Of a stretch of 64,000 bases of DNA, positions 1 to 64,000 are shown piece by piece (positions within the stretch are counted from its first letter, which is position 1; every line of letters begins with the position of its first letter). The stretch is from Oikopleura dioica (lineage: Eukaryota > Animalia > Chordata), in the NCBI GenBank assembly GCA_907165135.1, contig OU015568.1, positions 5,394,001 through 5,458,000 on the forward strand. Direction: 5' to 3'. A program made the position numbers and the translations under genes. The notes beneath the pieces are model-generated. The model did not search any database. It was not told the origin of the DNA and worked only from the letters and a program-made list of their open reading frames with translations.

Positions 1-2445
1 CTTTTTCTCAAATGGAGTAGATGGCGGAGAAAGCAAAGGACCTTCATCAAATTGGCCGTTTTTGACTCATATTTACGAAAAAAATTCATTTTTGACGGAC
101 TTTATATTGACAGTACATCTGGAAAGATGGCGTCCTTCTGCAGATGGACTGATTTCCGATCATTAGTAAAGTATCTGAGTAATACCCCGCTGCGAAAATC
201 AGATATGAAGGGTTTATTTCCAAGCAGCTGAAGATGAAATCACAGAAAAGACGTGAAAAGACTCGAGGTACCAACCAGCTGTGATGAAGTCAGAATCATG
301 GTGAATTTTTACATGAATAATATTATTTTTTTAATTGAATAACCCAAAGTCGGATTAATTATGGCATAATTTTTCTTAGTATTTTCGTTAAAAAAGTAAG
401 GATTATTATATGTTGATCTTTTTTTGCATTAAAAATTGATTGTTATTGAATTTTTACAAGGTCGCTCGTTTTCGGAATTTTAAGATCCCTTGCGCGAAGG
501 GATATCCCACGCGCGAAGGGATCGGCGCGATCCCTTTGTTTATGTGAGCGCTCCCTTCTCGTTGCCTCTCGCTGCGAGGCGATCCCTTACACCGTGGGAT
601 CGAAACGGCGCTGTGGCGCGCGATCCCTTCAAAATCCCCCGCGATTTGACACCCTGGTTGCTGCTCCCGCATTCTGTTTTGACGGTCATAATGGGCGAAG
701 GCAAAGACTTTTTGAAGGTTTTTGGATGAAATAGAGAGATTTTTTTAGAAAAAAAAAATTCTGAAAAAATTGTCGAAATTTTTTTTTCTGTGAGAAAGAA
801 CCTTTCCTAGCGCTAGAACAACCAGAGGAGTGACAAAAGTCCTGAACATTCGCGCCCATCTTCTTCTCATCAACTGCGACTCGGTGTAGCCCCGTGGACC
901 GGGCTTGAATCTCGTGTAAGTATCGCTATCTTTTAGCCGCGGATCAACGAATTTTGTTTGTTACAAAATAGATATTAATTCAAACATCCTCTCTTTTCTG
1001 CAATTTTTCGACGAAGCGAAGAAAAAATTTTAAATGAAGAATAATTTGCGAGAATAATGAGCTGTCACTGTCAGTCGGAAAGTTTATCTCGGGGCAGAGC
1101 AAAATTCAGAAATGACAAAAATAGATTTTCAACATGTTCCCAAAAAAAGAATTTCAGATATATTTTAGAGAAACCGTATTTTTATTTGAACAAATTCATT
1201 TTGATATTTTGGCCGTGAATGGCATAAGTGATTAATGACGTTAAAAAATTGAAAAGTTTCCGTACAGTTTAAGGGTGTCAGTCCATTAATAAATGAAACT
1301 CAATTTTATTTATTCTTAATTCTGTCGATTTTTCTTTATTTTTAACTCATTTCTATAAATATAATAAAAATATAAGTAATATTAATATATTGCCAAGTCG
1401 TTGATTACACCCTTGAAAGATCATTCAGAGCCGTTGCGCCTTATCATAATCCGAAAAGAGCGTGGCGCGCTTCTTTTTACTCCTCCAAAATCGTAATTTT
1501 CCCATGAGAGAAGTGGCGAAAAACGCCTGCTGTCGGCTTTTCTATTTCCTGAATTTTTGATCCTATCCTGATGCTGCTTGCATCTCCGCTAATCTTCTCT
1601 CAAACATGAAGTTCGTCTCTTCTCTTATCACTCTTTCTCGCCACTCGCGTGCGCCATCTCGTGACAGAAGGGAAAGTCGAAAGTTACGAAGAAAGTAAAA
1701 ATTGTAACGAAGCGTTTTGATACGACGGGGATTCACCGCGCGGTCAGAGTCCGGTACAGCCGCAGGCCCTTTCAGTCCCAATTGAGCTACCCGGCTCAGC
1801 ACTGATCCCCTCAAGTCAAAAACGAAACACTGACGCGCATAATAACACTAAGCCCTTTTTTGGGCAGATTTGAGGAAATTCTTGGTTCAATGCCAGGAAA
1901 ATTTAAAATTATCATTATTTTTCTTGGCAAAATAATTAATAAGACAAAAAATCATAAAAAAGCCATGAAAACTAGCAGCTGTTTTTCTAAAGTCAATAAT
2001 TGTTGAAAATAAATTCGGCGGGCAATTTTCGATTTTTTCGAAATTTTTTTCACATCATTTTTTTGAAATGAAAAATAAAGCAGTGAATAAAACGAGCGAA
2101 AAATCTCGGGAACCAAAAGATTGGAGCTTCAAAAAAGGTTTACTTGACAAAATTATTCTTTGTTGACCTTTTCTTATTCAGCATATTTGCCATATCTTGC
2201 GACTTATTTGCTGTGGGTGCTTTTTCTCCTCCGATTTGCTGCAAAAGAAGGCTTCTTTGTGAATTTTCGAGGACCAAAGCCAAATTTCCGACCTGGACTG
2301 TAATTGTTTCTTCCCTGTAATTGCTCATGCAATTAAATAAATTAGCAAAAAGAACAAAGCGTCGATTGAATTGTATATTTGCGTTTCTATGAAACACGGA
2401 AAAAGTGAGCAAACGAACAAAAGAAAAAATACTCAAAAAGAAAAA

Positions 2446-3175
2446 ATGGGTTCGTCTTCGTCAAAAAACACTGCAGACCCGCTGAATTCAACCCTGCCAG
2501 AGCTAGAATCAGAGCAAGCATTTGCAAAGAACAAGAGACAGCTAGAACCAGATGTGATTGGAGCTAAACTAGCAGCCAAAGCGCAAGTCGTTGCTATGTT
2601 TGGACAAGGTATCAAGAGGAAGATTCTTTTTTTAGTTCATTTCTAGATGCGATCTACAAAGACCAGCAAGAAAAAGACCAACCTCCTGTTTATCGCCACC
2701 ATCCTTCCCCTGTCAAAATCACTCCAGCAAAACCTGATGGGAAGTTCTACTTCGTCTCCGTCGGCTCTAGAAGGGTAAGGTTTTCAAAGCCAAAATCTTC
2801 CTCATCCTTCTTCTTTTTTAGGTTCAACTGCCGATGTACGGAAAAGACCTTGAATTCTCCGAAAAGGTGTTCAAGAAAGAAAACGGAATTGAAGACAACG
2901 AAGAGGAGGAGGACCAGAAAGAAGAAGAGCCATTACCGATTGAAGAATCCAAAGCAACAAAAACAGAAGAAATACAAACTCTTCAGATTGAGAAAGAAAA
3001 CTCTAAAGTCAGCTTCAACTTGGAAAATGAAATGATCTCTCCCCGAGACCCAGAAGAAATGGACTTTCCGATTGTCCCGGAAAATGAGCCGGAAATGCCA
3101 GAAATTTCGAAAGAAAACTCGAAAATCTCGGATTCGCTTGAAGAATCTCATCCTATTCCCATTCTTGTTGCTTGA
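2446..3175 (+). CDS. Three-exon gene, unknown acidic protein with possible N-myristoylation start (MGSSSS)
   Basis: Exons 2446-2608, 2647-2774 and 2822-3175 join in frame across two GT-AG introns (38 and 47 nt). Ends PIPILVA*. Confidence 0.6.
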
Positions 3176-3821
3176 AATAAACAACTTATTCATTGATTTC
3201 AAGAATTTTGATCTGGTTATCTTTAAAAAAGCTTTGCTTTTTTCTGAATTTAATTGAATCCAACCAAAAAACGGCTCTGAAAAGAGCAGAGCACAGCTAG
3301 TGACATTCAAAAAGGAACGAAAACGGAGCTCAAGCTGTCCAACTGTCAGACAAACACTCGTGACGACGGTTCTTATAAGCGCACGCTCTTTCGGTTTTTC
3401 CTCAGAATAGCTTTGTCTCTTTCAGAGATCACTCGGTATGGTTATCGAAGAAGTAAATGAGAGAACGGAGACTCCGATTTTTCGGACCAAAGTCCAGGTG
3501 AATAGGCTTTGGTAAGGAAAAAGACTTATTTTTAAAGTGTCTTGATTGCGACTGCATCGGTGTCTTGAGAAAATCAGGGGAAAGTGTTTATTTATTTCCC
3601 GAAGAAGTGTTGACAACTCGAAGCATTCACACTCGAAAGCGAGATTTGAAAAAGGAGAAAACATGGAAGAAGAAAGCGGCCGCGCAACTGAGCTTTGCCA
3701 AGCACGGATTTTCGACCATGCTTCAAATGGGCTCCTATCTCAGTTCTGGCTCCCTGTTTTGGATAACTGTCATGCTTCTTGGTATTTTTCATAAAATTAA
3801 TAAATTGGTCCTATTTCTTTT

Positions 3822-4463
3822 GATGATTTCAAAAAACTTTTTGTGGGGCCGGAAATCGTAAAAAAACTGCAAGTGCAGTTTTCTTTAGCTCGTCGAGACG
3901 AGTCGAATGATAGGTCTAACTCTTGATAACTCTAAGGATTGACCGGTTTACCGGCTGGTTACCGGAAATTACGTTGTCACCGGCCGTTTTTGTTCTAGAA
4001 GTGGTAAACAGATGATCGACCCAGGAAATTTTTCCTTATAGTCAGTTCTACTGCAGGCTAAAAGATGAGAGTCGTATCATTACTCCGAAGAGAGTTATCA
4101 CTAAAAACAGTAAATTTTGCATGAATTTCGTTGTCGCTGCGCGTTCCTGATTTCTAGTCCCATTTCCGCCAAAAATAGTATTTCAGTGATAACTCTCTTC
4201 GGAGTAAGGATACGACTCTCATCTTTTAGCCTGCAGTAGAACTGACTATAAGGAACAATTTCCTGAGTCGACCATCTGTTTACCACTTCTATAACAAAAA
4301 CGGCCGGTGACAACGTAATTTCCGGTAACCAGCTGGTAAACCGGTAAATCCTTAGAGTTATCAAGAGTTAGACCTATCATTCGACTCGTCTCGACAAGCT
4401 AAAGAAAACTGCACTTGCAGTTTTTTACGATTTCCGGCTCCACAAAAGTTTTTTGAAATCATC
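3822..4463. mobile_element. Foldback/MITE-like element, ~280-bp inverted arms around an ~80-bp spacer
   Basis: Arms begin GATGATTTCAAAAAACTTTTTGTGG and end CCACAAAAGTTTTTTGAAATCATC. It lies in an intron of copy A whose counterpart in copy B is ~40 nt. Confidence 0.8.
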
Positions 4464-6887
4464 TATATAGCGAATCTGCATTCTCTTGAAAAATCCCGCG
4501 CGGTGACGACTTTTCTGACTTCGACTTGCAACCGAAATTACAAGGAATGCGTTCGAATCGCCGAAATGGATATCTGCGGGCATTTGCTGAAGCAATGTTT
4601 CGAAACTGAAGAATTTACGCTCCCGGAGCCGGTTTCTCAGATCGAAAACGCCAACGCTGCGCCGCTTGACTTTTCCGAAGAGGAGAACGAAGTCAATCTT
4701 CGTCGCTGTCGGAAGAAACAGTTTTACGACCAGAAGATCTGCCGCCATCTCTGCTCTGAAACGCTTGTCTTGCAATCAACAAGGACCAACCCAATCTCGC
4801 CTTGCGAATCGATGTGTTTTCAACTGACAACTGCCTCCGAAGGCGCTGGGGAGATTTGTCCATTTCAGGAGTATTGTCCGAAGGGATGTCCTTGTCCTCA
4901 TTACGAGTGCGAGAAATTTGAATCGCGTCAGAAAATGATCCCTGTTTTTGATCTTCTTAAAGAAAGTGAAATGTCAGCGACAATGATGGCTTCGTCGACA
5001 ATGTCAAACTCCACGACGTCAACGTCAAATTCGTTCATAATTTCTACGAGCTGCGAAAATATTGTTCCATCCAAATCTGATGAACGGATTACTCGGCGTT
5101 GGGATGATCCTCCGAATAATCGTAAAGAATTAGTAAAGCCGTTACCGATTATGTTAGCGGATTTAGAGGGAAATGCTCGAGGAATTAACGTCCCAGACTG
5201 CTTTTACAATTATGAATGTTTTTCACGATAAATTCGTTTTATAACGTAAAAATTTATTTTAGGGTAATAGCCTATTAGTAATAGGCTATGAGTCATAGCT
5301 ATTTTCCGTTACTAACAGTTTCATCAAAAAGACATGAAAAGTCAATTGGCGCCACTTTTCTCCATGGCGAGCACTATTTGATAGATGCAGTGGGAAATTT
5401 AATGAGATTGGCAGAAGATGATAATGCCCCGATATTCATTGAAAATCGACTTAAAAATGTGTAAGAATATTCCCTAGTTTCATTTTTTTATAAAAGTGGT
5501 TTCTTCGTCTTTCACTTTGGATCGTCGATCGGGACTCATCAAATTGAAATTCAAACCGAAGAAAAAGAAAGAAAAGTGTTTTCAGTCGTCGTCATCTGAA
5601 AAAGGTCAAAAATAACAAATTGTTATTAACAATGACCGTTTTTATTTTTAACATGAGTAAAAATTCGAGGAGAATTTTTGACCAGTTAAAGCCGCCCAAC
5701 TGCCCGGGACGACAAATGCTTCTACTACGCCCCCGATTACAATGCGAGGCGATTCGAAGAGGCTCAAGGTTACATTCCCATCAATCACATTAACGGCAAA
5801 GTGTCATCGATCAGCTTCAAAGGAGTTTTTCACTTGATGAGCGTCAAGCTGGGAGATAACTATATCAGGTTGTCGACGACTCTTTCTTTAAACAGAATAA
5901 GTGAGCGCGAGGAATTGGAGAAAGGCTGGAAAAAGGCGAATTTGGAGTTCCGGCTGAGCTGAGAGATCTTGATTTTGTCCACGTGGTTCCTCTGGAACGA
6001 GTTAAAATTTGTGATGATTGACTTTGATTTAAACTTTTTTTAACCGAAATAAGATCGATGTGGATAGACTACTTCTGATTCTGGTGACAAGAAGTATCGA
6101 TCTCTCAAATACGCTTTACTCGGTGTTGCTGGAGGCAGAAGGAAAGTTTTTGACTCTTGGTCGCGAATGGGTTGGCTCGCTTGATAAATACGAAGAAAAA
6201 TCTTTCTGCTATTCGAAATTATTTGCTTTTGATGGCTGGTACACGGGTCAATCGGGCTATAACAACGACGAGTGCGAATACTACGCAAACGGAGTCGTCA
6301 ACGACGAGAAAATCTTCATTCAGAATTACCTTTTCGATTTTTCATTCGAAGTCAAGTTCTATTTCGGAAAGGATTTATTTTTTTTCGAATTTGATAGGTC
6401 GGAAGTGCCTCCGTTTTGTTGTGGTCCTGCTCTACTCTCTAGTGTAACTGTAGCCTCTAGATGACACGAAAATGGTAGCTTAGGTGTTGTATTTCAGTTA
6501 GGTTAAAACTGACTTGTGTTGAGTAAACACTGAATTATGTTATGGTTGCACAGACTGAACGCAGTGGAAAAGCGGCGAGCGCCTCCAGATCTCTGTCAGA
6601 TCGAACGGCTTCTTGCTGACCTAACAGCTTCTCAGTCTTCGAAGTCTTCTGACGATTGGAGACTCTAGAATTGAAGAAAGAAGTGTAGAGATGATCCAGC
6701 GTAAGATGTCCAATAGGAGTAGAGATGAAAGCAGTGGTGAGCCAAGGGTTTCAATTCATTTTTCATTCGAAGTCAAGTTCTTTTTCGGAAGTGCCTCCAC
6801 TCTGTTGTGGTCCTGCTCTACTATCTAACTGTTGCCTCTAGATAACACGTAAAAGGGTATTTTTGGTGTTGCAAAGTCGGAGTCCAA

Positions 6888-7020
6888 TATAGGGGACACC
6901 AAGATAAGGGACTTTTTGGCTCAAAATGCCGAATATCAGCGACAGACAAAAATCAAATTTATGGGACTTTTTTCGAAAATTTTGAAGCAAAAAAAGTCCC
7001 TTATACGGACCCCAACTATA
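6888..7020. repeat. Small inverted-repeat element
   Basis: Imperfect inverted ends TATAGGGG..ATAAGGGACTTTTT / AAAAAGTCCCTTAT..CCCCAACTATA. Confidence 0.45.
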
Positions 7021-7069
7021 GTCCAGTTAGGTGAACACTGACTTGTGTTGAATTGTACCGGTAGGCTAC

Positions 7070-7308
7070 CGGGGACTCCCAGTACCAATTTTTGAATGGC
7101 AAAATTTTAGTCAGCCAGGAATGCCCGCTCCGCGGGATCTGTGGTAAGAAACTTACTGATTCGGACAGGATACACTTCTATTTACCCGCCTACCATTGTT
7201 CCGACTGAAATATTTCGTTATAATATCACTCGAAAAGCCGAAATTGGTACTCCCAGTACAAAAATTGGTACTGTCAGTACCAAAAAGCTTTGGTACTGCG
7301 AGTCCCCG
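7070..7308. repeat. MITE-like element with internal CCCAGTAC repeats
   Basis: Ends CGGGGACTCCCAGTACC / GGTACTGCGAGTCCCCG are inverted. It interrupts a locally duplicated segment. No TSD seen. Confidence 0.55.
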
Positions 7309-8143
7309 ACGCCCGAATTGTAATATGGTTGCACAGACTGAATGCAGTTGAAAAGCGGCAAGCGCCTCCAGTTCTCTATCAGATCTAACGGCTTCTTTCT
7401 GACCTTACAAAGGTTAAAAATTTCAATCAAATTATAAATTCTTTTGCAAGACCTTCTCGAAATCGAGTTCGTCCAGCAACCGGCAAGAAGACAAATGTTC
7501 GTCACGAGCAATCCATTTTTTGCGTTTCACGACGATGTTTTTCCTGCTTTTGCTAAGAACGCTGTCGCTCAGCCGCGATATCCACGGAGTTTCGGACAAT
7601 CAACGATCATTCCGGATAAATTTTTTACTTCTCTCGCAGAATTGAATCATATTTCTACATTGGAGATGAAATTAAATGGAATAGAAAAATTTGAACTCGA
7701 AATGGTCTTTCAAAAGAAATCGCCAATTTTTGAAGAAATAAAAATACTTGAATTGAGTTTCTTTGATGGATCAACTCTTCTCAGCTTTGGTGTTTCTTCA
7801 AATTTTTCTCTTTGGATTGATTCCGATTATCTTGAATCTCGCTCATCTTTGGAAACGAATATCACTGAAACATCGACGATTAAATTACATTTTAATTCAT
7901 ACAGTTCAACGGAAACTTCTTTGCAAATTATCAAGGGAAGGTTAAATAAAATATACACGCTTAGCTAAATCGATAAATAATGAACCAGAAAAAGAGTCAA
8001 AAGAAAAACCAAGAACTATGGAATATGAAAATGAGTGGTCTTCAAAATTTGAATAGTAAAAAGATGCGGATCTTCAAGTTTGATCATCGCGCAGAAATCA
8101 AGAATTTTCATTTATCTTATGAAAAGGCAATTTTGGTTATGGG

Positions 8144-9240
8144 TAGGGCCGACGATAAAAAATTCAAAATTAAGAACTTTCATTTGAAATAAAATTTCAT
8201 TTAGATGAAAGCCCAGACAATTCTCTACAAAACTTCGCTCATGGGGTGGTATGAAAATCAACAATAAGCCGATAAGAATCGGTAATCTGGGTACTGAGGG
8301 TGATGCAGAGCGAGGCGCCCCGTAGTTTGAAATTCGCGCTCGAGCCGCATTTTGAGATAATTGAAGCTGGACACGAGAATTAAATTTTCAACATATTTTA
8401 AGTAAATAAATATTTTTAAAGGGAGAATATGGAATAAAATAAATTAGCACTCAACGTAACATGCATCCTTTTCGTTTTTTTTCCAAAAGTTAAGCTTCAG
8501 CTTCTTCAAGTGTCAGTTCAGTATCCAGGTCTTTGTCTTGCTCCTTGATTTCGACTTCAGCTTCTTTATTGAATTCTCAATGTCTCGTTGAACTTGATTA
8601 GCGTAGCCTCTAATTAAGAATTGCTTTTGATTTCGGCGGCGTTTCTCCGTTTCTCCGTTGATTTCGGCGTAACTCGTTCGTAATCTTGCGAACGCCGTTC
8701 GCAACGAAAAATCTTGCCGTAAGTGTGCGCTTCGCGCATTTTCTTGGAGAGAACTCATTGGCTTGGCAGGAGCAGTCTTTTTCTACCGCTGGGACACATT
8801 TTGAAAAAGTTGTGAACGATTTTCGGCCAAAAATTTTTCGATTTTCCGAACGCCGTTCGTAATTTGCGAACGCCGTTCGCAAAATGGCCTTTGCGAACGA
8901 AGCCGCCCGCCACCCCGGACTTTTTCCGCCGAAAATGCATTGTAAGGAATTTTCTCTTATAAGAGAAAGATAAACATTTCCGACATCAATCTGATGTCAT
9001 TTGATGTCGTCTGATATCCTCTAATGTCAAATGTCTAACATTTGGAAGCATGACAAAAAATTACCTGTTTCCAACATCGCCAGCCGACTTTTTTGAGTTG
9101 TGCCATATTTGGCACATCGAATACACTGAAATGTGCCATATATCATGATATATGGCACATTTGGCGGGGGGGGGTGAAATTCGAGTTTGGCGGCGTAAGG
9201 CTAACAGGTTCTTGGGGTTGATTTTTGCTCGTTGGCCCTA
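8144..9240. mobile_element. Non-autonomous hAT-type DNA transposon (1097 bp)
   Basis: 8-bp TSD GTTATGGG (8136-8143, 9241-9248). TIRs TAGGGCCGACGA / TCGTTGGCCCTA. Internal AACGCCGTTCG repeats. Confidence 0.85.
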
Positions 9241-10689
9241 GTTATGGGTAATGACTTGGAAAGAGCATTATCAATTTCAATCGATGGAATAAAAAGGAAT
9301 AACGCGGTAATTATGGCTCCGAGCAATAACTATCTTGACTGGGCTCCACATGCTCTTGTCAAAAACGAGCTCTATATTTTCGGAGGATCCACGGATTATC
9401 GGAAAGTAAGAAAATTTTGAACTTTGAGAATAATGGAGTCAAGATCGCGAAACTGGAAGGCTGCACTTGGACAGAGCAGTCAACTCAATTGATCAACAAA
9501 TTTTTGTCTGGCTCTGCGGCGCTTTCGATCGAAGATGGACGAAAAGCATTAATTTGCTTTGATTACGAAGATGCAAATCGATGTGAAGTTTTCGGGGAGA
9601 AATTTCCACCGAAACTTTTACTCCAAAATATCCACATTGGGCAGGAGAAATCGGCTTCTATCAAGGAAAGCCGACTACTGTCGGAAGTTTCCACCGCGAT
9701 GGGTGGAATAAAGTGGAGACGCTTGGCTCTTCGGGCTGGAAAAGTTTACCTGATTCCCCGAAAACGTATTGAAAAAAATCATTAATTTATTAAAATTATT
9801 TAAGTGCAAAGAAATATCATATTTTGATGGGCCTTCCAAGTGGAAGTCTTTTGCTCGCCGGGGATTGGGTGATAATCATGAAGACCAAAAAGCAATTTGG
9901 CTTCTTGAAAACGACATTTGGGAACAAATCGGCAATCTTACAAACGTAAGTTTCTAAAGCTGTCAAAGATTTTGATTCGAATCAAGGCTTGTTCTTCTGC
10001 ATCTGCAATAATGATCGAAAACTCAATTTTCATCGTCCCTGGCTACGGCGATCCTTTTGCAATCGAACGACTGGATTTCGACGGAGATCGATTAACCAGT
10101 CAACGAGTCATTAGAAAAACTGACGAAAGTTTGTTTCCAGTTCTTCTTGAAGTTCCCGCGAACTATTGCGTCTGAAAAACGATAAAAGTGCAAAGAAAAA
10201 GAAGAGATTATTTGAAGGGTTTCCCTCGTATTATTTTTATAAAAAATTAAATTAATCATTCATCTGTACATCTCTTATTGCCATTTATTTTTTTTCAAAA
10301 AATAAAAATTTATTTCTTCTTGGTTTTTTATTGATTATCATACTTAACAGTAGATTATTAGTTTCAAATTCCGGACCCATCATGGACCCATAAAATGGAG
10401 CAATAAAGGCAGAAATAAATCCTTTAAAATAAATCTTCATTAAAAAAACAAACAAAGAAAAACAGACAATAACTCAAGGCCTGAATCATTTTTAACTTTA
10501 GCGATCGACGCGCACCTGTGCAATACTATATTATATAGATAAAATTTAGATTTTTGATAGAGTTTTGATCTGCTACCATTGAGAAAAAATATCGAGAAAA
10601 AGTATTTTCATCTCTGGAGTTCTAAATTCTCATCGCGTTTCTTCGTCGCCGAAAGAGCAGAAATAATCCGTCAGATTGGGAGGGGGTCG

Positions 10690-11405
10690 AAACTATTCTG
10701 CATGCAGAACTATTCTGCAAGAAATAGAGCTATTCTGCAAAAAGTAGAACAATTCTGCGTTTCGCAGAACTATTCTGCAAAATACAAAACTATTCTGCAC
10801 AAGTGCAGAACTATTCTTCATTGTGTTGAAAAGAAGATCTTCATTTAGATACAAAATTTCACTGTTTGGAAGCACGCAGCGGCAGGGTTCGGTAATTTGA
10901 GCTCACGCTAAAACTCAGGGAAACAAAGCTTGAGACTCACGTTTTTTAATTTGAGTTTTGAGAACTCAGAGATGAGAAATCAATTCTGGCGATCCATGAG
11001 CCAATCAAGGAAGCGCTCGCTTAATTTGAGTTTTGAAAACTCAAAACTCTCAAATCTCCCAAAAACTCAAAACTCTCAAAATCTCAAATCTTCTCAAAAT
11101 GATTTCTCAAGTCACTTTGAGTTCTCAATTTGAGGAAATTTGAGCGTCTAGCCAAAATGAGTTTTAGCTTGAGCTCAAATTACCGAACCCTGCGCAGCGG
11201 GCCTACGGCCCTTGCGCGCAAATTCTGGTAGGGAACTCATTTTTGAAGGTGGCCAACTTTCTCTACTCTCGCGCCTCCTTTGATAAAAAGTCGTTTTTCT
11301 TATATGCAGAACTATTCTGCATGCAGAATTATTTCGTCGGAAAATAGCCCATTTGTCGACGAAACTATTCTGCATTTTGCAGAACAATTCTGCATGCAGA
11401 ATAGT
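10690..11405 (+). repeat. Degenerate ~13-nt repeat array (GAACTATTCTGCA), split by an hAT MITE
   Basis: Many AACTATTCTGCA/AACAATTCTGC units at 10690-10820 and 11305-11405. Confidence 0.75.
10883..11192. mobile_element. hAT-type MITE (310 bp)
   Basis: 8-bp TSD CGCAGCGG (10875-10882, 11193-11200). TIRs CAGGGTTCGGTAATTTGAGCTCA / TGAGCTCAAATTACCGAACCCTG. Confidence 0.9.
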
Positions 11406-11562
11406 TCCGAAGGTTTCCCGTCAGATTTGGATCTTCGCTTCGGCAATGACGTGAATGCCAAGCTAGAGTCAAATAATCCAAGCCAGAGTTCTCTCGCTAA
11501 ATAACACCGACTAGGGGAGCTCTTCAGAAGATTAAAATTAGCTATTTAACAAGCGGCAGGAG

Positions 11563-12387
11563 TTGATTTTGTTCACTTTCAGAGTCGACTTTGATTCGAT
11601 TTTCGAAATGAAATCGAGAGTCGAGGAAGAGATTCGCCCCGTCGAAGAGACGCCATCGCCTAAAATTAAGAAACCGAAAGGTCGACAGAAAAAGAAAACT
11701 GCTGATGAGGAAATTCGACCGACGATCAATGATTTGCCACGAAAGCGGCAAAAAAAGGAAAGAATGACGAGTAAAAATGACCCTTTGCCAGCCGAAGCTA
11801 AGAGGTCTAAAAGTCCAACGAAAAAGAATACCGCTCAAAAAGGCCCGAAATCGAATGAGTTGGCTAATGTAAGATGCCTCGAATGCCACGCTGTCGGAAC
11901 AGTGATGAAAACGATCGACGGAATCGTATTGTTTCCGAACAAGGTGAAGAAAACGCTACTTGAGCTTGGAGCAGGCATTTTGATGCCGAATATAAAGAAG
12001 GTGAAGCCCACTGTCAAGATAGCCAATAGCAGGGCGAAGAACTTTGTGGAAGGGTTCAGTCAAGTTGAAGACAACGGAGAAAACGACGGATTTTTTCAGA
12101 GATCGATTAAAAGGGTCCGAAAATTTAGGGAACGATTCGCCAGTGGGGTCAAAAATGCGAAGGGCGAGAAGAAATTCGAGCTTGTAAAAATGATGGAGCG
12201 GGAGAAGACAAAAACGAGCCAGAAATGCGAGAAATTTCAAAAGAAAACTCAAAAATCTCCGACTCGCTTGAAGAATCTCATCCTATTCCCATTCTTGTTG
12301 CTTGAAATAAATATCTTATTCATTGATTTCAAGAATTTTGATCTGGTTATCTTAAAAAAAGCAGTGCTCTTTTCTGAATTTAATTGA
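11563..12387 (+). CDS. Lys-rich unknown ORF, probably chimeric at the duplication junction
   Basis: 274-aa ORF with a CLEC motif. Its 3' end (from ~12212) copies the end of gene 2446-3175, whose reading (..PIPILVA*, stop 12305) lies in another frame. Splicing unresolved. Confidence 0.4.
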   Translation: MILFTFRVDFDSIFEMKSRVEEEIRPVEETPSPKIKKPKGRQKKKTADEEIRPTINDLPRKRQKKERMTSKNDPLPAEAKRSKSPTKKNTAQKGPKSNELANVRCLECHAVGTVMKTIDGIVLFPNKVKKTLLELGAGILMPNIKKVKPTVKIANSRAKNFVEGFSQVEDNGENDGFFQRSIKRVRKFRERFASGVKNAKGEKKFELVKMMEREKTKTSQKCEKFQKKTQKSPTRLKNLILFPFLLLEINILFIDFKNFDLVILKKAVLFSEFN

Positions 12388-12569
12388 ATCGAACCAAAAA
12401 TAACGGCTCTGAAAAGAGCAAAGTAAGGCTAGTGACATTCAGAAAGGAACGAAAACGGAGCTCAAGCTGTCCAACTGTCAGACAAATACTCGTGAAGACG
12501 GTTCTCATAAGCGAACGCTCTTTCGGTTTTTCCTCAGAATAGCTTTTTCTCTTTCAGAGATCAATCGCT

Positions 12570-15500
12570 ATGGTTATCGAAGAAGTCGACGAGAGAACGG
12601 AGAATCCGATTTTTCGGACAAAAGTTCAGGTAAATAGACTTTGGTTAGGAAAGAGACTTATTTTCAAAGTGTCTTGATTGCGACTGCATCGGTGTTTTGA
12701 GAAAATCAGGGGAAAAAGTTTATTTATTTCCCGAAGAAGTGTTGACAACTCGAAGCATTCACACTCGAAAGCGAGATTTGAAAAAGGAGAAAACATGGAA
12801 GAAAAAAGCGGCCGCGCAGTTGAGCTTTGCCAAGCACGGATTTTCGACCATGCTTCAAATGGGCTCCTATCTCAGTTCTGGCACCCTGTTTTGGATTACT
12901 GTCATGCTTCTTGGTACTTTTCATGAAATTATAATTGATCGAATTTTTTTTCTAGCGAATGTGCATTCTCTTGAAAAATCTCGCGCGGTGACGACTTTTC
13001 TGACTTCGACTTGCAATCGAAATTACAAGGAATGCGTTCGGATCGCCGAAATGGATATCTGCGGACATTTGATGAAGCAATGTTTCGAAACGCAAGAATT
13101 TATACTCCCGGAACCGGTATCTCAGATCGAAAATGCCAAAGCGACGCCGCTTGACTTTTCCGAAGAAGAGAACGAAGTCAATCTCCTTCGCTGTCAGAAG
13201 AAACAGTTTTACGACCAGAAGATCTGCCGCCATCTCTGCTCCGAAACGCTTGTCTTGCAATCAAGAAGGACAAAGCCGATCTCGCCTTGCGAATCGATGT
13301 GTTTTCAACTGACTAGAGCTTCCGAAGCGGCTGGAAAAGTCTGCCCATTCGAGGAATACTGCCCAAAAGGATGTCCTTGTCCATTTTACGAATGCGAGAA
13401 GTTTGAGTCGAGGCAAAAATTAATTCCTGTTTTTGATTTGGAAAACAAGTCGAGGAACGTCGATATTTCAAACTCAACGACAACAGGCTCAAATGGTGAT
13501 ATTCAGCTTATAACAGATCGTTTGGAGGATCGAAAGAGCGTTGAAAAGGAAAAATTCCCTGTTCTCTTTGCCGATATTGACGGCAACTCTCAACGACTGA
13601 ATGGTTGGGATTCTCTGCTATCTTATGAACGTTTTTTCGGAGAATTTCTTTCATCTCAAAATTATTAATATGACAAAAACGTGAAAGTCAATCGGTGCCA
13701 CTTTTCTTAGTGGGGAGCATTATCTCGTTGATGCTCTTGGAAACTTGCTCAGAGTTAAGGAAGCCGGAACCGATTCGATCTTGATTTCGAATCGGCGTGA
13801 AAACATGTGAGCTATTAATGTTTATTTGGCTTTACTTCTTTTTTTAAGAGGTTTTTTCGTCTTTCACTTTGGGTCTTCGATTGGAGCTCATCAAATTGAA
13901 ATTCGCCATCGAGAGAACGAAATCAAACTGTACCCAGTCGTTGTCATTTGAAAATGGTCGTTTCTCGTCAATTGTTCATTTAACTTGTTTTTTTGTGTTA
14001 TATTTTTATTATTCATAGTCTATAAAGCTACGAATTTTGACCGTTTAAAGCCGTCCAACAAGCAGGGACGAAAAATGCTTCTACTACGCTCCCGACTATA
14101 ATTTGAAGCGATTCGAAGAAGCTCAGGGTTACATCGCAAGCAACCATTTCAACGCGAAAGTATCTTCGGCAAGTTTCAAAGGAGTTTTCTATTTGATGAG
14201 TGTTCGAATGGGCGACTTTTACATCAAGTTGTCGACGACAAAGGCCCTCAATAGAATAAGAAGAGACGAAGAGCTTGAGAAAGGATGGAGAAAGGGCGAG
14301 ATACAAATACCACGAGAATTGAGGGATTTGGATCCAGTCCATGTTCTTCCTTTGAAATGGGTTCAAAATTTAAGAAAATCAAAAGCATTTAAATACATGG
14401 TGCTTTGTTTTTTTTCAAGTTGAAAAGTTTGAATTCAAATAAGACCGATTTGGGGCGTCTGATTTTGATTCTTGTCACAAGGAGTATAAAGCTCTCAAAC
14501 ACACTGTTTTCTGTGTTGCTGGAGGTTGAGGGCAAATTTGTGACTCTCGGTCGCGAATGGATCGGTTCATTGGTTGAATACGAAGGGAAACGTCAAAATT
14601 CTGTCTGTTTTTCGACAATGTTTGCTTCCGATGATCCAAACTATACAGATTCAAAAGGAAACAACAAGGATGAGTGCGAGTATTTTGGAAACGGAATCGT
14701 CAACGATGACAGAATCTTTGTTCAAAATTACGTTTTTGATGTTTCTTTTGAAATCAAGTTTCTTTTCGGAAAGGATTTTACCTTTTCCAATGAAGTCGTT
14801 GGCTAAGTTTTACTGTACCAAGTTAGTATCAAATTGCAAATTCCTGCAAAAGATCTGATCGAGATTGAATTTGTTCAACAAAAGTCCGATAATCAAATGC
14901 ACGTGACAAGTAACCCGAATTTTGCCTTCCACGACGATGTTTTTCCAGCTTTCGCGAGAAATGCCGCTGCTCAAAGAGAATTTCCACCAATAGTTGTTTT
15001 CAGAACAATCATTCCGGATCAATTCTTTACTTCTCCAGCAGAATTAAATCACATTTCAACAGTGGAGATGAAATTCAATGAACATGAATATTTTCAATTC
15101 GAAATATACTTTCCGCAAAAATCGCGCATTTTCGAAGAAATTAAAATACTTGAATCGAGTTTTTTTGATGGATCGACTTTTCTCAGTTTTGGAGTTTATT
15201 CAAATAATTCTGTTTGGATTGATTCTGATTATTTCGAAGCTCGCTCGTTTTTGGAAACGAAAATCACTCAATTGTCGAAATTAGAATTTCATTTCAACTC
15301 ATCGAGTTCAATGGAAACTTCTTTAAAAATTACCGAGGAAAGGTTAAATAAAAAATAAACGCTTTGCTTTATCGACAAAAATGATCCAAAAAAGAATAAA
15401 AAGAAAAACAGAGAACTATCGAAAATGAAAATAAGCGGCTTTGAAAATTTGAAGACAAAAAAGATGCGGATCTTCAAATTTGATGATCGCGCGGAAATCA

Positions 15501-16469
15501 AAAATTTCTACTTTTATGAAAAGGCAATTTTGGTTATGAACGATTACTTGGAAGATGCATTTTCGATTTCTTTGGATGGAAAAACAAGGAAAAACGCGAC
15601 GATTGTGGCTCCGAGCAATGACTATCATCAATGGGCCCCACATGCTGTTGTCAAAAACAAGCTTTTCATTTTTGGAGGATGGAAGGATAAACAAAAAGTA
15701 AGTAAATTTATAATTTTGAAAATAATTGAGTCTAGATCGCGAAACTGGAAGGCTGCACTTGGACAGAACAGCAAACTCGATTGATCAATAGATTTTCGTA
15801 TGGCTCTGCGGCGCTTACGGTGGATGATGGACAAAAAGCTTTAATTTGCTTTGATTGTGACGACAGCAACAGATGTGAAGTTTTCGGGGGAGAATATTCA
15901 TTCGAGAGATTCTCTTCAGATTATACTCATTGGGGAGGAAGACTCGGCTTCTATCAAGGAAAACCGACTACTGTCGGAGGCTTGTACCGCGATGGAAGGA
16001 ATAAAGTGGAGACCCTTGGTTCGTCGGGCTGGACAAGTTTACCTGATTTCCCGAAAGAGTAATGAAAAAAAAAATAATTAATTTATTATAACTATTATAG
16101 TTTCATAAGATATCATGTTTTGATGGGCCTTCCAAGTGGAAGTCTTTTGCTCGCCGTGGGATGGAATCATAATTTTGAAGGACAAAAAGCAATTTGGCTT
16201 CTTGAAAACGACATTTGGGAACAAATCGGTGATCTCCATCACGTAAGTTTCTTAAACTGCCATAGATTTTGATTTAAATTAAGGCCTGCTCTTCTGGATC
16301 TGCAATTATGGTCGATAACTCAATTTTCATCGTCCCTGGCTTCGGAAGTTTCTCAATCGAACGACTGGATTTCGATGGAGATCGACTGATCAATCAACGA
16401 GTCATCGGAAATGCTGACGAAACTTATATTCCTGTTCTTTTTGAAGTTCCCGCTAATTATTGCGTCTAA
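12570..16469 (+). CDS. Copy B: multi-exon Cys-rich + kelch-like beta-propeller protein, probably secreted or membrane-anchored
   Basis: Short-intron exon chain via ORFs 12697, 14103, 14405, 14834, 15425 and 15781. Hydrophobic TLFWITVMLL segment, CPFEEYCPKGCPCPFYEC motif, kelch-like LFIFGG and TVGG motifs, ends PVLFEVPANYCV*. Confidence 0.65.
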
Positions 16470-17052
16470 AAAACGATCGAAAAACAATTAGAAGAAATAA
16501 TTTTTAGCTTTTCCCTCATTTTTATTTTCATTACAAATTCAATAAATGAATCATCTGTGCATCTCTTATTGTCACATTTTGTTCATTTTCAAAAAATAAA
16601 AATCGATTCCTTCGAGATTTTCGCGCCAAATTATATCAACAAAATTTTATCCTTCTATTTTATTGATGGTGAGCTTTTCGAACTGATTTAGGCGTTCGAG
16701 TCTTTAAAACACGGGAAGAAGTGATGGCCTAATTATCGTCAATATCGAGAAGCTCTTATAATAATAGAAACTCTTGATGGTTTTACCATAAATTTGAGTC
16801 ATATAGTCAGTACAAAGTTCAGAGTCTCTGTATTCAAGATGAACATGATTGTTTATTTTCCATGCAATTACCAAATCATTTTTCGCCAGCGGAACTTTCC
16901 ATGCCAAAAAATGGTGGCACCACCATCATTCAGCGATTTTTCCAAATATGACCTGTACAGCGCGTCCTTGAAATAGACCACTTATGTAATTTTTATTTGT
17001 CTCCGTCCATAAAAGCAGCAAAAAACAAGCAAGAAAAATAAATAACCCGGTT

Positions 17053-18186
17053 ATGGAATTTTTGACCTTTTTACAGATTTTGGGCGGTCTCGTTGTCGCG
17101 AAATTTTTGTACAATCAATGGAAGATTTTCTCGTTGTATTATTACGCTAGAGACTTCGACTTCAAAAGCGTCGCTGAGGATGGATATGCTTTGATTACCG
17201 GCGGTGCTGAGGGGATTGGAAGACAGTGTGCGTTGTATTTCGCGAAGAGGGGCATCAACTTGATCCTTGTTGATTTCAACGAGAAGAAATTGAACGAAAC
17301 GGCAAAGGAAATCAAAGAAAATGTAAGTTTTTCGCCTCGAAAGATGCAAAATCGCTTCAATTTTCAAGTAAAATGAAAATTTTTTAGTATTCGATTTCTC
17401 TCATCACCAAAGTCATGGACCTCACCACCCTGCACGAGCCAGAAGTATACGCTTCTTTCGAGAAAGAAATGCTCAAGCAGAAGATCAGTATTCTCTTCAA
17501 CAACGCAGGAATGTCCGAAGAAAAGAAAGCCTTCTGGAACTACGCTGGATCGACTCCTTCCAAAGTTACCAAGATTATGACTTTGAACGCGGAGGTTCCT
17601 GTCTTGATGACCCGCATGGTTCTGCCAGGTATTTTATCAGGAAAAATATTTTTTGGAGTATTTTCTAAGGGATGCTTGAGAGAAAGAAGGGCGTCTTGAT
17701 GCACATGGGTTCTTCTGCTGGGCTGACTGCTTTGGATGCAAATCCTATTTATGCTGGAACCAAGTCTCATGTGGTACGTTTAGTAAAGAGTTCTCGGTCT
17801 GTTCAACCTGTTATTCAGATCAACTTCTCGAGATCGATTGAGCAACTCTATCCAACATCGAAAACCGGAATCATTCATCATGTCTTCTACCCCGCTTTTA
17901 TTAGGACAAGTTTGACAACCTTCCTCACTAAAGGTACTACAACTTTGCTCCAAACTCATAACTATTGTTCGAAGGGATCAAGAAGAAGGGATACGAAAAC
18001 ACGATGGAGAGGCTGAAAGATATCGTCTTCCCGAAAGTTGAGACCTGGTTTGCTTCCGCGATCAAAACGGTTGGAACTGGAAAGAATGAGTCTGGTGGAT
18101 CGTGGTTTTTCGAACAGTTTGTCAATTATATGGTCATGCACTTTGATAGCAGAGGCTTGAAAATGCTCACTGATTTGTCCGAATAA
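17053..18186 (+). CDS. Short-chain dehydrogenase/reductase, HSD17B12/ketoacyl-reductase-like
   Basis: TGGAEGIG cofactor motif, NNAG, YAGTK catalytic motif and an N-terminal hydrophobic anchor. Five exons join across four short GT-AG introns. Confidence 0.88.
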
Positions 18187-18304
18187 CATTTCGTTTTCTA
18201 CAGAATAAATTTTTAGGAGAAAACCTTGGCTTTAATTTAAGATATGATAAGTCTTTTCCAAATATACAGTGAAGAAAAAAGAGTGATTCAGAAGCTAGAA
18301 CAAA

Positions 18305-19664
18305 TTAAAGTTCCTTTTTTGGCTCTTCGACAGGTTGAAGCGCAGTTTTTGGCATGAACCCCCGAGTTTCCTTGTTCCCGGCTTTGTATCCGTAGTACCA
18401 GTGCTTTTTCCCGCGAGTGATGATTATGTCGTCTCCTTCTTCGATCGGCAAAAGGTCGGAGAGGATAGGAGTGAAGATTGCGATTTTTGGAAAAGAAAGA
18501 AACGGGCATTTTCGACCACTGAAGATTTTATAAGCTGAGAAGCTTCAGTAAAAGTACCTGTACGACTTGATGCACTTGAAGGGGACGCTCCTCACTTCCT
18601 TGATCTTCTTCTGCAAAAGCTGCTCGATTGTCAGACTGTAAATATTGCACCCCTCTTTCACCGGAAAATAAAATCCATCAATTCTTTCGTCCTTCCCAAA
18701 AACTTGCCAGAAATTGGCGCTTCGCCCCAAATCATATGGATAATTGAACTGTGTTTTTTCTTCATCTTTTTTGTCTTCGTTTAGTCTCCAGTTGGCTTTT
18801 TCGACGATCCACGATTCAATACCTGTCATGTTTGTGAAAACAATCTGCAGTTGCGAGTACAGTAAGACACCAACGGCAATAACTAAAAAATGACTGTTTT
18901 TGATGATGAAAGGGGATTGGGCTTCAAATGAAAAATGAAGAGGGATTAGCCCCCTTACTCGGCCTCGGGGATCGGAAGAAAGCTGAGAGACTAATTTCAA
19001 GAGTTTTTTTCAAAAATCTACCTGTTCCAATTCCGAATCCGGAAGAAATCATAACCCCCAGGACTAGCTTCGGCTGAAGAGTGAGTCTAACCCAAAGTTG
19101 TTGATAAGAAAAGAAGATGATATGGAATGTTCCGTGAAGAGCTCCGAAAACGGCTCCGAACAAGAAGTACATGAACGACGCTTGGTTGCGATAACTGAAA
19201 TAACAGTAAAAAGGGGAGAGAAGAAAAGCTTACCCAACGCACTGGCTAAGCCAGATGCAATGATGGTCCATTTTCAAGCAACAGCGCTGGCATTTTCGGC
19301 AGTGATGGGCGCGCGGCGGCTTGAATCCTTGACACACTTGGCAAAATTGTAGGAACTGCTCGTCTCCGGGAACTTTAGGCTTCCAGCCCTTCGGCGCGTA
19401 GCCAGGGCCGAGGAGGATTGCTTTGAAGAAATTGGTGACGGTGAAGGGCAGCCAGCAGAAATAACAGAGAAAGTTGACTTTGTTCGCGATCGTTTTCGAT
19501 GGCGGAAAGTATCTGAATCTGCTCGAAATCCGTTATTACTGCAGCTCCTACGTTATCAAGCTGATAAGGCCCCCACACCAGACAATACCAATTGTAGCCA
19601 TCGTCATGAGCGGGCCAAACCTCATCAACCTCCTGACCAATTCCCAAACATCCTTCAGAGTCAT
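18305..19664 (-). CDS. ZDHHC6: DHHC palmitoyltransferase with C-terminal SH3-like domain
   Basis: Minus-strand CQVCQGFKPPRAHHCRKCQRCCLKMDHHC (~19250-19350), TGIESWIVEKA, YPYDLG, YSLTIEQL and final RGKKHWYYG..RGFMPK match the ZDHHC6 pattern. Confidence 0.88.
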
Positions 19665-19905
19665 TACTCTTCAAAACAATTATTGTATGATTCTTTCATT
19701 GACAGCTTGTGATTTTATTTAGTAAATATCGCAAAATAAGGTTACATGTTATTGTTATTGAACTCAGGGAAATCAGGGAAAAAATGAAGCAATTTTTCAT
19801 GAATAAAAACCTTCTTTCAAAAGAGAAGTAGGAACTGACAGATTTGAAAAATGTTACATGTAGATGTTGAAGTGTGCTTTCTAGGGCAGTTTCTTGAGTG
19901 ATTTA

Positions 19906-22900
19906 CTATTGCTTGTATTGAGACAGGAACTGGCGGATGTCTTCTGCGTCTCGCTCGAGCCACTTTGCCTTTAGCCGAACCGTTTCAAGAGCTGAAAAAT
20001 GGGTATGAGAAAGAGATGGAAGGAAAAGGTTACCTTGTGAGACGGCTCTTCTAGCGGTTTCAATTGGCGAATCGTTGAAGTATTTTTCGATTTCGTCCGC
20101 TTTTTCGAGGGTGTCGAATCGAGCGATCGCATTGTTCAGCATTCGTCCGACCAAGCAGACTGATAAATAAGCTCAATAAACGAAAAACGAAAAAGATAAT
20201 TTCAAGAAAAAAGTGCTAGCAAAAGCTTGAGTTTGAATTTATCAGCCTACATCCATAAAGCTTCCCTTGAAGTTCTTCCAGAAGTCCCATTTGTTCTGCA
20301 ACATCGCCCAAATTGCGTCGCGGCCTTCCAACGAAGAAGCAGAAATCGTCGTCAACAATGAAGTCATGTCTTGTTGACGGACAGCATCACTGAATGTCCA
20401 AGGTTATTATATTTGCAAATTAATAAACTGTACCTGAAAGCGTAATCAATCGCTTTGGCCATCAGTTCTGTTCCCTGAACTGATCCGATGGCGATTTCGG
20501 TCCTTGACTTTTGCTCCTGCATCGGGAAACCGGTGTGCAACTTGATCAAATCGTCCAAGCTTTTCTGTTGGCGCGCAGCAGTGGTCAAAACGACGCCCTG
20601 CATATCTGGATTCAAATGCGTCGAAGTCGGATCTTCCACCATTTTCTTAAAGTTCTCGGCTGCGTAGACGTTCAGTTCCTCGTGATCGCACTTGGCCAGT
20701 TGTCCCCAAACGAGCGATCGGAGATTGCCAGTCGAGTGGCTGTCCTTGTCGTTCTTTTCGAAGCCGATCGCGCTTGCAGTTGGAGAGTAGATTTCCCGGA
20801 GAAGGGCCTTTGCTTCTTCTTTGCAGCCAAGAGACTCGGCCAAGTTTCGATAGCTGCCCAAGCTCGAGCTGAAGTCGTTCCAGACGTTGTAGTCCATTTC
20901 GCCTTTGTAGCAGCGAGCCAGGTCGAGGAAACGAGACGATTTCTCGATTCCAGCTTTGCAGGCGGCGTATAGATCGGCTTCGACCTGGACTCGATCGCGA
21001 GGGGTCAAATTCTTGACAACTGGCTTGATCGCGTTGAAAAGCGTCTCGTCGTAGTGGACTTGGTAGAAACCGGTGGCGCCGGCGTTGAATTTCACCCAGC
21101 CGTCTTTTGGCAAGTTTTTGATTTCGACGTCGATGGAGGCGTCGGACATCAGAACTTGTTCGATTTTGCTGTCGGTTGATTTGATGTAGGAAATTGGGAT
21201 TCGCCAGCAAGCAGCGTCGACGGCGCCATTTGTTGCGGAGAATTTCTTTTGCGTGAGAGTTACTGTAAGACCGTTTTCATCCCAGGACTTGACCTTGGCG
21301 GAAACGAGAGGAAAGCCAAGTCTGCCAGTCCAGCCGGACATGACATCTCCAACTGGCAATCCAGAAGCTTCAGAAAGCGACTCCCAAAGATCCTCAGTGA
21401 ACGCGTTCTTGTACGAAAACTTGGTCAAATACTGCTTCATGCCTTTTCGGAAAGCAGCGTCGCCGATCCACTCGTACAGCATTCGGATGACACTCGCGCC
21501 TTTGCAGTAAGAGATCGTGTCGAAGATTTCGTCGATTTCGGAAGGGTGGCCGACGGGGACTTCGATCGCGTGGGAGCTGTCCAGTCCGTCGAGGTCGAGC
21601 GCGCGGTAGAAAGTGCTGCCGATGAACTCGTCGAAAATCGACCAGTCGGGGTAGCAGTTGTCGATCGCCAGGTACTCCATGAAAGTGGCGAAACCTTCGT
21701 TGAGCCACAAATGAGTCCACCACTCCATCGTGACCAAGTTTCCGAACCACTGATGCGCCAATTCGTGAGCGACGACAATGCCGACTCGTTCCTTCGTTCG
21801 GAGGGTCGATTTCTCCTCGTCGAAGAGGATGCAAACGGATCGGTAAGTAATCAAGCCCCAGTTTTCCATCGCTCCAGCGGCGAAATCGGCGACGGCGATC
21901 ATGTCGCATTTCGGGAGAGGATACTTGATTTGGAAGTAGTCTTCGTAAAAGTCCAAGCATTTGATTCCGCACTCGAGCGCGAAGTTGCCCTGATGCGAGA
22001 CGCCCTTTTCGGTGTAGATTCGAACGAGGATTCCACTCTTTGTCTTGCCCTCGACGTAATCGTATTCGCCGACGCAGAAAGCGAGCAAGTAAGTCGACAT
22101 GATCGGCGTCTCGTTGTATTCGTAAGTGATCGTCCCGTTTTCGTTCTTGATCGCGCCGACGACGTCCATGTTCGAAAGCGCTGTTTTGGCCTCTGGAACT
22201 GTGAGGCGAACCTTGAAAGTGGCCTTCCAGGCAGGCTCGTCCCAGCAGGGAAGGGCGCGGCGAGCATCAGTAGCTGCGAAAAGGGTCGCTAGGCCATACT
22301 CGTCCTTTTCTACGAGTTGACAAAGAAAATTGAAAAAGGAAGAAAACGCGAGGCAACGAAAGAAACCTATTTAGACAGTATCTACCAAATATCATGAACT
22401 AACTATCTTTTGTATTTTCTTGGGCTTATTATAGTGACACCCTTAATTGAGAAGCCGCTTGCGGCTTCGAGCTTCTTTATAAAAAAAGCCGCGCTTTGGG
22501 CGGCTTCCTTTATTTTAAGACTCGAAGCAGCAAGTAGATTCTCGATCTTCCAAATTTTAAGGTGGTCACTACGATAACTCCTTGAGAAAATGATGAAGAT
22601 CGTTTGCTCACGATGTCTGGTAGGCCTTTTCTATTCTCTTTCCTTGAAATAATAACTCGCGACTGGAGACCCTTATCCTTCAAATTGCGTCACGAGCGAA
22701 TACTCTGCAACTCCGTCCTTGTTGGTCGACTTCGTCCTGTAGAATCCCTTCATATCATCATTGTGAATTCCCACAAAGTTAATCTCGACAGAATGCTTTC
22801 CAACAGAAAGAGGCGCAGCAGTAGTGATCGTTACAGTTTCTGTCTCGGCGTCGGCAGCGCAAGTGGCGCCGATTTCGCCGACTTTCGCGTCCGTAAACTC

Positions 22901-23565
22901 AATCTCCGCCGAGTTCATTTTGATCGTCGAAGTTTCTTCCAAAACATCGACCAGGATTTTTACGTTTCCAGCGAACTATCGGTAGCAGATAAAATCCCCG
23001 ACAAAGAGCCTTTATAATATTATATAGGGATTCATATATGGGTTGCTTTTCGTTGAATAGGCTCGAGATCTTCACGCGGCTTCGAGGGGAAATGACGAAA
23101 AGCCGCGATAAATGTGGCTTATTTTTCCTGAATATGAAACGAAATCGAAAGGCGAGTCAAAGAGAAACTTACTGGGCTCGGGAACCTCTGTAGAAAACCT
23201 GAGTCAGGGCCGAAATAACTGATTGAGAGTCTCAATTCGAGACACGAGTCGCTATTTCAGGCCCTTGCTAAGGTTTTATGAGAGGTTACCTAGCCCAGTA
23301 AATTTCTTTTTGACTCGCCTTTCGATTTTTTGCATATTCGAATAAAAATAAGCCGCGTTTATTGCGGCTTTTCGTCATTTCTGCTCGAAGCCGTGAGCGG
23401 TTTCCCGGATTTAATTTAATTAATTATTCATTATGACAATAAATTCTAAGATTCATAAGCGCGAATAATTTTTACCTTGAAAGTCTCCAAGTTAGGATGC
23501 AAGTGCAAATCGTAGGAAATCGGCTTGACATGCTTTGGCAATCTCTCAAACTCTTTTTTCGTCAT
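19906..23565 (-). CDS. NPEPPS: Puromycin-sensitive aminopeptidase, M1 family
   Basis: GAMEN, HELAH-x18-E and FERLP N-terminus. Exons approx. 23476-23565, 22678-22975, 20434-22273, ~20260-20389, 20034-20159 and 19906-19992. Confidence 0.93.
23072..23397. repeat. Imperfect ~325-bp palindrome in NPEPPS intron 1
   Basis: Arms contain AAGCCGC/GCGGCTT hairpins and an AAAACCTGAGTCAGGG module. Confidence 0.75.
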
Positions 23566-24048
23566 TTTCAATCTTCAAATCTGAAATTGAGAAAGTAAGT
23601 TTTTCAAACCAAAAACGCGATTCAGCAAAAGTCAGAAAAACTGTTTTCAAATCTGATAAAGACGCCCGCCAAAATAAGGATCTCTTCTTCAAATCTAGAA
23701 ACTTAATCTCTTCAAAGTCAAGTTTTCTCATTTTTTAATTATCAATAATAAAATTTAACGAGAGCGACTAATTCAATAACTAATAAATGAATTTCTCTTT
23801 TCTGCGCTGTGAGAAAATTTCCAGAATTCAGCCAATCGCAGGGCGGCGCAGAATCGATTTCAGCGAAATCCCCCTGTTGCATCTCTAGCGCCATCTTTGA
23901 CCACTTTTTCATCGATGACGAAAATTTTGGTGGCTATAAAATTCTTGCTTCGGATTTAAAGTACTTATTTGTTGTTTTTATTTTCAGAAAAGACGAAAAT
24001 TTTTTGTGTAAAATGCAAAAAAAAAAAACTCAAATAATAATTTCCCTT

Positions 24049-25420
24049 TTATTCTTCTTTGCAAAAGTTTGCATCAACAGCCAAAAAAGGAGCATGATCG
24101 AGTCGAAGCTCGAAGCCAGTTTCGTAGACGATGGTAGCGCTGATTTCTCGTTCATCGATTCTGATTCTCTCCAAGTTGTTGTAGCCGATGAAGACGTCGC
24201 CGAGAATCGAAGTTGCCGAAACGTTAAATGCCGATTCCCGAAGCTGCCCTACAAAAAGATCAGAACTAAGGCGACTCTCTCTCTCTCTTTTCAATAAGGT
24301 TACCTAAAGTGGCCCAGCGATAAACATTGTTGGGGAGAAAGTCCAAGTGATAGATCGTGTTGTCGTAGCTGCTGTCCGTGATGATGATGATCCCCTTCGA
24401 ATCCGAAACCATCGCATGATTGGTCAGCTCATGGACGGGAAAGTCCGCCCAGCTGTGAGAAACCCAGCCATCATCTCTTCCGTAAATTTCCGTCACGCCA
24501 TGGCAGTTTTCTCCATCCCCATCGCAGCCACCAACGGTCACGAGCTCATCATCATGAACGACGAGATCGGACCAATCGTGCCCCCGAGTCGTTTGGCCGG
24601 CCGCGATTTCTTGCGTTTTTCCATCAAAAGTGATGCATTCGCGAGTTCGATTTTCACGACCATCGAAGCAGGTGTAGATTTTGTTTCTGAAACTCGCGCA
24701 GGAGCCGAAAATCCCGCCGTGAAAAGGAAATTCGAGAGTTGACGCTTGCCGCGAAATCTGGCAATTTTCTATTTTTGCCACGGCGCTAGAATTTTCAATT
24801 CAAGGCTGTTTTCTCCTCCTTACTCTGGATTGAACCAACCACCAAGAAGCCAGTGCTCTCCATTCATCATTGCGTAACAAGAATCCTCTGAAAAAAAAAA
24901 ACAACATTTTGAAATCAAGGAAGAGAATCACTCCCACCAATGTCAAATCCCTGGTTGACTTGGTAGTCGAAATTCCGGAACTCGACTTCTCCCGTGTCGG
25001 AGTTCCAATGCATTCCTTTGTTGAACTCCTCCATTCGGACATCAATGATGAAAAGATGCTCTGAAGGGCCTTGGCAAATTGGATTGGGGCAGTTTTCGCA
25101 CCCATCAGGACATCCTAAAGGGGCTTAGAAAAAGGGAGGAAAAGAAGAATCACCTGAGTAACAAGGACAAGCAGCAAGACAGTCGAGCCACTGTCCCTGA
25201 CATCTCGAGTTGCAATTCGGATCATCGCAGAATTCGAGGCATTCGTCGATTTTCACTTGGCATGTGTCTGCACAAGCTTTTCCCAAATCTGCGTCAACGC
25301 ATTTCAAGCTCATTATTTCACTTTGAAAAACCTCCATTTTCCTCTTTTTTTTCTTTTCTGTTTTCGTACAAATATTACCTTTCAGTTAGAGTCTCAGTGA
25401 GAAAAATTCAAGATGGCAAA
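24049..25420 (-). CDS. Cys-rich N-terminal domain + kelch-like beta-propeller, same broad family as copies A and B
   Basis: ORFs 25125-25337 (C-x3-C repeats, CPCYSG), 24266-24781 (IAKIENC, VTVGGC) and 24049-24294 (PFLAVDANFC). The start is uncertain. Confidence 0.65.
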
Positions 25421-26571
25421 GAAATGGCTCTATTTTTTGAGTTTATCTTAGTTCTGAGCTTGGCAAACTGTTTTAAATCCTGAGTCAGGGTTTTCGGTTA
25501 TCAGTAAAGACTTTTGAAGACCCTGACTCAGGTTTCTACACAGGTTTTCGAGCCAAATTCCATCTGATTTTCCTCTATGATTTCAAGTTCATTTTTCAAT
25601 TTTTGCTAAAAAAAGGAGAAAAAAGTTTTGAATTTTCGATAGGCAAAAGTGGTGTCGATGTTTATTTACAGTATTTCACATATTTGAATAAAAGAGCTTC
25701 GAGTTATCAAAATCTTCGTCGATTTCTTTCGTCGCTTTTCTCGCTTCAATTCTTTTTCTTCTTTACGGATCTTCTCTTCTCGAGATTTTTTCGCCGTATT
25801 TTTGAAGTCGCGAATTCAGTCGATTCCAGCGAAGTCGAAGTCCAATTGATTGATTTTTTAAATATTTACAAAAAGAAAAGTGTCTTTTCTTTTATAAAAA
25901 AGATAGTTTTGGTCCAGTATTTGTTCCAGAAAATTATTCCTGAAGTTGATTTGAAATCTAAAAAGTTATTTTCAAGAAGATTTTTTGACTGCAAAGAAAA
26001 AAGAGGGGAATGAGTTTGAATCGATTCATGAAAAAAAAAATGGTTTTAACCCATGGCCGGCCTGGGTTAACAGCTGCGCAGAGGCATTGGTTTGCCATAG
26101 CAGCACTGTTTCTTTTGGGAATTAAACGGGGTTAATAATCCTTCGTCGCTTTGGCAGCACTGTTTTGGGGTTGAAATTGAGGAAAAATTTTTAGTGCAAA
26201 ATTAAGGGTGGCTCGATCGAATCGACGAAAATGAGTCTAATCATTCGAATTTCGATGACAAAATTTTTCTGAATTTCGATTGGTCTACCGGCTGAGTAAT
26301 GAAATATGATTGGTCTAAAATTTTACCAAAAATTTGGTCAAAATTGTCGATCTTTTTGCGGATCCGGGTCAATTTTAACCATAATATTCGTAATATTTTA
26401 GACCAATTATATGTCTTCATTTGGTCGGTTAGCCAATCAGATTCCAGAAAATATTTTCCGTAAAAATGGATTTGGTTAATTTAAAAGTTCTAGTTTTCTT
26501 AGAAATTTTTTTATAGTGACACCCTTATTTATTTGATTTTTAATTGCAAACAGCCTTTTTTTCTTTGAATT

Positions 26572-29170
26572 TCAACCTCTTTCCTGTTTGTTATCCATCA
26601 ACTCCCTCGTATTTCCCCAAAGCCCGACCATCAGCGGCCTGGTCATCACTCCAGTCGGATCCGCCTCCATCGCCACCGGCTGTCCCGAAGAAAAAGAAGA
26701 GTCCGCTTGTGAGTTGTCATCGAATCCAAGCATCATCCTGTCCGGCATTTCTGTGCTAAAACTTTGACCTGAGCATTGCTCTGGATTTCCTTGGGGATCC
26801 CAGAGGCCGGAGAAGATTGTTTTGTCCGCGTCCCAGGATGGCAGCGAGTTGATCAATTCTTTTGCGTACTAGAAATTGTTGCTTAGACATATGAGATATT
26901 TAAAAATATTAAGAAGAAGGCTTCGTTTATACAAATAGAAAAAAATATGGAAAAATATTCTTTTATTGGGAAATATGGTTTTTTAATTTTTTCTTACCTG
27001 TTGATCGCATTCGAAAAGTGCTCTTTCACAACCAGCAGCTTCCCCATCGCCTCCAACTTCATTGTTCACAGCCAAAATCGACAAACCTGGTCGAGAAAAC
27101 ATCTCATACTTTTTATTCGCCGGGTCGCAGTCGTCTCCATGCCACTTTTTACGTTCAAAATCAATCTATTTAAACAAAATTTGTTCCGAAAAATTTCACT
27201 TTTTTCATGAACACTCCTGTTTGGCGCATTTGTAGCACTCTTTCAAATGTTTGCAGCTTCGGTCGATTGCATCCACGGCTGCTCCACCAGAAACCTTAAA
27301 AATAACAGTTTTTTGGTTTTCAAAATAGACCCCGTTAAAAATCGGGAAGACGGATTGACCCTTAACCCATTCACCCATTAACCCTTCAATCATCAAATAG
27401 CCGGAAAAGCCATCGTAACCATAAGCCGATAACAACCACCCTCCTCCTGACATCATCGAGTTGCTTCCCCCTGACTATTAGAGTAAACTTTTAAGGACAC
27501 CGTGAAATTTTCAACTTGAAGGGCTCTTTTTACGGGTATTTTTCTTTGAAAAACAGTATTTTTCATAATTGAAAAATTGCCAGCTAATTTGCATGAACGC
27601 TGATTTGGCTGATTACCAATTTCAACACGGTTTTTCTCGTCGGAGGTAAACTCTCGGCCATAATGAGCAAACAAACACCTCCGTTCCATGTCACGTTTAC
27701 TAATCTGTTTAACCGCGGGTGAAAAATGGAGAACTCAATGACAAATTTAGGAGGTAGATATCAAGAATCGCCATTTTCCGTCAGATTTTTCCCTCAAAGT
27801 TAAAATAGTAACACCCTTATTTTACTTTGGAAACAAAAACTTTAGACCTTTCTTTTTTCCTTTGGAAGCCGAAATTTCGGATTTCAAAAAATATTTAACA
27901 AAATTTTTCATCGCTAACTTTCCTAAAATGGTCATTTTGGCGACAAGGTGGCCGATTTGCATTAAAGCACCTTGAAAGCTCTAGAAATCTAAATTTTTGG
28001 CTTCCATAGCAAATAGATAATTGCCTGAAATAAGTTTTGAGGCGAAAAAATAAGGGCGTCACTATGATAAAAATTTGAGAAAACACTGATAGCAAATCCA
28101 ATCCTTGATATATACCCCCTTACGGGAGGTTTTCGAGTAAAAACCTTTTTTCTGTCGAAAAATAAGGGTGTCACCACGTTAGTTTTTAGGAAAGCCCGTT
28201 AGAATTAGATTTTCTGCTTTGCTTTGACTTTTTTCTAAAATAAACGTCTAAAACGTGGCGCTATAATTGTGAAAATTGAGTGGATTAATAAAAACTATAA
28301 TCCGATCATTCTTGCCGGTCCATTAAATAAATTTAAGCGGAGCATTTAAACCGCGACATTGCGCTTTTTCAAATGAAATAATTTAAAAATTGAACAACGA
28401 ATTCGATTTTCCGCGGGAAACGTTGGACCCTTAATCTTATTCCAAAACCCGTCATCAGGAAATTGATGCTGAACCTGTCGAGAAAACCTGAGTCAGGGTC
28501 TCAAAAATCTTTCATGAAAAAGTTGTTTTGCGGCTTTTTCAGAATAAAGCCGCGAAAATGCTTCGCCAAAATTTATTAAAGATTCCTCTTAATTTGACGA
28601 TTTAGAGCCTATTACTTAAGGGTATCCCCGAGATAAATAATTATTGCTCTAGAACTCTTCCTAAGCTTCATTTGCATATAAAAATATTTTGGACTATTAA
28701 GGGTATACATGGGGAAAACGCTGTTTGAAATTTTCAAAAAGTCGACGGGGACCCTTAAGTTGTTCTTAATGTTTATCTTGTTTTTGAAAATGCCGCATCG
28801 CGGCTTTTCATGATAGATTTTGAGACCCTTATTCAGGTTTTTAATGCAGGTTACCGATCGTTGTTGACACCCTTAATTTAAAAACTTACCCCTTCATATG
28901 AAAAAATGTTCAAGCAGCTGCAGCCATACGACTCGATTTGCCGCTGATGGTCGATTTGTGGATTGAAGTGATTGACAACTCTTCGCAAGTTGCTCCATTT
29001 CGACTCTAAAAATTAAATAGAAAAACCGCTAGAATGAGATAAGGAAAAGGTTCAGATCCAAGTTTAGGAAGGAAATGAAAACATACCGGATGATGGAGAG
29101 CCTGCAAACCACAAGTCACGTGTGTCTTCTTTTGTTGACGGTCGTCGCTGGTTTATCTTGATAAGGATTG
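26572..29170 (-). CDS. Phospholipase A2-like fold protein, apparently lacking the catalytic His-Asp
   Basis: Minus-strand exons give IESYGCSC (~28920), AVDAIDRSCKHLKECYKC (~27230-27280), CERALFECD (~27010) and ORF 26572-26856. The 5' end is undefined. Confidence 0.55.
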
Positions 29171-30177
29171 AGGGAGAGAAATTTTTTATGAAAAAAAAAC
29201 ATGATTTTTGATAAGAAAAGAAATTTTGTCTGCAAGCCAATCAAAATCCGTAAAAAGCCCGTTTTCGATGAAATACCCTTATGTTCGCCTAAGCCAATTA
29301 AAAATCAGATAAAGTTGTTCTGAGCCAATCAGAAGTCTGCATTCTTTTTTATCGAATCAAAAGCTTTTTGACCTCTTATTGCGGCTGAAAATGACGCTTT
29401 TGTTTCGAAAAATTGATGACCGTTAAAATTGCAAAATCATTGATTTTCTTCACGTTCTCGTACTTTGTGCGTGGCAGATTGAAACATATATTTTCCTGTT
29501 GCGCGAAAATTTTCTAAGTGAAGGCTCCAGCCGTTGATTTAATTTTAAGATCTGCCTTGATCTTCAAGATCTTCAAGATCCGTCCTTAAGTCTTCCAGCA
29601 CGAATTTTGCAATTCTAGCGCATATTTTTCTGATAGATAACATTGAGTTGAACCTAACCTAACTCTTTATGAGATGGACTTTTCGTAAGCGAGCGGGTTT
29701 TATCAAATTTACGTCGGATTATGATTCCGGATTATTTTTTCAGCGGATAGAACAAATTAGAAGCGTCACGGAAGCGCAATCTTTTACAAATGCCCTCCCC
29801 TTAATTTTCGAATCTGGGCCTTAAATTGTCGATAAACCTGTGAATAGCGCCTTAAATTGTTGATTTTCGACTACGACGAATTTTTTCTAGTCGAAAAATT
29901 GACAATTTAGGGCGTTCTTCAAAGGTTTATCAGGAATTAAGGACCCTTAATTTCAATCATTAATTGACAATTTAGCGAAGGGCGATCGATAAATCAACAA
30001 TTTAGGGAGTTATGGTTTATGGACAATTTAGGAAAAATAGTAGAAAAAGAGTCGACAATTTGAGAATGATTTTTTTCTCAAATTTTTTCTTCTTTATAAT
30101 TTTAAACGAAAAATAAAGAAGCTTGGTCGTGGAAAAAAATTTTTTGAAACACACGTCGTTCCCCAAAAAATGAGGTC

Positions 30178-30932
30178 TTAAGGATATAAGCTATGAATTT
30201 GAACTTTCGTAGCGCCTAAATGCGACGTAGGAACATTTTCATTTCAAAAGCAGTCCTACCTAAAATTGCACGTAGAACTCAAATCTGGAACTTTTGAAAA
30301 AATTTTATGGAAAATTTTCTCTCTAGAGCGATTTCAAATCTTACGCTCTCGATTGCTCGAATTTTTCCATTGAATCGCTAAAACTAAACCGTGTCTTTTA
30401 TTTTGATGATGTTAAGCTAGAAAATTGACGGGTTTTTATTTCGAAACTCCCTCAAATTTTCATTCTAGCGTTTTCCTCTTTCTTGCTCGAGTTTTTCTTC
30501 TTTTGTGCTTTTTCGCGTGCAACCAATCAAAGCGCTCCGCTCAACCGCGCCACTCTCACGGAAAAGAGGAGCTGAGAGAGCGAGCGCCCATCGCGCCGCT
30601 TTTTACACTATTCACGCGCTGGATAAGCCTCATGGAAATGGCTCTAAAATCGGTTTCGGTCGGAATTAGGGAAAACTGATCCGTCAATTTTGTAGATAAG
30701 GGTTAAGAGAAGTTATTCATCGAAAAACTCGACCGATTTAGTGGAAAAATTTCGAGAAATCGAGAGCGTAAGATTTCAAAACGCTCTAAAACGAAAATTT
30801 TCTATAAATTTTTTTAAAATACCAGATTTGAGTTTTACGTGCATTTTTAGGTAGGATTACTTTTGAAGTGAAAATGATCCTACTTCGCATTTAGGCGCTA
30901 CGAAAGTTCAAATTCATAGCTTATATCCTTAA
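30178..30932. mobile_element. TTAA-flanked foldback element, Kolobok-like
   Basis: TTAA|GGATATAAGCTATG ... CATAGCTTATATCC|TTAA with ~200-bp inverted arms. Confidence 0.75.
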
Positions 30933-33234
30933 AAATGTGAGAAAGTGTACCAATAATCCAAAAGCGCATTCCACGAGCACATTTAAGGAGCTCAATTAGC
31001 TTAAAATATTTTTCACGCTGACGTTCCAACAATGACTTTTTCCGCAAAATATGACGACTGTCAACCATTGCAAATACCGTTGAAAAAGTTGAATAAGGGT
31101 GTCACTTCGGTAAAACAGGCCGAATATTCCGGGTGGTGCCATGACTCGACAAAAATATTGCAATGTAGAATTCGATCTTTTGGAAAAATATTTTTAAAAT
31201 TTGATTGGCCAAATGACCAAATGAAGACATTTAATTGGTCAAGAATCTCACCAGAATTTCTGTCAAAATTAAAGAGATTTAGCTCGAATAGGGAAAATTG
31301 CATCAATTTTGACAAAATTTTCAACCAATCAGATGTCCTCGTTAGGCCGGTTGGCCAATCAGATTTCTGAAAAATTTTTCAAAAGTTCTAATTTCTAATT
31401 TATTTTTCCGATTCGAGCTTTTGTCCAAAAGCTGAGTTTGGGTTCAAAAAAGAACCAGCGTTTATTCTTTCCGTGAAAGCTGCGTTTTCTTCATTCATCA
31501 AAAACATGCGCGTTTCTTAACAAAGTTACGTTTAATTTACAAACTCTACGTTCGTTTCTTTTCAATTGCGTGTTGCTTTAGACAACGGCGAGTTATGAAG
31601 AAACAGCGTTGATGAAACAATCTGCCGACTATTTTGGCTAAATATCCAAAAAAGCTTTTCCAACAGTGCTAAAAGCGTCTGATTATACATTATTTTTAGA
31701 GAGCGGTTTTGACACGTTCTTACTGTTTTTATCAAATAATCGTGTTTCTTATTCGAATTCGGAAAATATCGAAATGTGAAAAACCTGAGTCAGGGTCTGA
31801 AAGGTGGTCGAAAATGAAGATGAAAATAAGGGGCTCACTTCGATAGTAAAACTCATTATAGAAAGGCTGAGATGCTTATCCCTAACCCTTGTTACCTGTG
31901 CAAAAGCCTGAGTCAGGGTCTCAAATATCATAAACGAAAATTTGAGACCCTGACTCAGGTTTTCTTCAAAGTTTACAAAGGTAAGGAATGAGTATCTCAG
32001 CATTTTTAAATGACTTTTGTTAACGAAGAGAACCCCTTATTTTCATTTCAACATTCAGGGTCTCAAATATCTTAACGAATAGCCGCAAACTTTGCGGCTT
32101 CTATTATAAAAGCCGCTTCGCGGCTTTTCCTTTAAGAAATTTGAGACCCTGACTTAGGTTTTCTTCAAAGCTCAGGGCTGAGTATCTCACCGTTTTTACA
32201 ACAGCTTTTGTTAACGAAGAGAACCCCTTATTTTCATTTCAATATTGAATAATTTTGTCGAGTTTCTTTATTGTAATTTGTCTGAACGTTGGTAAGGAAC
32301 TGTCCGTTTGTCCAGTAACATTCAGTGCAAACCTCAAGTGGTTAGTTGAACTAAGACTCTGACGCGATCTGAAGGGCTTCGGAATCCAAAGTCATTAGCA
32401 AACGATTGGTTTTTGTGGTCTAAGTGATTTCCAAATTCTTTTATTCCGTAGTTCTTTCTAGCACGCCTCAATTCAGAATCAACTTATGATTGAAAGGGAA
32501 TTTCGCGTCGCTTGAAAATGTAAACTTCGCAAAAAGCTTCAAAAATAAGCTGAACAAGTGGCCTGTTTTCGCGCGTGTCATGAACAGGGACTCGACACGG
32601 TCATTTTCGCCAAAAGTGCTGGTTCTGTTTTTACTCGTCTAAATTTTAAGCGCTTTCCTGAAAATTAACCCTTTTCTGCGTGGAGGACAATAAATTGGTG
32701 CGGAAGGATTAAGGGAGTAGACGTCAGAATCTAATTTTTCCTTTTAACTTATTTTTCAAAAAATTATCAAAGTGACACCCTTATTTTCTTACCAAAAATC
32801 ACTGCGGCTTTGAGAAGAATATTTAGCCGCGCTTCGCGCGGCTTTTTTATATTGTTTGCTCGAAGCCGAAAACGGCTTCTCGATAAGACAGCCAAGGATT
32901 TTTGTCACTAGAAAAATTGCTCAAACTTAAACTTAAAGAAAGAAGCCTCAAGATGCGTAGGAATGCGGGAGTGAAATTCTGCATCTGGTTGATCCAAGCC
33001 GGTTAAGGATGCCCAGCGCGTTCACCGCGTCATGCATATGTCCCCATTTTGGCGAGTGTCTGATCCTCGCGCATTTTGTGAATTTCAAGCACCCACCGGT
33101 AATACTTGCCGACGCACCACGTATTCCCCAGCCCGCTACGTACAGAAAATTTAAACAGAGAAACATACAACTTTATCGTCTTTTTTATTAATAAAGTCTT
33201 CATGAACAAATCTGCCAAGAGAGTCATGAAGATA

Positions 33235-33580
33235 TTTTTCACTTTTTCTTTATATCCAAAGAATTTTTAATAAGGGTATCACTCCTTAATCAGTAGAAAG
33301 AAATTTTCAATCGCAAATATAAAATTTAAAATCTAACAACTTAAGTTTTTGATGATTTCTTCGAGAAGCCGCTCGCGGCTTCGAGTAAACATAAAATTAG
33401 CCGCGCAAAGCGCGGCTTTTATAAAATTACTTGAAGCCGGAAGCGGTTTCTCGAAGAAATCACTAAAAACTTGATTTGTTAGATTTTAAATATGATTTTT
33501 CTTTTGAAGATTTCTTTCTAGAAATTAAGGGAGTGACGCCCTTATTTAAAATTCTTTGAAATAATAAGAAAAATTGAAAA
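33235..33580. repeat. Long palindrome centred on three AAGCCGC/GCGGCTT hairpins
   Basis: Arms pair from the centre (~33410) outward and include TAAGGG..CAC modules. Confidence 0.7.
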
Positions 33581-34030
33581 ATAAAGAAGAGGATTTTAAA
33601 AGTGAGATAAGGTTTGCCAACTCAGAGTTTGTCAAAAACGGGTCCATAATCGTTTTTGATAAGTAGATTGCAAAACGCCTTATCTTTTGGACTTTCGAAA
33701 CTTAGACGGTGCGCAGCGGATGAGTCTATTGGAATGATCAAGTAATCGGGTCTGGATTATCCCCTCCGTGTACTCTAACATCACGCCACTGCCACGTTGA
33801 TCATCTTGCAACTTTTCTCGGTTTCTAGGATTTGCGCAATTAGCGATTTCAAATTGGAGAGAAATGAACTTCGCCTCTTGAATAAAACTACCGTTTTGCT
33901 AAGTCTTATTGCGTGCAAAACTGTTTTTACCCAGGAACACGAGTAACGTTGCATTTTTTCTGGAAAGAATTTTTCCAATCTAAGCCCAAGTTTTTGGTCA
34001 ATTATTGTTACCGTTTGATTATGTGCTAAA

Positions 34031-34193
34031 TTAAGGGAGTCACAACGAAATCACCAATTTTAAATAGGCGCTTATTGAAGGTTAGGGTTAAGATAAAAAT
34101 AAATTATTGAATCCATTATTTTTTATTTTTATCTTAACCCTTACCTTCAATAAGCGCCTACTTAAAATTGGTGATTTCGTTGTGACTCCTTAA
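34031..34193. mobile_element. Near-perfect 163-bp palindrome with TTAA ends, Kolobok-like MITE
   Basis: TTAAGGGAGTCACAACGAAATCACCAATTTTAA ... TTAAAATTGGTGATTTCGTTGTGACTCCTTAA. Confidence 0.75.
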
Positions 34194-36773
34194 TTTATCA
34201 CATAATCAAACCCCAACCGAAAACTTGATTATTACTAATAATCTTTTATCGTCCGCTTATCATTTCTAAAGAACCATTTATAACTTAAAGTTTTAAAGAA
34301 TCATCAAAATTTTCCTCCATCAAACATTCGCCAGCGCATCGCTAGAAAAAGCTCTCGTAGTAACACGTCCTTGATATCAAAATAATGATGAGTTCGACGC
34401 GCTAAAATTGCGATTTCGCGTGTCCAAGTTTCCCAAAACTTCAAAAGCTCAAAATCATCAAAACTTCTCCCTTCATATCTACAGTAGCTACAGGACACGA
34501 AAAAACAACCACAGGGACAGATCTTGAGTTCACTAAAGCTGCAGTCTATTTTTCGCTGCGGTTTGTTTTAAAAGGCTAAATGACCTAAAATTGACCGGCA
34601 AGATAAATTTTTGATTAATTTGGTTAAAAACCACGACTTTCCGAATCTTACCAGAACCTTTTTTGTTATTTTTGAACTCCACTAACGTCATCATGGTTTT
34701 TTACTATCTTACTGTAAATATGATTTTGCAGTCATTTTTTCTATCAATTTTTATTCATCTTTTTGATTTAAAATTTTTATAGAATCAAAAAAAGATTCAT
34801 TGATTCAAAAATTCAGAAATTCAATAAAAATATTAAGGGTGTCTCAATCTTAAATTTTTTGAAGTTTTTCTAAGAATCTCTTAAAAAATCGAAAAATAAT
34901 CGAAAAATGAGTGCAATTGATAGAAAGTTCCCTTTAAAAACCTTGGAAAAATCATAAGAGTGTGACACCCTTAATAAAAACCTTATATTTTCTTTTTTGG
35001 ACATTTTGGTTCTTTAAAAATGAGAAAAACTGTCAAAAGAAGACCCCCTTACGAAAGAAAGTCCAGATTATAAGTCAAAAGAAGATTAAGGCTATGTGCA
35101 GTCAAAAAAAAATATGTGTGGTTAAAGTTTGAGGGATGACGAAGTACTTCCGTCGGAGAGGGATGGGAACGGAAGCGCGCGAATAAGAGGTCAGAAGGAG
35201 CATTAATTCGGGCCCGTTTTTTCTCAATTCAAGGGTCAGATTTAATTCCGATCAAAAACGTATCAAAAATCAAGAGGGCGAACTTGAGGTTTTCACTTCG
35301 GAAAGAGGCGGTTTCCAAGGAAAGAATTGACTATTTTCTTATTCGATTTTAAGGGTGTCCCCAAACTGATTTAAAAATTTCCGCTTTTTGTTAACAAACC
35401 TTTTAAATTAAGGGTAGAAACTCTAATTTGACCTTTTTAATAACTCAGAGTATATATAAAACAGAGTATTCATTTTTATTGAAAAAGAAAATAAGGGTGT
35501 CACCATTCTCGCGGATACAATACTTCTTCGAAAAAAAAAGTTTTTTTAAGGGATTTCCTTGCAACTTGCTTGTTAGAAATCCTTTAAAATGGCGAATTTC
35601 GTTCGAAAAATTTATCCGGTAAAATTGTGACACCCTTATTTTCTTTACCAAATTATCAATTCTTTCTTCTTTAATTCAAATCGAAAATTTTAAAATATAA
35701 ATTTTTTTAAATTTGAATTCAAAAAAAAAAAAATTATAAAAATAACAATTAAAATTAATTGAATAATGAGATAATTATTTTTGAGAAAAAAATTCTTTTC
35801 AACTTCATTTTATTTTCTCTCAATCCATGCCTGTTCGCTTGGCACTCCAAAAACCGAAGCAATCAAAGAAATAGCAATTTTCATTTTTGATTTCAATGAA
35901 AAGTCGTTCCAATCTCTCTATATCGGAAAAATCGGAAAACAAAAGTTTCAAATAGGCTTTTGAAAAACGTAAAAAAGTGAAAAAAATCGAGCCTGACAGA
36001 GGAACACGGAGGTTCTTTACTTTAATTGACAGTTAGTCTTCGTCTTTTGCCAGTTTTCTTCAAGTTGAAATTGCGCCCGCTCTGGCGCGCTCTCTGAAAA
36101 CGCGCGAAAATGAGGGCGCGCCAGGGCAACTAGCGCGGGGATAGATTTGAGCGCTTCTTCTAGCGCAGCGCGAACTTGACAATTTCGACAAAGGACAATT
36201 CAGCCATCATTTTCAAGTTCACTCGTTCAAAAACTCGGGTTATCGAAAAGCCGCTTGCGGCTTCGAGAAGGTCAAAATAAAAGCCGCGCTTGTGCGGCTT
36301 CAATTTCGTCTTATCTGATCCCTAACTACTGTATCTAACAGTAGGTTCTCAAAAAGATCTAGGAAAAACAAAAAAAAAGCCGCAGCTTCATTTTGTTTTA
36401 TTATCGAAGCCGCGAACCCGGGTCAAATTCTAGTTCAAATTCAAATCCAAGCCGCGATCTTAGAAAGACACGGTGGGATTTTATGCACGGCGCTTATCTA
36501 TGCATCCAACTCAAGATTTGCTTCTTTTTTTTGCTTACGTGAGTCACGTGACACTCTTTTGCTCGAAGTTCGCATTTTGAGCTTGCTACCTGTTGCACAA
36601 GAGTTGCAAAAAAAGAAACTTTGGCTCACCTTGGATTTCCTCCCTAATCTATATTGTTTCACGAAAAACAGTGGCTTTAGCGGCCAAAGAAAGAGCATTT
36701 CCTGAACTCTCAACAAAAAATCGAGAAGCCGCTTGCGGCTTCGAGATCATGAAAAGCTAAAGGCGCGATTAGA

Positions 36774-36958
36774 ATAAGGGGAGTTGTCAGGAACCAACAA
36801 AAAATCCCGACAAACTTTGCGTGGAAATTTTCGACCAATAAGAAGGCTCAAAATCGGCCAATAAGAAGCCTGAAAATTTGCCAATCAGCAGCCAAAGAGC
36901 CACCCACGCAAAATTTTTCGATTTTTTTTTTTGTCGATTCCTGACGCCATCCCCTTAA
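36774..36958. mobile_element. MITE-like element carrying three tandem CCAAT boxes
   Basis: Inverted ends ATAAGGGGAGTTGTCAGGAA / TTCCTGACGCCATCCCCTTAA. CCAAT occurs at ~23-24-nt spacing at 36833-36885. Confidence 0.6.
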
Positions 36959-38012
36959 ATAAGCGGCTTTTAAAAGGCCTTAAAAGTCTTTTAATAATAG
37001 GTCTTTTTCAACAGATTTTTTGGATCCTTTTCTCTTTTCCTTAAAAAAAAAGTTTTTCCCCGAAAAATGACTATATTTTACATTTTGATGAGCATTTTTG
37101 CCTGTAAGTAAAAAATTTAGTTTCAAAAAACATCATTCTTCGGTGGCTTTATTTTAGCTGCTTCTTTCCAAAAATCGAAATACAGCGTGAGCAATATTTT
37201 CTCTGTTTTTCACATTTTGGCGAATCGTCAAACGCCTCGAATACTGGCAATTACAGTCGCCTGTTTCCTGTGAGTACTTGTTCTTCGCCGAAAAAGTTCC
37301 GTCGCGGTCAGATAATAATTAACAGCGGAAGTTTAATCGAGCGGCTCTCTCTTCTTCCTGCTTAGACGTGTAGAGGGGCAATTTTAAAAATTCCAAACTG
37401 TAAGCGAATTTTTAATTTTAATCGAGGGTTAATTGTAGCTCACTGAACGTGGCTTTTTGGAGTGTTCGGAGGTGTCGGCCCGGATCAGCTACTGAAGCAC
37501 GATAAGTTTGCTCGATGATCGTTCCACTCAAAATAAGTTGATTGGCGAAGTTAATTACTTTCAATAATCAGGATGAGATTTTCTGATAGCTGTCTCCTTG
37601 GCTCGTGTTTCTGAGTGTTACTGTATAGTCTATACAGTATAGAAAACCTGAGTCAGGCTCTGATAGAGCTTAGATCTTTGCTCGGCAACCTGTGTCAAAA
37701 TTCTGAGTCAGGGTTTTTAAAGAGACAAATGAAAAGCCGCGACGCTTTGCGGCTTTTTTTTAACCGCATCGCGGCTTTCGTTGAAGCTGTTTGAGACCCT
37801 GACTCAGGATTTTTAAACAAGTCGCCGAATCGGGGCTACAATAGAAAGCTGCTCCAAGGTCTTTGAGACAGAGAAACAAAATTCTCTTTCACGAGTTCTC
37901 GTTTAGTTTCTTGTTTATCTTACTGTACTTGTTTATTAGTTTGACTGATCAGCAGACTATAAAATCCAAGTTTTTGAGGACCCTCAAAATATTGCGAAAA
38001 AAGAAATCAAAA

Positions 38013-38361
38013 ATGAAGTTGAATCTCTTTTTCTTCCTGCTTTTCGCTGTCGGCTCTGCTTTTTGGCGCCGACGAGAGTTTCGACCTTATCCCTCGCAGT
38101 TGAGGAGTTATAGGTCTAGAGTAAGAGAGGTAACGCTGTTTAGAAAATTTTCACGACAACAAATATTTTAAGAGAATGATTGACGATTATAAGAATCGTC
38201 GATATCGCGGTCGATACTATTCTTCCCTATACCGATTTCTTTCTCAAGAAGACGAAGAAAAGTCTCTCCTCAATAGAATACCGCGCTTCGAAAATTCCAA
38301 GATCGTGGAATCAAAAAAGATCGAGTCGAAAAAGGTGGAAAAGAAAAAGGAAAACAATTAA
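38013..38361 (+). CDS. Small secreted Arg/Tyr/Lys-rich peptide, ~99 aa
   Basis: Signal peptide MKLNLFFFLLFAVGSA. Exons 38013-38120 and 38173-38361 join in frame across a 52-nt GT-AG intron. Confidence 0.6.
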
Positions 38362-38849
38362 AGGCTCGTCTCGGCAATCTGTGCAGAAAACCTGAGTCAG
38401 GGTCTGAAAAGCTGAAATTTCCCTTCTATCAAATCTCGGAAAAAAAATAAAAAAAAAAATCTGGAAAAAATTCGTCACGTTTTTTGAATTAAACATCTGT
38501 AATTTCTGAAAATTGTGAATCTGAATATTCGTCACGTGAAAATTGTGCAATCTCTTCCGGGCAGCGAGCGGAATACTGCAGTTTGACTTTTAGAAGAAGC
38601 CAAAATCTTGTTTCAAACAAAAATGACCTTATCGCTCTTGACATTGTCTTATCGATAATAGAATACGCGATAATAAATCGCATCAACGGCAAAAAGATCA
38701 AGATCAAAAAGATAGACGCAAATTTCATGAGCAAGCAAAATGGAGAGAAAATGGTAAATCGACTTTCTGATTGGCTGAGAAAGAGAATACTTGCCTCTTA
38801 TTGGCTCAGAAGAAACGCCAGCCCCTTTATTTCTGGGCGACACTGATTA

Positions 38850-38960
38850 TGTCGCCGAATGTCGCTAAATGTCGCTGAATGTCGCTGAATGTCGTTGAAT
38901 GTCGCCGAATGTCGCTGAATGTCGTTGAATCTCGTCAAATGTCGCTGAATGTCGCCGAAT
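38850..38960 (+). repeat. 10-bp minisatellite (TGTCGCTGAA) x ~11
   Basis: Direct tandem array. Inverted degenerate units follow at ~39020-39065. Confidence 0.9.
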
Positions 38961-40335
38961 GTAGCGACATGAGTCATGTCACATGACCAATGAAAAAGGC
39001 AAAAAAACGGCGATCTTAGGCGACATTTGCCGACATAAAACGACAGTCGGGGACATTCGGCGAGATAACCAGTGTCGCTTTCTTATTTCTTTTGGATTAG
39101 AAGAGATTTCTCAGAAGAAAAGCGTCAAGTTCAATGCCAAAAAGCTTCGTCATCACCAAAACTAATCCTCTTGTTTCCTTCTCTTGATACAGTAACCTTG
39201 AAGCCTCTTTTGAAGCCCGATTCCAAACGTGATGTTTTGATCCCTCTTGAAGTGAGCGGAAGGATTTTGGCAAATCGTCTTGTTGTCACTTTCCGCTTTT
39301 CTCCTTACTGACATCATTCTTTTCTTTTTCCATTTCCGGGAGGGTTGAAAATTGAAAAATCTAAAATTTCAAAGCTCATTTCCAAATTGCGGATTTGACT
39401 GCAAATACCTTCGAAAGCAGCGGCTATTAAAAGTCATCAATTTTGCTCTCTTTTTTCTAAAAATAGAAAAAGGGATGGAAAAGGAAATAACGGGAAGGGA
39501 TGAAACGAGGAAGGGCATAATTGACGTGCCAATGTTGCCAAAAGTCGATTTTTTGTTCAAAAACGATTTGACTCGAAAATTCGGTAATAATCGTTTTCGG
39601 GCTGGTTTTAATCCGCGAATCAAAGGGTTGAAAACATAATATTTTCGTGCGTTATCCAAGATTGCTGCTTTTGCAGGGAAAACGTTTTGGTTTTATCAGA
39701 CCTGCGCGTTTTTAAAAAGTGATAAGACAGTTGTTTTTTGATGTTTCCACAATTTCGTTTACTGTATCCAAGTCACAGTGCTAAAATAATCTTCTTTGAG
39801 TAATTTTTTGTTATGAAAAAGGCTTGATTGAGCTGTTTTTTGATTGAATTCGTTAATTACCCGGAAAAATTCAGACTTGAAACTGGACTAGAATCTTGGC
39901 CACGCATGTCCCTGGGAATTTGATAATCTCTACTTACTAAAGTCATTTTTAGCGGCACTAATTAACGAGAAACACCGTCGAATCATAAAGCTTTTTCTGA
40001 TCTCATCAAATAAGGGTGTCACTTTGTTAACCCGACTTGAGTCAGCTGTAAATTTCGGTCTTAGAAACTTATTTTTCTAGCGCACGTTCTATTTTAACAG
40101 CTCTAGAATCAAGAGAAATCAGCTGAAAAGATAATTTTCTAGCTCATATCAAAAGATCAGCTGATAAAAGTGAAGTTAGCAATACTGAATTTCTGAAAAA
40201 TGAGGAAAAACAGTCAAACCGTAAAAATAGGTTAGTAACACAAAATTGGCTGAAAAAACGAGTTTTCTGTGTTCAACGTAAATTTGTGTTAGATAATACG
40301 TAAGCTCACGGGATTAGGAAATTCGGTTCTTTGTT

Positions 40336-41533
40336 GTGTTCGAGTGACGAGAACGAGTTCCGCTCCAGCGGACTGACGCAGCCTAATTCAGTTTTTGCGC
40401 AAAACAGAGTAGCTCAATTTTCATCCAAGAACACTTGTTTCTTCGTTTTCTTTTTCTTTTATGAACGGAGATACGAGCATCGACATCTTTAAGTAAAAAG
40501 AAGGGGCCCCTTGTTCACCCTCACATTTTCTTTGAGTATGCCCTTGTTGAGCTTTGTGCCACGTAGCCTTTTATTTCCGGGATAAAACTATTCAGGGCTC
40601 GACAATCTGAAAAAGGGGCCCCTTGTTCATCCTCTTTCTTTCTACATGTATCCCCTTATTCATCCTTGCGCTGCGTAGCTTTACAAATGAATTCTGCTCG
40701 ATAATCTGCGCCGAAAACCTGAGTCAGGGTCCCAAATAATTCTTTTGATAATAGTCGCCTAGTTTCTATGAGGACCCTGACTCAGGTTTTCTTCACAGGT
40801 TGCCGAGCCGAGTTCATTTGTAAGGCCACGTAGCCCAAGAGATGAACAAAGGGAAACATGGAGAATGAAAGAGGATAGACAAGGGGCCAGCTTTTTCTGA
40901 AAAGAGCAAGCAGAAAGCTCTTTCTTGAAAGTTTTCTGATGAAATCGCAAACTTGAAAGTTGAACTATCGCTTATTTTATAATTCGGCGACGATGTTATT
41001 TTGGTTTTCTGGCGATAATAAACCAAATATCTCGAATGTTCGGTTTCGAATTTCTCGTATTAGAAACGATTAGCGAATTATATAATTCGAAAATATTTTT
41101 GGTTAAAAAAGACGATAGACACAGACTAAATGCAGCAGCTTATCTGATGAAAAAATGGAAGTTACTTTTTCTAAACTTTACAGAACCCTTAACAGAATCC
41201 CAAATCCTCTTGACTCCTTTAGCCTATCTCATATGTACTAGGCTGATGTCTTGATAAAAATCTACATGATAATTTCTTACTCGAGCAGGGGTCTGGATTT
41301 TGGCCAAAAATGAAAAGCGAAAGCGAAGCGAAAGCGAAAATTTTTCAAAAATTAAAAGCGAAAGCGAAGCGAAGCGAATGAAAATTTCGTGAGCGAAAGC
41401 GAAAATAGGAAAGAACAAAGTAACCTTTTTTCTTTTTATCGGGCTCGGAAACCTGTGTAGAAAACCTGAGTCAGGGTCTAAAAGATCATACGCAGCTTTT
41501 CTTAGATGATATTTCAGACCCTGACTCAGGTTT
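40336..41533 (+). repeat. 1.2-kb direct repeat, copy 1, left flank of the retroelement
   Basis: Matches 55158-56353 apart from two 1-nt homopolymer differences I could see. Confidence 0.95.
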
Positions 41534-41789
41534 TGACGACTAGAGATTCTTGATTAATCTCGAACGACAATTCTTCCTATGATTCCTCCAGTTACTGTCT
41601 CTCTCCTTTGTCCTACACTTCTTTCGCGTCACTTCATATTTTACTGTGCACACATAATTCAGCTTATAATCAGCACTCGTCCCTGCGTTCCATGAGTCCA
41701 AGTTCAACTCCCTTTCAGTTCACTCCATCTCTCAATAAATATCCAATCAAGCTCACCGCTCGAGTCTTGCTTACCAGTTCTTTATTATA
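41534..41789 (+). repeat. 5' LTR (256 bp)
   Basis: TGACGACTAG...TTTATTATA, identical to 54902-55157, with AATAAA near the 3' end. Confidence 0.93.
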
Positions 41790-41791
41790 AA

Positions 41792-41809
41792 TGGTGACTG
41801 AAGAATACT
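41792..41809 (+). promoter_or_regulatory. Primer-binding site
   Basis: TGGTGACTGAAG starts 2 nt after the LTR. The first 7 nt match the tRNA-Trp-type PBS (TGGTGAC). Confidence 0.6.
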
Positions 41810-41942
41810 AAGACGGACTCACAAACCCAGAGATATAACTTTTACTTCATTTTCACTTAAAATTTTTTTCCTGAAGAAGATCAACAAAATCAACAAAAAG
41901 GAGTTTATCAGGAAGGGAATTATTATCCTAAGGTAAAACAAA

Positions 41943-43946
41943 ATGGGAGATGAAGAGGGTGAGGAATCTTTCCCCATTCTCAGAAAGGACTATTTAAAAC
42001 AAAGGTAAAACTTAAAGGGATAAATAAGCCAGGGTTAAACCTCATTCTTAAGTCAATTAATGAAGAAAATTTTGAGAATAATTTTAAGGATAAGCTTAAA
42101 AGGAAGTTTTTGAGGAACTTGAGAAAAAGGTGATACTGTAAGTTTCGGTTCATATTATTATGAGCAGGGGGTGGTTCGTTCAGCATTTATGGCCCCAGTA
42201 TCCGAGCCTTATAAGGATGAAACGGGAGAGGCTATTACAATAAAAGAGTATTATGATGAAATAACAGATATAAATATTAGTGAGATAGAAAGTATGTTCT
42301 TCAAAATAAACGCTGAAATGGTTGAAAACATGGAATTTGGAACTTCAAATGAGAAAGGACAAAAAATGGTCAAAGAAATTATCAATGATCTGTACGGATA
42401 TCCACAATTCAATATACCACTGAATAAATTCATCTATTCTCGAACAAAAAACGAGGCACCTACTCCTGTAACGGAAGCACGCACTCCTGTAAGGGAAGTG
42501 CGTTTTAATCACAATACTTTGCCTAACGAGAACAGTGAACAAATTGAAAGTAAGCCAGGCTTAGATCCAAAAGCAATATCCACTCCAGCATTTCCGAGAG
42601 GAAACATCAGATTTGAAAATCATGATAACACGCAATTTGACGGTTACGCACGTCATGACTTACCAAGACCAACATTTAATGAAACAGCATTTCAGAAAGA
42701 TATGAGAGAGGGGATCAGGAGATCACTCCAAGAAAAGGCTATCTCGGAAGAGGATAAAAGGAGAAAAGAGAGGTCTGCAGGTTCGAGTAATCATTCGGAA
42801 TGGCAGGATACAGGCAATGAGATCATGGAAAATGATCAAGTTTTGGAACAATATGCATTTTTAGAAACAAAGGACCAAGCAAAGGTAAAAGTGAGCCTTA
42901 AACATATAGGCTTTGAAGATTTAAAAATCTTACTTCTTGGTACAATGACAGTGTGTTCGCACTTAGTTTGGCAGGAATTACGGAAGAACGCTTGAGAGTT
43001 ACTCAATTAATTGCCCATCTACGGGATTCTCTTAAACACCAAGTGATAAGGAAATTAGGGCGAATTGAGGGTGTGCCTAAAACCGCGCACGTTCTTTACG
43101 CTCTAGAGGAATGTAATTCAAATACAGCAATTGATTCTAAAAAACGGTTAGAAAAATACCAGATAAGCCTCAGCAGACCAATAATCGAGCAATACCATCA
43201 GATTGAGGAAATAGTGGAAAGAGCTTGGCCTTCTTTGTCAGAAGAGGCCCTGCGAGAGCTTGCTGAGATAAAACTGGTTGAAAAGCTCCCAAAAGCATCA
43301 CTGAGGAGTCATTATTTAAGTTTAGAGGTGAAGACATTGAACAGGGGAGCTTTTAAGCATAATTCAAAAGATAATGGACGCTTCTAAGGATAGTAGAACG
43401 ATAAATATGATCAATAGGCAAGCAAAATGCTTCTCTTGCAATCGACCGGGACATAAGGCAAGCCAATGCTTCTCAAAGAGCAGAAATAATTTGCCACAAC
43501 AATTATTCAGAAACCAAAAATTTCGAGGAGGTTTCCAAAGAGGTCAGGCGCAAGGAAATTTCAGACAAACCTTTGGTCAAAATTTTAATCACAGGGGACC
43601 AAACGGATTTCGGGGACCCAGAGGATCTTTCCGAAAACCATTTGGGAATAGGTTTGATAATCAGAACAGAAATATAAGACCAGCTCCGTCAAAGAATTGG
43701 TCTAAAGATCAAGGAAAAGCAGAATTTTCTTATCAAGGGCGCTCTCAGGATGGCAAAAAGCCTTTTCGAAAATTCGACGGTCAAAATTCCCGCGAAAGAT
43801 ACCAAGGGACCTGCAGTTTTTGCAAAATTCGTGGGCATAAGCAGGAGGATTGCTACAGATTTAAGAAGCAATTGCAGGTAAATTACATCCAGGGAATGGA
43901 TAAAGCCACTAAGGACAGTGAATTTAGAGGGGAATATAAGGACTAA
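41943..43946 (+). CDS. gag: Gag with two CCHC knuckles, four 1-nt frameshifts at homopolymers
   Basis: ATG at 41943 (MGDEEG). ORF pieces rejoin with single-base fixes at ~42000, ~42128, ~42925 and ~43345. CFSCNRPGHKASQC and CSFCKIRGHKQEDC. Confidence 0.85.
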
Positions 43947-46900
43947 TGAGGTCACCTTGTGCGAAAATTTGTATAAAGCAATATTATGGTATCAATGAGT
44001 TTAGAAAAATTACAATAGAAGATGCACTCATTGATACTGGTGCATCAGCATCATTTGTACATAGGCGTTCAATAGTTGCGGATTTCATAGAAAAAGATGT
44101 TTTTTATAATGTAGGAAATATAAAGGAATCAAAAATGCTTGCAATTAGAAAATCTATCTTGTGTAATGTGGTGATTGAGAATAACCCGGAAATACCAAAC
44201 GCGGAATTATGTATACTAGAAGACCCAAACATAGCTACTAATGCCATAATAGGGATGGACCTTTTAGAGAATCGAGAGATGATTGGCAAAAACATAATCA
44301 TAAATCATGATGAAAATGGAATAAAATTTTTGAGGAATATGGAAAAAACGGAAGAGCTTATAGAACCTGAGGTGATATTTGTAAGGAAAACATTAAATAC
44401 ACGAAATAACTCTTTAAATTGTAATCAAACAACTATTTGTCTCCCCGGGGAAATAACAAAAATATCAGTCAAGAAAACACAAAATAAGAATTTAGAAAAT
44501 CACGAAATGTCCGCGGAACTCGTTGAATGCGGACTAGAATCAAGAAATTATCGTTTTAAAAAGGGATTGAGAGAAATTGAATTATTCAATCCAAGTTTAA
44601 ATGCAATTGTTATAGAAAAAGATACGACAATTATGACAGAAAATCATAAACTTGAGGACGGACCAGACATTTTGTTGAACTTTCTGGTATCTGTCGATGA
44701 AATAACTGAGCCAGAAAAACTCGTTTTGGAAAGAGAGTTTAAGAACTGGAAAAAACAAAGAGAAAAATTGATAAAAAATGTATCATTAGATGAAGAAATT
44801 GACAAAGCAGTCGATGGTGCACCAGTAGATTATGCTAAGGGATTAAAAGATGTTCTGGCCAAATATCATATTTCTTTTAGTAGATCTAACAGCGACTGTG
44901 GAATGTCGAAGAAATTTTTAGTAGATTTAAAATTGAAAAACCCTCATATGGAACCGGTTTTTGTGAAACCCTATAAGATCGATGCAACAGCAATGGAACA
45001 AGTTGATAAAAAATTGGAAGAAATGGAAAAGGCGGGAATCATTGAGCCAACCATTTCTTCTTGGAATTCCCCCCTCCTTGTAGTAAAAAAGAGGGATAAT
45101 TCATTAAGAATTGTAAATAACTTTTCGGCAAAAGGGAAATTCGGATCAGTTAACAGCAATTTGCTCCTTCCGCGTTTTCCCCTCTTACCAATTAGAGCCA
45201 TTTTGACAAAAATAAGTTCAGGCATTGCAAAGCTCAAAATGAAATACCCGAAAAGTAAAATCTGCTTCGCATCACTAGATGTGCGAAATGCATTTTACAG
45301 TATATCCATTCGTGAAAAAAGTAGAGACATAACTAGTTTTCAATTTGCCAATCATCAGTTAAGATATTGCCGTATGAGTCAAGGTCTAAGTTCTAGTCCC
45401 TCCAATTTTCAATCTTTTATAACCAAAATAATGAGTAATATTCCGGGAGACGGGGAGGATTTTTTTCCTTCTAATGTATATGGATGATTTTCTTATCATA
45501 TGTGTTGAGGAAAACCACAATGAAACAATTGCAAAGCTTCTTGGGCGCATTGAGGAAAACAACCTCATCATAGCACTTAAAAAATGTGACTTCTTTGGGA
45601 GTCATACTAAATTTTTGGGATATGTTATCAACTCACAAGGAATTAAGGTGGATGAGAAAAAGATAAAGGCATTATTAGATTTAGATTACCCTAAAACAGC
45701 GAAGGAATGCATGAAACTGATAGGGGCATTCAACTTTTACAACAGGTCGATAAAAAATGCATCGGTTTATCTTGAACCAATTGCTAAAGGAAGTGCAAAA
45801 GGAAAAGATTATGAAGTAACTGAGGATATTCGCAAAGGACTTGATGCCATAAAAAATGAGATAAAAAAATGGAATTCAGTCCAGTCATCTTTCCTACGTG
45901 GATGGATCGGATGGAAATTATATCTTTATGGCCTCAGACACATCGCTGACAAAAACTGGAAGCGTTGTAGGAAATTGTAAAATGATAGGAGAAAAGGTCA
46001 CGGATATTTCGATCGCGGCTTACTTTTCAAAAGTTCTTACTAAACAGGAGGGATTGTTGTCAAGTAGAGCCCGCGAATTAATTGGCATTCAATACGGTCT
46101 TAAAAATTTCTCAGATATTCTACCAAAATTTGTTCCAATTTTGGTTTTCTGCGACCATAAAAGTTTAGAGGGAATCAAGCATTCAGGAGAACTTAGAACT
46201 TCAGGAGCAACAAGAGTTAGGGGAGCATTTGCAGAGCTCCTTGATTACCCAAATATTAGGATAGTCTACCTTCCGGGAACAGACCCTCTTATTGAGGTTG
46301 TAGATCACTTATCACGGGGAGACTGTCGCACTGAAACATTGTCAACAGATGTGTTTCATCCAAGTAATTATGTTCACCCCAAAATGGAGATAAATCGGCT
46401 AGTTCAGACAGATATTGTTCAGGCATTTCACAAGGCCCCAGTGGTGGACAGAGAGGCTGTCAAAAGGGCCCAAAGAGCACACCCATATTTTTCAAAAATT
46501 ATCAAAAATAATGACGTAAACAGGGTTTTCACTCTTAACAAAATTAACTACATTATCTCAGACGAAATTTTATACAGACAGGCTTCTAATGGAACCGCTC
46601 TTTGTGTAATTCCAGAACCTTTAGCTTTTGATCTTGTTTCATATGTTCATATTTCATCTTTTCATGCGAGTAAGAAAAGTATGGAAATAATTATAAGGAA
46701 TGAACAAATATGGTTGGAATCGAAAACAAAAATCATTGATCGGGTCTGCAAAAACTGTTTAGCATGTTATCTTGTCAACCCAAACAGATATAGAAGTGAA
46801 AATGCGAAGGTTGTCAGAAAACCAGCCCTTAGAAAACTCGAAAAAATTTATGTGGACTTAATGGAAACAAGAAATGATAATGTGACCAATTACTTTCTCA

Positions 46901-47811
46901 CCATGCTCGATGAGTTTTCATGTTTTTTACTTTTGGAACCGATAAAATCTAAACAAGCAAAAGACGTTATACCTGTACTTATGATAATGATTACTTTCTT
47001 AGGAGCCCAGGGCTCAAGTTTAATAATTTGCGATAACGGCGGGGAATTTATATCTGAGGAAATTATAGCAACTCTTAAGTCCTTATGCATCATCCAAACT
47101 CACATAACACCTTATAATAGCCCAAGTAATCGGGTGGAGCGTGCCCATAGAGACATTCGAGATAAAATGAAATTGGCTAATAAAGACTACTTGAATATCG
47201 AACTTGTTGTGAAAATGGCTGCGAATTATTACAATCATTCGCCGAAATCAAGCTTAGGGAACCATACTCCAATGGAGTTATTTTCCAATATTGCAATGCC
47301 ATCAAATTTCGGAGATTTAGAAATAAAAGAAATAAGACAGGAACAGGAGGTTGACATTTCAGAATACTTGGAAGATTTTGAAACCTTTCAAGGGGAAATT
47401 GCTAAGTTGAAAATTGATCGATACTTACTTAAGTCAGAACAGCTTGAAATACCCATTAAAGAAGGGGATTTTGTGGTCGTCAGGGATCCTAGGAAATTGT
47501 TTGGTCATGAAGCACCAGCAAGAGGACCTTATGAAGTCATTAGGAAAAAATATAGTTCAGCCTTCGAGCTAAGAGAGGTTCTAACAAACAAGCACATTTT
47601 GAGGAATTCTCGCTACTTGATAAGATTACAGCTTGACGATAAAATGTTAGGAATTTTAAGGGCAATAAGTAAGAAAAACATCTTGGATAAGGAGGACAGC
47701 GATTTTGTTAAACTTTTATGGGGTGATAGAACGGTCGTATCATCGCCAATTAACTGCGAGGAAATCAAATATAGTTCCCAAAAAAGACGCAGATATAATC
47801 TCAGAAGATGA
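43946..47811 (+). CDS. pol: Pol polyprotein (protease, RT, RNase H, integrase), two homopolymer frameshifts
   Basis: IDTGAS, LDVRNAF, YMDD, ASDTS/ELIGI/CDHKSL, H-x4-H..CxxC, YVD/CDNGGEF/RVER and GPY motifs. Confidence 0.95.
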
Positions 47812-50609
47812 AGCCAGGTTCCATAATGGGACCAAAATGGACCCTCCTGGTATTCTGTATGTATCATAATGTAAATTGTGCGATTCAAAATAACGACCAG
47901 GCGTCACGTTCAGCTTCAAATCAAATTCTGAACATAACCAAATTACTCGAACCAAACCAACCGAAAAATCATTCACTTATTAATAATGGAATAGCCTTAG
48001 AAAATAACCCATTTTTGGCTTATCACGTATTAGAAACCTATATGTCAAGCATAGAATTGAGTCTTTTCCCCGATGTAATGGATTTTCAACTAGAAAATAA
48101 TAATCACTGTTTCCAGGCACTGGCTAGGAAAAATCTCACAGAAAAGGTGGTAAGGACATTGAACGATTACATATCCGACTATTTTGGGCTTTCAAAGATC
48201 GTGTCATTCTCAGAAAATGACAGAAAACTACTTAATAATATTATCTTACTTAGGGAAAATGAGAGAGAATGTAAAATAGAGCCCGTAATGTGGACATTTA
48301 ATTCAAAACATGGGCTAGAAAATATGTCTGGAAGAATGAAAGAATTCGCGACAGAGCTTTCCGATAGAAAAATATCCACGTTTATACAGCCTGTAGAAGG
48401 GTGTGAGCGAACTCTCAATCCTAATGCTGGATTTAGTCTAAGGTTAAAATTTTTGATATCCCAAACGAAGTTATCGTTCAATATGGGAAAACGCCATTTG
48501 GACTTGTCAAATGGTCGTTAGTCCTAAATATGGACAGAACAAAAATGGTCTGGTCCAATCAACGAGATCATCCGAACCGTTTCATTTTTCGAGATAACAT
48601 AATATCTGACTTTGTTACTTTCCCTATTCCAAAATCAATGCAAAAATGGCACCAAGTTAATGGAAAAGACACGAATTATTTCTATGTCGACCTTGTTTTT
48701 TATTTGGACAAAGAAACCTGGTTCTCTGACCCGACAAAGGAAAATGTCGCGTTCAAAAATAATGATCAAGTTTTTAACGAAGTTTGTTTAAGCCTTCGAA
48801 TACAGGAAATTTATGGGATTGTCTCAGAGGAGAATGATGATTCTGACAGAATTGTTATAAATGGAAAGCCAAGAAATCGTAGAGATCTCAGTTCTGATTT
48901 TACGGTAGGATTATCATTGGTCAACTACATTTTTGATGGGATCGACAGTTTCCGAATACACCATGAATTAAACGAGATAAAAGATAAAATAAGTGAGGAT
49001 GAGTTGCATAATTTAGAACTAGCAAAATTAGAAAAGAATAGCATCGAAGTCGTTAACGATAATACGCGTAAACTTTTGACTCTTCAGAAAGCTGAATGTT
49101 CGTCTGAGCTCGAATTACAGGAACTGAAATTTGAAGTTTTCATTAGAAAAACATTCGACCTTTTTCTGTCGCAGGTTATTGAATTGAAAGCTGAAATAGG
49201 TGCCCAAGCACCCAATTCAAAATTACAAAATTATTTGATAGCGCTTTGCCTTAAAAAGAATAAATTACAAACTGGATGCGCTCACTGGTTCCACAGGAAC
49301 AACTTCGAGTTGGAAGCGGTCGAAACGACATCAAAAACCTACGGGTCAGGAGTTTTATTAGGGGTTAAGTTTTCGGTCAAATTTTTGTTACCATACCTAA
49401 GCCAAATTGAGAAGGTATTTTCAATAGTACAGGTTCCTGTCCCCATAAAAAAGGAAGGAGAGTCATATTACTTTCTTAATTATGATGTGCCAACTTTTAT
49501 TGGAATCGCTAATTCTAACAAGAAAGCTTATCCACTAACTAATTGTCGAAAACTTGAGTTCCTCGGCACACGTTTCTGTCCTATCGACAACATTCTAATA
49601 AACCAAGAGGAAATCGACTGTGCATCAGCCCTTCTGGGGCAATCGATTCACAAATATTGTCGATCAACAGTCTTTAGAAGTAGTCATGACTGCCTCTATT
49701 CAGGAAAAACAGGGGTGAAACATTTGCTCATATCCCATTTCAATAAATTTTCGATCATTGAAGAAAGCGGTCATAAATTGCCAGGGGTCGAGCTTATGGA
49801 AACAAATGTTAAAATCCAAAATGTTACGATGGTTGAAAGGGGAAACCAGGCGAAAACTGTCGTATGTGATAAATCTAGATTCCAGATAAACGCGTTGTCA
49901 AGTGATAAAGAAAAAGAGCTGATCTTGACAGTTCCAAGATTAGAAACAGCTGAAAAGCTGAACATGGAAGAGATAGATTCCAACAACTTTTGGAGTCTCG
50001 GATTTGGGAACTTAGAGAATTTAGAATTTTTGGATGAGTCGAAAGCCTTGGATTTGATCAACTCATATCAAACAAGTTATGAGAACAAAATTGTAAAGAC
50101 AAAGAGTTTTTATCAAACCTTTTTCTGGTGGGTTTCTGACAAAAAAAGTCATTATTATAATAGCCTTAGTTGTAGGAATTATCCTAGCTCTATCAATCTT
50201 CGTGGCTTCCAAGAAATATACATGGATAAGAAAAGTGTTTAAGTTTATTTGGACAATTTTCAAAACAGCCCTTGAATTTTTATGGAAAATATTAGCGGGA
50301 ATAGGAAAGGCAATTTATAAGTTCTTCCGATGGTTAATCGTCGGGCTTTTCTGTAAAGATAAGGATACAGAAAGAGCGGGAACGCCTTCTTCATCAATCT
50401 TAACTTGGAAAAAGCCAGAGGATTCCGATGAAGAAAGTAATCTAATGGAGGGAAGCACTGCCGAAACAAGTTTTACGCAGCAAGCGAAGCCACCAATGCT
50501 CCGGCAGGCTACGAGAGAAAGAGATCTTCCTTTAATCAAGGAGGAACGTTTTACCCGAAATACGGAAAATCGTCGCTCAGTTTTTCGAACCCCAAGAATA
50601 AGGAGTTAA
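47808..50609 (+). CDS. env: Envelope glycoprotein, class I fusion-like, two homopolymer frameshifts
   Basis: Signal peptide, KPRNRR cleavage site (~48866-48883) followed by hydrophobic FTVGLSLVNYIF, heptad region, Cys-rich block, TM VIIIIALVVGIILALSIFV after a 1-nt fix at ~50145, and a long tail. Confidence 0.88.
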
Positions 50610-50624
50610 AAATTCCCATAGAGA

Positions 50625-51077
50625 ATGTCCCTGTACATCACTGATTCATTTGAATCATTGGAAACGGAATACTGTCAGCCTCACCATTCAAAAGAATTTG
50701 ATCAGCTCGTACCCACCCATCTTAGTCGACAACGTCCCATAAAACCCCCAAAACCAATTTTTGTAAGCCAACCGGTCCAAAATAGCCATGTCTTCAGTAC
50801 TCAAGCTAACAACAACGAAATAGATACCATCACCGAGGTCAAGAATAATATAATACAGAAAATTGTAAGATTGCTAGAAAAGATAAATCTTAAATCAAAC
50901 ACTCCAAGTGACAATTTGCAAAGTTTTTACGCGCTCCGAGAAATGAGTCTTACAGCTCTTCTGACGCTTTTTGAGCTGCTAAGACAGTTGAATGAGTCTA
51001 CCTTTACTTATTCACCTGTATTTCCGCTTCTTAGCCAACTATGCCCGTTTTACAGAAGGAAAAATAACCAGAATTAA
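50625..51077 (+). CDS. Accessory ORF, 150 aa, unknown function
   Basis: ATG 15 nt after the env stop, followed by an A-rich region with AATAAA. Confidence 0.55.
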   Translation: MSLYITDSFESLETEYCQPHHSKEFDQLVPTHLSRQRPIKPPKPIFVSQPVQNSHVFSTQANNNEIDTITEVKNNIIQKIVRLLEKINLKSNTPSDNLQSFYALREMSLTALLTLFELLRQLNESTFTYSPVFPLLSQLCPFYRRKNNQN

Positions 51078-51703
51078 CCTGCTAATGTTTCGCTGAAAAT
51101 GTAAAAATGTAAAATTTTTTTTTAGAAAAAGCAAAATTCAAAACAAAAATATAAAATAAAAATTTATTTGAAACAAAAATAAAAATTACAAAAATATAAA
51201 AACCAAAAAAAAAAAAATTTTTTTTTTTCTTCAAGAAAGGAATTCGAGTCGATCCTTTTAAATATATCCTGTTTTATGCTTAGTTTGTTTGCCTTGCCAA
51301 AATACCAAAACACAAAATATTTTTAGAAATATCTTTTATTTAAAAAAGAATATCAATGTAAAATTTTATTCTTCTCCACTGCGAAACCATTGAGTTATCT
51401 TCCAACTGGAATTTATAAATCATTGAAAAATTCAATATGAATATTTACCAAAATCGGAGAATGAAAGCGCAAATGAATTTTAAGAAATTTATAACTGCCC
51501 TCGCAGTTCGAATATTCATTGAATGATTGTTCTCATATGACATTCTGAAATACGGAATATCATGATTTGAACACAAAATAGAAAGATTGAGCAAAAGTAA
51601 AATTTTTGCACAGAAAAATGCTTAATCAAGCCCCAGAGCGGTTTAGATTGCGAATTATATCCCTAAAAATAAGCAAAAAGTAAAGAAAAATTGAGGAAAA
51701 ACA

Positions 51704-52988
51704 TTACTCAAGTGTTGTTAGCGTCTCCGTGACAGTAGTCAGTCGATTTCCTAAATTGTTTAAAGTTCTCACTGTTTCAGTCAGTGCTCGTTGTATTTCC
51801 AGGTCAAAGTCTTGTATTCCTTCATGAGTAATTCGATTCTTTAGGTTAGAAGAAGCCCTACAAGTATAAGAAAAACAAAATTATAAATAATCAATCTACC
51901 TAGACATTCTTTGCAATAAGTTTACAAACATCCCCAGTTTACGATCAAGTTTTCGGATCGTATCTCTTTTGACCGCTTCTGACAAATCATTATAAAAGCG
52001 CTCCTCGTCTTGGTTCATGCTAAAAAAGATAATCTGGTGCAAACCCTTGAAACAGAGATTAGTTCATTCCTTAGTTTTTCAGTAAGAAAATACGCGGTAT
52101 TGTTCCAAAAGTAAGAGGGAAGAGGATTTTTCATAATAATGTCTTCGAGAACAGAAAGAGCTACATAGACTCCGGTATGTCGTCAAAATCTAAAAATCGG
52201 TTACGATAACGAATAGGAAATTTTGTAATTTACCTGAAAGCCTGGAAAGGCTCTCACTGACGCTGCACGATGATCCAAGGATTAACGACCTCTAGTTAGA
52301 GAATAACATTAAGTCATGAATATAGAAAAAGAACGGCCTTACTTTAAACCTGCGACGGAAGGACTCCAGACTTTTGTTAATTTCAGTTGAAAATCGGTTT
52401 TCCGACATTTCATTGAGCCTCCGGTTCATGGATCCTTCCGAAACACAACCATTACCCCCCGAAATACGTCGGCAGTGCCTAAAAGAAAAATAACACCTTA
52501 TTCCACAAAGAGAAATCATACTTGCGGTAGAACTCTGCGGTAAGGAACGGATAGTTCGCCGCGGCATTTTCATACTTAGACCAATTGACATGTTTTCCTG
52601 TTCGCTTGACGATTTTCTGCAAGAATCTACGGCTCACGATATTGAGCCTGTAAGGAACCAATTGGCTGATTACATCAAGTTCATGATATGCGGGATTTAG
52701 GCACTGATAGGAGGATTCACCATCAGGGATATACTACTTTGCGGATGTAAGAATCAAAAAATAAGTGAACCCTACCCTTAAAACAATCCAGAGGTTCAAT
52801 GCTTATCCGAAGATCGAAGTTTCGACCTTTTGTTTTTTCAACTTGCCCAAATACAATGAGCTGCCGGATGCCATATGTTATTGGGCTACAGCTATCAACA
52901 ATTAGATATGAATGAACATAGTGAGCCGGGTAGCTCCGCAGGATTGAAAGCTGCTTTTCGATACTCGTGACGAATGACGGCTGCAAAG

Positions 52989-53019
<31 letters not shown>

Positions 53020-53557
53020 ATATAATAATAAAATATAGTAGTTAATTAGGAAAGTTGATTTCTACTGAATTTCTGTATCATCAAAGTGGGCGAGATTTCT
53101 TTGTCGCCCGGGGCCAAATATGACCCGTGATGACTCAGAAAATTCAGTTGAGGGAAAAAACTTTCAGTAAAAATTATAACGTTAAAATCTTACATTCTTT
53201 CTCACGGGAACTCGTTCTTGCCCATCCTTGTCAACAGGCTAGATGAGTAATATTCATTTTTGAAAACCCAAAAACTGGAGCTTACCTGTCTATCATTTTC
53301 TCCTTCAAGATTCAAAGAGTCATCGCGGGAAGTCGTCTCACTGTCCTGATTCACCCTAACCAGGTTTTAAATATTCAGAGCTTTAACGGGCGACTTACGG
53401 ATAAACACCTGTTTCATATAGCGTCTGGGTAGAAATGAGGCAAGCGTGCCCTTGAAGATCGCTAGGGGAACTTTCCCTACTCAGTAGACTATTTGAAAAT
53501 AATTAAGAATAAAAAATTTCTTGAAATGAATTACCTCGATGATGGAAAATCAGCCAT
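51704..53557 (-). CDS. Intron-containing antisense gene inside the retroelement, ~10-11 exons, unknown protein
   Basis: Exons 53535-53557, 53399-53488, 53286-53355, 53194-53238 and 53160-on join in one open frame across GT-AG introns of 46, 43, 47 and 33 nt. Last intron 51858-51899, last exon ends ..TETLTTLE*. Central junctions are uncertain. Confidence 0.7.
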
Positions 53558-54155
53558 TTTTGCGTTTTTTCTCTTTTTTTTGTGCGAAAATGAAGCTAGG
53601 AAATCAAATTGCGTTTTAGATGCAAATTTTCCAAGGCCATAAAGCCTTTGTTAGGAAAATTTAACCACGGATGTGCGTTCAACATGCAAAATGCGAGAAG
53701 AAACAGATTTAAAGCCTATAAAATGCTATGAATGAATAGGATGTTCGAAGTATTCGAGAATTTTCGAGAAGCTTCTAGAATCTCAAAAATTCTGCATCAA
53801 ATAAATGAAAAGAAAATGGATCCTAAAGGACCCAATAAAAACAGAATAAAATGATCGTTTGACGTCAAGGAAGTACAGTAATTCTTCCGGAAAAAGCGTT
53901 TCTTTCCCAAAGTAGGAAGAAACACTAAGAACCCAAAATTCAAGTCGCACAGACGGTTGAAAAACGCTGAAGATGCCAAAATAAAAGTATAAATACGGAA
54001 CCATTCTACTCCGAAAAGCATCAGTTCCACAAATCAAGAAAAATCCAAATCTCTTTTGGAAAATCGCTTCTTTTTTCAGCAAGAATGAGCCAAATAGAAA
54101 CAACTCCTGAGCATCTCAACCTAGAAAAACCGAAGAGGAGATTGACGAGGAATTA

Positions 54156-54872
54156 ATGAAAATGGACGGGGAGGAAGCTGTGCCGACTACCTCAACAACC
54201 AACGATCAAAGTTCTCAACCTGAAAATCGACAAGCGACTAACGAAATCCAGATGCAGGAGAACGAAGAGCAAGCTCCTGAACTCCAATCTTTTGAAGAAC
54301 TCACACAAAGACAATTTAAATCCCTCAGAGACGGCTTCTTGTCCAATCAACTCGACCGAAGAAGCGTGATGATTACTGCGAATATCGAGCCGGATTACGA
54401 CTATGTCTCTGATGAGACAAACGTTCAAACGGCTCGAGACTTATGCGAGCAAATCAAGAAGGCGAGGTTTTCAGCAGTTCGAAGTACTATTAACCGCCTG
54501 ATAAGCGAAAAGCGAAGTCTACCCTTTATCAACTCATTGCGGGAGCTGTTCGACAGCGACACCGTTCTCTACAACTCCCACAATATATGTGGGTTGCACG
54601 TTCCTCTCCGGGTATTTGCCCATGGATACAGGCAGACGAACTTCGTCATTCTCGTCAGCTCGCCCATACAAAGCATCATGTACCTGGGCGTACCGGCCCC
54701 CACAGACAAAGTGTCTCCAGATCTCACAGGGATGAGTCTTTATCCGAAAATCAACGGCCACAACCTAAAGATGATGCGAAAATTCCTAGTCCTGCAAGGC
54801 CTCCGTGTCTGTAAGATTCAAGGCAACTTCTTCTCTGGCCGATACTACAACCGAAACTACCGATACTACTGA
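54156..54872 (+). CDS. Accessory ORF, 238 aa, unknown function
   Basis: Clean ATG-TGA ORF ending just before the PPT and 3' LTR. Confidence 0.7.
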   Translation: MKMDGEEAVPTTSTTNDQSSQPENRQATNEIQMQENEEQAPELQSFEELTQRQFKSLRDGFLSNQLDRRSVMITANIEPDYDYVSDETNVQTARDLCEQIKKARFSAVRSTINRLISEKRSLPFINSLRELFDSDTVLYNSHNICGLHVPLRVFAHGYRQTNFVILVSSPIQSIMYLGVPAPTDKVSPDLTGMSLYPKINGHNLKMMRKFLVLQGLRVCKIQGNFFSGRYYNRNYRYY

Positions 54873-54885
54873 AGAGGAAATCTCT

Positions 54886-54901
54886 TGGAGGGGAAGAGAT
54901 G
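54886..54901 (+). promoter_or_regulatory. Polypurine tract
   Basis: GGAGGGGAAGAGA directly upstream of the 3' LTR. Confidence 0.8.
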
Positions 54902-55157
54902 TGACGACTAGAGATTCTTGATTAATCTCGAACGACAATTCTTCCTATGATTCCTCCAGTTACTGTCTCTCTCCTTTGTCCTACACTTCTTTCGCGTCAC
55001 TTCATATTTTACTGTGCACACATAATTCAGCTTATAATCAGCACTCGTCCCTGCGTTCCATGAGTCCAAGTTCAACTCCCTTTCAGTTCACTCCATCTCT
55101 CAATAAATATCCAATCAAGCTCACCGCTCGAGTCTTGCTTACCAGTTCTTTATTATA
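54902..55157 (+). repeat. 3' LTR (256 bp)
   Basis: Identical to 41534-41789. Confidence 0.93.
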
Positions 55158-56353
55158 GTGTTCGAGTGACGAGAACGAGTTCCGCTCCAGCGGACTGACG
55201 CAGCCTAATTCAGTTTTTGCGCAAAACAGAGTAGCTCAATTTTCATCCAAGAACACTTGTTTCTTCGTTTTCTTTTTCTTTTATGAACGGAGATACGAGC
55301 ATCGACATCTTTAAGTAAAAAGAAGGGGCCCCTTGTTCACCCTCACATTTTCTTTGAGTATGCCCTTGTTGAGCTTTGTGCCACGTAGCCTTTTATTTCC
55401 GGGATAAAACTATTCAGGGCTCGACAATCTGAAAAAGGGGCCCCTTGTTCATCCTCTTTCTTTCTACATGTATCCCCTTATTCATCCTTGCGCTGCGTAG
55501 CTTTACAAATGAATTCTGCTCGATAATCTGCGCCGAAAACCTGAGTCAGGGTCCCAAATAATTCTTTTGATAATAGTCGCCTAGTTTCTATGAGGACCCT
55601 GACTCAGGTTTTCTTCACAGGTTGCCGAGCCGAGTTCATTTGTAAGGCCACGTAGCCCAAGAGATGAACAAAGGGAAACATGGAGAATGAAAGAGGATAG
55701 ACAAGGGGCCAGCTTTTTCTGAAAAGAGCAAGCAGAAAGCTCTTTCTTGAAAGTTTTCTGATGAAATCGCAAACTTGAAAGTTGAACTATCGCTTATTTT
55801 ATAATTCGGCGACGATGTTATTTTGGTTTTCTGGCGATAATAAACCAAATATCTCGAATGTTCGGTTTCGAATTTCTCGTATTAGAAACGATTAGCGAAT
55901 TATATAATTCGAAAATATTTTTGGTTAAAAAGACGATAGACACAGACTAAATGCAGCAGCTTATCTGATGAAAAAATGGAAGTTACTTTTTCTAAACTTT
56001 ACAGAACCCTTAACAGAATCCCAAATCCTCTTGACTCCTTTAGCCTATCTCATATGTACTAGGCTGATGTCTTGATAAAAATCTACATGATAATTTCTTA
56101 CTCGAGCAGGGGTCTGGATTTTGGCCAAAAATGAAAAGCGAAAGCGAAGCGAAAGCGAAAATTTTTCAAAAATTAAAAGCGAAAGCGAAGCGAAGCGAAT
56201 GAAAATTTCGTGAGCGAAAGCGAAAATAGGAAAGAACAAAGTAACCTTTTTCTTTTTATCGGGCTCGGAAACCTGTGTAGAAAACCTGAGTCAGGGTCTA
56301 AAAGATCATACGCAGCTTTTCTTAGATGATATTTCAGACCCTGACTCAGGTTT
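55158..56353 (+). repeat. 1.2-kb direct repeat, copy 2, right flank
   Basis: Matches 40336-41533, as also shown by the duplicated ORFs 40759/55581, 40814/55636 and 41224/56045. Confidence 0.95.
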
Positions 56354-56895
56354 TCTACAGAAGTTTTTGAGCCCGGATTTAGTCATCCTTTTTTCCTGAA
56401 AAAAGAAAAAGGCACTCCCTTTTAAGAGGTTGTGAATTGAGCGATTGTCGCATTTTGCCTTCTCAGCTAATGTTAAAACTCCGCACCTGTTCCTGCTTGC
56501 TTTTTACCACAACGTGTAAAGCGGCTGTAAAAGTGACTGGCGCGGGAATGTCAACCCTCTTGCTCGGTTTAGAAAAGTCAACGGCCCCGACGTCCGACAA
56601 TTTTCGAATTTGCAGAAAATTTGCTAAACGAAAGAAAAACCAAGAAGACACCTGCTTATGAAAATGAGCAGAGTTGAATTCAATTACGCTTTTTTCTTTC
56701 CTTTTCGCTGGGAATATAAATATTCAAGCGAAAAATGGCAGGATTGATCTTTTCCTCGTCCTGGGCTGAGCAACCTGCGTAGAAAACCTGAGTCAGGGTC
56801 TCAAAGATCTTTAAGGAAAAGCCGCGCAGCGGCTTTTTTAATAACTAAGCCGCGTAGCGGCTTCGCAAGATCAAACTTTAAAGTAAAAATCGATG

Positions 56896-57112
56896 TCTGA
56901 CCACGGTGATAAAAACCTGAGTCAGGATTTGAAAAATCTTCAACGAAAGCCGCGCAGCGGCTTTTTAATAACTAACTCGCGTAGCGGCTTCGCAAAATTA
57001 CATTACAAACAATTTTTTTGTAATTCTGCGAAGCCGCGAAGTTATGAAAAAGCCGCTGCGCGGCTTTCGTTGAAGATTTTTCAAACCCTGACTCAGGTTT
57101 TTGTCACCGTGG
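56896..57112. repeat. Palindrome with TGAGTCAGG and AAGCCGC modules
   Basis: CCACGGTGATAAAAACCTGAGTCAGG ... CCTGACTCAGGTTTTTGTCACCGTGG. A partial direct copy of the left arm lies at 56780-56870. Confidence 0.75.
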
Positions 57113-57956
57113 CCAGGAGTCGATTTTAACTTGGAAGTTTGATTTTGATAAATTCTTTACTATAAAACGTGTCTTTTTATTTGCATTAAAAATCGAACTT
57201 CAAGAAAGTTGATAATTTATCAAAAACATGATCCAAGGTGTGGCTAGACTTATTTGATAAATCATGTTGCCAAATCGACGGGTCAAATTTCGGACTTATT
57301 AAATTTATTATTCCAGTTTAGAAATATTTGATTTTCGATTGGGAGAAAAATTAAGGGAGAGGGGGCCTATTTTATATCAATACGAAAAAAGGCAGCTAAA
57401 TGCTGTTTTCGAGCTGTCCATATCGTCAAGTTCAAGTGCCCGCACTCGAAATAACTATATTTATCGCCGAAACCACTTTCAGTTGATGAGTTCTTCGTCG
57501 CTCCAGCAAATCGCGTATCGACGTGAAAAAAGAAAAATCTTCTTTTGAAAAAATAACGTCGGGAAATCTCGGTTGCCGTTCAATTTTAGCACTGAGAGTT
57601 GTTTCTATTTTAAATGATTTTCTGCTGAAAGTCATTACTGAGGATTAGTTATCGATAAATCCGGATTAGGAGCAGGCTAAACTTGACGCACTCAAACAAC
57701 TATTAAGGCGCCCACTTTCTAGTGAAACAGGGTGAGGTTTAAATGATCTCTTCGTTGAAATAAGGGTAGACAGAGAAGACTCCATATCCGGAGTGGCGAG
57801 GAGACGGAACGTAGTGCCCCCTTACTTCTTCGAGGTTCAATGGTGGAGACATCTTGAGGACTCGTCGCTGAGACTTAAGAGAAAGTATAAGTACCAGATA
57901 TTGGGTCAAGATTGGGGTAAGGGTTGATCAACCCTTAAGTTTGAGTGCGAGCAGGA

Positions 57957-58240
57957 AAATAACATTTTGACACCCTTATTTTTCTTCGGATTCAGGGACG
58001 ATGTTTTCAAAATGCCCATTTTTGGGTGGAATTTCTTTCGTTACTAGACTGGAATTACTGCTTAAAAAAGGAGCCGCTTCGAAGCGCGGCTTTTTCAGTT
58101 TCTTCGCTTGAAGCCGCAAGCGGCTCCTTTTTTCAGCAGTAATTCTGGTCTAGTTATGGAAGAAATTCTACCCAAAAATGGCCATTTTGAAGAAATCATC
58201 TCTGATTTTGAAAAAAATAAGGGTGTCAGAATGTTATTTC
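57957..58240. repeat. ~285-bp palindrome centred on AAGCCGC/GCGGCT hairpins
   Basis: AACATTTTGACACCCTTATTTTT ... AAAAATAAGGGTGTCAGAATGTT. Confidence 0.75.
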
Positions 58241-58928
58241 CGGCTTTAAATGCGCCGAAAGATTTCAACCTTTGATTTCTAGCCACAAGTGAGAGATCCG
58301 AACTTTCTCTCGTAGTTGTTCTCTTGGTTTCCTGCAGGAAGGGGACTCTACTTGGCCGGTTCTATTGTTTTATTTCAGTAATTCAGAGAGTGTCTTGTTC
58401 AGGGTAGTGCAGGGCTATTTCTAGTGCGCGAGGCGCCTGGCCTAATGATAAGAGATGAGAGGGGACGGGCGAGAAGTGAGCTCGGGGAAAATTCCGATCC
58501 CACATCCCACCCAAGTCCGAGAGAAAGGCGAAATAAATCAGCAAGAAAACATAAACGATAACAGGTAAGAGCTTTAGCAATCAATGTATAAATAACGATT
58601 CAAAGTAAAGATTCGAGACACAGCGAAAAAGAACGTGGCGATAATTTGCACAAAAAATACAGGTAACTTTTGTTAGTAAATTCTTTTTGTTTTTCTATGT
58701 TAGATTTTATGATTTTTTTCTGTTGAATAATAGAATTTTACGATTTTTTTTTTTTTTTCAGGATTTTTACGTTGTTTCAAACACACGCATCGTTAATTTA
58801 CAAAATGAATAAACTCCCCTCCTCATCTTAAAATTGTTAGTAATTCGAGATAATTGCACTTTTTTTAGTGATTAGATGAGGAGGCTTAAATAATTACATT
58901 GGGGATTTCGAAATAATTAAGCACAAAT

Positions 58929-59422
58929 TTAATCGATAGTAATAGTACTCTGGCATTTGTTCGCGGCGTTGACGTCGTTGTTGACATCGTTGTTGACCTC
59001 GTTGTTGCACTGAGTATCATCTGACGATTCACTGTCGCTCATTTTGCTGAGTTCATTTCGAATTTCAAGTTCACTAGCGCTTCTGAAGGGACCAAGCATA
59101 GTTTCTTCAAGGGATACCAGTTGTTTTTTCAATTCGGTTAGTTCCTTTTTAAATTCTTGATATCGCTTGAAGTAGGGTCTTCCATTTTAAACCATATCAT
59201 TCCTCGTTCGGAGCAGTTCAGATATTCTAATTCGCCGGATCTCTTAGAGACAATGTTAATCCAAAATTCGCCTCCATCTGCTGTCGCGATTATCTGGTCC
59301 TTTTCGAATTTCCCATGTTCTAGTGTTTCCTTGAACCATAAATGCGAAGGGTCGAGGAGGCGATGTCTTTTCGTTAAATCGTCGCAATCGTAGCAAGCTC
59401 GAGATCTATTTCTTCGAGGCAT
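58929..59422 (-). CDS. Accessory ORF of element 2, ~165 aa with one homopolymer frameshift
   Basis: ORFs 59138-59422 and 58929-59132 join as ..NLKKELTELKKQLV.. if one base is added to the T5 run at ~59146-59150. Confidence 0.5.
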
Positions 59423-59604
59423 TTTGATTTTTCTCGTTTTCTGTTTTTCTCAGTCTGGGCTTTCAGAACTTGAAATCTGATTTTTATTTCTAGCGTGCTC
59501 TGGCGATAAAGCGTCTGCTGATACGGCGACTTCTCCTGATCCAGAAGGTTAGCAAATTCCTTCAGAGTTCAAGTGTCAGAGTACTTCAGTATCATTGCTG
59601 TCTG

Positions 59605-60099
59605 TTGATAATGGATGATTTTCGATCTGTAATGGAAAATTTCCACGAACCAGGAACTCTCCAAGAGTGGAATCGAAGACTCGGGCGAGTTGCTCGCGTT
59701 TTTGCTGAAACTGGAGGTTTTGACGATGGCGAAGAGATCGTCGGAGTGGTGTCATATCGGTTCCGGTGGAACGCAGAGGGCGCGTACTTTGGCTACTCAG
59801 AAACCTACACAATTTGTGAGACGATGACTCCACGAGACCACGGCGCATTTGAAAGACGTTTCCGGTTTCTTCCCTACGAGTTCTGCCCCGACGAAGTGTG
59901 CCGAGAGTTGTTGTGGCTTGGAGAAGCGTGTTCCCCAACACTCATAATGCCCCGCGACATTCCTCTTATTGACGATTACGATTTCTTCCGAATCCGCTCG
60001 CTGGCTTATCATCAGAATTACGTACAAGCGTCTGGTGACGAGTTGAAAGACAAATTCTGCTCCACAATTCGCCAACAAGTTCTATCTTATTTTGCTTGA
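59605..60099 (+). CDS. Antisense accessory ORF of element 2, ~160 aa, unknown
   Basis: The frame is open from 59494 to 60099, with first ATG at 59611. Confidence 0.55.
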   Translation: MIMDDFRSVMENFHEPGTLQEWNRRLGRVARVFAETGGFDDGEEIVGVVSYRFRWNAEGAYFGYSETYTICETMTPRDHGAFERRFRFLPYEFCPDEVCRELLWLGEACSPTLIMPRDIPLIDDYDFFRIRSLAYHQNYVQASGDELKDKFCSTIRQQVLSYFA

Positions 60100-60587
60100 T
60101 TATTCTTTTTGAGTGACTGACATTTTTCTTTGCTGTGAATTCAAAATATATAACACTTCTTTTTTAATGGAGGAGTTTTTATCTTCTTTCAAATTTGTTG
60201 TTGGAAAACTTGTATTCCGGCAGCCAAGGTTTGTCAGTGACGTCATAATCATTTTTTCGTAATTTTCAAATTTTGTGTCTGCGCGCGCGGTCGAGTTAAA
60301 TGTATCTTTAACGGGTTAACAATGCGCGCGGCGCAGCGGCGAGGTGTGAAGTTGGCAGCGAGTGGCGCGACGGAGTAGTGAGAGACGAAAGTGGCGTTGT
60401 AGCAGGCGCTGCGCGCGTCGGGCGCGGCGAGGTGTGAAGTTGGACAGCGACGCACTAGTTAAGGACGAAAGTTGAGTTGGGGAAGGCGCTGCGCGCGCCA
60501 GCGGAGTTGATGGTAGCGACGAGGTGTGAAAATGGGTGAGCGTGGCGTGGCTGGCAAGAGTAATGAGCGCGACGGTAGAGAAGAGGT

Positions 60588-63500
60588 TTAGAGGTTGAAC
60601 TGGCGAAAGCTTCTAGTAGAACGGCTTCGATTTCTTGTTGTTATTTGCGGTTGGAGGGGTAGAATTTCTTGGGACTGACTTTCTTGACTTCTGAAACGAT
60701 TGAAAATCTTCTTTGTCATTTGATATGAATACTTGAAGAGAAAATACAATATCGTTGCTACTGATAAAATGACGCAAACAGCCATGAGGTAAAATGATAG
60801 TGGTTTTACTTTCTTGTAGATTTTCGATAGTTCCGGATGTACTCTGTCCTCCGTTTCTTCCAGTTTCGAATACGTTTCCGGAGAAAAGTAGCTCGTTCGA
60901 TTTGCAAATTTTCCAATTTTCAAATAATCGGATTTTGATATCCATTGTTCGGCTCTAGAACGGATTCGTGAGTATGAGCTTGTTGTTTCCAGAACTATTT
61001 CTTCAGTCGACAATTTCGGAAGTGTCAGAATATTTGATCCACACATGAGCGCTTGTGAATTGGTTCGGTTGAGTAACGTGACAGTCGGTTCTTTCCCTGC
61101 AATTTCTTCATTTGTATTCAGTAGACTAGTTCTACGGAATGATGAGAGTAGAATTTGAGAAGGAGATGCTTGATAAATACATGGCGATGTTGATTGAAAG
61201 ACTTGTTTCGCGCAACTTGTCAGATTTGCGTGGTGAATAACTTGTCGGGCACATGTTTCACCGAAAGAGCTTCGCAGGACTTCGTCATATGTGCAAAAGA
61301 TTGAGCCTTCATTTTTGCAATTATCCAGAACTGTAATTTGCCCATCCAATTTCACAGACATCATTTTTGGGACGAGAGAGAACTCGTAGAAATAGTTTCC
61401 TTTTTCTTGGGCAATTGGTAGACCAATAGAGAGTGTTCGAATTGCTTCGCCCAGGTGTTCAATAGAAGGCATTTTCACTTCAACCAGAATTTTCAGTGTC
61501 ACAAGTCCATTGTTGGTTACGATTGGTTCAATTCCATGGATTTTAGCTTTCTTCGATGTAACGAAATTTTCGCAAGCTGCAAAAGATTTGATGTTTGATG
61601 ATTGACACAGTTTGATTATAGTCGCCATATACAGTGAATGCTGATTTTGAGTACTTATGTCTGACAAAAAATTCATGACAGATAACTGGTATTGGACGAA
61701 AATGTCATTGACCAGCTCTAAGAACATTCTATCAGACAGTTTCCCAAGTTCTTCGCATTGCCTTTCAGTTACTGTGTTCACTGTCTCGTAGATATGATCG
61801 AATTCGAAATCAATTTTTTGAATATCAGATTGTACGAGTTGTGTTAGATCTTTTTGCTGGAGCGATGACAACTGGACGGTTTTTCGTACATTTTCGATTT
61901 TCTCATTCTGCTTTCTGTCCATGATTTTGTTTGTAACAAAGCTTGTCGCTCCAGACAGCAGTATCGGAACGCCAACGGCAGCTAGGATTTGAGCTTGACG
62001 CCTTCGACGGCTTCTTGGCTTTCTGTGAGGTGGCACCACTTGATACTTGACGTCATATTTTGTAGTTCCATGTTCGGCGAGAAAAGTTTTGAAGGTTTCG
62101 CAATTGTTTTTACTAAGTCTGATTGAGAATAATAGAAAATATCGTTCGACACAGTCGAGGCAAAAGAAGCCGCTAGGGACTTCACAATTGACTTCTATAT
62201 AATCCTCGAGATGGGTGCGACATTGAACGACATAAGGTGGTTGCCTCGGAAGTGTCAGTGAATCTTCTAAATATTTATCCATGTAGTTTTTATTGAGCCG
62301 TATTTGTTTTGCCTTCAGTTTATACAATTCCAAAATATCAAGATAGGTGGTCTTGTGGTGTTCGAGCCAATCCTTTGTTTGGTCTGAAACATCTAGCGAT
62401 ATTCCAATTGTATGAATAGGTTTTGACAGTTCGATGATTGTTTGCAATTCAAACGCATCAGAACAGGAGTGTTCTGGCAACCGAATCTTGTGTCTTACGC
62501 TTCCATTTCGGTAAACGTTTTCTAGCAGCGAGTGTAATGTTTCGTTCTTCAGATACGGCAAATAAGTGTCATTTTTTGAGTGAAAAGTGTTTAGCCAGAG
62601 TTTGTTCGCGGTTGCAATCGCTCGACTTTCTCCTAGATCGTTGAACAGACTTGATCCAAATTGGGTGATAATGCCGAGAATATTTCCTTCAGAATCTGCT
62701 TCGTTGGTCGCTGTTGTTGTCTTTTCGGTGCTAACAGGTTCAATTGCTGATTTTGTTGTAGTTTTGGTCGTAGTGATCGGTTTTTCGTCGATTTTGCTAA
62801 CCGTTTCATCCAGCGATTCATCATAAAGCAGAAAAATTTCTTCGATTCGGAGTGATAAGCAGGATTTCGTTTCGTTTTTATGATCAGCATTGATGACTGT
62901 TGGACCGACGAACTCGACAGAGAGAGAAGCAGATTTTGTGGGCATAGCTGTAACTTTTGTAAGACCCACGTATTCCAAAATCTGCGACGTTACTGAACCT
63001 TCGTTTGATTTCCATAAACATTCGTCTAATAAATTGTCGAAAGCATTTGTTTTGAAGATAACGCTGTTGAATTCTTCGATGGACGTTATTCGAATGACAT
63101 GCAAATTTTCCAAAGGAGCGCATTGTTGGAAATGAAATTGCGAAAATTCAGTGCTCTTAAGCGAGAGTCTTTTTTCGTTTGGAAATACAAATTCAACTTC
63201 AAAATTCAGTCTACGTTTGACTTCTTCGGGCAGGATGACTTTCTGATTTGTGACTGTAATTTCGTTGGGACCAAGAGGAACTTCGATGTCTAGTTTCAAC
63301 CAATTTTCCATCAATTTTTCTACGTACTTTCTTGCCATTGTAGTAATATTTCTATTGCTTGAAGAGCAAGAAGACCATGACTTTTCAGGAATTATTGGTG
63401 CGGGAAACGTGAATGAAAGATTCGATGGAGTTTCACTTTGAACAAGGTAAACTTGTTCTCCTGGAATTTGGTATGTGATGACTCCGTTTGTCGAGGTGAC

Positions 63501-63599
63501 ATTTGAGATGATTGATGATGCGTTTGTGGTTGGTAAAAACGGGAAAAGGAATAAGCAGTGGAGCAGCGCGTTGATGGCCAGGATCATTCCGAGCCTCAT
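60588..63599 (-). CDS. env: Envelope glycoprotein, 1003 aa, intact
   Basis: Signal peptide, RKPRSRRRR cleavage site, fusion-peptide-like ILAAVGVPILLSG, heptads, Cys block homologous to env 1, TM FYLMAVCVILSVATILYFLF. Confidence 0.9.
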   Translation of the reverse strand: MRLGMILAINALLHCLFLFPFLPTTNASSIISNVTSTNGVITYQIPGEQVYLVQSETPSNLSFTFPAPIIPEKSWSSCSSSNRNITTMARKYVEKLMENWLKLDIEVPLGPNEITVTNQKVILPEEVKRRLNFEVEFVFPNEKRLSLKSTEFSQFHFQQCAPLENLHVIRITSIEEFNSVIFKTNAFDNLLDECLWKSNEGSVTSQILEYVGLTKVTAMPTKSASLSVEFVGPTVINADHKNETKSCLSLRIEEIFLLYDESLDETVSKIDEKPITTTKTTTKSAIEPVSTEKTTTATNEADSEGNILGIITQFGSSLFNDLGESRAIATANKLWLNTFHSKNDTYLPYLKNETLHSLLENVYRNGSVRHKIRLPEHSCSDAFELQTIIELSKPIHTIGISLDVSDQTKDWLEHHKTTYLDILELYKLKAKQIRLNKNYMDKYLEDSLTLPRQPPYVVQCRTHLEDYIEVNCEVPSGFFCLDCVERYFLLFSIRLSKNNCETFKTFLAEHGTTKYDVKYQVVPPHRKPRSRRRRQAQILAAVGVPILLSGATSFVTNKIMDRKQNEKIENVRKTVQLSSLQQKDLTQLVQSDIQKIDFEFDHIYETVNTVTERQCEELGKLSDRMFLELVNDIFVQYQLSVMNFLSDISTQNQHSLYMATIIKLCQSSNIKSFAACENFVTSKKAKIHGIEPIVTNNGLVTLKILVEVKMPSIEHLGEAIRTLSIGLPIAQEKGNYFYEFSLVPKMMSVKLDGQITVLDNCKNEGSIFCTYDEVLRSSFGETCARQVIHHANLTSCAKQVFQSTSPCIYQASPSQILLSSFRRTSLLNTNEEIAGKEPTVTLLNRTNSQALMCGSNILTLPKLSTEEIVLETTSSYSRIRSRAEQWISKSDYLKIGKFANRTSYFSPETYSKLEETEDRVHPELSKIYKKVKPLSFYLMAVCVILSVATILYFLFKYSYQMTKKIFNRFRSQESQSQEILPLQPQITTRNRSRSTRSFRQFNL

Positions 63600-64000
63600 T
63601 TCCGCGGCCTCAGATTGTATTTTCTTGTGCCTTCAGTCGTGTCTGGATCGCTGATGTTTTCTTGATTCTTTAGAGGGTTTTTGAAAGTAATGTCTAAAAT
63701 TCCCTTTACCCCTTCTAAGGCTTTTGGCCCGATTTCACGTGTTTTTGCATCAAAGATAATCGAATCATCAATTATCAGTTTCTTTTTATCATCTTCCGTG
63801 AGGTAAATTTTCGAGAGAAATCTTGTGTTTCGTTGGTACATTCGTCCGGTAATGAGGCTTTTGATGATTACATTGTTGTTTTGCTTTTTCTTTTTGACGA
63901 TAAAAGGTCCTTCATTCCCTTTGGAATGACCAACTAAACTTGATTCGCGGAGAACACAAATGTCGCCTTCATCGTAAATGTCTTGGTCGTTGACGGGCTC
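63596..64000 (-). CDS. pol: Pol, integrase C-terminus, partial
   Basis: Open frame to the window edge: EGDICVLRE..EGPFIV..RKYNLRPRK*, parallel to EGDFVVVRD..RGPYEV..RRYNLRR* of element 1. Confidence 0.85.
   Translation of the reverse strand, partial: EPVNDQDIYDEGDICVLRESSLVGHSKGNEGPFIVKKKKQNNNVIIKSLITGRMYQRNTRFLSKIYLTEDDKKKLIIDDSIIFDAKTREIGPKALEGVKGILDITFKNPLKNQENISDPDTTEGTRKYNLRPRK

What the first reader, a model, noticed from the sequence alone, without database searches (positions are those of the whole stretch)
51704..53557. Intron-rich antisense gene carried inside an LTR retroelement
About ten host-sized introns lie on the strand opposite the genomic RNA. The first four junctions and the last keep one open frame, and the plus-strand A-run at ~52990-53014 is a polypyrimidine tract before a CAG acceptor. 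Antisense orientation would let introns survive reverse transcription, so the element can carry a fully spliced gene. The roughly 450-aa product has no motif I recognise. It may be a captured host gene or a regulator or anti-silencing factor.
Basis: partly seen in the sequence, partly recalled or inferred. Interest (0 to 1): 0.88.

Follow-up and report, generated by a model that had tools for sequence, protein, structure and literature searches.

The report
Spliced antisense gene in Oikopleura retroelement
A retrovirus-like mobile element in the tunicate Oikopleura dioica holds, on its opposite strand, what looks like a host-style gene with about ten tiny introns and no known relatives; if other copies share it, such elements can ferry intron-bearing genes.

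Summary
The window is Oikopleura dioica (Okinawa assembly OKI2018_I69, OU015568.1:5,394,001-5,458,000). At 41534-55157 lies a 13.6-kb Ty3/gypsy-type, env-bearing ("Tor-like") LTR element with two identical 256-nt LTRs. Between its env-like region and its 3' LTR, on the opposite strand, a spliced reading frame runs from ATG 53557 to a stop at 51704, with 9-11 GTA..YAG introns. Seven of them are 42-51 nt, the host's own intron size (peak 47 nt).

No dinucleotide shuffle came near it: score 564 against 203 +/- 61, and 9 introns against at most 4. Exons are GC-richer than introns (0.44 against 0.29).

The product is about 350-395 aa, not 450. It has no Pfam family, no solved-structure relative and no homologue in 1.84 billion representative proteins, a collection that includes both annotated O. 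dioica proteomes. A captured host gene therefore finds no support.

Not shown: transcription, and presence in other copies. This copy lacks a short target-site duplication, sits between two copies of a 1.2-kb flank, and comes from a Nanopore-based assembly with homopolymer-length errors.

Verdict: a probable real multi-exon antisense accessory gene, a new variant of the antisense ORFs known from plant LTR elements and deltaretroviruses. Its function is unknown.

The parts
41534..41789 (+). 5' LTR of the element (256 nt)
   Evidence: Identical over 256 nt to 54902-55157.
41792..41809 (+). Primer-binding-site-like stretch beginning TGG, 2 nt after the 5' LTR
   Evidence: Read directly. Its role is inferred from position only.
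42171..43943 (+). gag region with a zinc knuckle; broken, or mis-assembled
   Evidence: zf-CCHC, E = 1.6e-4. Two frame changes within the region, counted.
43946..47811 (+). pol: protease, reverse transcriptase, RNase H, integrase (Ty3/gypsy order); broken, or mis-assembled
   Evidence: RVP, RVT_1, RT_RNaseH, Integrase_H2C2 and rve. Two frame changes inside pol, plus one at each of the gag/pol and pol/env borders, which may be natural. Best relatives are only 30-38% identical.
47808..51077 (+). env-like region; broken, or mis-assembled
   Evidence: No Pfam or PDB match. One stretch is 22% identical over 299 aa (E = 1e-11) to the intact 1003-aa Env-type ORF of the neighbouring element. Two frame changes and one in-frame stop.
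51704..53557 (-). Antisense multi-exon gene: ATG at 53557, stop at 51706-51704. An optional extra 45-nt last intron would move the stop to 51626.
   Evidence: Open tool-predicted model (GTA donors). Exons: 53557-53535, 53488-53399, 53355-53286, 53238-53194, 52980-52855, 52733-52522, 52478-52343, 52291-52234, 52189-52165 (hand alternative 52160-52094), 52019-51900, 51857-51704.

The hand model and the program agree on seven introns: 53534-53489, 53398-53356, 53285-53239, 53193-52981, 52521-52479, 52342-52292 and 51899-51858. The first program shares five of these and differs at 53193-52981 and 52521-52479. Shuffle control. No homologue, family or structure.
52981..53193 (-). The one long intron (213 nt), with a T-run of about 30 nt ending in a CAG acceptor
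   Evidence: Phase 0 on both sides.
51340..51375 (-). Two AATAAA motifs 333 and 363 nt downstream of the stop, before the end of the env-like region
   Evidence: Pattern match only.
53558..54155 (.). 600-nt spacer between the antisense ATG and the sense ORF at 54156; candidate divergent internal promoter
   Evidence: Position only. A TATA-like motif lies about 160 nt upstream of the antisense ATG, and the first in-frame stop lies 32 codons upstream. Inferred.
54156..54872 (+). Sense ORF of 238 aa just before the 3' LTR; a second accessory ORF of unknown function
   Evidence: No Pfam match and no PDB match.
54887..54899 (+). Purine tract 2 nt before the 3' LTR
   Evidence: Read.
54902..55157 (+). 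3' LTR
40336..41533 (.). Left copy of the 1.2-kb flank, abutting the 5' LTR
   Evidence: Matches 55158-56353 with 0 substitutions and 2 one-base homopolymer length differences.
55158..56353 (.). Right copy of the same flank, abutting the 3' LTR
   Evidence: The 5 nt just outside the two LTRs differ, so there is no short target-site duplication.

Best explanation
The feature is most likely a real protein-coding gene of 10-12 exons (about 350-395 aa). It lies antisense in the env-to-3'LTR spacer of a Tor-like (Ty3/gypsy plus env) endogenous retrovirus-like element of Oikopleura dioica.

Shown:
- the element's anatomy;
- the spliced open frame;
- host-type intron size and signals;
- the exon/intron composition contrast;
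- the lack of any relative.

Inferred:
- The gene is transcribed from an internal promoter in the 600-nt spacer it shares, head to head, with the sense ORF at 54156. Internal promoters are documented in Tor elements (PMC4402516).
- Its transcript ends at AATAAA motifs before the env-like region.
- Its introns read CT..AC on the genomic RNA. They are therefore not removed from that RNA and are copied with the element at each cycle.
- The protein is an element-specific accessory factor. It has an acidic, Ser-rich N-terminal part, a middle part that looks globular and a helical tail. Its role is most plausibly regulatory, as proposed for other antisense genes of retroelements. No result here speaks to that role.
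For: - Host and locus: the window is 100% identical to OU015568.1, and the aminopeptidase exon matches CAG5081585.1 at 578 of 578 residues.
- Element: identical LTRs, a PBS-like stretch and a purine tract, and PR-RT-RH-IN domain order.
- Spliced ORF: score 564 against 203 +/- 61 in 200 shuffles, with 9 introns against at most 4. A fully open composition-aware model exists.
- All donors in the hand model start GTA, and seven introns are 42-51 nt. The host median is 48 nt and the peak 47 bp (PMC8008620, PMC4122922).
- Exon GC is 0.436 against intron GC 0.294, and introns are 43.5% T.
- The span has the highest density of minimal-intron-like segments in the window, on the minus strand only.
- The + strand has no ORF above 50 aa across 51100-54150.
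- No terminal repeats suggest a nested transposon.
- The neighbouring, distantly related element also has an ORF antisense to itself in the same slot.
Against: - Only one copy was seen, so neither conservation nor dN/dS is available.
- No homologue was found for exon 5 in 1.84 billion representatives, apart from a marginal summed match to NHL-type repeats that I treat as noise. None was found for exon 6.
- No transcript-derived protein with these exons is in the collection. This is weak evidence, because the intact 1003-aa env ORF next door is not on record either.
- At one middle junction the best-looking short GT..AG intron is one base out of frame. The in-frame alternatives use weaker sites or longer introns.
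- This copy has no short target-site duplication and sits between duplicated flanks.
- The sense genes show 8 frame changes and 1 stop. Either the copy is decayed or the Nanopore-based assembly is locally unreliable.
- Part of the GC contrast is expected from choosing stop-free stretches.
Confidence: 0.55

Rival explanations
1. The gene is a passenger of this one locus. It sits between the LTRs because of a DNA-level rearrangement or an assembly error, and the family does not carry it when it copies itself.
For: - There is no short target-site duplication, whereas Tor insertions normally have 4-5 nt (PMC4402516).
- The same 1.2-kb flank lies on both sides, and its two copies differ only by two homopolymer lengths.
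- The assembly is Nanopore-based (PMC8008620).
- No second copy is available.
Against: - The gene lies well inside the element, 0.6 kb from the env-like region and 1.3 kb from the 3' LTR.
- A further sense ORF and the purine tract lie between it and the LTR.
- No repeats mark an insertion.
- No host paralogue was found.
- The related neighbouring element has the same layout.
Confidence: 0.2
2. It is a decaying relic: a once-coding gene, captured or born in the element, that is no longer functional. The near-complete frame is what remains.
For: - One middle junction is out of frame by one base with the best-looking sites.
- The sense genes of the same copy are broken many times.
- There are no relatives.
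Against: - The LTRs are identical, so the insertion is young.
- A fully open model with canonical sites exists.
- The only differences between the duplicated flanks are homopolymer lengths, so apparent frame faults may be assembly errors.
- The host splices many non-GT introns (PMC4122922).
Confidence: 0.15
3. It is a spliced non-coding antisense transcript, or a chance arrangement, and the ORF is incidental.
For: No homologue or domain was found, and single-exon structure predictions are of low confidence (pLDDT 50).
Against: - An open frame kept across 9-11 introns was never approached by the shuffles, with z about 5.9.
- The ATG is the first in-frame one after an upstream stop.
Confidence: 0.07

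Closest known systems
Antisense additional ORFs between pol and the 3' LTR of plant Ty3/gypsy elements (Grande gene23, RIRE2, Retand/TRP28; PMC7264820, PMC11963269)
   Same: They occupy the same slot in the same orientation within a long pol-to-3'LTR region. They have no clear relatives in databases. Some plant examples carry coiled-coil (Smc-type) domains, and the last exon here shows a sub-threshold spectrin-repeat match that may hint at a helical tail. A regulatory role has been proposed for them but not shown.
   Different: The plant ORFs are described as plain ORFs; the word 'intron' does not occur in either review. There is no TRP28 or any other Pfam domain here. The host is an animal, and this element also has an env-like gene.
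Antisense genes of retroviruses (the HBZ type of deltaretroviruses, the ASP type of lentiviruses), known to me from the literature and cited in PMC10974842 and PMC11963269
   Same: An accessory protein is encoded on the strand opposite gag-pol-env, and the deltaretroviral mRNA is spliced.
   Different: Those transcripts start in the 3' LTR and have one intron. Here the ATG lies 1.3 kb inside the element and there are about ten introns. No bZIP or other domain was found.
Tor elements of Oikopleura dioica (PMC4402516; Volff et al. 2004, as cited there)
   Same: They share the host, gag-pol plus an Env-type third gene, near-identical LTRs in young copies, and documented internal promoters.
   Different: The literature I could read describes no antisense gene and no second accessory ORF. 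This copy lacks the 4-5-nt target duplication. Membership by Pol phylogeny was not tested.
Antisense ORF of the Steamer-like element of Mytilus chilensis (PMC10974842)
   Same: It is an animal LTR retrotransposon with an antisense transcript carrying an ORF.
   Different: It is not reported as intron-bearing, and no sequence relation was tested.

Membership tests
Ty3/gypsy (Metaviridae-type) LTR retroelement | Two direct LTRs, with a primer-binding site after the 5' LTR and a purine tract before the 3' LTR | tested here: met
   The 256-nt LTRs are identical. A TGG-initiated stretch starts 2 nt after the 5' LTR, and a purine tract ends 2 nt before the 3' LTR.
Ty3/gypsy (Metaviridae-type) LTR retroelement | Domain order protease, reverse transcriptase, RNase H, integrase | tested here: met
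   RVP, RVT_1, RT_RNaseH, Integrase_H2C2 and rve occur in that order.
Ty3/gypsy (Metaviridae-type) LTR retroelement | Short (4-6 nt) target-site duplication | tested here: not met
   The 5 nt outside the two LTRs differ. Instead, a 1.2-kb flank is present on both sides.
Tor family of Oikopleura | Host is Oikopleura | tested here: met
   The window is identical to OU015568.1 of O. dioica OKI2018_I69.
Tor family of Oikopleura | Pol groups with Tor1-4 in phylogeny | not tested
   No Tor sequence came back as a named hit; the best Pol relatives are unnamed, at 30-38% identity.
Tor family of Oikopleura | Third gene encodes an Env-type transmembrane glycoprotein with a furin-type site | tested here: inconclusive
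   The neighbouring element's 1003-aa ORF shows a signal-peptide-like start, a basic cleavage-like site followed by a hydrophobic stretch, and a C-terminal hydrophobic anchor (read). This element's env-like region is 22% identical to it over 299 aa but is in pieces.
Antisense additional ORF (aORF-3R) of LTR retrotransposons | Coding region antisense to gag-pol, between pol (or env) and the 3' LTR | tested here: met
   The gene at 51704-53557 (-) lies between the env-like end at 51077 and the 3' LTR at 54902.
Antisense additional ORF (aORF-3R) of LTR retrotransposons | Present in all or most copies of the family | not tested
   There is only one copy in the window and no paralogue in it. Other copies were not fetched.
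Retand-type antisense ORF | TRP28 domain (PF04195) | tested here: not met
   No Pfam family for any of the nine exons of 19 aa or more that were scanned, at E up to 0.01-1. The two shortest exons (7 and 15 aa) were not scanned.
Deltaretrovirus-type antisense gene | bZIP protein from a spliced transcript that starts in the 3' LTR | tested here: not met
   No bZIP or other domain was found. The ATG lies 1.3 kb inside the 3' LTR, with a sense ORF in between. The transcription start cannot be tested with these tools.
Transduced (captured) host gene | A host paralogue exists outside the element | tested here: not met
   Exon 5 was searched against 1.84 billion representatives and exon 6 against the 5.8-billion-protein collection that homologous-protein searches, within its length window. 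The latter demonstrably contains the Okinawa and Bergen O. dioica proteomes. Neither gave a hit. Only two exons were searched; unannotated paralogues would be missed, as would annotated proteins outside the length window of the exon 6 search.

The most novel reading that the evidence does not exclude
A family of env-bearing endogenous retrovirus-like elements in a chordate stably carries and copies an 11-exon antisense accessory gene of its own, beside a further sense accessory ORF. Its introns would be preserved through reverse transcription by their orientation. That would make it a 'complex' retroelement with a fully host-style gene, and a natural route by which intron-bearing genes move and duplicate.
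Probability: 0.35. Interest if true: 0.8.

Novelty: new variant of a known kind. Interest (0 to 1): 0.6.

Why it matters
Genes picked up by LTR retroelements are normally intron-less, because they pass through a spliced RNA. An intron-rich gene riding antisense would be a natural example of the principle used in engineered antisense cassettes.

It would show that a retroelement can own and spread a host-style multi-exon gene. It would also add an accessory gene to the Tor-type elements of Oikopleura, a compact chordate genome where transposon control is an open question.

Finally, it would give a concrete candidate for the long-unanswered question of what antisense ORFs of LTR elements do.

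Tried and rejected
**Searches that found nothing**
- Pfam on nine of the eleven exons (those of 19 aa or more) and on the accessory ORFs gave only a sub-threshold spectrin-repeat match for the last exon.
- A PDB sequence search with exons 5 and 6, the 238-aa ORF, the largest env-like piece and the neighbour's antisense ORF found nothing.
- A word-indexed homologue search with exon 6 found nothing.
- A full HMMER search with exon 5 found one marginal hit, made of five weak matches to NHL-type repeats of a 1624-aa protein. I rejected it as noise.
- tblastn of each exon against the window found no paralogue.
- Rfam and tRNA scans of the window found nothing.
- Searches for terminal or flanking repeats of a nested transposon around the gene, and for tandem repeats, found nothing.

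**Structure predictions that failed**
- AlphaFold2 on exon 6 alone gave pLDDT 50.
- AlphaFold2 on the neighbour's 162-aa antisense ORF gave pLDDT 39.
- Both are useless, so no fold search was run.

**Other attempts**
- Exact look-ups of window ORFs (the 1003-aa env and the aminopeptidase exon) are not on record.
- The neighbour's antisense ORF and post-env ORFs show no similarity to this element's.
- I considered an extra exon inside the 213-nt intron; no in-frame pair of sites exists by hand inspection.
- Searches failed on a coordinate slip (wrong frame) and were corrected.

**Left out**
- Every search, fold or statistic on the joined exons was left out.

Full report
**Where the window comes from**

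A 601-aa exon on the minus strand (20367-22169) is an M1 aminopeptidase. Its best database cluster contains annotated Oikopleura dioica proteins, and the exon is 578/578 identical to CAG5081585.1 of assembly OKI2018_I69. The fetched locus L002 (OU015568.1, the pseudo-autosomal region) is 100% identical to window 10242-33565. The window is therefore OU015568.1:5,394,001-5,458,000 in record orientation.

That assembly is Nanopore-based and has a median intron of 48 nt (PMC8008620). O. dioica introns peak at 47 bp, and about 12% lack GT (PMC4122922).

In this window the aminopeptidase gene has introns of about 45, 99, 400 and 500 nt. One intron starts GATAAG after AG and ends AG. I inferred this from the cDNA-derived protein P0007. 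It is the GA-AG class reported for this species (PMC7072748).

**The element**

- Two identical 256-nt direct repeats lie at 41534-41789 and 54902-55157.
- A TGG-initiated stretch follows the first repeat after 2 nt, and a purine tract ends 2 nt before the second.
- Between them the + strand encodes a zinc knuckle, a protease, reverse transcriptase, RNase H and integrase in Ty3/gypsy order.
- A 3.3-kb region without Pfam families follows. One stretch of it is 22% identical over 299 aa (E = 1e-11) to a 1003-aa ORF on the minus strand at 60588-63599.
- That 1003-aa ORF reads like a class-I-type envelope glycoprotein: a signal-like start, a basic cleavage-like site followed by a hydrophobic stretch, and a C-terminal anchor. 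It belongs to a second, distantly related element that runs off the window end.

Both elements fit the published description of Oikopleura Tor elements: gag, pol, env, and near-identical LTRs (PMC4402516). Membership by Pol phylogeny was not tested.

**State of the sense genes**

There are ten long stop-free stretches, with eight frame changes and one in-frame stop between neighbours:

| Region | Faults |
|---|---|
| gag | 2 frame changes |
| gag/pol border | 1 frame change (may be natural) |
| pol | 2 frame changes |
| pol/env border | 1 frame change (may be natural) |
| env-like region | 2 frame changes and 1 in-frame stop |

All three homopolymers of 7 nt or more in the 8952-nt coding part fall in frame-change zones (3 of 8 zones, 0.19 expected). 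The two copies of the 1.2-kb flank differ by no substitution and by two one-base homopolymer lengths. I therefore cannot tell real decay from local assembly error.

**The finding itself**

On the minus strand, a frame opens at ATG 53557, the first in-frame ATG after an upstream stop. It can be followed through short GT..AG introns to a stop at 51706-51704.

- A program that knows nothing of composition finds this same start and stop with 9 introns (figures in the observation check).
- A second program, which scores exon-like against intron-like base composition, returns a fully open model with 11 GTA..YAG introns. These include the 213-nt intron with its T-run before a CAG acceptor, and a possible extra 45-nt last intron that would move the stop to 51626.
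- The hand model and the program agree on seven introns; the first program shares five of them.
- The models differ at two places in the middle. At one of these, the best-looking short GT..AG intron is one base out of frame, while in-frame alternatives exist with weaker or more distant sites. The host splices non-GT introns and the assembly has homopolymer errors, so I do not count this as an established break.
- Exons are GC-richer than introns (0.436 against 0.294), and introns are 43.5% T. Part of this contrast is expected from choosing stop-free stretches.
- Minimal-intron-like segments are denser here, on the minus strand only, than anywhere else in the window.
- The + strand has no ORF above 50 aa between 51100 and 54150.

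The product is about 350-395 aa.

**What the protein is**

There are no Pfam families, no PDB relatives and no paralogue in the window. The word-indexed search with exon 6 found no homologue.

The exhaustive search with exon 5 gave a single marginal hit (E = 1.7e-4), summed from five weak matches to NHL-type repeats. I discard it.

The collection that homologous-protein searches contains both annotated O. dioica proteomes. A captured, annotated host gene is therefore unlikely.

Single-exon structure prediction was uninformative. Searches with the joined exons were left out.

**Context that bears on mechanism**

- The gene's 5' end faces a sense ORF of 238 aa (54156-54872) across 600 nt. This is a head-to-head arrangement that could share an internal promoter, and Tor elements are known to have internal promoters.
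- AATAAA motifs lie 333-363 nt after the stop.
- The neighbouring element has a 162-aa ORF antisense to itself in the same slot, followed by short sense ORFs. It has no sequence similarity to this gene.
- With two elements this is only a hint that the lineage keeps an antisense slot.

**Caveats on 'carried by the element'**

This copy has no short target duplication, while Tor insertions have 4-5 nt. It is bracketed by two copies of the same 1.2-kb stretch. That could be an assembly artefact at a hemizygous insertion, a recombination product, or an insertion in a repeat array. No other copy could be examined.

**Comparison with what is known**

- Antisense ORFs between pol and the 3' LTR are well known in plant Ty3/gypsy elements, where they are of unknown function and are described without introns (PMC7264820, PMC11963269).
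- Deltaretroviruses have a spliced antisense gene.
- A mussel LTR element has an antisense ORF (PMC10974842).
- The Tor paper read here (PMC4402516) describes no antisense gene.

An 11-exon antisense gene in an animal env-bearing element is thus a new variant of a known kind, if it is confirmed.

- While reasoning I went through the ORF list boundary by boundary, which amounts to the places of the frame changes.
- This report gives counts only, and nothing was deleted.
- In my reasoning I also recalled short motifs from memory: splice-site consensus, a primer-binding-site-like start, and a conserved M1 aminopeptidase motif.

Noticed in passing
40336-41533 and 55158-56353: The same 1.2-kb stretch abuts both LTRs of the element, and there is no short target duplication. 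The two copies differ only by two one-base homopolymer lengths. This may be an assembly artefact at a hemizygous insertion, a recombination product, or an insertion in a repeat array.
   Followed up: partly
58900-64000 (minus strand): A second, distantly related env-bearing element runs off the window end. It has an intact 1003-aa Env-type ORF (60588-63599) and an integrase tail near 63785-63970. It has a 162-aa ORF antisense to itself (59611-60099, +) and short sense ORFs (58929-59422) in its post-env region.
   Followed up: partly
42171-51077: All three homopolymers of 7 nt or more in the sense coding part lie in zones where the frame changes (3 of 8 zones, 0.19 expected). They are either slippery sites or Nanopore homopolymer errors.
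   Followed up: partly
22275-22690 (minus strand): By comparison with the cDNA-derived P0007, the aminopeptidase gene has an intron that starts GATAAG after AG. The public annotation (CAG5081585.1) reads this junction differently, through a partly duplicated stretch at the head of the next exon.
   Followed up: partly
40681-41534, 55503-56373, 56750-57150: MITE-like palindromes with the core AAAACCTGAGTCAGGGTC recur at about 747-nt spacing in and beyond the duplicated flank. A 108-nt inverted repeat lies at 56866-57147.
   Followed up: no
3081-16477: Two diverged copies (74-93% identical) of a 6-9-kb segment carry + strand ORFs of 120-320 aa without Pfam families.
   Followed up: partly
20367-22169: The aminopeptidase exon has GC3 of 0.68 in a 39% GC region. 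The antisense gene has GC3 of 0.42 and the element's sense ORFs 0.33.
   Followed up: no
58664-58761 (+ strand): In the second element, a GTAAC...T16-CAG interval lies on the strand antisense to that element. It recalls the T-run intron of the gene studied here.
   Followed up: no

Follow-up and report, generated by a model that had tools for sequence, protein, structure and literature searches.

Two env-bearing Ty3/gypsy retroelements of Oikopleura dioica with a probable head-to-head pair of accessory genes between env and the 3′ LTR

We have analyzed a window of 64,000 nucleotides of the Oikopleura dioica genome (contig OU015568.1, forward-strand positions 5,394,001 to 5,458,000), in which two retroelements lie in opposite orientations. 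In window coordinates, element 1 comprises:

41534-41789, + strand: 5′ LTR, at its start 2 nt shorter than the 3′ LTR
41792, + strand: PBS-like TGG tract after the 5′ LTR
42189-47811, + strand: gag and pol, in pieces
47808-50609, + strand: env, with a furin-type site and a C-terminal TM helix
50625-51077, + strand: extra sense ORF of 150 aa, directly after env
51100-51420, both strands: AT-rich stretch with AATAAA on each strand
53557-51704/51626, - strand: predicted spliced antisense gene, 12-13 exons, about 430 codons
53557-53535, 53488-53399, 53355-53286, 53238-53194, - strand: predicted antisense exons 1-4
53133-53066, 52980-52777, 52733-52522, 52478-52343, - strand: predicted antisense exons 5-8
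52291-52234, 52189-52070, 52019-51900, 51857-51704, - strand: predicted antisense exons 9-12
51662-51626, - strand: predicted antisense exon 13, optional
53558-54155: spacer between the antisense ATG and the sense ORF
53774 (TCTAGA), 53860 (CRE), 53988 (TATA), 54021 (Inr-like TCAGT): motifs within the spacer
54079, + strand: end of a splice-acceptor-like tract, upstream of an ATG at 54085
54156-54872, + strand: sense accessory ORF of 238 aa, open from 54111, intronless
54887-54899, + strand: PPT
54900-55157, + strand: 3′ LTR, with AATAAA at 55102

The 5′ and 3′ LTRs of element 1 are identical at 256 of 256 nt. The domains are ordered as a gag CCHC knuckle followed by protease, RT, RNase H and integrase, and the start of env overlaps the stop of pol by 4 nt. 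The env frame is broken near 48500 and again near 50141. There is no target-site duplication of 4-5 bp around the element, the flanks of which carry a 1.2-kb duplication instead. The length of the 150-aa ORF was reached by 16 of 1000 shuffles, and a profile search found no known domain in it. The AT-rich stretch that follows is a candidate for the convergent 3′ ends of env-side and antisense transcripts.

Element 2 lies within the window from the C-terminus of its integrase onward, including the PPT and 3′ LTR; its 5′ LTR is outside. Its features are:

63599-60588, - strand: env of 1003 aa, intact, with furin sites at residues 529-534 and a TM segment at about 936-955
60335-60547: three GC-rich direct repeats with a period of 88-92 nt, between env and the antisense ORF
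59611-60099, + strand: antisense ORF of 162 aa, intronless
59423-59610: spacer of 188 nt
59422-58929, - strand: sense accessory ORF of about 164 codons, interrupted by a single frame break near 59145
58512-58505, - strand: PPT
58504-58290, - strand: predicted 3′ LTR, TG...CA, with AATAAA at 58374

Here too the env start and pol stop overlap by 4 nt. An earlier, sequence-only reading of this DNA had started the antisense ORF at 59605; the ATG sits at 59611 instead. The sense protein has an N-terminal CxxC/His cluster and C-terminal acidic repeats, and its C-terminus is predicted from the sequence and weak Pfam hits to form a coiled coil. A PWWP/Tudor-like N-terminus seen by eye lacked Pfam support. 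The alignment of a flank contig from sequencing run X3 ends at 58319, 30 nt inside the predicted LTR boundary.

In both elements, sequence analysis places a head-to-head pair of genes, one antisense and one sense, downstream of env and before the 3′ LTR. The order of env, antisense gene, spacer, sense gene and 3′ end described in the sequence-only reading is present in each, and the pairs do stand outside the standard gypsy plan as it proposed, lying within the elements, being coding-like and having ORFs longer than those of shuffled sequences. The layouts are the same in the head-to-head pair but not in full, since element 1 has the extra 150-aa ORF and element 2 the GC-rich repeats. Given two extra genes in each element, simple arithmetic shows that both would be head to head by chance about 1 time in 16. 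The longest ATG-initiated ORF in the 3′ region of element 1 (238 aa) was matched by none of 1000 shuffles, and the 162-aa ATG ORF in that of element 2 by 7 of 1000. Codon scores were reached by 3 of 500 shuffles for the sense ORF of element 1, by 17 of 500 for the antisense ORF of element 2, and by 28 and 0 of 500 for the pieces of its sense ORF. No transmembrane helix was found in the single-exon accessory proteins. Both are env-bearing Ty3/gypsy retroelements with a divergent pair of accessory genes, which are probably genuine.

The antisense gene of element 1 had been taken to begin at the ATG at 53557. That ATG is present, but without splicing its frame ends 8 codons on, and the gene is multi-exon in our model. 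A spliced parse of the minus strand over 51700-53560 gave a score of 591, which none of 150 dinucleotide and none of 150 local shuffles reached. The plus strand and four non-coding controls were unremarkable (22-128 of 150 shuffles), and two host genes scored similarly to the antisense gene. The predicted introns are AT-rich and 42-85 nt long, 9 of 11 falling in the range 42-51 nt, with a GC content of 0.27 compared with 0.43 for the exons; of the 9 GT-AG junctions, 7 link open frames without a change of phase (p 0.008-0.025). Introns of 39-51 nt occur in host genes and in element genes, and the predicted introns fit the sizes and types published for Oikopleura, for which a 47-bp peak and GA-AG introns are reported (PMC4122922). 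If canonical sites are used, junctions 5/6 and 9/10 of the gene model do not keep the phase; GG or GA donors are required at two further junctions, and an in-frame stop occurs in one model, at 52185-52183. The locus may comprise two genes of a mini-operon. Codon bias is absent when the antisense exons are taken singly (68-356 of 500 shuffles), and a frame-blind intron count by itself is marginal, with 6 against 2.6 (p 0.045). The 717-nt sense ORF has 0 introns, against 6.1 expected at the density of the antisense gene (P 0.002). We predict from these features that 11-12 short introns of host type are removed from the antisense transcript, and this predicted intron richness, which the sequence-only reading overlooked, is the most unusual feature of the system.

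A contig from another study, in run X5, spans 51236-54929 and departs from the window by 3 substitutions and 22 gap letters; in the X5 contig of the host flank, 16 of 257 letters differ. The presence of the whole element 1 cassette in this near-identical contig indicates that the cassette travels with the element. Contigs of this cassette occurred in three of the four runs, copies not being countable from contigs; in X6, 13 of 14 element 1 bins were uncovered, and contigs cannot show absence. The element 2 cassette was represented in all four, two of them from other studies, and its contig depth exceeded that of the unique flank in every run, although depth does not measure copies. X1 and X3 come from one study and are perhaps not independent of the window sequence. 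Four RNA runs under the same species label, out of six runs of raw reads, left element 1, element 2 and the host flank uncovered save for short repeats, and are uninformative on expression.

Homologue searches returned none for the sense ORF of element 1 (224 candidates) or for its antisense exon 6 (29 candidates), and none for residues 450-1003 of the element 2 env (7996 candidates). An identity search of a sequence collection matched 0 of 10 ORFs, and no related loci were found in viral contigs or metagenomes. Two HMMER hits for the antisense ORF of element 2, to bacterial-type cupredoxin and Fn3 repeat proteins, were artefacts scored over four repeats. No accessory ORF matched Pfam or PHROGs above cut-off; antisense exon 12 gave a weak spectrin-like coiled-coil hit (E 0.007), and five queries of the PDB by sequence gave nothing at E < 0.7. 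Two single-sequence AlphaFold models were of low confidence (pLDDT 31.7 and 39.3), and Foldseek found nothing at E ≤ 0.001 for the latter.

How might such a pair be expressed? In the spacer of element 1, TATA and Inr are paired in the direction of the sense gene (17 of 2000 shuffles), and there is a CRE palindrome (3 of 2000). The palindromic Oikopleura testis motif TCTAGA is weak (188 of 2000). All the motifs had been picked after looking. Both TATA and TCTAGA are documented core promoters in Oikopleura (PMC6389100). Spacer 1 has no TATA directed towards the antisense gene, and none of six promoter and acceptor motifs tested occurs in spacer 2. The sense gene may in truth begin at the ATG at 54085, which is one frame off; the spacer would then measure 527 nt.

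An internal bidirectional promoter in the spacer is plausible from the sequence. The accessory genes would lie too far down the genomic RNA for scanning ribosomes, and would therefore need transcripts of their own. A spacer promoter would give a sense mRNA ending at the poly(A) signal of the 3′ LTR and an antisense mRNA ending in the AT-rich stretch behind env. The antisense introns would stay in the genomic RNA and persist through reverse transcription, being kept in each round because the antisense strand would never be packaged; the sense cargo is intronless. There are precedents in Tor3b/4b, where env is driven from an internal promoter, Penv (PMC4402516), and in maize Grande, where the antisense accessory gene23 has its own promoter (PMC7264820). 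Overall we lean, by a modest degree, towards real divergent accessory pairs with the spacer as the likely internal promoter for both. By analogy with retroviral accessory proteins we infer, quite tentatively, that the products could be intracellular regulators of element expression or could counter silencing by the host.

The genes could be real and the spacer not a promoter. Antisense transcription would then start in the 3′ LTR in the manner of HBZ, the sense ORF would sit inside an intron or outron, and sense RNA would be cut by cis-splicing or SL trans-splicing from RNA of the LTR or env promoter. Consistent with this, an acceptor-like tract lies 6 nt before ATG 54085, and the antisense strand of the element 2 3′ UTR has two short GT-AG intron candidates and T-rich acceptors. 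Moreover, 39% of Oikopleura genes are described as trans-spliced (PMC6389100), and deltaretroviruses are presented as having, as a rule, an antisense promoter in the 3′ LTR and spliced RNAs (PMC10186651). However, the splicing signals do not stand out (226 and 198 of 2000 shuffles), spacer 1 holds TATA and Inr at a plausible distance, and the sense ORF of element 1 is only 27 nt from the LTR. We consider this explanation unlikely. That each element captured a host head-to-head gene pair with its promoter, now a useless passenger, seems to us quite improbable. The host-type introns and A-rich leaders would fit such an origin, as would a compact genome of closely packed genes (PMC4122922) and the reported uptake of ORFs downstream of env by LTR elements (PMC6431247). 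Yet no parent gene was found in the window by tblastn or in protein sets of 5.8 billion and 1.84 billion, and 1.6-4.3 kb of unneeded sequence is still open-framed in recently moved copies. It is hardly credible that the ORFs are chance frames or nested transposon remains. While homologues were found nowhere and the single-sequence AlphaFold models are poor, the shuffle tests of ORF length, codons and spliced parse argue otherwise; neither 3′ region has terminal inverted repeats, and Pfam found no transposase domain in the accessory ORFs.

Are the two cassettes one module, or independent gains? The exchangeable cargo slot of the sequence-only reading is not upheld: there are two elements only, their layouts differ, and the first 18 nt of the antisense genes share 15 nt. 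The last observation also qualifies its statement that there is no evident similarity, which holds for the proteins; of the 1716 ATG 18-mers of the window, each of the two starts is most similar to the other, and the pair is unique in this. Both cassettes may instead descend from one ancestral head-to-head module, diverged past recognition and without an exchangeable slot. The elements share the pol/env junction, with its YNLR motif and overlap, which indicates a single lineage. As identity is only 22% between their envs (299 aa aligned, E 1e-12) and 30% between their integrase C-termini, faster-evolving accessory genes could be unalignable. In the next 37 antisense residues 7 match in register (89 of 20000 shuffles, the length having been picked after looking). 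On the other hand, the antisense N-termini align locally no better than by chance (1602 of 3000), the genes differ (about 430 and 162 codons, 11-12 and 0 introns), and short anchored matches are fragile, a wrong-frame control, the discarded translation of the 54087 piece, also scoring 0 of 3000. Common ancestry of the cassettes is a possibility to which we give rather less than even weight.

Both elements are Tor-like. Tor of O. dioica shares the Ty3/gypsy domain order, a third env ORF with a furin site and TM, identical LTRs and the precedent of an internal promoter (PMC4402516). Both present elements have ORFs between env and the 3′ LTR, where the available text on Tor reports none, and the N-[L/V]-G motif of Tor3b/4b env has 0 matches in the pieces of the element 1 env and in that of element 2 (PMC4402516). 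Tor4b has a gap separating pol from env in place of the 4-nt overlap. Maize Grande (gene23), rice RIRE2, Retand (TRP28) and Botrytis brtn carry an antisense gene between pol and the 3′ LTR, similar in position and likewise of unknown origin (PMC7264820, PMC11963269). Unlike these, the antisense genes here lie behind a true env and head to head with a sense gene, with 11-12 predicted introns in element 1; the TRP28/transposase 28 domain of Retand gave no Pfam hit in the ORFs or in the 8 of 12 antisense exons scanned. HBZ has one intron. In foamy viruses an internal promoter drives the accessory genes tas and bet, which follow env and precede the 3′ LTR; they differ in that both are sense and the promoter is inside env. 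Deltaretrovirus HBZ/APH is an antisense accessory gene that is spliced and sits behind env and ahead of the 3′ LTR, as predicted here, but HBZ is driven by the 3′ LTR and is a bZIP protein (PMC10186651), for which Pfam gave no hit in the accessory ORFs or scanned antisense exons. Among animal gypsy-like elements, the LTR elements of bdelloid rotifers carry a variable ORF3 as cargo in their 3′ portion, though as a single sense ORF replacing env and encoding recognizable enzymes (PMC5408684).

Antisense accessory genes are already known in plant and fungal retrotransposons and in HTLV, and those described here are a paired variant downstream of env, predicted to be intron-rich in element 1. The step from simple retroviruses to complex ones is marked by the appearance of accessory genes. 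It is conceivable, if doubtful, that the pairs represent a lineage-wide post-env module with a bidirectional promoter and two swappable slots, the antisense slot sheltering host-style genes of a dozen introns from retrotransposition splicing; these would then be the first complex, accessory-gene-bearing retroelements so built in an invertebrate chordate. Repeat masking drops such genes from annotations. The predicted strand asymmetry of the introns offers a clean natural example of an RNA-replicating element carrying an intron-rich gene. The element is young and polymorphic, its host a tractable animal model and the two-gene module self-contained, which makes the origin of accessory genes and the function of antisense ORFs such as those of plant retrotransposons testable, through transcript starts, antisense splicing, and regulation of the element or blunting of piRNA silencing by the proteins.

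Two env-bearing Ty3/gypsy elements lie tail to tail in the window, the first of them complete, among compact host genes (M1 aminopeptidase, DHHC and SDR) and intron candidates of 39-51 nt. Such genes and introns tentatively point to the larvacean Oikopleura as host. Their features are as follows.

41534-41789 and 54900-55157, + strand: LTRs of element 1, 256 nt identical
+ strand: element 1 gag with CCHC knuckle, then protease, RT, RNase H and integrase
47808-50609, + strand: element 1 env
50625-51077, + strand: third accessory candidate ORF of element 1, 150 aa, starting 16 nt past the env stop
from beyond 64000, - strand: element 2; integrase end, then env, then predicted 3' LTR
start 63599, - strand: element 2 env, 1003 aa
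60335-60547: three GC-rich direct repeats of ~88 nt, between element 2 env and antisense ORF
58504-58290, - strand: predicted 3' LTR of element 2, preceded by a purine tract

The class is Ty3/gypsy, likely Tor, described in text from PMC8008620 as the main LTR class; the env motif of subgroups Tor3b/4b is absent here and the spacing differs from that of Tor4b. Judged by sequence identity (22% over 299 aa for env, 30% for the integrase ends) the elements are distant relatives. In both, the pol stop overlaps the env start by 4 nt (47808; 63599) after a common YNLR motif, which suggests that env has an internal promoter or is translated by stop-restart. In place of a short target-site duplication, element 1 has a direct duplication of 1.2 kb on its two sides (40326-41534 and 55145-56354, 99.5%), which could come from integration at one end in an aberrant way or be an artefact of assembly. 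The first two bases are missing from the 5' LTR of element 1, and TATA, not CA, ends both of its LTRs. Copies of a foldback/MITE-like repeat family of very high abundance, with a common 19-nt core (at least 12 direct copies), lie within 23161-56938, and a host gene encoding a cysteine-rich domain without Pfam match is tandemly duplicated at 2140-16477.

A divergent gene pair had been placed behind env in each element by the sequence-only reading, and it is present at both places, with positions slightly corrected. In length, element 1's sense ORF (238 aa) was equalled by 0/1000 shuffles and element 2's antisense ORF (162 aa) by 7/1000; with a codon model built from the window's other genes, both outscored shuffles. 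The sense ORF of element 2 has a single frame break near 59145, where contigs of all four DNA runs compared, out of six, differ from the window in length, so that the break is likely a window error. Contigs of every covering run likewise differ in length at 50141, 51696, 59145 and 59480, and several frame breaks are therefore likely assembly errors rather than decay. The layouts are alike, as had been claimed, but element 1 has the extra 150-aa sense ORF and element 2 the three repeats instead, which recall the tandem arrays that plant Retand elements have in their 3' region. Sense-strand AATAAA motifs lie downstream of the 150-aa ORF at 51155 and 51178, and genomic RNA must read through both.

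The start of the element 1 antisense gene at ATG 53557 stands, but its frame closes at once unless spliced, and the gene is predicted to be spliced. Short AT-rich GT-AG introns link a chain of exons that starts at this ATG and meets its stop at 51704 or 51626, with 11 introns, nine of them of 42-51 nt. A frame-blind parse scored 591, equalled by none of 150 dinucleotide and none of 150 local shuffles, and was unexceptional on the opposite strand and in four non-coding controls; at seven of nine GT-AG junctions the phase is kept (p 0.008-0.025). The GC content is 0.27 in introns vs 0.43 in exons, a contrast that, unlike the frame-blind parse, is not independent since introns were partly chosen by eye. 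The plain intron count is marginal, and single exons show no codon bias. Two more junctions depend on GG or GA donors; GA-AG introns are common in Oikopleura, according to text from PMC4122922. Junctions 5/6 and 9/10 fit no canonical sites. At the latter there may be a single gene whose window copy has a stop in frame at 52185-52183, or the gene may end at 52161 and be followed by a second, trans-spliced gene. One substitution, among those listed for X5 (a DNA run from another study), falls in that stop codon. Sense-strand cargo contains no introns (6.1 expected), as anticipated if genomic RNA has lost its sense introns, but kept the antisense ones, by the time it is reverse-transcribed.

The cassette belongs to the element. 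A single 3.7-kb X5 contig covers 51236-54929, departing from the window by 3 substitutions and 22 gap letters, and this copy of element 1 carries the whole pair. On the adjacent host flank 16 of 257 letters differ, so the host divergence is far older than the copy. In X1, a run that may come from the window's own source, one contig joins antisense exons 1-5, the spacer, the sense ORF and the LTR; the element 2 cassette is covered in 4/4 runs from three studies.

Spacer 1, between the paired genes of element 1 (53558-54155), contains TATA+Inr towards the sense gene (17/2000 shuffles), a CRE at 53860 (3/2000) and TCTAGA (188/2000); no TATA-like motif was found in it towards the antisense gene, and none of six motifs tested in spacer 2 (59423-59610). 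The 64-kb window has three CRE palindromes (TGACGTCA), at 53860, 60238 and 62048, all within the two elements. Text from PMC6389100 includes TATA and TCTAGA among Oikopleura core promoters and gives 39% of genes as trans-spliced; that from PMC4402516 and PMC7264820 offers internal promoter precedents in Tor env and maize Grande gene23. The main rival to a promoter between the genes has antisense transcription start in the 3' LTR and combines it with splicing; splice signals for this are present, if weak.

The absence of similarity between the pairs held for the proteins, which do not align, but not for the antisense starts, where 15/18 bases are identical, a match unique among the window's 1716 ATG 18-mers. 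Seven of the next 37 residues are common in register; a wrong-frame control in the same comparison showed that short anchored matches arise easily. The antisense starts give no more than a hint of a common ancestral module. Searches of viral contigs and metagenomes found no related elements, and with only two elements exchange and deep divergence are not separable.

The accessory proteins matched no homologue, domain or fold in protein sets, Pfam, PHROGs, PDB or AlphaFold/Foldseek, and the single-exon proteins have no clear transmembrane helix. Taking HBZ, Grande gene23 and foamy virus Tas/Bet as analogues, we tentatively favor proteins that act inside the cell to regulate the element's expression or host silencing, though the odds are somewhat against it.

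Partial texts describe antisense additional ORFs in the stretch from pol to the 3' LTR, in plants and fungi (PMC7264820, PMC11963269, PMC8365987), ORFs downstream of env (mentioned in a review, PMC6431247), variable ORF3 cargo in bdelloids (PMC5408684) and deltaretroviral antisense genes that are spliced (PMC10186651). The main text of the Tor paper, without figures or supplement, reports no post-env ORF (PMC4402516), and text from PMC13524379 names Tor only as outgroup. Literature searches turned up no account of a head-to-head pair behind env, nor of an LTR element whose antisense gene has a dozen introns, although figures and supplements could hold one.

The observation is confirmed and its interpretation supported in part. 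In its working, the whole resembles a complex retroelement that has a module of accessory genes. Slightly more likely than not, both elements carry a real divergent accessory pair whose spacer would serve as internal promoter for both genes. It is a rather unlikely but possible extension that this is an undescribed post-env module, with an internal bidirectional promoter and two swappable cargo slots, of which the antisense slot would shelter dozen-intron host-style genes.
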